The notes below the pieces were generated by a model, which worked only from the letters and a program-made list of their open reading frames with translations, was not told the origin of the DNA and did not search any database. The position numbers and the translations under genes were made by a program. This document shows, piece by piece, positions 1 to 35,191 of a stretch of DNA of 35,191 bases. How positions within the stretch are numbered: the stretch's first letter is position 1; the number at the start of each line of letters is the position of its first letter. The DNA comes from Candidatus Parcubacteria bacterium (GTDB taxonomy: Bacteria; Patescibacteriota; Minisyncoccia; UBA6257; 2-01-FULL-56-20), in contig DAIDLF010000028.1 of assembly GCA_027449645.1 (NCBI GenBank), positions 1 through 35,191 on the forward strand. The letters are read 5' to 3'.

Positions 1-50
1 TTCTCCGCCTCCCTTATTGCAATGGTCAAAAATTTCTTTGAATCAATCAT
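1..50 (-). CDS. 5' end of a CDS running off the window (MIDSKKFLTIAIREAE...), possibly a nucleoside deaminase or inositol monophosphatase
   Basis: ATG at 50-48 with an open frame to the window edge. The N-terminal helix FLxIAIxEA resembles the starts of CDA/TadA-type deaminases and IMPases. Only 16 codons are visible. Confidence 0.4.
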   Translation of the reverse strand, partial: MIDSKKFLTIAIREAE

Positions 51-52
51 AG

Positions 53-124
53 TGCGCCTTGTAGGGATCGAACCTACGACCTCTCCGATGTGAACGGAAC
101 GCTCTACCACTGAGCTAAACGCCC
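53..124 (-). tRNA. tRNA-Val (anticodon CAC), CCA not encoded
   Basis: Reverse complement folds as GGGCGTT-TA-GCTC-AGTGGTA-GAGC-G-TTCCG-TT[CAC]AT-CGGAG-AGGTC-GTAGG-TTCGATC-CCTAC-AAGGCGC-A, with canonical D and T loops. The acceptor stem has two G.G mismatches. Confidence 0.93.
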
Positions 125-142
125 TTGTTGCCTTGCCAGAAA

Positions 143-171
143 ATTGTAGCGAAAGGGCGGGAAAAAAGCAA
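143..171 (-). promoter_or_regulatory. sigma70-type promoter for tRNA-Val
   Basis: Minus strand TTGCTT-17 nt-TACAAT, ending about 18 nt upstream of the tRNA. Confidence 0.6.
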
Positions 172-182
172 AAACAGGGAAC

Positions 183-220
183 AAAAAAAACGGGCACCGC
201 GCGCGGCACCCGTTTTTTTT
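183..220 (-). terminator. Intrinsic terminator after rplL
   Basis: Minus strand A8-CGGGTGCCG-CGCG-CGGTGCCCG-T8, a GC stem with G.U pairs, immediately after the rplL stop. Confidence 0.85.
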
Positions 221-221
221 G

Positions 222-593
222 TTACTTGATCTCCACTTCGGCGCCTGCCTCCGTGAGCTTCTTCTTGATCTCTTCGGCTTCCTCCTTCTTCGCGCCTTCC
301 TTCACCGCCTTCGGCGCATTGTCCACGAGGTCCTTCGCCTCCTTCAGGCCGAGCGCAGGGTTCACCTCGCGCACCGCCTTGATGACGTTGAGCTTGCTCG
401 CCCCGGCTGACTTCAGGATGACGTCGAAGCTGGTCTTCTCCTCGGCAGCGGCCGCCCCTGCGCCCGCACCGCCGGCAGCGGCCGGAGCCGCAGCCGAAAT
501 GCCGAACTTTTCCTCGAGGGTATGTACGAGCTCCGCGAGCTCTACGACCGTGAGGGACTCGATCTTCGCGATCAAATCATCGAAATTTGCCAT
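222..593 (-). CDS. rplL: 50S ribosomal protein L7/L12
   Basis: [23 protein letters not shown], Ala/Gly hinge, [28 protein letters not shown]. Confidence 0.99.
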
Positions 594-621
594 GATGATA
601 GTTGCTTATTGTTTGCTTGCG

Positions 622-1143
622 TTAGCTCGACCTTTTTGCTTTCTGGTCCAGAAGATACATGAAGGAACGGATGGGTCCGGCAAGGACGCCGAGGAACTGC
701 GCGAGGAGCACGTCGCGCGGCGGAAGGGTGCCGATCTTCACGACCTGCGCGCCTTCGATCATTGCGCTCGCCTTGATGTCATAGCCGCCGAGCAGCTTCT
801 TGATCCACGTATCTTTCGGCATGCCTTCGGGCAATTCCAAACCGGAGAAGAACCGGTACGCCGGCCCGGCAATCGTATCCGCGCCGCCCTCGGCGAAGAT
901 CGTGCCAACAGAGATCTTGAACTGAGAAAGGTCCATATCGATGCCGCGCTCCTTGAGGGCAATGCCCAGAAGGCGCTTCTTGATGACGAGGAAGTTGGCC
1001 CCGTTCTTCTTGAGCTCGATGCGGAGTTTGCGGAGATTTTCCGCCGTCACCTTGGTGAAGTCGGCAAAAATGAGCGACTGGCTTTTGGCGAGAAGCGCCC
1101 GCGCCTTCTCGAGCTCTTCGGTTTTCTGCGCTTTGGTTTTCAT
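622..1143 (-). CDS. rplJ: 50S ribosomal protein L10
   Basis: MKTKAQK start (ATG 1143), LRKLRIEL, VIKKRLLGIAL, C-terminal TLPPRDVLLAQFLGVL; directly upstream of rplL. Confidence 0.95.
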   Translation of the reverse strand: MKTKAQKTEELEKARALLAKSQSLIFADFTKVTAENLRKLRIELKKNGANFLVIKKRLLGIALKERGIDMDLSQFKISVGTIFAEGGADTIAGPAYRFFSGLELPEGMPKDTWIKKLLGGYDIKASAMIEGAQVVKIGTLPPRDVLLAQFLGVLAGPIRSFMYLLDQKAKRSS

Positions 1144-1179
1144 GGTGATGATGGGTCGACGATAATGATTGATAAAAGA

Positions 1180-1272
1180 AAAACGGCCATCCAAAGCCGC
1201 TGCCGTACAGAGCCTTTCCTCTATAGGGCTTACCCGCCATTTCTCCGGCGGAACCTATGATCTTTGGAAGTG
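1180..1272 (-). promoter_or_regulatory. L10 leader (ribosomal protein autoregulatory RNA)
   Basis: 5' UTR of rplJ reads CCAAAGATCATAGG...hairpin...TAAGCCCTATAGAGG, matching the AAGAC-NNAGG/TAA/CCTNN-GAGG pattern of L10 leaders. Confidence 0.7.
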
Positions 1273-1277
1273 GTCTC

Positions 1278-1305
1278 AGTATAGCGCAACCCCGCCATTT
1301 GTCAA
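1278..1305 (-). promoter_or_regulatory. sigma70 promoter of rplJ-rplL
   Basis: Minus strand TTGACA-16 nt-TATACT just upstream of the leader. Confidence 0.8.
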
Positions 1306-1943
1306 ACCGGCCGCTTCCACTCGGTGAGCTTGCCCGCACGGCGCTCCAGGGGATGCGCAAGCCGCAGCCTTGCAAGGGCGCGCTGGGGCGCGATGGCGAA
1401 GTGCGGCGAGCGGTCGAGGGCATTGTTGATTTCCCAGAGGTCCCTTTCTGCCGTAAGCCATGCGCTTCCGAACCGCAGAAGGCTGAACGGGCGCGAATAG
1501 CTCCGCAAGGTCTTCGTGCCGTCATCCAGGAAGTATTCATGGAAAAAGGACATCGCGAGCTCGCGCGGCGTGCGATAAATGGGGTCGCGGAATCTGAGCA
1601 CGGCGTGATTCGTCTTGCTGAGGGCGCCCCAAAGCCCCCCGCGGCGGAACAGCGCCACCACATGGTCGTGATCGCCCCGGCCTTTCTGGACCTTGAGGTC
1701 CATGAGGAGCGGGGGCTCGCCGTGATACCAGAGCGCGGCGGCGGCAAGGAGCGCGCCCTCTATGCAATGGGCTTCGCGGCGGCAAAGCACGGTGAGCGGC
1801 GAGCGCGACGTATCGCCCCCGGGTTCAAAGTTGATCTTCAGGGAATCCAAAAAATCCTGGATCTTCTCCGGCGTATCCAGTTTTGCGAACAGGGCAGATG
1901 CCTCGGGATGGTCCTTCAGTGCCGTTTTCGGGAACATGCTCAT
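1302..1943 (-). CDS. Transglutaminase-like cysteine protease, vasohibin-like
   Basis: Motifs IQDFLDSLKIN, AHCIEGALLAA, DHVVALF and WGALSKTN...FRDPIYRTPRELAMSF parallel the vasohibin catalytic core as recalled from memory. Confidence 0.7.
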   Translation of the reverse strand: MSMFPKTALKDHPEASALFAKLDTPEKIQDFLDSLKINFEPGGDTSRSPLTVLCRREAHCIEGALLAAAALWYHGEPPLLMDLKVQKGRGDHDHVVALFRRGGLWGALSKTNHAVLRFRDPIYRTPRELAMSFFHEYFLDDGTKTLRSYSRPFSLLRFGSAWLTAERDLWEINNALDRSPHFAIAPQRALARLRLAHPLERRAGKLTEWKRPV

Positions 1944-1962
1944 GGCAAATCGTGGCTATGCA

Positions 1963-2991
1963 TTATCCATGCCGGACCTCCAGCACATCGCCATCCTGCA
2001 CTTCATATTCCTTCCCTTCCACCCGGAGCCAGCCCTTCTGCTTCGCCTTGCTCCATCCGCCCGCCTCGAGCAGCTTGTCGCATGCAATCACCTCAAGCCG
2101 GATGAACTTATGCTCAAAATCCGTATGGATGACGCCTGCCGCCTGCGGGGCCTTCGTCCCCCGCGCGATCGTCCATGCGCGCGTCTCGTCCTCGCCGGTC
2201 GTGAAGAAGCTGATGAGGTCGAGCACGGCATAGGATTTCCGGACGAGGTCCGGTACGCCGTTCACCTGGGCCACGTCGGAGGCCAGATCTATGGCGAGAT
2301 GGTCGCCGCCGAGCGCCGCGATCCTTTCGGAAAGCGCGGGCGGCACGTCGGATGCGGTGCCGTTCAGAAGATAAAGCTGGCGCTTGAGGGTAAGGAGGTT
2401 GAGGTCGGCAAGCCGCACGTTCTCCTCGAGCTCCTTCACGAGCTCGGCATCCGCGCGCGGCAGATCGCCCGCCTCAAGGATCTTTTTGAGCCGGCCAAGC
2501 AATTCGCGGTCCTGCACGGCCTCCTTCTTTCCCGTGCGCGCCTCCGACTCCGATTTTGCATACCGCTTCTCCACCGACTCCAGATCCTTCAGGATAAGTT
2601 CCTGGTTGATGATCTCCAGGTCGCGCACAGGATCCACGGAATTTTCCACGTGGATGATCTCGGGGTTTTGGAACACGCGGAGGACAATGACGATCGCCTG
2701 CGTCTCGCGGATGTGCGCGAGGAACTGGTTGCCGAGACCCTCGCCCTTGTTCGCGCCCTTCACGAGGCCCGCAATATCGTAGAACTCCACGACGGCAGGG
2801 ATCTTCTTTTTTGACCTGCTCAATTCGTTCAATTTTTCCAGCCGCTCGTCCGGCACCGTAACGATGCCCACATTCGGATCAATGGTGGCGAACGGGTAAT
2901 TCGCGATCACGATATCCTGCTTGGTGAGCAGTTTAAAAAGCGTGGATTTGCCGACATTCGGGAGACCGACGATGCCGATGGAAAGTTTCAT
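1963..2991 (-). CDS. ychF: Redox-regulated Obg-family ATPase YchF
   Basis: GIVGLPNVGKST, ANYPFATIDPN, DIAGLVKGA..GEGLGNQFL, and TGS domain RAWTI...APQAAGVIHTDF...EGKEYEVQDGD. Confidence 0.98.
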   Translation of the reverse strand: MKLSIGIVGLPNVGKSTLFKLLTKQDIVIANYPFATIDPNVGIVTVPDERLEKLNELSRSKKKIPAVVEFYDIAGLVKGANKGEGLGNQFLAHIRETQAIVIVLRVFQNPEIIHVENSVDPVRDLEIINQELILKDLESVEKRYAKSESEARTGKKEAVQDRELLGRLKKILEAGDLPRADAELVKELEENVRLADLNLLTLKRQLYLLNGTASDVPPALSERIAALGGDHLAIDLASDVAQVNGVPDLVRKSYAVLDLISFFTTGEDETRAWTIARGTKAPQAAGVIHTDFEHKFIRLEVIACDKLLEAGGWSKAKQKGWLRVEGKEYEVQDGDVLEVRHG

Positions 2992-3059
2992 GATGATCGT
3001 GCAATGAATAAGCAGCGAGAGAAACCGATGCCTACAGGAGTCAGTGTAAGAGAAATAGC

Positions 3060-3178
3060 GCCGTCCGGCAAGGAGGTCCGAACCCTAAACCAGTTTATTG
3101 GCGCCAAATTTGTCGTCATTTCCCGCACACGGAACTTGGCTGAAAAGGCCTGATTTGCTAAGGTTTTTTCCGGACGGC
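3060..3178 (-). ncRNA. Candidate rod-like structured RNA upstream of ychF (unassigned)
   Basis: Nested helices on the minus strand: GCCGTCCGG/CCGGACGGC, AACCTTAG/TTAGGGTT or AAATCAG/CTGGTTT, and GCCAAGTT/AATTTGGC. G.U pairs favour the minus strand. Confidence 0.3.
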
Positions 3179-3219
3179 ATTCCGGAGCCCCGCGCAAAGG
3201 ATAGATTTCCAGTTTCTCC

Positions 3220-3247
3220 TTGCGGCATGGTGCCCTCTTTTTATAAT
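3220..3247 (+). promoter_or_regulatory. sigma70 promoter driving the riboswitch-led operon
   Basis: TTGCGG-16 nt-TATAAT, about 25 nt upstream of the aptamer. Confidence 0.7.
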
Positions 3248-3270
3248 GAATAGGCATTGGATGCGGCGTC

Positions 3271-3463
3271 GCGGCAAGGGCAAGGCGGTCGCGTCCAAAA
3301 CAAAAGCCATAAAGGCTGGGGAACGGAGAAGCAGGTGAAAATCCTGCACAGTGCCGCTACGGTGATCTGCGCGCAACATCATGCAATGATGGCCTGCGTG
3401 CGGAAAGTCCGGTCGCCGCTCCCCTGCCGTAAACGTCTGACATTCCTCGAGCAAGGGAAAGTG
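3271..3463 (+). promoter_or_regulatory. Cobalamin riboswitch (short, class II / AdoCbl-variant-like)
   Basis: Core GAGAA-GCAGG-TGAAAAT-CCTGC-ACAGTGCCGCTACGGTGA, then P6 TCTGCGCGC/GCGTGCGGA and AAGTCCG. P1 pairs GCGGCA..GGCGGT with GCCGCT..TGCCGT. The L5 TGCCG is complementary to the downstream hairpin loop CGAGCA (kissing loop). Confidence 0.8.
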
Positions 3464-3500
3464 GATACGCATTGCCGGCTTCGCCGCCGGCACCGATGTC

Positions 3501-3533
3501 CCTTCTCTCGCCGAGAAGGTTTTTTATTTTTTT
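3501..3533 (+). terminator. Intrinsic terminator (riboswitch attenuator) upstream of the 3563 CDS
   Basis: CCTTCTC-TCGCC-GAGAAGG followed by TTTTTTATTTTTTT, 30 nt before the ATG. Confidence 0.85.
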
Positions 3534-3562
3534 AAGATCACCCAATTCCCTCACCTCTCCCC

Positions 3563-5689
3563 ATGAACGAAGTCCTGAACCCGGAACTGGAAGAAGCCTG
3601 TCGCGAGACCATCCCCGAAATCGAATTGCGGGAGCAGGTTCCGGAGCGCGATCCCGCAGAGGAAGGCGCGGAGCTTTCGCCATCGCCGAAAAACGAAGAA
3701 GGCGAAAAATCCGGAACCGCATCCGGCCTCGATCTCGTGCTTGAGCGGCACGGGGGTGCCGAAGAGGACTGGAAGATCACCTACCACGAGAGCGGCCATC
3801 GTTTTGATCCCGAGGCCCGGGAGCTGCTCGACGAGCACGGGAAATCGCTCACGAAGGAAATAGAGACGTCGGACGACAATATGTCTGCCGAGAAGATCGC
3901 GGAGCATTACCGGATGCTCGATCATTTCCAATCGAACCCCGACAAGCCCTATCTCCTCCCCGACTGGGTGGAGCAGACCCAGCACGGCGAGGTGATCCAT
4001 TCCACCATCGTCACGCTCGACGAGAACAACATATTCCATTATGAAACGCGATCGCACGAGGTAATGGCGGATGAGCCGGAAGAAGAGGATGCGCGCGAAG
4101 AAGTCCAAGAAGCGCCGGAGGCGGGCATCCTTTCAGATGAAATTCCCGCTTCCGATGATGCCGCAGAAACCGTGGCCAGCATCCCGGTGCTCAGGATCGA
4201 TCTCAATGAAAAGATCCTCGGGTCCCTTTCGGCAGAGCAAGCATATAGTGCAACAGCCGAAACGGCGCCGATCGAGGAAGATATTCTCCCCGCGCTCCAT
4301 GAAAATCCCCATTACGAGACTGCGCCGCATGAAGTTCTTGCGACCATAGGAAAGGATGATGGCACATCGGAAGATGCAGGTCCCGAAACCATGGAGCAAT
4401 CCTCTGTCGCGGCTGAAGCGACGTTCATGGAGATCGCGCCCGCGGAGGCGGTTGGTGCCGAAGCCGCTCCCGAAACGGCAGAAGGGGGAGCGATAACGCA
4501 GGCTGATGGGGCGGCGGCACAAGAGATAAGTCCAATCCCAGAGACAAGCGCAGAAATGCCGGTAGCAGAAGCGGAGGAAGATGGCCAAATCCATCGCTTG
4601 CCCGAAACCGTGATGGCTCCTCGTGAGACAAGCGAATCTATGCCGGCAGACGGCACTGCCGAAGCCGAAACGCTTTCCGAAGCAGTCCTCGAACCTGCAT
4701 CGAGAGAGAAAGAAGGGTCAGAGGCAGAAACAACGGTCGGAAGCGCAGCGGCAGGAGAAAATACCCCCCGGGCCGAAACTGGGGCCGAAACCAGAACTGA
4801 GGCTGAAATTGAAATGTACCCTGCAGTCCATACTGCAGAAACCAGAGAAGCTGTCCAAGTTATGAAATCCTCGGCTGAAAAGGCAGGCGCGACGAATGAA
4901 AGCGAAGTGGAAAGCGCAGAGGCGCAAGCCATTGCCCACAAGACCGCGGCGCGCGCCGGGGAATCGCATCCTCCTCTCCAGGAAAATGCCGACATCGCCA
5001 AATCAGCGGAAAGTTCGACTGACAGGCCGGCAGTAAAAGAAAAAAATGCACCGATCGAGGCTGTCTCCCATGAAGACGCACCGGACTCCGCAGGGCACGA
5101 GATGACTGGTCCCGAAGAAAACGCGTGGACACGGGAAGTGATTGCCGCGCCGCAGGAAAAAACTCTCCCGCGCGAAGCAATCGCCATTGCGCAAAAGCCG
5201 GAGGCGGCGCAACAAGAATCGGCGGTTACCGTCGAGGCCTCCTCCACTGCCCCCGCCGTCGAGGCCCGCGTCATCGCCGCCGGCACTGCCACCGAACGTG
5301 CTGCTTATCCTGAACATGAAAGCGCGGCACTTCCGGAAAGTTCCGCCGAGAAAGATTCTGATATCGCCATCGAGGCATCTGCCGAAGCATCCAACCGCAC
5401 GGAAACGGCGGCAGCGGAAGGGATGACTGGAAGGGAGGTTTTATTGCGGTCGCTCGGTATCGTAACGGAACGGCGGAGCGCAGGTGCGGGCGCGGAGGCG
5501 AAAACGGGCGCGGCCGAGACCCTGGCTCCTTTCACCGTCACCGCGGCCCGCGCGGGCGCGGCAGCGGGAGCACAGACTGCCGGAGCGAACCAATCAGCCG
5601 GGTCACGGCAGCGGGAACAGGAGCTGAAACCGCGCGAACGCGCGAGTGGCACTTCCCTCAACGGGATCACCTTGCGCCGGGCGGCATGA
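3563..5689 (+). CDS. 708-aa acidic Glu/Ala/Thr-rich, largely disordered hypothetical protein
   Basis: Long ORF following the attenuator. About 165 aa of mixed-composition N-terminus, about 480 aa of low-complexity acidic sequence, and an Arg-rich C-terminus ending TLRRAA. No signal peptide or TM helix. Confidence 0.85.
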   Translation: MNEVLNPELEEACRETIPEIELREQVPERDPAEEGAELSPSPKNEEGEKSGTASGLDLVLERHGGAEEDWKITYHESGHRFDPEARELLDEHGKSLTKEIETSDDNMSAEKIAEHYRMLDHFQSNPDKPYLLPDWVEQTQHGEVIHSTIVTLDENNIFHYETRSHEVMADEPEEEDAREEVQEAPEAGILSDEIPASDDAAETVASIPVLRIDLNEKILGSLSAEQAYSATAETAPIEEDILPALHENPHYETAPHEVLATIGKDDGTSEDAGPETMEQSSVAAEATFMEIAPAEAVGAEAAPETAEGGAITQADGAAAQEISPIPETSAEMPVAEAEEDGQIHRLPETVMAPRETSESMPADGTAEAETLSEAVLEPASREKEGSEAETTVGSAAAGENTPRAETGAETRTEAEIEMYPAVHTAETREAVQVMKSSAEKAGATNESEVESAEAQAIAHKTAARAGESHPPLQENADIAKSAESSTDRPAVKEKNAPIEAVSHEDAPDSAGHEMTGPEENAWTREVIAAPQEKTLPREAIAIAQKPEAAQQESAVTVEASSTAPAVEARVIAAGTATERAAYPEHESAALPESSAEKDSDIAIEASAEASNRTETAAAEGMTGREVLLRSLGIVTERRSAGAGAEAKTGAAETLAPFTVTAARAGAAAGAQTAGANQSAGSRQREQELKPRERASGTSLNGITLRRAA

Positions 5690-5720
5690 CTCTTAACAAA
5701 CACGACAACCAACGATCACC

Positions 5721-7397
5721 ATGGCCGACTTCAAAAAGATCCCCTACTACAGTCTCCGCGCGGAAGCGCTCATCGGCACCCTGCCCGTGCTGATCGGCCG
5801 CGCACAGGAGCAGGAGCGGCTCACGCGCGTCATCAACCGCCGCATCAACAACAACGCGCTGATCGTCGGCCCGAGCGGGATCGGCAAGACGACGTTGGCC
5901 TACGGCTGGCTCAAGCGCCTGAGCGAACAGGAAAAATATGACAACCTCCAGCTGATCCAATTCGACACGGATCATTTTTACGGCATCGACGAGGCGATAG
6001 GCGGCGCAAATGGCGGTGCAGGCAAGGTCTACCGCGAAGCGCTCGCATCATTGCCGCCCTGCGTGCTCTTCATCGACAACTTCGGCCGCGCCATGCGCCA
6101 GAGCTCCAGCTTCGTGCACCAGGTGATGCGCCTCTATGATATGACCCTCAAGAAGCCGGACGTGCGCATGGTGATCGCGCTCCAGCCGCAGGAATACGCG
6201 TGGCTCGAACGGGAGCATCCCGCGTTCGTCCAACTCTTCGAGACGGTCCTCCTCAAGCCGCAGACGTCGGCGGAGTACGTGCGCATTTTGGAGACGGCGC
6301 TCCCCCGCCTCAATCACGAGCACCGCATCATCATCCCCACGCAGTCGCTGCAGGAGATCGTCGCGTATGCCGAACGCTTCCCCGCGCTCGGACAGCTGCC
6401 GCGCTCGGCGATCAGCCTCCTTGACGAAGGCATCGCGTTCGCGGCGGCGAGCGGCCGCAAGGAGCTGATGGGCAACGGCGTGGCGCAGGTGGTGGCGAGC
6501 AAGACCGGCATCCCGGTGAGCCAGCTCAATCCCGACGAACTCGCGTCGCTGAAGGAGCTGGAGCAGAAGCTCGGCGAACGGATCATCAGCCAGTCCGGCG
6601 CGATCGCGAAGATCGCCTCCACGCTCCAGCGCGCCAAGCTCGGCATCCGCAATCCACAGAAGCCGCTCGGCTCGTTCCTGATGCTCGGCCCGTCCGGCGT
6701 GGGCAAGACGGAGACGGCAAAACTGATCGCAGAGACAATGTTCGGCCGCAGCGAGAGCTTCATCCGGTTCGACATGTCCGAGTTCGCGCAGGACCACACC
6801 GTCCAGCGGCTGATCGGCGCGCCCGCCGGCTACACCGGCTACGAACAGGGCGGCGCGCTCACGAACGCCCTGCACGCGGAACCGCACTGCCTCATCCTGC
6901 TCGACGAGATCGAGAAAGCGCATCCCAAAATTTTTGATATCTTCCTCCAGGTGCTGGATGACGGCCGCCTGACGTCCGGCCAGAACGAGACCGTCGACGC
7001 CTGCAACGCGATCATCATGGCGACCTCGAACGTCGGCGTGGAGGAGATCCTGAAGGCCGCCGCCGCGGGCGAGACCGACCTGAACCGGCCGGAATTCATC
7101 CAGGAAAAGATGCTCCCCTTGCTCGCCGGTGCGTTCCGCCTTGAATTCCTGAACCGGTTCGACAGCATCCTTATCTTCAACCCGCTCAGCCTGCCGGGGC
7201 TCGTGCAGATCGCCCAGCTCGAGATAAAGAAGATCGAGCGGCGGCTGGCCAAGCACAACGTGCAGTTCACGATCGATCCCGCAGTGCTCGAGGAAAAGAT
7301 AAAGACGATGACCGACCCGCGCTTCGGCGCGCGCCCGGTGAAGCGCTTCATCGAGGAGACCTGCGAATCGCTGCTCGTGCAGTCGCTGTTACAATAA
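5721..7397 (+). CDS. ClpA/ClpB-family (Hsp100) AAA+ ATPase lacking N- and M-domains, with degenerate D1
   Basis: D1: LIGR..E, GPSGIGKT, LFIDNFG. D2: PLGSFLMLGPSGVGKTE, RFDMSEF, LIGAPAGYTGYEQGG, LLDEIEKAH, LDDGRLT, TSNVG, EFLNRFD, FGARP. Confidence 0.93.
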   Translation: MADFKKIPYYSLRAEALIGTLPVLIGRAQEQERLTRVINRRINNNALIVGPSGIGKTTLAYGWLKRLSEQEKYDNLQLIQFDTDHFYGIDEAIGGANGGAGKVYREALASLPPCVLFIDNFGRAMRQSSSFVHQVMRLYDMTLKKPDVRMVIALQPQEYAWLEREHPAFVQLFETVLLKPQTSAEYVRILETALPRLNHEHRIIIPTQSLQEIVAYAERFPALGQLPRSAISLLDEGIAFAAASGRKELMGNGVAQVVASKTGIPVSQLNPDELASLKELEQKLGERIISQSGAIAKIASTLQRAKLGIRNPQKPLGSFLMLGPSGVGKTETAKLIAETMFGRSESFIRFDMSEFAQDHTVQRLIGAPAGYTGYEQGGALTNALHAEPHCLILLDEIEKAHPKIFDIFLQVLDDGRLTSGQNETVDACNAIIMATSNVGVEEILKAAAAGETDLNRPEFIQEKMLPLLAGAFRLEFLNRFDSILIFNPLSLPGLVQIAQLEIKKIERRLAKHNVQFTIDPAVLEEKIKTMTDPRFGARPVKRFIEETCESLLVQSLLQ

Positions 7398-7407
7398 CCA
7401 CACCGCC

Positions 7408-7749
7408 ATGGCCCAAAACCACGCACCAAACAACGAACATCTCTCATCGCCCGAGGCGCCCGCAACGGCACGCGGCGCGAAGACGCCGATGACAACTGCC
7501 GAGCGGCTGACGGTCGCCGATGCGGAGCGCATGGAGACCAATCGCTATGAGATGCTTGAGGTCGTGGAGGGCTACTTGAGCGAACCGTTCAAGAAGTCGG
7601 TGCGCGAGAAGATCCGGCGCGAAAAGGAACGCCTGCTTGCCTTCGTGTCCTATGAGAAGCAGGTGCAGGACGCGGCAAAGAGGATCGTGCGCGTGCTCAA
7701 CCCGGCGTATTTCGTCCATAAGCCGCTCGATAAAACTATGTTCGAATAA
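7408..7749 (+). CDS. Small charged helical hypothetical protein
   Basis: 113-aa ORF filling the gap between the Clp and VirD4-like genes (10 and 30 nt spacers) with host-like codon use. Confidence 0.75.
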   Translation: MAQNHAPNNEHLSSPEAPATARGAKTPMTTAERLTVADAERMETNRYEMLEVVEGYLSEPFKKSVREKIRREKERLLAFVSYEKQVQDAAKRIVRVLNPAYFVHKPLDKTMFE

Positions 7750-7779
7750 AAAAATCGCGCGCGATTAAAAAACACCACC

Positions 7780-9066
7780 ATGTCATCCGTCACCATCGGC
7801 ATCAACGAATTCCGCAACAAGCTGACCTCCATCCAATTCAAGGACGAGGACCGTTTGCGGCACATGTACATGATCGGGAAGACCGGCGTCGGCAAATCGA
7901 CAATCTTCCAAAACATGTGCCTGCAGGACATCAAACAGCACCGCGGCGCGTGCTTCATCGACCCGCATGGCGAATCGATCGACTGGCTGCTCAAGCGCAT
8001 CCCGGCGGACCGCATGGAGGACGTGATCCTTTTCGACCCGAGCGACGCGGAGTTCCCGTTCGGCCTCAACCTGCTCGAGGCGAAGAGCGACTGGGAGCGC
8101 GACTTCCTGGTGAGCGAGGTCATCCAGATCTTCTACAAGCTCTTCGATCCCGACCACACGGGCGTGATCGGTCCCCAGTTCGAACACTGGCTCCGCAACG
8201 CCGCACTCACCGTGATGGCGGGACCGGGCGGCGGCACGATCATCGAGATCCCGCGGCTCTTCGTGGACGCCGGCTTTGAGGCGGAAAAGCGCCGCCACCT
8301 TACCGACCCGCTCGTGATCGATTTCTGGACGAAGCAGATGGCGAAGACCTCCGATTTCCACAAGAGCGAGATGCTCAATTACTTCATGTCCAAGTTCGGC
8401 CATTTCACGAACAACGCGCTCATGCGCAACATCATGGGCCAACATGAAAGCAGCTTCGACTTCGATTCCGTGATGGATGGCCGCAAGATCCTCCTCGTCA
8501 ATCTTTCCAAGGGAAAGATCGGCGAAATGAACGCGCACATCCTCGGCCTGATCCTCGTGGCAAAATTACAGGCCGCCATTTTGCGCCGCGCGCGCCAGAG
8601 CGGCGGCGAGCGCACGCCGTTCTATCTCTACGTGGACGAGTTCCAGAACTTCATTACCGATTCCTTCATCAGTTTGCTCAGCGAGTCGAGGAAGTACGGC
8701 TTAGGCGTGCACCTTACGAACCAATATCTCGCGCAGCTGCCCGCCGCCCTGCGCGATGCCGTGCTGGGCAACGTGGGCACGCTCCTCTCTTTCGAAGTAG
8801 GCGCCGAGGATGCCGAACTGCTCACCAAAGAGTTCGATCCGTTCACCCTGCACGACTTCATCGGCCTGCCCCGGTTCCATTTCTATATAAAACTGATGAT
8901 CGACGGCAAGACGAGCAACGCCTTCTCCGGCGTCGGACTGCCGCCCGAACCGCCCGCACCTGCGAGCGATGCGATCGACGGTGCCGTGGCGATCGTCAAC
9001 CGCCTGGCCTACGGCACGCCGCGCGTGCTCGTGGAAGAGATGATCAGGCGGGAGCTGGCGCAGTAG
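7780..9066 (+). CDS. Soluble VirD4/TrwB/TraG-like (DUF87/HerA-FtsK superfamily) ATPase
   Basis: RLRHMYMIGKTGVGKS (Walker A), FIDPHG, FGLNLLE, ILLVNLSKG, YLYVDEFQ (Walker B), SESRKYGL...NQYLAQL, GNVGT. No TM segment. Confidence 0.92.
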   Translation: MSSVTIGINEFRNKLTSIQFKDEDRLRHMYMIGKTGVGKSTIFQNMCLQDIKQHRGACFIDPHGESIDWLLKRIPADRMEDVILFDPSDAEFPFGLNLLEAKSDWERDFLVSEVIQIFYKLFDPDHTGVIGPQFEHWLRNAALTVMAGPGGGTIIEIPRLFVDAGFEAEKRRHLTDPLVIDFWTKQMAKTSDFHKSEMLNYFMSKFGHFTNNALMRNIMGQHESSFDFDSVMDGRKILLVNLSKGKIGEMNAHILGLILVAKLQAAILRRARQSGGERTPFYLYVDEFQNFITDSFISLLSESRKYGLGVHLTNQYLAQLPAALRDAVLGNVGTLLSFEVGAEDAELLTKEFDPFTLHDFIGLPRFHFYIKLMIDGKTSNAFSGVGLPPEPPAPASDAIDGAVAIVNRLAYGTPRVLVEEMIRRELAQ

Positions 9067-9080
9067 TGCCCTGAAATATT

Positions 9081-10289
9081 TTATTTTTCGGCGTTATAGA
9101 TCTGCTGGATCTCGGATGCGGAAAGGACGCGATTATAAACGCGAAAATCGTCAATGAGGCCTACGAATTGATAGGCCAGAGTGCTGTAATTCCCCATATA
9201 AAGGTTGGGCCCATCAAAAGAGGCCGTACCCGGTGCTGAGGTTTGGCCATCAAGGACCCCATTAGCATAGAGCTTCAGGGAAGCGCCATCATACGTTCCT
9301 ACGATAAAATACCAGATTCCCGGGGTAAGGGTGGTATTCCCTCCAACACTCTGTTGAACGCCATTGATGCGCGCAGAAAAATAATCCTTACCAGCATTAT
9401 CCGCAAGATAAGGAAGAGCAAAACTGGCGAATATCTGCAAACCAGAACTGCTTGCGGGATTGATCCATCCCATCATGGTGAACCCCTGACTCATTGAAAC
9501 ACCCGAGGTGACCCCGTTCGCAAGCACATAGCCCGAGGTAAACTGAAGACAGCTCGATCCGAGTTTACAAGCAGACCCCGATTGCCATGTGGGGAGAGTC
9601 GTCCCCGTGAGTGTTCCGTTGGCTCCATGACCGCTCCAGTCAAGCGTGCTGCTGCCCGATCCTTCATCAAGCGGCCAGTAGCCCACGAGGCCTCGTCCGG
9701 TACTAGGAAAAGTGGAGGCTCCAGACCCTACCTCCGCAAGCGCAGGATCGGCACCTCCCGCGGAACTCGATTTTGCATATTTCATTGATTCCATGAAGGC
9801 AGAGATTCCATATTGGGTGCCGTTCGTGGCATAGGTGTAATAAAGATTGCTTGAGGTTTGGTTTGTGGGATCTACGGGGAGATTGGAAAGAGGGCTGCCT
9901 GCGGAGATAGTGGAGAGGTTCACCGGGATCCAGCCGGTTGAAACCGCGCTGCGATTAGTGGAAGATGCCGCACAATGGTAGGTCCAGGTAGAAGAAGGCA
10001 TACCCAAGCCTTGGCATTGGTCACCGAGAGTAGACGTAGCAGAGGTGTCGAAGGTTGAGATATAGCTGGTGGTAGCCGTGCCAAGAGAAAAACTTGATGC
10101 AGCGGATTGGTCCGTCACATAGAGATTCAAAGCTGAGTTCAGGGTGGCAAGATCGGAGACCCGGTTCGCATCGCGGGATTGGCGCAACAGCTCTGCGGGG
10201 TTCAGGGTCAAAACCACCACGACCGCAAGGATCGCGATGATGGCGATCACGACGAGAAGCTCAATGAGGGTGAAGGCAGAGCGTTTCAT
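9081..10289 (-). CDS. Type IV pilin-like protein with C-terminal LamG/ConA-like lectin domain (copy 2)
   Basis: Prepilin motif MKRSA|FTLIELLVVIAIIAIL, SRDANRVSDL, LPVDP; LamG motifs GLVGYWPLDEGSG, WYFIVGTYDG, FVGLIDDFRVYNRVLS. Confidence 0.93.
   Translation of the reverse strand: MKRSAFTLIELLVVIAIIAILAVVVVLTLNPAELLRQSRDANRVSDLATLNSALNLYVTDQSAASSFSLGTATTSYISTFDTSATSTLGDQCQGLGMPSSTWTYHCAASSTNRSAVSTGWIPVNLSTISAGSPLSNLPVDPTNQTSSNLYYTYATNGTQYGISAFMESMKYAKSSSAGGADPALAEVGSGASTFPSTGRGLVGYWPLDEGSGSSTLDWSGHGANGTLTGTTLPTWQSGSACKLGSSCLQFTSGYVLANGVTSGVSMSQGFTMMGWINPASSSGLQIFASFALPYLADNAGKDYFSARINGVQQSVGGNTTLTPGIWYFIVGTYDGASLKLYANGVLDGQTSAPGTASFDGPNLYMGNYSTLAYQFVGLIDDFRVYNRVLSASEIQQIYNAEK
10174..10277. 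repeat. Near-identical pilin N-terminal coding block, copy A
   Basis: Matches 11434-11537 at an offset of 1260 nt, including identical runs 10174-10199 and 10219-10262. Confidence 0.9.
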
Positions 10290-11570
10290 TTATTTCTCGG
10301 CGTTATAAAGCGCCTGGACTTCTGCCGAAGAAAGCGCGCGGTTATAAAGACGAACGTCATCAATGATGCCTGGGAAAAGATTACTGCCGCCCCGCGATCC
10401 AATCGTGAAGGGAATCGTATTGGCCCCAGGTGGATAGGCCCAAGATACCGGGGCACCCGCAACTCCATCTCGATAGGCAATAACTTGCGTTCCATTGAAA
10501 ACTCCTGTGACGAAATGCCAATTCCCGTCACCAATCGCACCTCCGGTTGCCGTACCGCTGTTGCCATTCGCTCCTGAACGGATATTGAACGTAATACCTC
10601 CCATGTAATAACCCAGATCAAAACCACAGGTTCCCGCGCCGACAGTGCATCCGCCATATTCAGCGCCAATACCGTTATATGACGAATTGGGCACTGGTAT
10701 CCTTATCCATGCCGCAACCGTAAGGTTCCCAACAAGCGCAGTGCTTGCACTGCTCGTAACCATCACATAATTCGTGGTTCCGTCAAAGTTTCCTGCCCAT
10801 CCCCCCACCTTTGCATTGCTCGTATAATGGCTTCCGGCTATCATCGATCCATTCCATGCCCCGTTATTCCCATTGCTCGTCTGGTCGTAAGCGATGGTGC
10901 CAGATCCTTCGTTAAGCGGCCAGTAACCGACGAGACCAGCCGGGTCAAAGAGGGAAGAGACGCTGGGAGTGCCTCCGAAGATGACCTCGGGGAAGAACGT
11001 GTCTTGGGGTAAGGCACCATATTGCGCTTTGTACTTCTGAGATTCAAGGTCGGCAGTGACCACAAACTGGGACCCATTCGTATTATAGCTGTAAAAAAGA
11101 TTGGAACTCGTCTGATTCACGGGATCTACGGGAAGATTGCCCAAAGGAGGGCCGGAGGAGATGTTCGAAAAATTCACCGGAATCCAGCCGGTCGTCGTCG
11201 CGTTGCGATAGGTGGAGCTTGCGGAGCATTGCCAAGATTGTCCAGTGCCTAAAGTAGGGAGAGCGAGGCCCTGGCATTGGTCACCCGCCGTACTCGTGGC
11301 CGAAGAGTCATAGACCGAAGGATAAGTGGCGTTTGCGTTCCCTAACGAGAAGGAAGAGGCCCCTGACTGGTCCGTGACATACAGATTGAGGGCGCTGTTC
11401 AGCGTCGCCATGTCGCTTACCCTATTCGCGTCACGGGATTGGCGCAACAGCTCTGCGGGATTCAAGGTGAGGACCACGACGACCGCAAGGATCGCGATGA
11501 TGGCGATCACGACGAGAAGCTCGATGAGGGTGAAGGCGCGACTTTTGCCGTGCGCATTATAAAATGCCAT
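10290..11570 (-). CDS. Type IV pilin-like protein with C-terminal LamG/ConA-like lectin domain (copy 1)
   Basis: KSRA|FTLIELLVVIAIIAIL, GLVGYWPLNEGSG, WHFVTGVFNG, FPGIIDDVRLYNRALS. Its stop codon abuts the ATG of copy 2. Confidence 0.93.
   Translation of the reverse strand: MAFYNAHGKSRAFTLIELLVVIAIIAILAVVVVLTLNPAELLRQSRDANRVSDMATLNSALNLYVTDQSGASSFSLGNANATYPSVYDSSATSTAGDQCQGLALPTLGTGQSWQCSASSTYRNATTTGWIPVNFSNISSGPPLGNLPVDPVNQTSSNLFYSYNTNGSQFVVTADLESQKYKAQYGALPQDTFFPEVIFGGTPSVSSLFDPAGLVGYWPLNEGSGTIAYDQTSNGNNGAWNGSMIAGSHYTSNAKVGGWAGNFDGTTNYVMVTSSASTALVGNLTVAAWIRIPVPNSSYNGIGAEYGGCTVGAGTCGFDLGYYMGGITFNIRSGANGNSGTATGGAIGDGNWHFVTGVFNGTQVIAYRDGVAGAPVSWAYPPGANTIPFTIGSRGGSNLFPGIIDDVRLYNRALSSAEVQALYNAEK
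11434..11537. repeat. Near-identical pilin N-terminal coding block, copy B
   Basis: Matches 10174-10277. Confidence 0.9.
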
Positions 11571-11593
11571 ATACTTTATTATACCAAACCCCG

Positions 11594-12466
11594 CTATATC
11601 CCGAAGATCCGCTGCGCGTTCGCCCAGATCTGCGCCTTCATTTCGTCCGTGGAAACGCCTTTGAGCTCGGCGAGTTTTGCGACGGTGTGCACCACGAATG
11701 CCGGCTCGTTGCGCTTGCCGCGGAACGGTACGGGTGCCACGTAGGGCGCGTCGGTCTCGGACAAGATGCGGTCGGCCGGGATCGCGGCGATGGCGGCATC
11801 GTAATCGCGCGTAAAGGTGACCACGCCGCCGAAGGTAAAGGAATAACCGAGCTCAAGCAGCGCCCGCGCATCGTCCGGTGTGCCAGTGAAGAAATGGATG
11901 ATGCCGGGCGGCAGGCCGCCGCCGCCGTGCTCGCGCAGGATCGGGATCAGGTCGTGGAACGCGTCGCGACAGTGGATCATGAGCGGCTTCCGCACCTCAC
12001 GCGCGAGGGCGATCTGCGCCAAAAAGGCGTCCTTCTGCTTGCGCACCTGTTCATCGCGCGGTTCGTCGTCGCTGAAATGAAAATAGTCCAGGCCGCATTC
12101 GCCGATGGCGAGCGTCTTCGGGTGCAGCGCGAGCGTACGGTAATAATCGTGATCAAAGACCTCGCCGCGCGACGTGAACGCTTTCGCGGCCTCTCCCCCG
12201 CCGAGCTCCTTCTCGTCGTGGAATGACTTGCTCGTGTGCACCGGATGCAGCCCGATGACGGCATAGACGCCATACTCGATCTCGTCCGCCAGCTCCACGG
12301 CACGGCGCGACGTGTCGCGCTGGGTGCCAACGTTCACCACATAGACATCGGCCTCGCGGGCGTGCGCCAAGACCGCGGCGCGGTCGGCGTCAAACAGCGC
12401 AAACTGCGCATGAGTGTGGGCATCAAGAAAATGCATATCGGAAGATGAAGGTTCCATGGTGAACAT
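11594..12466 (-). CDS. tatD: TatD family deoxyribonuclease
   Basis: DAHTH, IGLHP, AIGECGLDY, IHCRDA, IIHFFTG, ETDAPY, RGKRNEP. The start may be up to 30 nt downstream. Confidence 0.95.
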   Translation of the reverse strand: MFTMEPSSSDMHFLDAHTHAQFALFDADRAAVLAHAREADVYVVNVGTQRDTSRRAVELADEIEYGVYAVIGLHPVHTSKSFHDEKELGGGEAAKAFTSRGEVFDHDYYRTLALHPKTLAIGECGLDYFHFSDDEPRDEQVRKQKDAFLAQIALAREVRKPLMIHCRDAFHDLIPILREHGGGGLPPGIIHFFTGTPDDARALLELGYSFTFGGVVTFTRDYDAAIAAIPADRILSETDAPYVAPVPFRGKRNEPAFVVHTVAKLAELKGVSTDEMKAQIWANAQRIFGI

Positions 12467-12915
12467 CAGGAAACATAACGGACATCCGGATGGAGGAGGT
12501 CCCCTGCGCGGAAATCCTCAGCCAACTGCCGCGGGAGGATCTTTACGTCATCCGCGCCGTCCACCCAGCGGATTTCGGCGATCTCATGGGCGTGGGACCG
12601 GACACGCTCTTCGCAGCCTACGTAATCCCCTCCGTTCTTTATCTCAAAGAAAAACTCCACGGACTGCAGGTCTCCTTCGGTAAAATTGTTGATATACAAC
12701 AGTCTCCCGATCGCGGGCTCCACGCCGAGCTCCTCAACGATCTCCCGGCGGATGCATTCCCTGACGTCCTCTCCCCATTCAAGATGCCCTCCCGGCAGGG
12801 CGGCGTGCGTGATGTTGCCGGGATGCCGGACCACAAGCAGTTTGCGGTCGTGCATGATGATGCCCCGACAGCGGATGGTGAATGTTCTTTCGTGCATGGA
12901 TAGGGATGCCATCAT
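12466..12915 (-). CDS. NUDIX hydrolase
   Basis: Nudix box LPGGHLEWGEDVRECIRREIVEELG. Confidence 0.92.
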   Translation of the reverse strand: MMASLSMHERTFTIRCRGIIMHDRKLLVVRHPGNITHAALPGGHLEWGEDVRECIRREIVEELGVEPAIGRLLYINNFTEGDLQSVEFFFEIKNGGDYVGCEERVRSHAHEIAEIRWVDGADDVKILPRQLAEDFRAGDLLHPDVRYVS

Positions 12916-14384
12916 TTTACCCGGGGGAAAAGCACGTCCGGCTTCGCCGCCGTCACGGTGCCATCGCTGCCGTGCACGATGGCGGCGCGGATCTTCCGCG
13001 ACGCTTCCGGCATGAACGGGGCAAGCTCCTGCGCCACGGCATCCAAAAGCGCGAGCAGGTTTGCGAGTACAGCATAAAGTTCGGCCTCATCCTTGATCTC
13101 CCAGATCTTTTTGTCATTCACATACCGGTCGCCGAAGGCGATTGCGGCCCAGACCGCCGCAAGGGCGTCGCTGAACCTGAACTGCCCGAGCCGCGCCGCC
13201 GCCGTATGGCGCATCGTGCGGATCGCCTCCGCAAATTCGGGCGCAAGCGCGGGACCGCCCGGAGGAATGCCTCCCTGCTGTTTCTCCGCGACGGCAAGCA
13301 CGCGCGCGGCAAAATTGCCGAGGCCGTTCGCCAGGTCGGCATTATAGCGCTCCTTCATCTTCGCTTCGGAAAAATCGCCGTCATCGCCGAACGACACTTC
13401 GCGCAGGAGGAAATACCGCAGGGCATCGTTGCCATAGCGTGCCGCAAGGTCAAGCGGGTCCACCACATTGCCAAGCGATTTGGACATCTTGGTCCCGTCA
13501 ATGGTAAGGAATCCGGTACAGATGACCTGTCCGGGCAGGGGCAGCCCCGCAGACATGAGCATCGCGGGCCAGATCACCGCATGGAACTTCAGGATATCCT
13601 TCGCCATCACGTGGATGTCGGCCGGATGGGCCTCCCATCCTTCCATGCCGACAACCGTAATGTAGTTCACGAGCGCGTCGGCCCACACATAGATGACCTG
13701 GTGCGGATCATTCGGCACCGGGATCCCCCACTCCTTGTTCTCGCGCGAAAAGCTCACGTCCTCCAGGCCGTGTTCCACGAATGCGCGGATATCATTGAAG
13801 CGGTGCGACGGCGCCACAAAGTCGCCGTGCGTCTCGTAAAAATCCAGGAGCTTTTCCTGATAGGCGGACAGTTTGAAGAAATAATTCTCCTCCGTCACGA
13901 GCTCGGGCGCGGTCTTGTGCTCCGGGCAGAGCCCGTCCGGCGTGAGCTCATCCTCTTTCAGGAACGCCTCATGCCCTTTGCAGTACAGCCCCTGATACTG
14001 TCCCTTATAGATGTCGCCTGCCGCCTCCATGCGGCCCCACATATCCCGCACCACCTCGAGGTGCCGCTCCTCCGTGGTCCGGATGAAGTCCGTGTTTGCG
14101 ATGCCGAGCTTCGCCCAGGTGCCGCTCCAGAGCTCCGCCATGCGGTCCAGATAAGCGCCCACCTCTTCGCCCTGCTTTGCCGCGGCATCCACCGTCTTCT
14201 GCGCATTCTCGTCCACTCCCGTGGAAAACACCACATGCTCGCCCTGCGCCTCGCGCCAGCGCGCCAACACGTCCGCCACGATCGTGGAATACGCGTGGCC
14301 GATGTGCGGCTTGTCGTTCACATAATAAATCGGCGTGGTCACATAAAACTCGCCGTGGGTGCCCTGCCGGTCTTGATGGTCCAT
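12912..14384 (-). CDS. metG: Methionine--tRNA ligase (short form without C-terminal tRNA-binding domain)
   Basis: FYVTTPIYYVNDKPHIGHAY, FIRTTE, IYVWADAL, KDILKFHAVIWP, KMSKS. Start placed at ATG 14384. Confidence 0.97.
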   Translation of the reverse strand: MDHQDRQGTHGEFYVTTPIYYVNDKPHIGHAYSTIVADVLARWREAQGEHVVFSTGVDENAQKTVDAAAKQGEEVGAYLDRMAELWSGTWAKLGIANTDFIRTTEERHLEVVRDMWGRMEAAGDIYKGQYQGLYCKGHEAFLKEDELTPDGLCPEHKTAPELVTEENYFFKLSAYQEKLLDFYETHGDFVAPSHRFNDIRAFVEHGLEDVSFSRENKEWGIPVPNDPHQVIYVWADALVNYITVVGMEGWEAHPADIHVMAKDILKFHAVIWPAMLMSAGLPLPGQVICTGFLTIDGTKMSKSLGNVVDPLDLAARYGNDALRYFLLREVSFGDDGDFSEAKMKERYNADLANGLGNFAARVLAVAEKQQGGIPPGGPALAPEFAEAIRTMRHTAAARLGQFRFSDALAAVWAAIAFGDRYVNDKKIWEIKDEAELYAVLANLLALLDAVAQELAPFMPEASRKIRAAIVHGSDGTVTAAKPDVLFPRVK

Positions 14385-14394
14385 ACCAATGATA

Positions 14395-15447
14395 TTACGA
14401 CGAAAGCGGCGATGTGGGCAATGGCGGCGAGCCGGAGTCCCTGCCGGCATGCCGTTTGGTGGACCAGTCCTGGACGACTTCCTGGAACACGGCGGCGGCG
14501 GGCACGGAAATGATCACCCCGAGCATGCCGCCGATCTCGGCCCCTATCAGGAGCGCCACGATGACAATGACCGGATGCAGTCCGACCGAATGCCGCGTAA
14601 GGAGCGGCACCAGGAGATGCGACTCGAACTGCTGGGCCACCAGGAAGAAGATCAGGGTATATACCGCGAGCGACGCGGAAACCGTGAGCGCGGAAACGAT
14701 GGCGATGGCGCCGGAAAGGATGGGTCCGAGGAACGGCACAAGCTCGAAGATCGCGGCGAGCACGCCGATAAGGAAAGCGTATTTCACGCCAAGGAGGGCC
14801 AGGCCCACCCACACGATGCATCCCATGATGAAACTGAGGAACACCTGCATCCGGAACCACGACCCGATGAGCCGCTTCGAGCGCGTATAGATCCGCATGG
14901 TCGTGGCCTCATAATCCGGCGGGGTCACCACCTTGAGAAACCGCTCCACGCCATCATGCCCAAGGCTCAAATAGAACGAGCTCACAATGACGGCGATCGC
15001 GAGGCCGAAGCTCCCGACCGCGCCGGAAAGGAGCGAGAGGGGCGAGGATTGGCCCGCAATGAACTGCTGGGATATCTTGCCGATCACCGCGGTCGCCGAC
15101 TGGGATCCCTGGAAATTCAAAAGGAAGCTCCACGAGCCGAGCGAAGACACGCTCATGCCGGACAGGATCGTGTCGATCTCCACGAGCAGGAACGGCACCA
15201 CGGTGTAGACAATGAGGATGAACGCGATGAGCGCGAGGAGAAAGATGAGGATCACGCTTACGCTCCGCGGCAATTTCACATGCGATTCGAGCAGGTCCAC
15301 AACGCCCTCCAATCCGGATGAGATGACGACCGCAAGGAAAAGGCCGAGCAGGATCTGCCGGCCCTGATACAGGACGCCCACAAGCACCGCGAAGACGAGG
15401 ATCTTCCACAGCATGCCCCAGGAAATATCGATGGCCTTGTTTCCCAT
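14395..15447 (-). CDS. AI-2E (PerM) family transporter
   Basis: Multi-TM protein with ELVPFLGP, QQFESHLLVP, VGLHPVIVIVALLIGAEIGG..G..ISVP. Confidence 0.93.
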   Translation of the reverse strand: MGNKAIDISWGMLWKILVFAVLVGVLYQGRQILLGLFLAVVISSGLEGVVDLLESHVKLPRSVSVILIFLLALIAFILIVYTVVPFLLVEIDTILSGMSVSSLGSWSFLLNFQGSQSATAVIGKISQQFIAGQSSPLSLLSGAVGSFGLAIAVIVSSFYLSLGHDGVERFLKVVTPPDYEATTMRIYTRSKRLIGSWFRMQVFLSFIMGCIVWVGLALLGVKYAFLIGVLAAIFELVPFLGPILSGAIAIVSALTVSASLAVYTLIFFLVAQQFESHLLVPLLTRHSVGLHPVIVIVALLIGAEIGGMLGVIISVPAAAVFQEVVQDWSTKRHAGRDSGSPPLPTSPLSS

Positions 15448-15454
15448 ATACCAC

Positions 15455-16726
15455 CTATAACGTGAGGATGCGCGCAAAGGTTTCCTTGCTCCGGTAAGGT
15501 CCCACTAAGGCGAAGTTGAGCCCCTGCGCCCTGATTACCGTGCGGGCCGCCTTCCGGATGTCCTCCGCCGTGACGCGCTCAATCCTTGCCGCACGCTCCT
15601 TGGGCGACATGACGGATTTCGTGAGGATCTCCTGCCCGCCGTAAAAGCTCGCAAGATCATCGGAGGTTTCAAGGCCCAGCACGAGGTTCCCAAGCATATG
15701 GTCCTTGGATTTCCGGAGTTCCTTCGCGGGGATCAGCTCATCCCGGAGCCGCGCGCATTCCTCGAGGATCGCCTTTGTCACGGCAACGGCCTTCGCCCGG
15801 TCCACGCCGGCCGAGATGCCCAGCATGCCGTGATCAAGCGATGCATCCGTACCGGCACCGACATAGTACGCCGCGCCCATCTCCTCGCGGACACGCATGA
15901 AAAGCCGTGAACTCATGCCGCCGCCCAGCACGTCGGCCAGCACCCGAAGTGCAAAGCGCCGGTCATCAAAAATAGTGAATGCCCGGAATCCCATCACGAG
16001 ATGCGCCTGATCGGTCTTCTTGAAATGCAAAGCCACCCGCGGCGCCGACTGGCGCTCCACGGTCCTCTTCTTGGGAGGCGCGGCGCGGCGCGGCAAGGTC
16101 CCAAATGCGCGTCTCACCTGGGCAAGCACCGTCTTCTCATCGAATTTTCCCGCCACGACGACTACCGTCCCCGGCGTTACGTACCGCGCCTCGCGATATG
16201 CCGTGAAGGCTTCCCTCCCGAGCTTTGCGACGATCTTCTTTTCGCCGGCCACATCCCATCCCGCGGGCTGGTCGCCATATACCAACGCCCCAAAGATCCT
16301 CTGGGCCTTCGCCGGGAGATCGTCTTCATACATATTGATCTCCTGCATGATCACGCCGCGCTCCTTTTCTATCTCAGGGGCATCGAAAATCGGATTGAGG
16401 TAAAGATCCGAGACGATATCCAGGATCTGCGGCAATTTCTCGGCCTGTACCTTGGCCCAGTAGCCGGTGTATTCCTGGTCGGTGAACGCGTTGGACTGGG
16501 CGCCGAGCGCCGCAAGCTCGTGCGCGATCATGCCGGGCTTCGGCCGGTTCGTCGTCCCCTTGAACATCATGTGCTCCAAGAAGTGCGACACGCCGTTCGT
16601 CTGCTTCGTCTCATATTCCGAACCTGCCTCCACAAGGATCAGTACCGTGGCGGCAAGGTTGGAAGGCTGCGGCACAAGGAGTACGCGAAGGCCGTTCGGG
16701 AGGATGATCTTTTTGATGTCCTTCAT
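15455..16726 (-). CDS. M16 (pitrilysin/insulinase) family zinc peptidase
   Basis: LPNGLRV, GVSHFLEHMMFKG (HxxEH), NAFT, GGGMSSRLF..VRE. Start at ATG 16726. Confidence 0.96.
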   Translation of the reverse strand: MKDIKKIILPNGLRVLLVPQPSNLAATVLILVEAGSEYETKQTNGVSHFLEHMMFKGTTNRPKPGMIAHELAALGAQSNAFTDQEYTGYWAKVQAEKLPQILDIVSDLYLNPIFDAPEIEKERGVIMQEINMYEDDLPAKAQRIFGALVYGDQPAGWDVAGEKKIVAKLGREAFTAYREARYVTPGTVVVVAGKFDEKTVLAQVRRAFGTLPRRAAPPKKRTVERQSAPRVALHFKKTDQAHLVMGFRAFTIFDDRRFALRVLADVLGGGMSSRLFMRVREEMGAAYYVGAGTDASLDHGMLGISAGVDRAKAVAVTKAILEECARLRDELIPAKELRKSKDHMLGNLVLGLETSDDLASFYGGQEILTKSVMSPKERAARIERVTAEDIRKAARTVIRAQGLNFALVGPYRSKETFARILTL

Positions 16727-16740
16727 GGAATGTTCAGGCG

Positions 16741-18225
16741 CTATGACGAGGTCGTGATCGTCTGAATGTCCGCATCGAAGCTCTGGGCGCGGCTCACCAC
16801 CGCCTGTCCATAGGTCCAAAGGTAGTTCTTCCAGCGGCCGCCTGCATAGTACTTTGCCGCAGTGCAGCGCTCCTGATCGATGGTCGCGCTGTAGATCGCC
16901 TTGCATCCGACCATGCCATCCTTCAGGTAAAGTCCCGTGGCCACGAAAGCATCCGCATTGTTCCAGGGCGACGGCGGATTGTCCCCCGTCACCTTGCTGA
17001 TGCCCGGCGCATAAAGCTGCCACGTGGAAGGCACGAACTGCGCCGGTCCCATCGCGCCGCCGTACGCGCCATCCGCATTCGGGCATGAGACCATCATGGT
17101 GTTCGGATCCAGGTTGAGCGCCGCGGTGATCTGCAGGAAGATGGGAATATTGGAAGGGCTCATGGCCGTCTTGTAGCTGCACTGTCCGACATTCTGGCCG
17201 AGCGCCGACTCGCGGTCCAGAATGGCCAGGATGAACGCCGGATCGATCCCGGTCGCGCCGGAAGCGAGCTTCGCATACTGATAGGCATCCTCGAAGGAAA
17301 GCTGGCCGCCGCCAAGGAGTTGGAAGATGCGGTTGCGGATCTGTGCCGCAGTGGCCTGGGTCTGCGTGAGCAGGGCCTGATATTTGGATTCTTGCCCTTT
17401 GGTCGCCACAAGGAGCTGGGTCTTCTGGCTCTTGGTGCCGGCAACCTCCTGGGCCTGCGCCTGCTGATAGGCCACCGCGCTCGCGGCATCCGCCTTGGAA
17501 GCCTGGAAATCCTGCTCCTGGCTCTGAAGCTGGGTCTGCAGGTCAGTGACCTGCTGGACCGTTGCCCGGAGGTTGCTCTGGAGCAGAAGGATGTTCTGCG
17601 TCTCGTTCCAGAAATCGGAAAGCCGCGGATTCTTCAGGAATATCTCAAGGAGGCTGTTCTGGTCACTGCGATAGAGGGCTTCCACCAGCTGGCCCATGGC
17701 GGCCTTCTTGCTTGCGATATCCGCCTGTGTGACGCCGATCTGCGCCTCAGTGCTCGCAATCTGGGTATTGAGCTGCTGGATAGTGAGGTTGGTTGCCTGG
17801 ATCTGCAGGTTGAGCGACGCAATTTTGGCATTGAGCGACGCAATCTGGCCGTTCAGGGTCTTGCCCTGGCTCTGATAGCTCTGGATCTGGCCCTGATACT
17901 GGTCTATCTGCGCCTGAAGCTGCTGCAGCTGGGCCTCAAGCGCGGTGCGTTCGGCGGTAGGGTTCGAGCTGGACGCCGTGGAGGTCGTCGCATCGCCGGA
18001 TGCCCTGGTGAAGAACGTAGGCGCCGACACGGATCCGAAGACCAAAAAGGCCCCTGCAAGGGTGTAAATGGCGGCGCGCGCCACCTTCGTGAAAGGGATG
18101 CGGACCACTTTTGCTTCATCAAGATTCAGCCGCGCCGAAAGGGTGCTGAACGCCGTCCAATTGCGTCCGCCCGCGCGATCGCGCGACACGTCGCCAAGGA
18201 CTTTCGGTTTCAGGAGCTTGCGCAT
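16741..18225 (-). CDS. Membrane-anchored coiled-coil protein with C-terminal MltB/SLT-like lytic transglycosylase
   Basis: TM/signal AIYTLAGAFLVFGSV, long Gln-rich heptad region, ILDRESALG (catalytic Glu), GGAMGPAQFVPSTW, SPWNNADA. Confidence 0.88.
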   Translation of the reverse strand: MRKLLKPKVLGDVSRDRAGGRNWTAFSTLSARLNLDEAKVVRIPFTKVARAAIYTLAGAFLVFGSVSAPTFFTRASGDATTSTASSSNPTAERTALEAQLQQLQAQIDQYQGQIQSYQSQGKTLNGQIASLNAKIASLNLQIQATNLTIQQLNTQIASTEAQIGVTQADIASKKAAMGQLVEALYRSDQNSLLEIFLKNPRLSDFWNETQNILLLQSNLRATVQQVTDLQTQLQSQEQDFQASKADAASAVAYQQAQAQEVAGTKSQKTQLLVATKGQESKYQALLTQTQATAAQIRNRIFQLLGGGQLSFEDAYQYAKLASGATGIDPAFILAILDRESALGQNVGQCSYKTAMSPSNIPIFLQITAALNLDPNTMMVSCPNADGAYGGAMGPAQFVPSTWQLYAPGISKVTGDNPPSPWNNADAFVATGLYLKDGMVGCKAIYSATIDQERCTAAKYYAGGRWKNYLWTYGQAVVSRAQSFDADIQTITTSS

Positions 18226-18239
18226 TACCTCTCCATTAT

Positions 18240-18273
18240 AAAACAAACGGCCGCATATTGCATGCGGCCGTTT
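18240..18273 (-). terminator. Intrinsic terminator after rplY
   Basis: 12-bp inverted repeat AAACGGCCGCAT/ATGCGGCCGTTT followed by GTTTT on the minus strand. Confidence 0.7.
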
Positions 18274-18295
18274 CTGCGGAAGGTGATGCCAGCGG

Positions 18296-18952
18296 CTATT
18301 CCGCGGTTGCGGACTTCTGCGCGTCGCGCTCGGCCTTCTTCTCTTCGGCCTCGGACTTGATGGCGGAAACATCCACGGCTACCTCGGCAACCGGGGCCTC
18401 CTCCACGACCTTCGGCAACGTCGCCGTTGCAATGGCTGTATCCGGGTCGATATGCAGGGTGACGCCCTTCGGGACGGCAAGGTCCTTCACATAGAAGCTC
18501 TTATCAAGCGCATCAAGCGCAGAAAGGTCGACGACGAACGCGTGCGGGATATCCTGCGGGAACGCTTCCACCTCAATCTCGGAAAGCGAGCGGTTGATGA
18601 CGGCGGAAAGCTCCTTCACCGCCGGCGATTCGCCCTTGAATTCCACCGGCACGTGCGCGCGGACCTTTTCGTCCATGCGAACCGCGTGAAAATCGATATG
18701 CGCGATCTCGTTCGTGATCCGGTCGCGGACCAGGTCGTGGATCATCACCGGATGCTTGTCCTTGCCCACGTGGAGCGTGATGACCGTGGTCTCTCCCGCT
18801 TCCTTGAACGCCTTCACGAATTCCTTCGCCGGCACCGCCAGATGGACGTTCTTTACGCCGCGTCCATAGAGTTCCGCCGGAATAAGACCCTCCTTGCGGA
18901 GCGCCTTCACTTTCTTGCCCAAAACCTCCCGGGACTGTACTGATAATTCCAT
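18296..18952 (-). CDS. rplY: 50S ribosomal protein L25 / general stress protein Ctc
   Basis: GKKVKALRKEGLIPAELYG, HIDFHAV, VPVEFKGESPAVK, C-terminal beta domain. Confidence 0.96.
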   Translation of the reverse strand: MELSVQSREVLGKKVKALRKEGLIPAELYGRGVKNVHLAVPAKEFVKAFKEAGETTVITLHVGKDKHPVMIHDLVRDRITNEIAHIDFHAVRMDEKVRAHVPVEFKGESPAVKELSAVINRSLSEIEVEAFPQDIPHAFVVDLSALDALDKSFYVKDLAVPKGVTLHIDPDTAIATATLPKVVEEAPVAEVAVDVSAIKSEAEEKKAERDAQKSATAE

Positions 18953-18997
18953 GGGGAATAGTGTAACAAATTCTCCGAAAAAGGCAAATGGCGGCCG

Positions 18998-19882
18998 TTA
19001 TGCCATGCCATTGAACAGCTTCATCCGGTCTTCCACGATCTTCTGGATCGCCGTCACTGCCGGGGCTGTCAATTTATAGGGGGCAATCTCATTCGGATCC
19101 CTCAGCCCCTCTTCCACGCCGCGCCGCCACGCAAGGCGGAGTTCGCTTGAAACGTGGATGATCGTCATCCCCGCCTTTGCCGCCGCAGTGAAATCGGCAT
19201 CCTCCGTGCCGGATCCGCCGTGAAGCGTCATGTAATGCACGCCGGCGCCCGCGATCGCCGCCTTGATCGCCGCAATGCGCGGGATGTCCAGATGTTTGCG
19301 TGCCGCATCGGCGCCGCCGGTCGTCATGCTCTTCAAGAGGCCATGCATGTTCCCCACTGCCGGGGCAAGCACGTCAATGCCGGTCGCGGCCACAAACTGC
19401 ACCGCTTCTTCCGGAGTGGAAAGCGCGATGCCCGCCGGCGCGGCATCGATGACCTCGGAGTTCGAACCGATATAGCCGATCTCGCCCTCAATCACGATCT
19501 CCGGGTTGATCGCGCGGATCGCCTCGACGGCCGCTTTCGTATTGGCGATATTCTGGTCCATCGGAAGCGATGAATTATCGAAAATGATCTCATCAAAGCC
19601 CGCCTCCGCCGCCTCACGCACCTTCTCGATGGAGTGCGTATGGTCGGCGTTCAGGAAGATCGGATACTCGTACTCCTCGCGAAGGCTCCTCACAAGCGCC
19701 GCCGCCTGGCGCACGCCGATAAATGCGCGCTCCCCTTCCGACACGCCGATGAGAAGCGGCAGCTGCAGTCCCCGCGCGGCGGCAAAGATGCCCTTGAGCG
19801 CGGCCAGGTCGGAGATATTGAAATGACCTACGGCCACCCGGCGGGCATCGGCATCGGCAAGGACCTCACGAAGGGTTTTCAT
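18998..19882 (-). CDS. fba: Class II fructose-bisphosphate aldolase
   Basis: AVGHFN, FLNADH, IEGEIGYIG, LAPAVGNMHG, LHGGSG. Confidence 0.95.
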   Translation of the reverse strand: MKTLREVLADADARRVAVGHFNISDLAALKGIFAAARGLQLPLLIGVSEGERAFIGVRQAAALVRSLREEYEYPIFLNADHTHSIEKVREAAEAGFDEIIFDNSSLPMDQNIANTKAAVEAIRAINPEIVIEGEIGYIGSNSEVIDAAPAGIALSTPEEAVQFVAATGIDVLAPAVGNMHGLLKSMTTGGADAARKHLDIPRIAAIKAAIAGAGVHYMTLHGGSGTEDADFTAAAKAGMTIIHVSSELRLAWRRGVEEGLRDPNEIAPYKLTAPAVTAIQKIVEDRMKLFNGMA

Positions 19883-19903
19883 AGGCATAGCGGGAGAAAT
19901 CGG

Positions 19904-20902
19904 TTAGAGCGTTTTCGGCATATAGTTTTTGGGCGCCTTCTTCAGGAAGGCCTGCAGTTTGGACTTGGTGAGCAGCCCGGTCTGGGCGCCGAAGAACTGG
20001 ACGACATGCATGGATTCTATCGGCGCCCAACGCAAGGCCTCCTGCACCGGCAGCCCGTAGATGAGCGCGCAGAGAAATCCCGTGGAAAAGGCGTCTCCCG
20101 CGCCGGTGCGCGAGATCGGCTTCTTCGGATCGGGATACGGCGGCATGAAGTAAATGCAGGTGCCGTCGGATGCGTACGCGCCGGCAGGCCCATCGGTGAT
20201 CACCACGATCTTCGGCCCAAGTTTATGGAGGCCGTCAAACAGGAATGTGATGTCCTCATTCTTCGTATGGAGGATGAACGCCGCCTCCTCGCGGTTCACA
20301 AAAAGCACATAGGTGCGCTTATAGATCTCGCGGAGCTTCTCCGCGCCGAACCGCAGCTGGAACGTGCCGGGGTTGAAGCCCATCTTCACGCCGGGGTGCT
20401 TCTTGAGGTATTCGGCCACCTTGCGGTGGAACGGCATGGTGTGCTCGGCAATGGAGGAGAAATAGACCCAGCTCGCCTTCCCGTCCAGAAGGCGCGGATC
20501 GTGATAGGCATACTTCTCGTGCTTGATGAGGATGGTGCGCTCGGCCTTGAAGGTGAGCACAAAATGATAGTTCGTCGGCTTGCCCTTGTTCACCTTGAGA
20601 TACTCCGTGCTCACGCCTTCTTTGTGATAGCGGTCCAGCACCTCGTCGCCGTAATGGTCATCCCCAACTGCCGTGACGATGGCCGTATTCAACCCGAGCC
20701 GCCGCGCGCCCACTGCCACATTGGACGCATTGCCCACGGCAGGCATCACCATGAGCGACTTATAAGGGATCTTGTCCGCGAAAGGCATCTCGAGCTCCGG
20801 ATGCTCATGCTGTTTGTCCCACTCCACTTTTGCCTCCTCGAGCTCGATGAAGGCATCAATCACCACGTCGCCGATGCAGATAAGGTCGTACTTTTGTTTC
20901 AT
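19904..20902 (-). CDS. PfkB family carbohydrate kinase
   Basis: GNASNVAVGARRLG, VGDDHYG, NREEA, VITDGPAG, RTGAGDAFSTG. Confidence 0.95.
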   Translation of the reverse strand: MKQKYDLICIGDVVIDAFIELEEAKVEWDKQHEHPELEMPFADKIPYKSLMVMPAVGNASNVAVGARRLGLNTAIVTAVGDDHYGDEVLDRYHKEGVSTEYLKVNKGKPTNYHFVLTFKAERTILIKHEKYAYHDPRLLDGKASWVYFSSIAEHTMPFHRKVAEYLKKHPGVKMGFNPGTFQLRFGAEKLREIYKRTYVLFVNREEAAFILHTKNEDITFLFDGLHKLGPKIVVITDGPAGAYASDGTCIYFMPPYPDPKKPISRTGAGDAFSTGFLCALIYGLPVQEALRWAPIESMHVVQFFGAQTGLLTKSKLQAFLKKAPKNYMPKTL

Positions 20903-20925
20903 AAGGTCATGCGGTTATGCCATGG

Positions 20926-23037
20926 CTATTGGCAGAAGCTGGGCTTGGTGGTGGTCGCCGTCAACGCGCCGTTCACCGTATAGATATATTCAAGCGTCGT
21001 CGTATTCACCGAATCGTATCCTTCCATACAGAAAGCCTTGGTAGAAGTGCCAATCTCCAAAGAATTGCCGCCGAGAAATGTCGCTGCTGTACTGCTGTTC
21101 CCAATTGTCGCGGTATTATTTCCATTGCCCGTCGCATTTGCACCGATTACGATTTCGTTAGTATCCCCGCTTGCCAAGGGATAAGCCTCATAACCGATAT
21201 CCACGGCGTAATTAGTGGCGGCATTAGATGCCCCAGTGGAAGTGAGAAGTCCGGCGTTATCTCCGATTCCAATATTAAACGAACCGGCTACATTATTTTC
21301 CAATGCTTGATATCCAATTCCCGTATTCTGGGCACCCGTATCATAAAAGAGGGCATTGTTCCCCACTGCAGTATTGTTTGTTCCAGTGAGATTAGAACCG
21401 AGCGCTCCCGTACCGAAGGCCGCGTTATTTTGGCCAGTCGTATTGTTTTGGAGAGAAGCGTAGCCGACCGCAGTATTAAATCCTCCCGTCGTATTCCCCC
21501 GAAGAGCATAGAAACCGATCCCGGTATTTCTTGTACCGGCCGTATTGAGTTCAAGGGAATAATAACCCAGAGCAGAATTGGTGCCCCCGGTAGTATTATA
21601 AGCCAATGATTTGAATCCTACGGCAGTATTGCTTGTCCCAGTAGTATTTGATCCAAGAGAATTAGCGCCCACTGCCGTATTGTATAGTCCCGTGGTGTTA
21701 TTCTGCATACTTTCATATCCGATGGCAGTCTCATATCCGCCCGCGTCATTAGCCAGCGCGAGAGACCCGAGTCCTATGCTATCCCCGGATGTAATAATGG
21801 GGATGCCGCTGAGGGTTGTCCCCATATTTGCCGCCGTGATCACCGAAGAGGGAGACGAGGCATTTTGTATGGCTGATATCGAGTTTGCGACATTTTTTGC
21901 CACTATCATATATCCATTCGCCCCATAATGGAGATAGTCCGTCCCCACGAAAGAAGTGTTTGCGGCGTATGACGACGCCGTAGTGCCCGCGTATCCGCGT
22001 ATTGCAGAGGTGATGGTATTGCCGGATATGGCGGAAACATAAATTTGCTCGCTCCCGATAGTGAGAATCTGGCCCACATAAGGAGCATTGAGCGTAGGCG
22101 TCACGCTGAAACTTGTCGAGGCCGCGCCGATCGCCGCCGTGAGCGTTCCCTTGAAGTCGACGGCGCGCAACGAATAGGGTGGAATGCAGTTGTTGTAATC
22201 GATCACGTCGGCAGGAATCGATGGATTATAAGAGTTGAGCAGTATGTTCCTTATATCAAGATAATGGCCTGTTGGGCCATACGTCGAAGAAAGCGCGCTG
22301 TTGATCTGTTGGACGTCGGCCAAATTGGCACTGGCACAATTTTCCCCTTCTCCGTTCACCACGGACAAGACCAGATAGTTCCCGTTTTGGGTCTTTGCTA
22401 CCATGCTCGCGATATCGCTCAATACCGTGCCGGTAGCGGTCAGATTGTTTCGGCCCGCCCATATTACCGTAAACCAGGGCCATGTACTCGACGCCGCGAG
22501 AAAACGAGATGCTATTTGGCTGCTTGTTTGACCCCCGACGCCGAAATCACGGACATTCGGACCGGGAAGATACTGATTGAGCAGGTTAGGATAGGTGTAA
22601 CCCGTATAGTCCTCGTCTCCCAGCGTCAAGCTGTCTCCCCATGCGCCGATGTTCATTGCGCTCACAATAGAAGAGGTGTTGGCGTAGGATATCGCTCCCC
22701 CGCACGTCGTCGTCGTCACCGCGCCAGCGGCGCTTACAGCAAGACAAGGAGAGCTTGAAGCGGCGAGCGAGGTGATGGCAAGATTATTGACGGTCGTCGT
22801 CGCTCCGATGAGCGTGATCGTGCTGCTCGGATTTCCGATATTGATCGTGGTCGCCGTGGACGTTCCAATGGCGATGGTGCCCGTGGCATCAATGATGACG
22901 CCGGAATCCCCAATGATCGTGTTATTGGAAAAATCCAACGCGGCAAACGCCATGGGGACGCCGATAATAAGAGAGATGGCTGCGACAATAGAGAGAAAAA
23001 GCGGAATGCTTCGGAAGGATCGTTTCTCAGAGTCCAT
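20926..23037 (-). CDS. Secreted/anchored SGNH-hydrolase plus beta-solenoid repeat adhesin
   Basis: N-terminal hydrophobic signal; SGNH blocks WGDSLT, GVGGQTS, WAGRNN, DYLH; then 17-aa NTAVG..SL..NTTG repeats and an NEIVIG...NTATIGN neck-like segment. Confidence 0.85.
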   Translation of the reverse strand: MDSEKRSFRSIPLFLSIVAAISLIIGVPMAFAALDFSNNTIIGDSGVIIDATGTIAIGTSTATTINIGNPSSTITLIGATTTVNNLAITSLAASSSPCLAVSAAGAVTTTTCGGAISYANTSSIVSAMNIGAWGDSLTLGDEDYTGYTYPNLLNQYLPGPNVRDFGVGGQTSSQIASRFLAASSTWPWFTVIWAGRNNLTATGTVLSDIASMVAKTQNGNYLVLSVVNGEGENCASANLADVQQINSALSSTYGPTGHYLDIRNILLNSYNPSIPADVIDYNNCIPPYSLRAVDFKGTLTAAIGAASTSFSVTPTLNAPYVGQILTIGSEQIYVSAISGNTITSAIRGYAGTTASSYAANTSFVGTDYLHYGANGYMIVAKNVANSISAIQNASSPSSVITAANMGTTLSGIPIITSGDSIGLGSLALANDAGGYETAIGYESMQNNTTGLYNTAVGANSLGSNTTGTSNTAVGFKSLAYNTTGGTNSALGYYSLELNTAGTRNTGIGFYALRGNTTGGFNTAVGYASLQNNTTGQNNAAFGTGALGSNLTGTNNTAVGNNALFYDTGAQNTGIGYQALENNVAGSFNIGIGDNAGLLTSTGASNAATNYAVDIGYEAYPLASGDTNEIVIGANATGNGNNTATIGNSSTAATFLGGNSLEIGTSTKAFCMEGYDSVNTTTLEYIYTVNGALTATTTKPSFCQ
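21250..21732 (-). repeat. About 9-10 tandem 17-aa (51-nt) beta-solenoid repeats, xxNTAVGxxSLxxNTTG
   Basis: Visible in translation: LYNTAVGANSLGSNTTG, TSNTAVGFKSLAYNTTG, GFNTAVGYASLQNNTTG and others. Confidence 0.9.
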
Positions 23038-23093
23038 TGGTAGTAATTATACCTTTTGCACCATGAGGGAGGCAAACCCCACCCTCATACGCT

Positions 23094-24269
23094 TTAAAGT
23101 TTTGCCATATAAGCCCTCGTGAGGGGGCCGAAATAGCCCGAGTCGGGCACAATGTCCGCATGCTTCTGGAATTCCTTGAGGGCATTGAGGGTCAGCGTGC
23201 CGAAGTAATCCGTAGAGCCATGCCGCGCAAGGATCTTTGCGGCTGGGCCGGCATCCTCTTGGATCAGGAATGCTTGAAGCGCTTTCACGTCGGCCCCCGT
23301 ATCGCCCCGCTTCAGATTCCGCGTGAAGCGATAGGCATTAACGGCAGGAGAAGTGCCGGTGCCAGCGCTTCCCTTCGCTTGCGCGAGAAGGGCATGAAGT
23401 TCGGCAGTAAGGGATGCGATCTCCGTTTCAAGGGAGGCAGTCGAAGTGCCGGCCGCGGCCGTGGAACTGGCAGTGACCGTGGAAACTGGAGTGCTCATGG
23501 CGGTAGACGTGGCTGTCGCAGGAGTTGTCGTGGCAACCGCGACGGTTGTAGTGGCGGAGGCCACAGGACTGGCCCCGGTATACCCCGCTCCCACACCCAC
23601 CACAATCGAAGCAGTGGTGGTGAAGGTTCCATCCCCCGAAGCCGTTGAGGTGCCGTATTCGGATGAGATCACTTTATAGTGGTAAAGCGTGGTCTCCGCA
23701 AGGCCCGAGAGGGTGATAGTGTGCGCAGCAACCTGGGCGGCATCCGTGGAGGTCGCGCCATACGCGGTGGAGGTGCCATAGGATACCGTGCTGTCGGCAG
23801 GGATATTGGTATTCCAGGTGATGACCGCGCCGCCAGAATTAGGGACTGCGGCAACGCCCGTAATGATCGGCGGCGAGGCATGGGCGCAGTTCGTGGTCGT
23901 GGGAGTCAGCGTGTAGGTTGATGATCCGGTGGCCTGTGAAAGCAATGCGCTTTCCACGCCCGCATTGCAAGAAAGGGTTACCGTCCCGCCCGTACTGGAA
24001 GTGGCAACGGCAAGATCATACGACGGGGAAAGAAGCGTAAACGTGCCGCCGGTCGCCGCGGACATCGTGACCACGACGCTCGTGGCATTGACCTGCAACG
24101 CGTCAGCGACAGAACTGGTGGCGATGGTAACCGTTGCCGCAGGAGAGGAAAGCGTGATCGATTCGGAAGTGGCGAAACTCAACGCTGCCGCATGGACAAA
24201 CTGCATGAGAAGAGGAAGCAAAAAGAATGCGCCCAGGATGGACAAAAAGAATTTCCCTTTCATGCTCAT
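23094..24269 (-). CDS. Secreted Ser/Thr-rich protein with FN3-like domain and C-terminal peptidoglycan-binding-like domain
   Basis: Signal peptide MSMKGKFFLSILGAFFLL..VHA; FN3-like ITWNTNIPADSTVSYG..HTITLSGL..TLYHYKV; C-terminal FTRNLKRGDTGADVKALQ..YFGPLTR. Confidence 0.88.
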   Translation of the reverse strand: MSMKGKFFLSILGAFFLLPLLMQFVHAAALSFATSESITLSSPAATVTIATSSVADALQVNATSVVVTMSAATGGTFTLLSPSYDLAVATSSTGGTVTLSCNAGVESALLSQATGSSTYTLTPTTTNCAHASPPIITGVAAVPNSGGAVITWNTNIPADSTVSYGTSTAYGATSTDAAQVAAHTITLSGLAETTLYHYKVISSEYGTSTASGDGTFTTTASIVVGVGAGYTGASPVASATTTVAVATTTPATATSTAMSTPVSTVTASSTAAAGTSTASLETEIASLTAELHALLAQAKGSAGTGTSPAVNAYRFTRNLKRGDTGADVKALQAFLIQEDAGPAAKILARHGSTDYFGTLTLNALKEFQKHADIVPDSGYFGPLTRAYMAKL

Positions 24270-24316
24270 GATGCTGATTATACAGGAGTATGGTATATTG
24301 GACAAATAACGAGCGC

Positions 24317-24784
24317 ATGCCCACCAAAAAGCCCAAACTATCGCCAACGATTCCTGAACTCCCCCCGGCGCCCGGCGAGCCTCACGCCATCCCGAAGACG
24401 CCCCTATGGCGAGAGATGAACCTTTTTGCATGGATCTTGCTCGCCCTGCTTGCGGTCGTGCTCATTTGGATCGTCACGATAGCCGCGCAGGCGCATATGA
24501 GCGAATCCCCTTCCGGCTTTTCCGTGGTCTACCTTTCATCCGGCGACGTGCTCGTGGGAAGGCTTTCATTCTCGCCGACGCCTGTTTTGACCGACGCGTG
24601 GATCGCCATCCATAACAGCTCCACGGATTTTTCTGCCCAAGGCCCCATCAATCTTATTTCGTTCAAAACCACCTCGGCCTCCCCGCAAGGCACCGTGCAC
24701 CTTAATTCTCAAAATATCCTGTATTGGGCGAACATAGATCCGATGAGCCAGCTCGCGAAAGAATTGGCGGCAAAGACGCAGTAA
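24317..24784 (+). CDS. Single-pass membrane hypothetical protein
   Basis: Pro-rich N-terminus, TM LFAWILLALLAVVLIWIVTIAA, beta-rich domain VVYLSSGDVLVGRL...LNSQNILYW of a type I recall as common in CPR genomes. Confidence 0.8.
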   Translation: MPTKKPKLSPTIPELPPAPGEPHAIPKTPLWREMNLFAWILLALLAVVLIWIVTIAAQAHMSESPSGFSVVYLSSGDVLVGRLSFSPTPVLTDAWIAIHNSSTDFSAQGPINLISFKTTSASPQGTVHLNSQNILYWANIDPMSQLAKELAAKTQ

Positions 24785-24816
24785 AAAAGAAGGGGCCGTC
24801 TGTTCGGGAGCCGCCG

Positions 24817-25809
24817 TTATTTCCCCCTGCGGATCGCTTTCTTGGCCGCCGCAACAATATCCTTCGGCGCCATGCCATATTTCTGTATCAGCGCCTCGGG
24901 CGCGCCGGATTCGCCGAACGTGTCCTGCATGCCGATGGATTCCATCGGCGTGGGCGCATGCTTGGCCAAAACCTCGGCCACGGCGCCGGCCAATCCCCCT
25001 TCCACCTGGTGCTCCTCCACCGTGACCACCGCGCCGCATTTTTTCGCCAGCTCCACGATCTTCTTATCGTCAATCGGCTTGATGGTGGCGCAGTTCACGA
25101 CCACCGCGCCGATCTTTTCCTTTTCCAGTTCCCGCGCGGCAAGGAGCGCATTATAGAGGAGGCCGCCGCAGCCGATGATCAGCACCTCCGGCTTCTTGGA
25201 CTGCCAGAATATCTGCGCCTTGCCCGGAATGAACGGCGTCTCGTCCGTCGTCATCACCGGCGTCTTTTCGCGCTGGAAGCGGAGATAGATCGGACCCCAC
25301 ACCTGCGCGGCGGCAACAGTGGCCTTGCGCGCCTCCACGGCGTCGCACGGCACCAACACCTTTATATTGGGCATCACGCGCATGAGCGCGATGTCTTCCG
25401 TTGCCTGGTGCGTCGCGCCATCCGGCCCGACGGAAATGCCCGTATGATGGCCCGCGACCTTCACATTCGCGTTGTTGTAGGCGATCGTCGTGCGGATCTG
25501 TTCCCAGTTGCGGCCCGGTGAAAATGTGGCATACGACGAGATGAACGGAATCTTCCCCGTCACGCCCATGCCGGCGGCGACGGTCGCCATATTCTGCTCG
25601 GCCACGCCAAGTTCGAAAAACCGCTCAGGATATTTTTTTGCGAACGCCTCGTTGCGGGTGGATTCCGTGAGGTCCGCGCACAGCGCGACCACGTTCACGT
25701 TGGCATCGCCGGCGAGCACGAGCCCTTCGCCAAACCCGTCGCGGGTCGGCGCCTGGGCCACGTCGTCGTCAAACAGCTTCGGATTCAGTTTTGCCTCGGG
25801 GTTCAGCAT
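24817..25809 (-). CDS. Transketolase, C-terminal (pyrimidine-binding) subunit
   Basis: TRDGFGEGL, LCADL, GVAEQNM, GPDGATHQATED, TVEEHQ..GGL, DTFGESG. Confidence 0.96.
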   Translation of the reverse strand: MLNPEAKLNPKLFDDDVAQAPTRDGFGEGLVLAGDANVNVVALCADLTESTRNEAFAKKYPERFFELGVAEQNMATVAAGMGVTGKIPFISSYATFSPGRNWEQIRTTIAYNNANVKVAGHHTGISVGPDGATHQATEDIALMRVMPNIKVLVPCDAVEARKATVAAAQVWGPIYLRFQREKTPVMTTDETPFIPGKAQIFWQSKKPEVLIIGCGGLLYNALLAARELEKEKIGAVVVNCATIKPIDDKKIVELAKKCGAVVTVEEHQVEGGLAGAVAEVLAKHAPTPMESIGMQDTFGESGAPEALIQKYGMAPKDIVAAAKKAIRRGK

Positions 25810-25813
25810 GGGA

Positions 25814-26674
25814 TTATTCGTGTTCGCTTCGGATCTTTCCGCGAAGCGTGCGGAGTTCATCGAGCGCCTTTTCCGCCTCGCCCGGCTTGAAGGTCTTGGA
25901 ATGCCAGAGGTAGTTGTTCTCCATGAAGTCCACGCCCTTGCCGGGCAGGGTATGCGCAATGATCACGGTCGGCTGATCATGTACCGCGCGGGCCTCCGCG
26001 GCGGCGGCGATGATCTCCTCGAAGTTGTGGCCGTCGATCTCCACCACGTTCCAATTATGTGCCGCATATTTTTCCGCGAAGGGTTCGAGCGGCATGATCT
26101 TTTCCACAAAGCCGTCGATCTGGATGTTGTTGCGGTCCACCACCACCGTCAGGTTGCCGAGCTTGTACTTGGCGGCGAACTGGATCGCCTCCCAGGTGTT
26201 CCCCTCCTCGTGCTCCCCGTCGGAGGTCATGCAGTACACCTGGTATTTTTTGCCGTCGAGCCGTGCCGCAAGCGCGATGCCCTCCGCCTGCGAGATCCCG
26301 GAGCCGAGGGGCCCGGAGGTCGTCTCGATGCCGGGCAGGATGCCGCGGTGCGGGTGTCCCTGCAGGCGCGTGCCCAGCTGGCGGAGCGTGCGGAGCTCTT
26401 CCACCGGGAAATAGCCGGCGTGCGCGAGCGCCGCATACTGCACGGGGCAGATATGGCCGTTGGAAAGCACCAAGCGGTCCCGGTCGGGCCAGTTCGGATG
26501 CTTCGGATCATGGCGCAGAATATGGAAGTAGAATGCCGTGAAGATCTCCGCCATATCGAGCGGGCCGGCGATATGGCCCGAACCGGCATGGGAGACCATC
26601 TTGATGATGTCCTCGCGCAGGCGGTTGGCCATGAGTTCCAACGACTTCAGCTTGTCTTCGGTGAGCGATTCCAT
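25814..26674 (-). CDS. Transketolase, N-terminal (TPP-binding) subunit
   Basis: GSGHIAG, RDRLVLSNGH, LQGHP, SGPLGSG, SDGEHEEGNTWEA..N, WHSK. Confidence 0.96.
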   Translation of the reverse strand: MESLTEDKLKSLELMANRLREDIIKMVSHAGSGHIAGPLDMAEIFTAFYFHILRHDPKHPNWPDRDRLVLSNGHICPVQYAALAHAGYFPVEELRTLRQLGTRLQGHPHRGILPGIETTSGPLGSGISQAEGIALAARLDGKKYQVYCMTSDGEHEEGNTWEAIQFAAKYKLGNLTVVVDRNNIQIDGFVEKIMPLEPFAEKYAAHNWNVVEIDGHNFEEIIAAAAEARAVHDQPTVIIAHTLPGKGVDFMENNYLWHSKTFKPGEAEKALDELRTLRGKIRSEHE

Positions 26675-26693
26675 GGGTATCACGCAAAAAAAA

Positions 26694-27335
26694 TTAAATC
26701 TTCATAAACTCCCCGTACGCCTGCTTTGGGTCGCGGGCGCCGAAGAGATAGCTGGATGAGAGCACGGTATCCGCGCCGGCGATTTTCACGCGGCGCGCCG
26801 TCTCGGGATTCATGCCTCCATCCACTTCAATTGTAGCACCCGGAACGGCTTCCCTCAAAAAAGCGATCTTCTCGCAGACGGACGGCATGAACGCCTGCGC
26901 GGAAGGTCCGGGATGGACCGCGAGCACATGGAACACCGAGAACAGATCGAGGTACGGTTCCATGAGATCTGTGCCCGAGTCGGGATTGGATGAGAGCGCC
27001 ACTTCTGCATGGTGGCGTTCCGCAACGGAACGGATCTCCTCAAGCGAACGGCGCGTGACCGTTTCTGCGTGCACCACAAGCCGCCGGGCGCCGGCGGAAA
27101 GCCAATCATCCGCGCGCTCTTCGGGCCGCTCCACCATGAGATGCACCTCCAGTCCGAAAGGCGCATGGAGGCCTCTCCATCCCCACGGGTCTCCCCACGC
27201 ATGGTGGACGGCGAACACGCCGTCGGTCACATCAAGATGCACCAATCCTTCTTTGGGGTAAAACGCCGCAATCGCGGCAAGCCGCGCCTCCACGCATGGC
27301 TTGTCGGCACAATTAATAACAGGGATGACATGCAT
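26694..27335 (-). CDS. rpe: Ribulose-phosphate 3-epimerase
   Basis: HLDVTDGVF, EVHLMV, VHAE, VHPG..AQAF, IEVDGGMN, AGAD. Confidence 0.93.
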   Translation of the reverse strand: MHVIPVINCADKPCVEARLAAIAAFYPKEGLVHLDVTDGVFAVHHAWGDPWGWRGLHAPFGLEVHLMVERPEERADDWLSAGARRLVVHAETVTRRSLEEIRSVAERHHAEVALSSNPDSGTDLMEPYLDLFSVFHVLAVHPGPSAQAFMPSVCEKIAFLREAVPGATIEVDGGMNPETARRVKIAGADTVLSSSYLFGARDPKQAYGEFMKI

Positions 27336-27375
27336 CCCTGTTATTCTACCATACCTCCGCGGCGGTCTTCCCCTC

Positions 27376-30300
27376 CTAGAGGGATTTCAGAAGGCTTTCA
27401 AGCTGACTCAGCATGCCCTGGAGCGATTGGCTCACGATCGCCGTCTGATTGCTCGTGTCGGTCGCGGCCGCGTGGAACAATCCTCCGGTGACCGGCGTAA
27501 GGATCGGCTTGATGATCGGAAGCGGGGCAATCGTGACAGGGCTCACGGTCGCGCTTACCTGCGAGGAAGGCGTTCCTACGAGGCCGTTCATATCCTGTGC
27601 GGCAACGGCGTAATAGTAGGTTCCCGCCGCGAGCCCCGAGTCGGTATATGAGAGCACATTCCCCTGCACGATCCTGTTGGAAGCGCTCGGCGTAAAGTTT
27701 GGCGTGGTGCTGCGGTAGATGTTATAGACCCCTATACCGTTCGTCGCCGTGGCCGCCGACCAGGAGAGGGCCACCGCCGTGCCATTCGCGGTTGCGGAAA
27801 GATTCTGCACCTGGGACACGGTCGGCTGGACCGTCACCGGAGCACTGTTGCAGACGGTCATGCTGCAGCCATTGCTCTCCAGCACCGTATGGCCGCCATA
27901 CGGGCAGTACGGCATGATGTCCGGACATGCCACCGGAAGCTTCGGCGCGCTTGACCCTACGGTCATGTTGTTCCCCAGGATGATGAAGCTTTGATTCGCC
28001 ACGGTGGCGTAGTTGCCCCCGAAGCTGCCGCTCAAACCGAGATCCAGCGCCCCGGATGCCGAAGGGGCGATATCAGCGACATAGGTGAGCACCACGCTTC
28101 CCCCGTTCGGAATGCTCACGGTCTGGTTGAAGAACACGTTTGCCTGGGCACCGGTCACGCCTCCGGCTGAAAGATTGGCGACACTCCCAAGCAACGTGGA
28201 GCCGTTATACACCCTTATGTTCGAGAGTGAGCTTATCGCATTCGCGCTGTTCGAGCCCGCGCCGACGTAGGTGAGGTTCACCGGGCCGCCGGCCGCGGAG
28301 AACTTGACGCTTGCGAAGGTCACGCCCGACTGGCCCGCCGATACGGTCTGCGATGCAGGGGTGGAGGCATCAAGGCCGGCGCTCAGCGTACCATAAGCGG
28401 AAGCGGCAGGCGGATTGATGGTGAGCGTCACCGGAACAGTCTGATAGGTGGACAGCGAGGAGTTGATGATGAACACCGTGCCCGAGTAGGTGCCTGCCGA
28501 AAGGCCTGAGGTGTTGGGCGTAAAGGTCGCCGACGTGAATCCTCCGCCATTGGTGGTTGTGTCCATCTTCATCCATCCGCAGTTGACGCTTCCGTTCACG
28601 ATTGCGTTGCAGTTCCACGAGACCTGCCAGCCGATCGGCAGACTTGGGCTGAAGGTGAGCGTCTGCGCGGCAGGATTCGCCCCGCCCTGGGTCCCGGTGA
28701 ACGAGAGCGCACTCGGAGCGATGGTGGGGTTCTGGGATACGGCGGACGTCACCGTGATCGGGATGGTCTTGGTCACCTGCGTGGTAAGGGCCGGATATTG
28801 CGCGCCGCAGATATTCGTCTGCGAACAATACAGGGAAACGCTCAAGCTATAGGTTCCCGCAGTCGATGCGCTCGGCAGGGTCACCTGCCACAATCCCGTT
28901 GCGCTGTTATAGCTGCCGTTTGCCCAACTCACGTACGACGTCGATCCCTGCGGATACAGATACGCCTGCACATTGAAGCCGCGGGCAGAGGTTGCGGGCT
29001 GCCCTCCCGGAGCGGCACCCGTACTGCCCGGAGAGGCGATGCCATTCAGCGTGAACAAAATCGACTGATTCGGCTGATACGATGACTGTATCCCCGAGAT
29101 GTCCGTGATAGAGAGCGAAGCCTGCGACTGCTGGCCGGCGACAATGGAGAACGGCGCCGGGCTCTGCGCATAATCGTAAGGGTTCACGTATTGCTTCACT
29201 ATCTGGACGTAATATGCCGATCCCGGAGCCAATGTGGCCCCGTTGGTCACCGTGCCCACATTCCAATTGAGCTGCGTGGTGCCATATACCTCGCCCGCAA
29301 TGCCGGCCGCGCTGCCGTTGGCTTGCGTAATGAATACGGTATAGGTGGCATTGGAAGATCCGGCGCTGTCCGACCATTTGATGGTCTGTGTGCTGCCGAG
29401 CGGCCACTGTTCCCCTCCTGCCGGAGCAAGGATATTGATGGTATTGCCGGTTGACGGATTCACCGTAACGTCTGCCGTGAGCGGCATGGATGCCCCGTAA
29501 TCAAGCTGGCCCACTGCCTGGATGGATACCCCAGTCTGGTTCATGAACTGCAGGACATCCGTCCCATTCATGGCAACCGGACGGGCCACATCCCCGCAGG
29601 TAAACGTATGGCCGTTCGTGATATCAAAGATCGTAAGGCCCGTGACACAGCCCACAGTGAAATCGGCATTGCTGGTCCCTGAAAGCGAGCCCGGAATGTT
29701 CCAGGAGAACGTCACCTCGCCCGAACCGTTCACCGAGGTCGGCGATACCGAAAACGACGGCGTGGTGCCTCCTGTCCCTCCCGCGCCGCTCAGGTTGACC
29801 ACGGTAATGGGCGCCTGCTGTTGGGCGGAAAGCGTAAGGGAGACCGCCGAGTTGTCCGTGCCATCATAGTACGAGAAGTCGGCGTTATTCTGGATGGTGG
29901 CGACGACGCTCTGGGCGACATTCGGCGAAGAAGGAAGCCTGCTCAGATCGCCCCACACTGAAAGCGAATAGGAGCTGCCCGCAGGGATGATCAGCGGGTT
30001 GGCATGCGGCAGGAAGGTCCACGTGATCCGGTTTCCGGATATGGAGGACTGCGCCATGCGGTCGGCGGCAACAATATCATTACCGTTCGGGTCATGGAGC
30101 ACCACGGAATTCAGGAATGATTGCGCATGAGAGGCGCTGCCGCTGAAGCTCAGCGTGAGGCTATTCGGGACGGCATCCCCGGCGGCATTGGCCGTAAGAT
30201 TGATGCTGCCGAGCTGCTCAAAAGAGGCCGGAGGCATGGACGCCACCGACTGGCCGGCAAGCGTGAGCGCCGTCCGCACCACCGTGACAGGAGCCGCGGC

Positions 30301-31710
30301 GGCGCCATTCGCGATCACCGTGGCCGTCTCATTGGAAGTCGCTCCGAAGGCCGTACCGCCGGCAATGCTGAAGGTATGCACGCTGTCATCGGTCGCCGAG
30401 CTGCCGGTATAGGAACCGGCGTCCCCGTAAAGCGAGAGCGAGAGCGAACTGCCTGCAGGGACCACCAGCGCATTGGACAGGGAGAAAGTATATTGGTAGC
30501 CGCCGCCGATCTTCACCGGAGCGCTCGCCGCACCGAGCATGGAGAACTTGCAGCAGGTGCCGATCTGCAGGTTCGAGAATGAAGGCAGGTTCCCCGAAGC
30601 GGTCATGTCGGTCACGGTAAGATTCGTGAACTTCACGGCCTCGGCGGCATCCTGATTCGAGAACGTGAACGTTCCGAGCAGGTTGCCGGTGGTATTCATG
30701 ATCGCAAGGCTGGCAGCCGGCGTGTTCGGAGACAACGAGACGCTCACCACCGGGCCGGAGCCCGTTGATGCGCCGCCGATCGTCATCGTCTGCCCCGTTG
30801 TGGGCGTGCAGGAGTAGGCGCTATAGCTTGTAAGGCCCGCCGCCGTGCACGAGGCAAGCGTCGTGGCATTGGCGGGAGCAAGGCCGGCAAGAGACTGGCT
30901 TACCGCCTTCACGTCAGCAAAAACATTGACGTTCGCGGACGATCCGGCAGGGATGCGGACGGGCGAACCGGAAAACACATAATTGTTGTTGTCCGCCACC
31001 ACTGCCTGGGCAGCGCCGAACTGGACGCCATTCACATACAGTCTGAGATTCTGGAAATCGCTGCCGTTTTGTCCGGCGCCCACCACAATGCTGCTCACCG
31101 AAACTCCCTCGGCGGACGGCGCGGAAACCGCATAGCCGCCGACAAGCTGGTTTGCCGCCCCGGATGCGAGCGGCATGGAGGCTACGTCAGGGTTCCGCAC
31201 GACCGCAAGCTGGTTCCCCGTGGAAGAAGCGCTGCATCCAAAGAGCGCATTCAGTTTTGTCCGCGTCGAGGGACCCACATAACCCGTACCGTTGGTCAGG
31301 CCGTACGGAGCGAGGATCGTACTGGCATATTTCTCCTGGAAGCTCGTGACCGCAGCCGCAGTCTGATCGTCAAAGGTCCCGGTCATCTGCACGGACTCGC
31401 CGTCCTTCTGAAGCGCCGTCTGGAGGGCGGTCACTTCTGCGCCGGATGCGCCGTACGTAAGATTATCGGAGAATGCGTAACACCACGTCGAAGTACCCGA
31501 CGTGGTCGGGGTACCCGCGGAACCCGAGGTGCCTGCGCCGCCCGAAGCGGCCAACTGGCTCTGCAATACCTGCAACTGCGCGAGCAGTGCCGCGATCTGG
31601 GCCTGGATGCTCGCGGCACTCGGCGCCGGCGCCGCCTGGGCAAAGGACATTCCCGGCGCCACTAACACGGCCAGTGCGAACACTGCCGCCAATTTATTTT
31701 TTATATGCAT
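27376..31710 (-). CDS. Large (about 1444 aa) modular secreted S-layer/adhesin-like protein
   Basis: Signal peptide MHIKNKLAAVFALAVL..SFA; short coiled coil plus PG-binding-like domain; multiple Ig/beta-sandwich modules (P.GGEQW..G, BACON-like, FN3); a Cys-rich mini-module; amphipathic C-terminal helix. Confidence 0.9.
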   Translation of the reverse strand: MHIKNKLAAVFALAVLVAPGMSFAQAAPAPSAASIQAQIAALLAQLQVLQSQLAASGGAGTSGSAGTPTTSGTSTWCYAFSDNLTYGASGAEVTALQTALQKDGESVQMTGTFDDQTAAAVTSFQEKYASTILAPYGLTNGTGYVGPSTRTKLNALFGCSASSTGNQLAVVRNPDVASMPLASGAANQLVGGYAVSAPSAEGVSVSSIVVGAGQNGSDFQNLRLYVNGVQFGAAQAVVADNNNYVFSGSPVRIPAGSSANVNVFADVKAVSQSLAGLAPANATTLASCTAAGLTSYSAYSCTPTTGQTMTIGGASTGSGPVVSVSLSPNTPAASLAIMNTTGNLLGTFTFSNQDAAEAVKFTNLTVTDMTASGNLPSFSNLQIGTCCKFSMLGAASAPVKIGGGYQYTFSLSNALVVPAGSSLSLSLYGDAGSYTGSSATDDSVHTFSIAGGTAFGATSNETATVIANGAAAAPVTVVRTALTLAGQSVASMPPASFEQLGSINLTANAAGDAVPNSLTLSFSGSASHAQSFLNSVVLHDPNGNDIVAADRMAQSSISGNRITWTFLPHANPLIIPAGSSYSLSVWGDLSRLPSSPNVAQSVVATIQNNADFSYYDGTDNSAVSLTLSAQQQAPITVVNLSGAGGTGGTTPSFSVSPTSVNGSGEVTFSWNIPGSLSGTSNADFTVGCVTGLTIFDITNGHTFTCGDVARPVAMNGTDVLQFMNQTGVSIQAVGQLDYGASMPLTADVTVNPSTGNTINILAPAGGEQWPLGSTQTIKWSDSAGSSNATYTVFITQANGSAAGIAGEVYGTTQLNWNVGTVTNGATLAPGSAYYVQIVKQYVNPYDYAQSPAPFSIVAGQQSQASLSITDISGIQSSYQPNQSILFTLNGIASPGSTGAAPGGQPATSARGFNVQAYLYPQGSTSYVSWANGSYNSATGLWQVTLPSASTAGTYSLSVSLYCSQTNICGAQYPALTTQVTKTIPITVTSAVSQNPTIAPSALSFTGTQGGANPAAQTLTFSPSLPIGWQVSWNCNAIVNGSVNCGWMKMDTTTNGGGFTSATFTPNTSGLSAGTYSGTVFIINSSLSTYQTVPVTLTINPPAASAYGTLSAGLDASTPASQTVSAGQSGVTFASVKFSAAGGPVNLTYVGAGSNSANAISSLSNIRVYNGSTLLGSVANLSAGGVTGAQANVFFNQTVSIPNGGSVVLTYVADIAPSASGALDLGLSGSFGGNYATVANQSFIILGNNMTVGSSAPKLPVACPDIMPYCPYGGHTVLESNGCSMTVCNSAPVTVQPTVSQVQNLSATANGTAVALSWSAATATNGIGVYNIYRSTTPNFTPSASNRIVQGNVLSYTDSGLAAGTYYYAVAAQDMNGLVGTPSSQVSATVSPVTIAPLPIIKPILTPVTGGLFHAAATDTSNQTAIVSQSLQGMLSQLESLLKSL

Positions 31711-31830
31711 TGTTTTTTTGCGGATAAACGACCATGGCCCCTGACCAGGGAGCCGTAAATATTTGTTGCCATTATTAAACCACGCCAGGAAGACGGCGCG
31801 CAAGCAGGCTGTGCATAACCGCAGGATCCG

Positions 31831-32283
31831 TCACCGTCCGCCCTCGATCTCCCCTATCTTCTTCAAGCGCCGCGCATAGCGCTCATCGCCCCCAAAGGGC
31901 GCGGTCAGGAACACCTTCACCATTTTGCTCGCATCCTCTGGAGCGATGAAATCTGCGGCAAGGGCAAGCACATTCACATCGTCATCGTGGCGTCCCTGAT
32001 AGATATGGTCCGGGGACATGGCAAGCGCGGCACGGACCCCTTTGGTCTTGTTGGCAACGATATCCACGCCGAACCCCGAACGGCAGATCACGATACCGCG
32101 GCGGCCTTCCGGATCCCCCGCCACCTGTACGGCCACCGCATGGGCGAAATCCGCGTAGTCGTCGTCCGGAACCGGCCGGTCATCGCCCATATCCATCACG
32201 GCATAGCCCTCACTTTTCAACTCGGCTTCCAGTTGGGCCTTTAACGCGAATCCCCCATGGTCCGCACCGATATAGATGTTCAT
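31831..32283 (-). CDS. rpiB: Ribose-5-phosphate isomerase B
   Basis: MNIYIGADHGGFALK, DDDYADFA, GIVICRSGFG, ANKTKGVRAA, NVLAL, RYARRL. Confidence 0.96.
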   Translation of the reverse strand: MNIYIGADHGGFALKAQLEAELKSEGYAVMDMGDDRPVPDDDYADFAHAVAVQVAGDPEGRRGIVICRSGFGVDIVANKTKGVRAALAMSPDHIYQGRHDDDVNVLALAADFIAPEDASKMVKVFLTAPFGGDERYARRLKKIGEIEGGR

Positions 32284-32343
32284 AGGTACATTATAGCATG
32301 TACATACGCTCTGCACGGAATGATATCGTGGTAAAATAATCTT

Positions 32344-33033
32344 ATGATCCCGATCATCATCTCCCTCACGCTTGGCCTTCTCCCGGGATTCGCTTGGCTG
32401 GTGTTCTATTTGAACGAGGAGACCCATCCGGAGCCGAACCGCCTGATCGCATTCACCTTCGTAGCCGGCATGGCCTTCGGCTTTTTCACGGTCGCCATAG
32501 AAACCTTCTTCAGCACGGGCCTTTCCGGAGTGGGCATCGGCGAATTCTCCATTGCATCGCTCGCAGGACTCGCGCTCATAGAAGAGTTCATGAAATTCGC
32601 CGCGGCGCATTTTGCGGCAAGCCGGAATGCCGCGTTCAACGAACCGATCGATGCCATGATCTATGCCATCGTCGCCGCGCTCGGCTTTGCCACCCTGGAG
32701 AACATCGGCGCCCTCTCCAACGTGGCTTCCGGCGCGAATTTCGTGCCGATCACCCTCGCCACCCTCTCTTTCCGCTTTGTCGGCGCGACCCTTCTGCATT
32801 CCCTCACCTCCGCCATCGTGGGTTATTATTGGGCGCTGGGCCTCGTGCGCGGAAAGGTGGCGGGCTATGTGGCCATGGGCCTTGCAGTGGCGACGGCTTT
32901 GCATGGAGGTTTCAACTACCTTATACTTAATTACGGAGATGGCATGTATGCCGTCGTGCTCCTCGTCATTGTCGGATTTTTCGTATTGAATGATTTTGAA
33001 AAATTGAGGACGAAGGTGAATTTCATAAAATAA
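32344..33033 (+). CDS. prsW: PrsW family intramembrane metalloprotease
   Basis: HPEP, IEEFMKF, ALGFATLENI, LLHSL, LHGGFN; multiple TM helices. Confidence 0.92.
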   Translation: MIPIIISLTLGLLPGFAWLVFYLNEETHPEPNRLIAFTFVAGMAFGFFTVAIETFFSTGLSGVGIGEFSIASLAGLALIEEFMKFAAAHFAASRNAAFNEPIDAMIYAIVAALGFATLENIGALSNVASGANFVPITLATLSFRFVGATLLHSLTSAIVGYYWALGLVRGKVAGYVAMGLAVATALHGGFNYLILNYGDGMYAVVLLVIVGFFVLNDFEKLRTKVNFIK

Positions 33034-33051
33034 CCATCACTATATCACCCC

Positions 33052-33630
33052 ATGGACGCGAACGACGAAAAATTTTTTGAACAGCTTTCGGGGACAAAAG
33101 CCGATGCGGACGAAAGCTATAAAGTAGAACTGGCCAAAGCGAGCGCCGGAGTCCTCAGTACCGCGGCGGCGCGGCCGAAGATCATCCGGACCGCCAAGCT
33201 TGAGCGGGCCGAGATGCAGGAGAACGAGGAAGCCGAAGCGAAATCCGCCGCCGAAAACGAAACCGACGAACAGGAAGCGGCGTGGTCCGACAGCGAGCCG
33301 GAAGGCAAACTCACCGTGGATGTCTATCAGACGCCTTCCGAGGTGGTGGTAGAGTCCGCGATTGCCGGCGTGAAGCCAAGCGACATCGACGTGAACGTCA
33401 CCACGGACTCGGTCACCATCCGCGGCGCGAGAAAGCGCGAAAAGGCGGTGCGGGACGAGGACTATCTCTATCAGGAGTGCTATTGGGGGCGTTTCGCGCG
33501 CACCATCATCCTGCCGCAGGAAATAGATCCGGACGGCGCGGAAGTGACCTTCAAAAACGGCATCCTCACCGTCATCCTGCCCAAGGCGAACCGCAAGAAA
33601 TCGCGCAAACTCAAGATTGTCATCGACTAG
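33052..33630 (+). CDS. Hsp20/alpha-crystallin small heat shock protein
   Basis: GKLTVDVYQT, IAGVKPSDIDV, ECYWGRFARTIILP, FKNGILTVILPK; long acidic N-terminal extension. Confidence 0.95.
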   Translation: MDANDEKFFEQLSGTKADADESYKVELAKASAGVLSTAAARPKIIRTAKLERAEMQENEEAEAKSAAENETDEQEAAWSDSEPEGKLTVDVYQTPSEVVVESAIAGVKPSDIDVNVTTDSVTIRGARKREKAVRDEDYLYQECYWGRFARTIILPQEIDPDGAEVTFKNGILTVILPKANRKKSRKLKIVID

Positions 33631-33651
33631 CGGCCGCGTCCCGGAGGGCAT

Positions 33652-33680
33652 TTGCATAAATTTTTGATTTACGGTATCAT
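33652..33680 (+). promoter_or_regulatory. sigma70 promoter of rpmB (probably leaderless)
   Basis: TTGCAT-17 nt-TATCAT, 7 nt before the ATG. Confidence 0.7.
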
Positions 33681-33687
33681 AAGGCCC

Positions 33688-33912
33688 ATGAGAAAGTGCG
33701 CACTGTGCGAAAAAACTTCACGGATGGGCGGCGCGAGGAAGCTTCTGCGCGGCCACTATAACCCCGTCAACTGGTCCCGCAAGTATCCGAACCTGCAGTA
33801 CGCGCAGGTTGAAGGCAAGCGCATGCTCGTCTGCACCGGCTGCATCAGGACGCTCAATAAGGCGCCGAGGAAGCGGGTGGCAAAGAAAGACTCCGTAGCG
33901 GCTGCGGCTTAG
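33688..33912 (+). CDS. rpmB: 50S ribosomal protein L28 (Zn-ribbon type)
   Basis: MRKCALCEK...RKYPNLQ...VCTGCIRT. Confidence 0.9.
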   Translation: MRKCALCEKTSRMGGARKLLRGHYNPVNWSRKYPNLQYAQVEGKRMLVCTGCIRTLNKAPRKRVAKKDSVAAAA

Positions 33913-33927
33913 CCTTTCATCTCCGCG

Positions 33928-35109
33928 ATGTCAAAAGAAAATATCCATGCGGAAGGACCACTGCAGGAATATCAGGAGGGCGATTTTTCGTTCTTCAGGG
34001 AAGAGATCAAACATCTCCTAGAAACGCGCGCCGCCGTCACCGATTCCGGGAAAAGCGGCCTCGTGTTCCGCGTTGATGCTTCGGAAATATCCCCCGAAAA
34101 CCAGGAACAGCTCCGCTTCCCTCCCGAGGACGATCCCGAGAATGCGCTTTCCATGAAAGCGTTCAAGGTATTCAATCTGGAAACGGCAAAGAAGGAGTTT
34201 CATATTCTGCAAAAGGCCCGGCGCGTGATGCAGGAGGGGGCGACCGACCCTTCCGTGCCGATGTTCCGCGTCCCCCGCGCCATCCGGTTCGACGAAATGG
34301 AAGTGGACAAAGCGGCAGAAGAGCTTCTCAACAAGAATGGTGCCGCCATTTTCGACGGCAAAATCGGGGTCATTACCATGGACTGGATAGAGGGGAAAAA
34401 CCTGGGCGTATATCTCTATGAAGCGGCCCTTGCCATGGCGGAGAAAAACAAGAGCATTCCTCCTGAATCGCCCAAGACCATGGAAGATTTTCGGGCGCTT
34501 GCGCGGACCCTGGAAAAATCAGGATATGTGTTCCCTCAGGAGATATTCTCCCAGCTGAAGCACGGCATCCCCGTATTGCACGAAGGGAAGGTGTGGCACA
34601 ATGACCTTTATCCCCCGAATATGATCGTGCGCCCCGACGGGCAGCTGTATATGATCGACTTCGGCGACGCGAGCGAGGAACACGATGATGCCGATGGCGC
34701 CGCGGGGACGCCGCTCCTTTCGGATGAAAACATCGTCCGCATGCTCGAGCCGCTGACCAAGACCTCCGGAGACAAGGAAAAGGAGCGCCGGGAAAGCGAT
34801 GTACAAGGATGGAACGGCCGCATGGCGGGCATCGACAGCAAACCGCACACAAAACGACAGTATGCGATGCTGAGGGATGCCGCGGAAAAGAACGACTTCG
34901 CCGTCCTTGAAAACCAGCTTATCGGGTCCTCTTCGTCCGACCAGGACCTTGAAAATTATCTTGCTGCCCTCTTTGTGATCTCGCAGGAAGATGATGTTTC
35001 CCGAGAGCACATCCGTTCCTTTTTGGACGGCTACCCCGACAAGAAGACCGGGACAAGGAGCTTTGTCCTGAACCGCCTGAAGGCGCTTCGGGCGGCGATG
35101 GCAATATAG
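33928..35109 (+). CDS. Protein kinase-like (RIO/Bud32/APH fold) protein
   Basis: Gly loop DSGKSGLVF, beta3 Lys MKAFK, alphaC KKEF, hinge ITMDWIEG, catalytic HNDLYPPNMIV, and MIDFG. Confidence 0.85.
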   Translation: MSKENIHAEGPLQEYQEGDFSFFREEIKHLLETRAAVTDSGKSGLVFRVDASEISPENQEQLRFPPEDDPENALSMKAFKVFNLETAKKEFHILQKARRVMQEGATDPSVPMFRVPRAIRFDEMEVDKAAEELLNKNGAAIFDGKIGVITMDWIEGKNLGVYLYEAALAMAEKNKSIPPESPKTMEDFRALARTLEKSGYVFPQEIFSQLKHGIPVLHEGKVWHNDLYPPNMIVRPDGQLYMIDFGDASEEHDDADGAAGTPLLSDENIVRMLEPLTKTSGDKEKERRESDVQGWNGRMAGIDSKPHTKRQYAMLRDAAEKNDFAVLENQLIGSSSSDQDLENYLAALFVISQEDDVSREHIRSFLDGYPDKKTGTRSFVLNRLKALRAAMAI

Positions 35110-35158
35110 GAGAGAGTGAGGTAAGATAGACAAAGGTTAGTTATTCCCTCCTCGATTT

Positions 35159-35191
35159 CGGGCCGTAGTATACCGGTAGTACGAGCGCATG
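35159..35191 (+). tRNA. 5' part of a tRNA, probably tRNA-Pro(GGG), cut by the window end
   Basis: CGGGCCG-TA-GTAT-ACCGGTA-GTAC-G-AGCGC-AT-G. The C1 start is typical of tRNA-Pro; only the first anticodon base is visible. Confidence 0.7.

Follow-up and report, generated by a model that had tools for sequence, protein, structure and literature searches.

What does a vitamin B12 riboswitch control when none of the genes behind it is of a known B12 family? The question is raised by a 35,191-nucleotide stretch of a Candidatus Parcubacteria genome (the window), in which a cobalamin-type leader precedes four genes. A preliminary description of this DNA had noted that none of the four belongs to a known family of B12 transport, synthesis or isozyme, and Pfam and NCBIfam searches agree. 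It had also proposed that the genes supply a substrate, an unfoldase, an adaptor and a coupling ATPase.

Leader and gene layout

Features of the locus are collected in Table 1. The lack of a covariance-model hit for the leader had been named in advance as a ground for dismissing the proposal; RF01482 matched above its cut-off, and the match is the only one in the whole 0.67-Mb genome. The orthologous match in the sister locus L014 scores 66.7 bits. The putative promoter is absent from the list of a consensus scan because its -35 hexamer agrees at only three of six positions. By-eye comparison of the equivalent position in L014 gives TTGTCG, 16 nt and TATACT, a similar -10 being retained, and TTGACA-type -35 boxes, also read by eye, precede several of the remaining leaders.

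Table 1. Features of the cassette locus, in window positions.
Feature	Positions	Strand	Details
Putative sigma-70-type promoter	3220..3247	+	-35 TTGCGG 3220-3225, 16-nt spacer, -10 TATAAT 3242-3247; read by eye from sequence
AdoCbl (cobalamin) riboswitch aptamer	3301..3469	+	RF01482, 56.6 bits vs gathering 50, E 5.6e-08, full model 1-149
Expression platform	3473..3533	+	hairpin 3473-3492, terminator stem 3501-3519, T-run 3520-3533; terminator scan, local fold
Gene 1 ORF	3563..5689	+	708 aa
Gene 1 folded N-terminal alpha/beta domain	3722..4066	+	~residues 54-168; AlphaFold2, 13 sequences
Gene 1 conserved C-terminal tail GITLRRAA	5663..5686	+	[AVT][AV] end in 15 of 15 loci
Gene 2 ORF	5721..7397	+	558 aa
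Gene 2 ring-1 Walker B FIDN	6069..6080	+	residues 117-120; without catalytic Glu
Gene 3 ORF	7408..7749	+	113 aa
Gene 4 ORF	7780..9066	+	428 aa

The layout reported earlier, an aptamer and attenuator 5′ of four co-oriented genes, was borne out in each part. The ORF coordinates give spacers of 31, 10 and 30 nt, and the terminator scan with local folding placed the sole plus-strand terminator-like site between 2900 and 9400 at the stem and T-run of the expression platform, leaving none between the genes. The minimum free energy structure of 3296–3540 pairs the aptamer 3′ hairpin region (~3446–3468) with the terminator arms (z −3.57), forming a candidate anti-terminator in this model. From this architecture we infer ligand-OFF logic. 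With abundant AdoCbl, the aptamer would fold together with its 3′ hairpin, and the terminator would form and halt transcription ahead of gene 1. Under AdoCbl scarcity, the arms of the terminator would instead be paired with the 3′ hairpin region, and transcription would run on through the operon.

Recurrence of the cassette and its payload slot

By tblastn and ORF maps, the cassette was found at 16 distinct loci including the window, with GC contents of 32–59%. Non-conservation of the neighbourhood had been put forward as an outcome that would count against the module. The whole arrangement recurs at the 15 other loci and therefore goes beyond chance. The short Clp gene (gene 2) is immediately preceded by a gene-1-type gene in all 15 loci with upstream sequence, and gene 3 lies between the Clp gene and the type IV coupling protein (T4CP)-like gene 4 in 14 of 14 loci extending that far. 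The four genes are a deeply conserved, tightly packed unit, and leader and genes are conserved as one cassette among diverged Patescibacteria. A literature search found no published description of it.

A cobalamin-type leader occupies the same place and orientation in all 13 loci having upstream sequence, and these leaders span three Rfam model types. Five are at or above the Rfam gathering cut-off (window, L014, L032, L035 and L083) and four lie under it, at E 9e-06 to 0.022 (L033, L030, L034 and the 5′-cut L085). Three more came from an nhmmer search of 1.62 Mb with an HMM built from eight compact aptamers (L084, 1.4e-09; L086, 2.7e-08; L080, 7.4e-06), which gave no further match at E up to 10. 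The L031 leader was identified by pairwise alignment to the AdoCbl-II match of L032, with a 25-nt insertion. A hairpin and T-run stand 5′ of gene 1 in 11 of the 13 loci.

B12 is directly relevant to the host cell: the only B12 enzyme found in its genome is a class II ribonucleotide reductase, which depends on B12 and has an RNR-II insertion domain. The cassette is not a general solution to B12 need, since the class II reductase occurs in 27 of 41 relatives but cassette and riboswitch in only 2 of the 41; in a set of 401 genomes from the class, the single carrier is that of the window. Cobalamin-type matches at E ≤0.001 were found in 10 of 150 other genomes of the class, two of them reaching the gathering score. 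The ten are followed by genes for DUF4430 proteins with or without a prenyltransferase-like domain (seven), by genes for ECF-S-like membrane proteins (two) and by an unknown gene (one). At L031 a DUF4430 gene begins 22 nt past the T4CP-like gene of the cassette and is followed by a DUF4430/prenyltransferase-like protein. G187 and L035 have syntenic flanks (61–83% amino acid identity over nine genes), and their leaders agree from promoter through aptamer and terminator as far as the T-run. In the shared slot the sister genome G187 carries one DUF4430 gene, a transcobalamin-like B12-capture protein, and L035 the four-gene cassette. G000 retains a DUF4430 gene and a membrane-protein gene with no riboswitch match.

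The patchy distribution, the wide GC range and the payload swap behind one riboswitch could also be read as signs of an accessory, horizontally moving cassette, a conflict/defence or selfish element that settled behind a pre-existing riboswitch, with B12 control incidental. The second ring of gene 2 resembles the PADLOC models DolB and PDC-M37B and gene 4 resembles mad8, in both cases through generic P-loop regions only, and no specific PADLOC system was matched. A leader of three model types in 13 of 13 loci is unexpected for an incidental landing. Moreover, ORF maps revealed no integrase, transposase or repeat beside the cassette, and viral contigs yielded no relative. We regard this explanation as very improbable.

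The four proteins

The gene 1 product is strongly acidic (pI 4.4, D+E 21%), a property that holds across the cassette loci (pI 4.1–5.3) and in 142 of 146 representative family proteins collected by profile search (pI <5.5). It matched no Pfam, NCBIfam, PADLOC or PHROG family. Its Kyte-Doolittle maximum is 0.86 (19-residue window), and it therefore has no hydrophobic signal or transmembrane segment. The AlphaFold2 model has 107 residues with pLDDT ≥90, and a folded domain at residues ~40–200 is present in nearly all 146 representatives. No known fold could be clearly assigned to this domain (lowest Foldseek E 0.02; highest VIA Z 5.3). Comparison with DUF4430/transcobalamin-like domains gave no likeness (hhalign probability 0.5%). 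The C-terminus is [AVT][AV] in 15 of 15 loci and in 110 of the 146 representatives, 92 of which end in AA; a second conserved motif, NGITL.., lies a few residues before the terminal AA.

Gene 2 encodes a two-ring Hsp100/Clp-type AAA+ ATPase lacking N and M domains, from a family of ~555 aa whose members all came from records named as Patescibacteria. Domain matches are to AAA_2, ClpB_D2-small and AAA_lid_9, the alignment to ClpA covers model positions 175–720, and a PDB profile search hit the first rings of Hsp104, ClpC, ClpB and ClpA. It had been called a half-dead Clp, an assignment that the motifs confirm: ring 1 is degenerate and ring 2 intact. At position 120, the place of the missing ring-1 Glu, the 29 family members have Asn (16), Asp (9), Ser (2), Thr (1), Gly (1) and never Glu; with Asp in nine, the ring may not be dead in all. 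The KYRGEFE-type pore-loop segment of ring 1 is also missing when aligned against Hsp104. Ring 2 retains the DE, Walker A Lys, pore-loop Tyr, Arg finger and sensor 2 in 29 of 29 members, none of which has the ClpP-docking loop motif.

Gene 3, ~105 aa across loci, has no Pfam, NCBIfam, PADLOC or PHROG match. An alignment of 13 homologues and an AlphaFold2 model reveal a disordered N-terminus, a helical hairpin (36–56, 59–96) and a conserved C-terminal YF..K.L motif. Gene 4 encodes a soluble VirD4/TraD/TrwB-like P-loop ATPase that exceeds the Pfam cut-offs of TrwB_AAD_bind (27.5 bits vs 20.5) and TraG-D_C (22.7 vs 22), and no PDB relative was found by sequence profile at E 0.01. No other cassette gene is as well conserved: the 12 sequences compared share Walker A (GKTGVGKS) and Walker B (YLYVDEF) without change, their mean column identity is 78%, and identity between loci is 68–90%, versus 38–46% for paralogues in the same genomes. 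T4CP-like genes of 500–800 aa are carried by 40 of 41 relatives; gene 4 is a distinct short paralogue of these with no transmembrane segment (Kyte-Doolittle maximum 1.65, vs 2.76 in a membrane-anchored paralogue).

Modelling of the gene 4–gene 3 pair with ESMFold2 predicted that gene 3 docks on the gene 4 C-terminal helix (399–424), a marginal pass in which the complex scored 0.87 and the best of three controls 0.66, with at least 95% contact agreement between runs and partner pLDDT of at least 65. When the tool was calibrated, 58 of 80 solved complexes scored this high, as did 2 of 110 mismatched pairs; these counts hold only roughly because self-supplied alignments were used. The 0.66 came from a control keeping gene 3 with gene 4 swapped for an unrelated protein, which marks the hairpin as 'sticky' in modelling.

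T4CP, FtsK and HerA relatives are DNA pumps. Gene 4 might accordingly be a DNA translocase, and the cassette might boost DNA uptake or processing for deoxynucleotide salvage when the B12-dependent reductase, the only B12 enzyme found, fails; in other bacteria B12-independent reductases are placed under cobalamin riboswitches. Weak matches to NCBIfam TraD subfamilies and to the DNA-translocating ATPase CedD (E 1.6e-05, far under cut-off) point the same way, as do the type IV pilin and TatD-type DNase genes that adjoin the cassette in the window. However, ORF maps indicate that these neighbours are not retained at other loci, and both pilin genes are absent from the syntenic G021 region. The cassette contains no nuclease, relaxase or DNA-binding domain by Pfam and NCBIfam, and salvage leaves the Clp motor and the acidic protein with its Ala-Ala tail without a role. 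We consider it improbable.

A possible B12-starvation operon and its known counterparts

The substrate, unfoldase, adaptor and coupling-ATPase roles of the preliminary description stand in part. The Ala-Ala tail, the lack of a ClpP-docking loop and the marginally predicted gene 3–gene 4 docking favour them. Of its further suggestions, host-contact sensing gained no support, and neither did export: the cassette is without a membrane component, and no VirB4-type ATPase (PF03135, PF12846) was found in the 85%-complete host genome. None of the four proteins has a hydrophobic segment by Kyte-Doolittle analysis. These observations would also suit a cytosolic regulatory circuit without export, which we think rather unlikely. 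In such a circuit the acidic protein would be a polyanionic inhibitor or decoy, for example a nucleic-acid mimic holding DNA- or RNA-binding proteins or slowing replication when the dNTP supply of the B12-dependent reductase fails; the Clp-type motor, adaptor and T4CP-like ATPase would set its level or free its partners. The strong acidity of the client and the reductase as only B12 enzyme found are in keeping with this, and a published survey places most Patescibacteria T4CP homologues far from virB4 and raises their possible exaptation (PMC12102498). Turnover by a gene 2 family with no ClpP-docking loop would, however, need another protease, and the circuit leaves unexplained both why the T4CP-like ATPase is the most conserved cassette gene and why the cassette takes the place of an extracellular B12-binding protein in one slot.

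We tentatively favour a B12-starvation operon that encodes both a self-sufficient machine for handling proteins and the client on which it acts, a reading whose chances we put a little short of even. The proposed client is the gene 1 product, with its folded N-terminal domain, long polyacidic disordered spacer and a tail that may be likened to the C-terminal degrons engaged by Clp-type unfoldase pore loops. By analogy with ssrA and ClpX/ClpA, gene 2 may read the Ala-Ala tail as a dedicated unfoldase or threading motor. Because it has no ClpP-docking loop and only ring 2 is catalytically complete, it would remodel or thread rather than degrade. Gene 3, the proposed adaptor, would place its helical hairpin on the gene 4 C-terminal helix, and gene 4, as a soluble T4CP-like hexameric ATPase, would take the threaded client or couple it to a membrane partner encoded elsewhere. 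The class II reductase and the G187-type B12-capture gene in the same slot suggest that the cassette serves as a substitute or further response when corrinoids run short, most probably by deploying the acidic protein.

Several known systems resemble parts of the cassette. Cobalamin-riboswitch B12 acquisition operons (btuB/btuFCD type, and those of this class with transcobalamin-like DUF4430 surface proteins) share the cobalamin-clan aptamer followed by an intrinsic terminator and presumed ligand repression, and in G187 a DUF4430 protein is under that leader at the chromosomal position occupied in L035 by the cassette. In contrast, the cassette genes match no transporter, B12-binding domain or B12-independent isozyme, and the gene 1 domain is unlike DUF4430 proteins. 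As in class 1 Hsp100/Clp proteins (ClpB/Hsp104, ClpA, ClpC, ClpV), gene 2 carries a pair of AAA+ rings on a single polypeptide, with the full set of catalytic and pore-loop motifs and a ClpB_D2-small domain in the second; it differs in lacking the N domain, the M (coiled-coil) domain, the ClpP-docking loop, and the Walker B Glu and Tyr pore-loop segment of the first ring.

The ssrA tag, the SspB adaptor and ClpX/ClpA form a C-terminal Ala-Ala degron system. Gene 1 likewise ends in AA-COOH after the upstream NGITL.. motif, alongside a small putative adaptor and a Clp-type motor, but its tail is gene-encoded rather than tmRNA-added (the host genome's own tmRNA tag is ANSKVAAPAFAFA) and gene 2 lacks the protease partner loop. 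Gene 4 shares TrwB_AAD_bind and TraG-D_C ('TraM recognition site') matches with the type IV coupling proteins VirD4/TrwB/TraD. Unlike these, it has no N-terminal membrane anchor, and no relaxase or VirB4 was found nearby or in the host genome. The predicted seat of the small helical gene 3 protein on the gene 4 C-terminus recalls TraM docking on the TraD C-terminus. Type VII secretion uses as cytosolic parts the AAA+ chaperone EccA, the FtsK-like coupling ATPase EccC and WXG100 helical hairpins. The cassette differs from it in lacking membrane core genes and any sequence or fold match (EsxB at Foldseek E ~6 only); the likeness is one of logic alone, that of an AAA+ ATPase, an FtsK/HerA-superfamily ATPase and a ~100-aa helical hairpin serving a client recognised by its C-terminus.

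A four-gene unit behind a cobalamin riboswitch and its distribution

The preliminary description had proposed a cobalamin-type aptamer ahead of four co-oriented genes, and both elements held up. A covariance model recovered the aptamer above the gathering score (the curated Rfam cut-off) and over the whole model length, and this is the sole RF01482 match in the genome (G000; 665,599 bases in 40 contigs, 85% complete). The TTGCGG/TATAAT pair upstream of it, read by eye, is absent from the list produced by a consensus promoter scan. In the minimum free energy fold of 3296-3540 (z -3.57), the terminator is not formed and the region of the aptamer 3' hairpin is paired with the terminator arms. The leader carries an expression platform, consisting of a terminator (3501-3533) and a competing pairing with the aptamer 3' hairpin. 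Alternative pairing of this type is expected of a ligand-dependent OFF switch; judging from the predicted fold, the leader would probably follow OFF logic. The genes behind it are separated by 31, 10 and 30 nt.

Coordinates of features in the window and in compared contigs and genomes
Feature	Location	Strand	Remarks
tRNA gene	window 53-124	-	55.1 bits
~200-215-aa protein	window 1302-1943	-	
~200-215-aa protein	L030 5341-5988	-	
~200-215-aa protein	L035 12350-12958	-	weak DUF553/transglutaminase-like match, in this copy only
~200-215-aa protein	L114 8384-8995	-	
Putative promoter	window -35 TTGCGG 3220-3225; -10 TATAAT 3242-3247	+	weak -35; 16-nt spacer
AdoCbl aptamer	window 3301-3469	+	RF01482, 56.6 bits vs gathering 50, E 5.6e-08
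Hairpin	window 3473-3492	+	3' of aptamer
Terminator	window stem 3501-3519, T-run 3520-3533	+	sole + strand terminator-like site in 2900-9400
Gene 1	window 3563-5689	+	708-aa ORF, pI 4.4, Asp+Glu 21%
Gene 2	window 5721-7397	+	558 aa, two-ring Hsp100/Clp ATPase, starts at ring-1 linker
Gene 3	window 7408-7749	+	113 aa; model: helical hairpin 36-56, 59-96 after disordered N-terminus
Gene 4	window 7780-9066	+	428 aa, VirD4/TrwB-like P-loop ATPase
Pilin-like genes	window 9081-10289, 10290-11570	-	N-terminal methylation motif, Laminin_G_3/ConA-like domain
TatD-type DNase gene	window 11594-12466		
ORF	window 27376-31803	-	1475 aa, longest in window
Leader with insertion	L080 1391-1572		peripheral-loop insertion
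Leader with insertion	L084 2114-2335		peripheral-loop insertion
Leader with insertion	L086 3589-3708		peripheral-loop insertion
Group I intron match	L033 15104-15411	+	52.9 bits vs gathering 50
T4CP-like paralogues	G000 C19 10211-11683, C19 15533-17626		
T4CP-like paralogue	G000 C26 13105-15501	-	
In-frame TGA codons	G030 C8:9024-9974, C1:35361-36602		2 each, within Clp-like and T4CP-like matches
In-frame TGA codons	G001 C2:38627-40428		1 and 3, in second reductase-like copy

The census drew on samples of 41, 151 and 401 genomes together with two pattern scans. Among 40 relatives, the short Clp (87% identity) and the riboswitch were found only in G021, a genome of the same genus, where the gene order is unchanged; its orthologous leader (locus L014) matches RF01482 at 66.7 bits. 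Around YchF in two further genomes of that genus, G007 and G022, only YchF itself was matched within 12-13 kb. Longer ClpB- and ClpC-like genes occur in 41/41 genomes, and T4CP-like paralogues of 500-800 aa, 38-46% identical to gene 4, in 40/41. An even sample of 400 other genomes of the class contained no first ring of the short Clp (E 1e-25), and no relative of it turned up in viral contigs. A protein search with this ring returned 66 proteins at E <= 1e-10; 62 are 486-593 aa long, 38-100% identical and, where a source gives a name, labelled Wolfebacteria, Kaiserbacteria, Pacebacteria or Paceibacterota, and the other four are long ClpV- or ClpB-like proteins with 24-27% identity. Scanning contigs by pattern with an alignment of ring 1 alone confirmed 44 loci in genome contigs, seven of them of this family, and 23 in metagenome contigs, including ten family loci (three identical to earlier ones). 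In total there are 16 distinct cassette loci, the window included, with a GC content of 32-59%.

Contigs that extend far enough all show one arrangement, in which the acidic gene is followed by the short Clp, the small gene and the T4CP-like gene. Among loci with sufficient contig, the acidic gene is present in 15/15, the small gene in 14/14 and the T4CP-like gene in 13/13, and a cobalamin-type leader precedes the acidic gene in all 13 whose contigs extend upstream of it. The unit postulated from the window alone is therefore real and conserved. Its best conserved member is gene 4 (68-90% identity, mean column identity 78%).

A hairpin with a T-run lies 5' of the first gene in 11 of the 13 leader-bearing loci. 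Five leaders score at or above gathering for one member of clan CL00101: those of the window and L014 (AdoCbl), L032 (AdoCbl-II), and L035 and L083 (Cobalamin). Sub-gathering matches at the same place and orientation were obtained in L033 (48.3 bits), L030, L034 and L085, the last cut by the contig end, and the L031 leader aligns with that of L032 and carries a 25-nt insertion. A MAFFT alignment of eight compact aptamers yielded only nine RNAalifold pairs, and nhmmer with an HMM of these eight was used instead of a custom covariance model. It identified the leaders of L080, L084 and L086 (E 7.4e-06 to 1.4e-09), all with large insertions, and returned no further match at E <= 10 in 1.62 Mb of loci and the whole G000 genome. 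These three leaders match no Rfam clan model at E <= 1, though they are clearly homologous to the compact ones. Since insertion-bearing leaders escape the clan models, Rfam-based censuses will undercount cobalamin riboswitches in Patescibacteria. The L033 cassette contig, which is labelled Saccharibacteria, also has a group I intron match.

The four encoded proteins

Gene 1 has no family match in Pfam, NCBIfam, PADLOC or PHROGs and no hydrophobic segment. In an AlphaFold2 model built with 13 homologues, residues ~54-168 are folded, with 107 residues at a pLDDT of at least 90, and the remainder is predicted to be disordered. Foldseek with this N-terminal domain returned nothing from the PDB at E <= 0.001; the best chains were PAS-like, at only E 0.02 and TM 0.26-0.42, and no fold was assigned. 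With VIA-align wide the highest Z was 5.3, again with no clear fold, and likeness to DUF4430/transcobalamin-like domains was rejected at an hhalign probability of just 0.5%. Across loci, complete acidic genes encode 335-877 aa with highly variable spacers, and the N-terminal domain and a C-terminal tail (for example NGITLRRAA, GIRMKKAA or PEFELAA) are common to all. A domain-profile search of 1.84 billion representatives retrieved 146 proteins at E <= 0.001 (86 at E <= 1e-10), in which the domain nearly always occupies residues ~40-200. The C-terminus is Ala-Ala in 92 of the 146 and [AVT][AV] in 110, and the pI is below 5.5 in 142; among the exceptions are many short entries that may derive from cut genes. 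The tmRNA on contig C10 of G000 encodes the tag peptide ANSKVAAPAFAFA, ending in Phe-Ala rather than Ala-Ala.

The second ring of gene 2 is complete in 29/29 family members, with Walker A and B, pore-loop Tyr, Arg finger and sensor 2 all retained. In the first ring, the Walker A Lys is present in 29/29 and the Walker B Glu in 0/29, its position being taken by Asn (16), Asp (9), Ser (2), Thr (1) or Gly (1); the Tyr pore-loop segment is also missing in an alignment with Hsp104. Gene 2 establishes a new family of short Hsp100 proteins in which the first ring is degenerate. Gene 1 establishes a protein family marked by an Ala-Ala C-terminus that is written into the gene and accompanied by its likely unfoldase. 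A C-terminal Ala-Ala is the classic handle for Clp-type pore loops, as in ssrA recognition by ClpX and ClpA, and by analogy gene 2 may read the gene 1 tail. PADLOC returned generic ATPase-region matches only, DolB and PDC-M37B to the second Clp ring and mad8 to gene 4, and gave no match for genes 1 and 3. A feature search of the ESM Atlas peaked at 0.82, under lead level.

Gene 4 matches PF10412 (TrwB_AAD_bind; 27.5 bits vs 20.5) and PF12696 (TraG-D_C; 22.7 vs 22), and its Walker A and B motifs are invariant across aligned homologues. It falls far under the cut-off of NCBIfam TraD models (45 bits vs 366), its profile found no PDB sequence at E 0.01, and it matches phrog_5156, of unassigned function, at 5.3e-51. 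Gene 3 has no family match, and Foldseek on its model gave a best E of 2.4. The two were co-modeled in one job using our own alignments. The complex scored 0.87 compared with 0.66 for the best of three controls, a margin of +0.21 that just passes a mark reached in the calibration by 58/80 solved complexes and 2/110 mismatched pairs; contact agreement between runs was at least 95% and partner pLDDT at least 65. In the predicted complex, the gene 3 hairpin packs on gene 4 residues 399-424, and residues 34-82 form the gene 3 side of the interface. The model lends modest support to docking of gene 3 on gene 4, modest because the margin only just passes and the top-scoring control retained gene 3.

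Three other T4CP-like paralogues are encoded in G000. One is extended at its N-terminus by ~370 aa and bears an N-terminal membrane anchor; another is a fusion with a treble-clef zinc finger and has two tandem zinc-ribbon proteins of 594 aa as neighbours.

Connection to cobalamin

Few features predict B12-related function as well as a cobalamin riboswitch does, and Patescibacteria rely on other cells for their vitamin supply. The four cassette proteins have no Pfam or NCBIfam match to BtuFCD, an ECF S component or DUF4430/transcobalamin-like families, in agreement with the earlier statement that the unit contains no gene of B12-transport type. Elsewhere, G000 encodes a 779-aa ribonucleotide reductase of class II, the B12-dependent type, that contains ATP-cone and RNR-II insertion domains; 27/41 relatives have this enzyme. 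No protein with PF02310 (B12-binding) and no FecCD permease above cut-off was found in G000; its contig C1 has one DUF4430 gene adjoining a membrane-protein gene, with no riboswitch match there.

Cobalamin-model matches at E <= 0.001 occur in 10 of 150 other genomes of the class and reach gathering in two of them. The downstream genes code for secreted DUF4430 proteins, either with a prenyltransferase-like toroid or lacking one (seven), or for ECF-S-like membrane proteins (two), and one is unassigned. DUF4430 proteins, which we take to resemble transcobalamin, are proposed to capture B12, and one of those found here has a weak Cobalamin_bind match. In cassette locus L031, a DUF4430 gene begins 22 nt past the T4CP-like gene and is followed on the same strand by a gene for a DUF4430/prenyltransferase-like protein. 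The contig of cassette locus L035 is syntenic with genome G187 over nine flanking genes (61-83% amino acid identity), and the two have almost the same promoter, aptamer and terminator sequence as far as the T-run. Past the T-run they part: a lone gene for a 559-aa DUF4430 protein follows in G187, the four-gene cassette in L035. The L031 adjacency and this payload swap tie the cassette to the DUF4430 cobalamin regulon, and we conclude that it is part of a putative corrinoid-starvation response. A cobalamin riboswitch here is predicted to control a conserved cassette without recognisable B12 chemistry, whose slot can be occupied by a B12-capture gene instead, and the cassette offers a concrete and testable way to study what Patescibacteria do when a cofactor runs short.

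Several neighbouring features were also observed. The protein of ~200-215 aa recurs beside the riboswitch slot in four lineages, with either the cassette or a DUF4430 gene as payload, and YchF adjoins the slot in the window and in locus L079. The tandem pilin-like genes sit between the cassette and the TatD-type DNase gene and are absent from the otherwise syntenic L014 region. The in-frame TGA codons in the compared genomes G030 and G001 could mark pseudogenes, faults in the assembly or a codon that is read differently. A look-up of sequence-read runs that share words with the window gave two, both DNA (0.05-0.08 of words), and none of RNA.

Proposed mechanism and comparison with known systems

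The most likely mechanism would have the acidic, Ala-Ala-tailed gene 1 product as client, gene 2 as unfoldase, gene 3 as adaptor and gene 4 as coupling ATPase. A far more specific scenario, to which we give little credence, extends this to an undescribed corrinoid-starvation system of host-dependent, ultra-small bacteria. Gated by the riboswitch and independent of a channel or borrowing one, an orphan T4CP and a Clp active in one ring would export a gene-encoded polyanionic effector with an Ala-Ala tag, its tail leading, to the outside or into a host bacterium, for B12 or dNTP relief. In evolution, this machine and a transcobalamin-like capture protein would be interchangeable payloads of one riboswitch.

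Full-text literature searches gave no description of the cassette or of a cobalamin riboswitch ahead of Clp or T4CP genes, and nothing on riboswitches in these bacteria other than what is cited here. A 2025 survey of Patescibacteria counted 5,713 VirD4-like T4CP homologues in 2,918 genomes, 148 of them near virB4; its accessible portion raises possible exaptation of these homologues and mentions neither Clp nor riboswitches (PMC12102498). The cassette gives context to one branch of such 'orphan' homologues as presented there. Inducible expression tools are being sought for Patescibacteria, according to PMC11665869, and the leader, a natural Patescibacteria leader presumed to be ligand-controlled, is relevant to them.

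Compared with the ClpB/Hsp104 disaggregases, gene 2 lacks the N domain and the coiled-coil M domain in ring 1, and its family measures ~555 aa. It aligns with ClpB models in two separate stretches (376 bits vs cut-off 1232) and with a ClpA model in one continuous stretch, positions 175-720. The protease partners ClpA, ClpC and ClpX bear an [ILVM]-G-[FLIM] ClpP-docking loop; in contrast, this tripeptide, sought in the segment that separates sensor 1 from the Arg finger, is absent from the gene 2 family (0/29). For the secretion side, no membrane partner was found, no VirB4-type ATPase or relaxase gene occurs in the cassette loci, and the 85% complete G000 has no PF03135 match and PF12846 only below cut-off, on a T4CP paralogue. 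The N-terminal transmembrane anchor of type IV coupling proteins is absent from gene 4, whose Kyte-Doolittle profile (19-residue window) peaks away from the N-terminus, at residue 250, with a value of 1.65; the membrane-anchored paralogue on contig C26 reaches 2.76 at residue 1. What gene 4 does share with type IV coupling proteins is the TrwB/TraG-type nucleotide-binding domain.

Follow-up and report, generated by a model that had tools for sequence, protein, structure and literature searches.

The leader at 3301-3533 very probably works as a B12-sensing OFF switch that acts by intrinsic termination, so that the four-gene operon behind it would be expressed only under B12 shortage. The window, by which we mean the whole stretch of DNA analysed (35,191 nucleotides), is one entire contig of a Patescibacteria genome of 0.67 Mb (665,599 bases, 85% complete), and the leader, at 3301-3469, is the only cobalamin-riboswitch match in that genome. 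Downstream of it lie, in order, genes for an acidic disordered protein, a Clp-like unfoldase, a small helical protein and a VirD4/TraD-like ATPase. Riboswitches reveal what a cell ties to a metabolite, and the only B12 switch in these genomes of less than 1 Mb guards a conserved, unexplained two-motor operon rather than genes for transport, for biosynthesis or for an isozyme that needs no B12. A literature search found no description of this operon.

Aptamer and expression platform

An earlier note, made from the letters of the window, had proposed a complete cobalamin riboswitch in front of a gene with no known B12 link. The Rfam covariance model for RF01482 bears out the riboswitch: all 149 model positions are aligned (1-149), and the score lies 6.6 bits above the gathering threshold of 50. 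RF00174 gave 30.6 bits here, short of its cut-off of 31.5. Every string that the note had named is in place, namely TGCCG at 3352-3356, CGAGCA at 3448-3453, GAGCAAGGGA at 3449-3458, TCCCTTCTC at 3499-3507, TGCCGGC at 3473-3479 and GCCGGCA at 3486-3492. The features are collected in Table 1.

Table 1. Features of the leader and operon (positions in the window)
Feature	Position	Strand	Details
Possible -10 box TATAAT	3242-3247	+	picked by eye; TTGCGG 16 nt upstream, 3220-3225
Cobalamin aptamer plus P13	3301-3469	+	RF01482 (AdoCbl) 56.6 bits, E 5.6e-08; model R1 74.6 bits
P1/P3 closing helix, 5' strand	3314-3324	+	pairs with 3418-3428; 9/11 standard pairs (cmscan alignment)
P4/L4 hairpin GCAGG UGAAAAU CCUGC	3331-3347	+	cmscan alignment
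P5 with loop L5 UGCCG (3352-3356)	3350-3358	+	pairs A3350-U3358, G3351-C3357
P6 with short hairpin extension	3360-3411	+	29-nt insert relative to Rfam model
J6/3 'B12 box' region AAAGUCCGGUCGCC	3404-3417	+	aligned to consensus AAGUCAGGUC
Antiterminator helix (predicted)	3439-3521	+	3439-3469 with 3494-3521; minimum-free-energy fold, -37.0 kcal/mol
Inner P13 hairpin, loop L13 CGAGCA (3448-3453)	3443-3458	+	kissing partner of L5
Spacer hairpin UGCCGGC/GCCGGCA	3473-3492	+	-14.1 kcal/mol; in both alternative folds
Intrinsic terminator (predicted)	3501-3533	+	hairpin 3501-3519, 7 pairs, then U-tract TTTTTTATTT
Gene 1, acidic protein, 708 aa	3563-5689	+	net charge -95, 21% D+E, mostly disordered-looking
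Gene 2, Clp/Hsp100-like double AAA+, 558 aa	5721-7397	+	class I, no N-domain (Pfam)
Gene 3, 113 aa	7408-7749	+	C-terminal YF.(Q/H/K)K motif conserved
Gene 4, soluble VirD4/TraD/HerA-type P-loop ATPase, 428 aa	7780-9066	+	Pfam

Judged by its sequence, the aptamer is of the compact Cbl-II architecture, with AdoCbl (RF01482) as its best Rfam family. It has one continuous P1 with two mismatches, no P2 arm and a simple P6 hairpin; Cbl-II is defined, in PMC7367189, by the lack of a P2 loop-stem-loop between P1 and P3 and by a simple stem-loop on P6. Within J6/3, AGTC and the G that follows are invariant or nearly so in alignment A3. Further upstream, a promoter scan under a stricter rule returned no site, and the -10 box in the table remains a by-eye candidate. 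The promoter region contains a block, TTTTTATA(A/C)TGAATAGGCATT, that is shared with a congener (G021), in which the leader (RF01482, 66.7 bits) and all four genes are found as well.

The segment 3430-3535 folds at -37.0 kcal/mol (z -3.74), and none of 200 shuffles folds as well. Folding recovers the antiterminator that had been drawn around the 3473-3492 hairpin, in a slightly different register, and already forms it once the transcript has reached 3512. Forcing P13 to form while L13 stays free gives the terminator hairpin instead, at -32.9 kcal/mol, which makes the antiterminator 4.1 kcal/mol more stable than the state with P13 plus terminator. The leader thus combines a G+C-rich hairpin (3501-3519), a U-run after it (UUUUUUAUUUUUUU) and a mutually exclusive alternative helix, as an attenuation platform should. 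The terminator is not significant alone, because a terminator scan gave one site and shuffles give a mean of 1.2. The sequence of the spacer hairpin is not conserved in G021.

These folds suggest how the switch would work. In the ligand-free state, 3439-3469, which comprises the 3' half of P13 together with loop L13, would pair with 3494-3521, and polymerase would read on into the ATG at 3563 because the antiterminator consumes both terminator arms. By analogy with established cobalamin riboswitches, a bound corrinoid would stabilise the kissing of L5 (UGCCG) with L13 (CGAGCA) and so hold P13 closed. With P13 closed and L13 withheld from the antiterminator helix, the 3501-3519 hairpin with its U-tract would form. 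The earlier expectation of a terminator/antiterminator platform that is OFF with ligand is consistent both with this folding and with the conservation described below.

Recurrence and covariation of the leader

We fetched 80 loci by gene 4, taking one genome per species, and found the Clp-like gene upstream of gene 4 in 70 of them. Enough upstream DNA to judge the leader was available in 55. Model R1, which we built from sister leaders, matches 48 of these 55 strongly (43.6-119 bits) and five weakly; the remaining two hold a variant seen by eye. Every R1 match shares the strand of the operon and precedes the Clp-like gene by 756-3471 nt. One match from a regular-expression screen, at 3318 in locus L067, was rejected since it lies inside a coding region; R1 matches 2793-2957 there instead. 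The case for the leader is better than chance mainly because the aptamer, L13, the terminator and the downstream genes recur together in these 48 plus 5 of 55 loci.

Fifteen of the 48 strong matches lie outside the training set of R1. Eleven of the 15 were scanned with Rfam: four pass a cut-off, and in the other seven, where none is reached, the call rests on R1. Four of the five weak R1 matches pass an Rfam cut-off, that of RF01689. In five other operon-bearing genomes the leader is the only match to R1 (5/5) and to RF00174 (4/5). Sister leaders are spread over three Rfam families (RF01482, RF01689 and RF00174), and the Rfam label is for that reason a weak guide to ligand selectivity.

Covariation in an alignment of 56 leaders supports the structure. 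Overall, paired cells make up 77.8% of the total, compared with 67.1% in shuffles, and the covariation score of 0.276 (0.111 in shuffles) is reached by 0/500 shuffles; controls in which the pairing was slid are 27-50% paired. Two-sided changes occur in 22 of 30 pairs. P4 is paired in 90% of cells, with two-sided changes in four of its five pairs. P5 is 100% paired (UA in 43 leaders, AU in 13), as is the base of P6, whose middle pair is GC in 24, UA in 23, CG in 8 and AU in 1. P4, P5 and the P6 base thus appear to be kept by compensatory change. The P1/P3 helix is uninformative for covariation because it is poorly aligned in alignment A4 (47% of cells paired), and MAFFT with RNAalifold did not recover it.

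The kissing loop that the earlier note had proposed between L5 and L13 stands up in the same alignment. Its five pairs (U3352-A3453, G3353-C3452, C3354-G3451, C3355-G3449 and G3356-C3448) are 99.2% paired, and one of them switches from G-C in 48 leaders to A-U in three, those in which L5 UACCG is accompanied by L13 CGAGUA. Two leaders, L083 and L088, have a GUA insertion in L5 that is matched by GCAUA in L13. The covariation in favour of this interaction is real but thin, with little variation at the pairs.

The platform also recurs. A hairpin with a T-run is present in 45 of 50 related leaders, as assigned by a script that failed on the other five and mis-assigned several. The predicted duplex between the L13 segment and the 5' half of the terminator beats shuffled segments with a mean z of -2.2, and is below -2 in 21 of 45 cases.

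Ligand, downstream genes and competing readings

A genome search for B12-dependent enzymes of the NrdJ type, which had been suggested as a check, found an RTPR-like reductase (TIGR02505, E 5.5e-91, 305.8 bits, below the cut-off of 340). The genome also encodes a PduO-type adenosyltransferase (104.8 bits) and a DUF4430 protein. For B12 uptake, the best FecCD (BtuC-type) score was 20.4 bits against a cut-off of 26.5. Neither CobA/BtuR nor the PF02310 B12-binding domain was found in this genome, which at 85% completeness does not establish their absence. Class II reductases occur in six operon-bearing genomes, RTPR-like in two (G149 and G150) and passing the NrdJ_Z cut-off in four (G063, G151, G152 and G153), and G021 has weak reductase fragments only. 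In four of the 80 loci (L032, L045, L065 and L069) the nearest reductase gene is no more than about 8 kb away, roughly twice the chance expectation; L065 and L069 are near-identical, and we do not regard the linkage as convincing. The reductase logic should also apply to genomes of the family without the operon, which counts against the proposed link to B12 shortage.

Adenosylcobalamin is the most likely ligand, because the genome has both an AdoCbl-type reductase and a PduO adenosyltransferase, which would make this the physiologically relevant form. The earlier note had suggested that deviations from the consensus could signal another selectivity or even another ligand, and we find no support for this. 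GAGAA is peculiar to this species and G021, other leaders having GGGAA or GGAAG, and L5 UGCCG is the norm of the lineage and pairs with an equally conserved L13 CGAGCA. Since L5 co-varies with L13, its 'odd' sequence gives no reason for a different ligand. We consider it rather unlikely that the aptamer senses methyl- or hydroxocobalamin, pseudo-B12 or some other cobamide by the same mechanism. The best family here is RF01482, which speaks against it, and the lineage-wide pairing of L5 removes one of its arguments. The GAGAA element itself favours it, as does a class boundary that crosses the group, with RF01689 (AdoCbl-II) the best family in six orthologous leaders and RF00174 in two. One subclass with Cbl-II architecture binds hydroxo- or methylcobalamin, and selectivity is not always predicted by structural class, according to PMC7367189, so that sequence cannot decide the ligand either way.

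None of the four proteins has a detectable B12-related domain and none is transporter-like, which agrees with the expected lack of a known B12 link and weighs against the B12 reading. Gene 1 encodes an N-domain predicted with confidence to be folded, at about residues 55-170, and a tail ending in LNGITLRRAA; its homologues are single ORFs in 54 leaders, and of these 54 products 33 end in AA and 42 in A. An AF2 model of residues 45-175 has a pLDDT of 90.3 and a pTM of 0.80. The best Foldseek match to the PDB has E 0.038, with weak PAS-like rows, and VIA-align against 48,161 chains reaches Z 5.4, below its stated noise level of 7-8; both are too weak for us to assign any fold. A word-indexed protein search with the N-domain yielded, from 426 candidates, nothing beyond the query and a single protein of 96% identity, a method too insensitive here because the gene 1 family is fast-evolving. 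For genes 1 and 3 there was no family hit in Pfam, NCBIfam or PADLOC, and the ESM Atlas held no usable match for the gene 1 N-domain or gene 3. An ORF in the gene 3 slot is present in 35 of 37 other leaders examined, and F102 of gene 3 is invariant in the 29-row alignment A7.

Gene 2 is, by its sequence, a member of the Clp/Hsp100 superfamily only and not a ClpA/ClpB equivalog. It matches Pfam AAA_2 (186.6 bits) and ClpB_D2-small, and its residues 13-557 align to ClpA 177-721, with scores far below the cut-off of every NCBIfam equivalog (for example TIGR03346, ClpB, 376 of 1232 bits; TIGR02639, 346 of 993 bits). The D2 motor is intact (LILLDE, GAPAGYTGY), the D1 Walker B reads VLFIDN, and there is no IG[FLM] motif. 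Gene 4 scores above the Pfam cut-offs for TrwB_AAD_bind (27.5 bits against 20.5) and TraG-D_C (22.7 against 22) and far below those of the NCBIfam TraD models (45 of 366 and 38 of 648 bits); searched by sequence against the PDB, it gave nothing at E 0.01 or better. It begins at the NTPase domain, with Walker A at residue 33 and Walker B at 282, and lacks an N-terminal hydrophobic segment, the only 19-residue Kyte-Doolittle window of at least 1.6 being internal, at residue 250. The same genomes encode paralogues of gene 4 with lengths of about 420-930 aa. We saw no T4SS genes among the window ORFs scanned or in ten flanks. A complex prediction that combined genes 3 and 4 with the C-terminal 100 residues of gene 1 gave no answer (score 0.00, mark 0.32) and speaks neither for nor against a complex.

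Could the B12 control be a side issue for an accessory cassette, possibly mobile or anti-phage? The operon is patchily spread: counted as gene 1 with close gene-4 orthologues, it is present in 3 of 121 genomes of the family, where it is evidently dispensable, and yet it occurs in many distant Patescibacteria lineages. The flanking genes differ in all ten loci examined, where Pfam annotation of 43 flanking ORFs revealed no common neighbour, and PADLOC returned domain-level matches to mad8, HerA, PDC-M37B and DolB. Those matches, however, span only generic AAA and P-loop cores, and no integrase, transposase or repeat was seen in the operon flanks, either in the window or in the ten loci. Practically all informative loci retain the riboswitch alongside the cassette, which argues that the B12 signal matters to its use, and we judge the side-issue reading distinctly improbable. 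Still less probable is that the element is a decaying relic with no regulatory role, to which we give next to no credence. Its narrow margin over the RF01482 cut-off, the RF00174 score below threshold and the two P1 mismatches would fit decay, but across the 56 leaders compensatory changes preserve the core helices as well as the kissing loop, and the terminator and the segment complementary to L13 are also kept.

The way in which the switch acts could also differ. Control might be mainly translational, or dual, with a ligand-bound fold that hides the ribosome-binding region and termination as a secondary effect. In many sister leaders no more than 5-30 nt separate the first ATG from the beginning of the T-run, so a terminator stem could overlap the ribosome-binding region there. 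In this leader, however, the ATG is 43 nt past the start of the U-tract, 3534-3562 shows no evident Shine-Dalgarno sequence and lies outside both alternative helices, and a canonical hairpin with a run of at least 6 U is present; we hold a mainly translational or dual mode to be very unlikely. RF01482 members associated with eut in Enterococcus and Listeria act in trans as a B12-dependent small RNA/protein sponge, and this being the best family here, the short terminated transcript might do the same, with the operon incidental. A start near the putative -10 box would give a stable terminated RNA of roughly 270-280 nt. Against this, the leader immediately precedes the same operon in 53 of the 55 informative loci, drawn from many Patescibacteria lineages (the other two having the by-eye variant), always on the operon strand and with the start codon just past the terminator, and a role in trans has hardly any likelihood.

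Under the preferred reading, an OFF switch in cis that responds to B12, the operon gains a testable condition of expression, B12 shortage. A search for sequencing runs listed four DNA runs, each with a share of at most 0.09, and no RNA run. The two ring ATPases may unfold, thread or deliver the acidic protein by way of its conserved ssrA-like C-terminal tail, and this handling may form part of the response to shortage of B12 and hence of deoxynucleotides. One can go further and imagine the operon as a B12-starvation machine of Patescibacteria, not yet described: when adenosylcobalamin runs out and the only reductase stalls, the unfoldase and the coupling-type ATPase are made, and the acidic protein, recognised by its ...AA tail, is threaded or handed to the type IV secretion/DNA-uptake apparatus, the aim being to obtain B12 or deoxynucleotides from a host bacterium. 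We think this full picture unlikely to be right as it stands. Were it true, it would add a new class of member to the B12 regulon and provide a first function for the 'orphan' coupling-protein homologues of Patescibacteria. The leader offers a clue to how organisms reliant on a host for B12, and on a B12-dependent reductase for DNA precursors, cope with scarcity. It is, besides, a natural OFF switch, compact and native to Patescibacteria, a group in which riboswitches are promising candidates for control of gene expression according to a recent perspective (PMC11665869).

Comparison with known systems

Described B12 regulons comprise transport, biosynthesis and B12-independent isozymes, and to our knowledge they include no counterpart of the four operon genes. 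Gene 2 resembles class I Clp/Hsp100 proteins (ClpA, ClpB, ClpC and ClpV) in having two AAA+ modules plus a D2-small domain; alignment of its D2 with ClpC and ClpB gives E about 1e-92. Unlike ClpA and ClpB, it lacks the N-domain, the ClpB middle domain and IG[FLM], the tripeptide by which such proteins dock to ClpP, and its D1 Walker B has DN instead of DE. The ends of gene 1 products (...RRAA, ...KIAA, ...LAA, ...MAA), next to an unfoldase gene, recall the ssrA (tmRNA) degron and other C-terminal ...AA tags read by ClpX and ClpA. Here the tail is encoded and not added by tmRNA, the neighbouring unfoldase has no ClpP-docking loop, and recognition of the tail is putative.

Gene 4 shares its NTPase domain with type IV coupling proteins (VirD4, TrwB and TraD), whereas it has no membrane anchor and is always joined to the Clp-like gene and the riboswitch. 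Many T4CP homologues of Patescibacteria are encoded away from virB4 and secretion loci (PMC12102498), and the condition of expression proposed here may extend to them; 'riboswitch' and 'Clp' each occur 0 times in the main text of that paper.

The aptamer shares with Cbl-II riboswitches (clan CL00101, RF01482 AdoCbl and RF01689 AdoCbl-II) the four-way junction P3-P6 and the J6/3 'B12 box'. The missing P2 loop-stem-loop, the short P6 hairpin and the L5-L13 kissing of aptamer to platform likewise conform to that class as presented in PMC7367189. Unlike other Cbl-II members, it has L5/L13 of UGCCG/CGAGCA, with five pairs around one bulged base that are nearly invariant in the lineage, and in this species GAGAA where others have GGGAA. 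The yvrC leader controls B12-related genes, and its aptamer differs from ours in a P2 arm and a different linker. In B. subtilis, kissing of L5 with the platform of the yvrC leader decides between terminator and antiterminator, with a response to AdoCbl in vivo (PMC7367189). As in such OFF leaders of Firmicutes, ligand-stabilised kissing of L5 would, by analogy, choose between terminator and antiterminator in the Patescibacteria leader.

Aptamer and expression platform of the leader

At Rfam gathering thresholds, the window contains an AdoCbl aptamer at 3301-3469 (+) that matches RF01482 over the whole model (56.6 bits versus a cut-off of 50, E 5.6e-08), the other match being a tRNA at 53-124 (-). 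RF00174, the older Cobalamin model, scores 30.6 bits at this leader, slightly short of its 31.5 cut-off. An earlier note on this DNA had proposed a complete OFF-type cobalamin riboswitch at 3271..3533; the strings it named all lie where it placed them, and its reading of a complete riboswitch is supported. The aptamer has neither a P2 arm nor a long P6 extension, which by the definitions in PMC7367189 makes it one of Cbl-II architecture.

Features of the riboswitch leader, and B12-related genes elsewhere in the same genome (G000)
Feature	Position	Strand	Basis
Possible promoter, TTGCGG, 16 nt, TATAAT	TATAAT 3242-3247	+	read by eye only
P1, one continuous helix	3314-3324 with 3418-3428	+	cmscan alignment; two mismatches
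P4/L4	3331-3347	+	cmscan alignment
P5 with loop UGCCG	3350-3358	+	cmscan alignment
P6 with 29-nt hairpin insert	3360-3411	+	cmscan alignment
J6/3 'B12 box', AAAGUCCGGUC		+	cmscan alignment
P13 hairpin, loop CGAGCA	loop 3448-3453	+	cmscan alignment
Terminator hairpin, 7 pairs, then UUUUUUAUUUUUUU	3501-3519	+	terminator scan
Gene 1 ATG	3563	+	
B12 tool-kit away from the operon: DUF4430 protein, PduO-type adenosyltransferase, RTPR-like reductase	G000:C1:3349-3573, G000:C23:5575-6039, G000:C14:6312-6596	-	

Shuffled sequence gives at least as many terminator-type sites as the one found, so the terminator match alone proves nothing. The unconstrained fold of 3430-3535 reaches -37.0 kcal/mol (z -3.74; none of 200 shuffles is equally good) and pairs 3439-3469 with 3494-3521 in a long helix, which encloses a spacer hairpin (3473-3492) and takes up L13 bases 3448, 3449, 3451 and 3452 together with both terminator arms. 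This antiterminator helix is already present in the fold of a transcript cut at 3512. When P13 is forced and L13 is held unpaired, imitating the effect of the kissing loop, the best fold (-32.9 kcal/mol) includes the terminator hairpin. Folding thus reproduces the OFF logic that had been proposed, with an antiterminator built from the same segments as predicted but in a slightly different register. An 89-aa ORF at 2988-3257 (-) overlaps the region of the putative promoter; it has no family and is perhaps not a real gene.

The four-gene operon

The genes that follow are convergent, so the transcription unit comprises four genes; none of their products looks like a membrane protein. Gene 1 (3563-5689, 708 aa) encodes a mostly low-complexity protein with 21% D+E and a net charge of -95 that matched no family. 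Its N-domain is conserved, as is its end, ...MTGREVLLRSLGI...LNGITLRRAA. One long acidic ORF (237-1134 aa, 13-29% D+E) lies between the riboswitch and the Clp-like gene in each of 54 leaders, and the products end in A in 42 of these and in AA in 33. The N-domain (residues 45-175), modelled from an alignment of 51 rows, has a confidently predicted mixed alpha/beta fold (pLDDT 90.3, pTM 0.80) that matches no solved structure significantly. We conclude that gene 1 represents a genuine family that evolves quickly.

Gene 2 (5721-7397) encodes a ClpA/B/C-like double AAA+ protein that has no N-domain and aligns to ClpA 177-721. It retains an intact D2, has VLFIDN as the D1 Walker B, lacks the IG[FLM] tripeptide, and scores far under the cut-off of every NCBIfam equivalog. 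For gene 3 (7408-7749, 113 aa) no family was found, and the YF.(Q/H/K)K motif at its end is conserved. Gene 4 (7780-9066, 428 aa) encodes a VirD4/TraD/HerA-type P-loop ATPase that starts with the NTPase domain and lacks a hydrophobic N-terminal segment.

Two tandem pseudopilin-like genes with an N-terminal methylation motif and Laminin_G_3 (9081-11570 (-)) are convergent with the operon and are followed by a TatD DNase gene (11594-12466); these neighbours are not conserved at other loci. The window also carries a split transketolase, RpiB and Rpe, a 1475-aa ORF (27376-31803 (-)) whose only recognised domains are peptidoglycan-binding and Kre9/KNH-like Ig, and a 703-aa ORF (20926-23037 (-)) with no Pfam match.

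Conservation of the riboswitch-operon pairing

The source genome (665,599 bases in 40 contigs, rated 85% complete, the window being one entire contig) belongs to a Patescibacteria (CPR) organism and has relatives of 0.5-1.3 Mb. Among close kin the pairing is rare. RF01482 matches in 3 of 61 genomes, this one included, and the gene-1 N-domain occurs in 3 of the family's 121. Paralogues of gene 4 at 41-48% identity are present in all 121, and close orthologues (at least 71% identity) occur only in the three with the N-domain. In a congener, G021, the leader is present (RF01482, 66.7 bits) together with the four genes in identical order; in a related genome, G063, the aptamer match is weaker (33.8 bits) and lies upstream of a gene-1 homologue of 877 aa and of the Clp-like gene.

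For a cross-species set, one genome per species was searched with gene 4, and of 478 confirmed relatives the best 80 (51-89% identity) were used; in 70 of these the Clp-like gene lies directly upstream. Excluding 15 of the 70 with less than 1.5 kb of upstream DNA gave 55 informative loci. Our covariance model R1, built from 33 leaders picked by a motif screen, was run on all 80 loci and both strands. It matched 48 informative loci strongly (43.6-119 bits) and 5 weakly (14-21 bits), always on the operon strand and 756-3471 nt upstream of the Clp-like gene, with no match in the 10 of 80 loci that lack this gene (gene 4 at 51-57% identity). The 33 training leaders match by construction, and the remaining 15 strong matches are the fairer test. 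Rfam cut-offs confirm 4 of the 11 scanned among these (L071 and L070 as RF01689, L047 and L062 as RF00174), leaving 7 unconfirmed, and confirm 4 of the 5 weak matches as RF01689. The two informative loci that R1 does not match, L057 and L054, are missed by Rfam too; by eye only, each contains a core resembling RF01689 (AdoCbl-II) whose L4 loop bears an extra hairpin (L057:4110-4200, L054:375-460). Record labels look unreliable: L041, L043, L044, L045, L060, L073 and L082 carry this Patescibacteria operon under the title 'uncultured Gammaproteobacteria bacterium', and many other operon-bearing records bear the title 'Saccharibacteria'.

In the 56-row model alignment, standard pairs fill 77.8% of cells versus 67.1% in shuffles and 27-50% in slid controls, and the covariation score is 0.276 versus 0.111 (reached by 0 of 500 shuffles), in an alignment that is biased in the structure's favour by having been fitted to part of it and in which P1/P3 is too poorly aligned to count. 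In these rows P4, P5 and the base of P6 show 90-100% pairing and numerous double changes; one pair of P6, for instance, is GC in 24, UA in 23 and CG in 8. The kissing loop, five pairs around one bulged base that may be A, C or U, is 99.2% paired and varies little. In three leaders L5 UACCG pairs with L13 CGAGUA, and in two an extra GUA in L5 is accompanied by GCAUA in L13. These matched changes give the proposed L5-L13 kiss genuine, if thin, support; because the two loops change together, the L5 that the earlier note called deviant is the usual kissing partner in this lineage. Of 50 leaders, 45 have a hairpin with a T-run according to a script that mis-assigned several of them, and the L13 segment is complementary to the terminator 5' half beyond shuffled versions (mean z -2.2; 21 of 45 below -2).

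B12 context and possible function

The OFF-switch logic implies that the operon genes are wanted under B12 shortage. B12-dependent enzymes such as NrdJ, which the earlier note had suggested looking for, are represented in this genome by an RTPR-like ribonucleotide reductase with an ATP-cone (TIGR02505, 305.8 bits, below the 340 cut-off). A PduO-type adenosyltransferase and a small membrane-anchored DUF4430 protein (162 aa) are also present. None of these three genes has a riboswitch match, and the window leader is the genome's only one; five other operon-bearing genomes likewise have the operon leader as their sole match (R1 in 5 of 5, RF00174 in 4 of 5). No PF02310 domain, CobA or clear BtuC match was found in this genome, where 85% completeness leaves absence not established. 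A class II reductase occurs in six operon-bearing genomes, and the G021 search gave weak fragments only. Deoxynucleotide synthesis is the only evident B12-dependent step.

In 4 of 80 loci (L065:9540-12809, L069:3686-4980, L032:1422-3680, L045:11641-13905) the operon has a class II reductase gene as its neighbour, with NrdR-NrdJ directly downstream of the operon in L065 and L069 and an RTPR-like gene ending 80 nt upstream of the riboswitch in L032; this is a weak excess over chance.

In G035, a related genome without the operon, a cobalamin riboswitch with a terminator (L006:4871-5038, contig C3; RF00174, 34.7 bits) precedes a gene for a 619-aa surface-type protein (L006:5173-7029) that joins a squalene-cyclase-like alpha/alpha toroid to DUF4430, the domain pair of B12-binding transcobalamin-like proteins. 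This protein is likely a B12-capture surface protein. Because its riboswitch serves a different target, B12 sensing in the family is not tied to a single one.

We infer that the two ring ATPases may form one machine that engages the acidic protein by way of its ssrA-like tail. B12 acquisition, salvage of deoxynucleotides or DNA, and a dormancy response are candidate purposes, among which we make no choice. What weighs most against this reading is that the operon is lacking in 118 of the family's 121 members.

In searches of the open-access full-text literature, no paper was found that connects cobalamin riboswitches with Patescibacteria or with this operon, and passages of PMC10409787, PMC4508563 and PMC11665869 contain nothing bearing on the pairing. 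PMC12102498 counts the numerous Patescibacteria homologues of coupling proteins that are encoded away from virB4; its main text mentions neither riboswitch nor Clp. Confidence is high that the RNA itself adds a new member to a familiar family and works in that family's textbook manner; what is surprising is its target.
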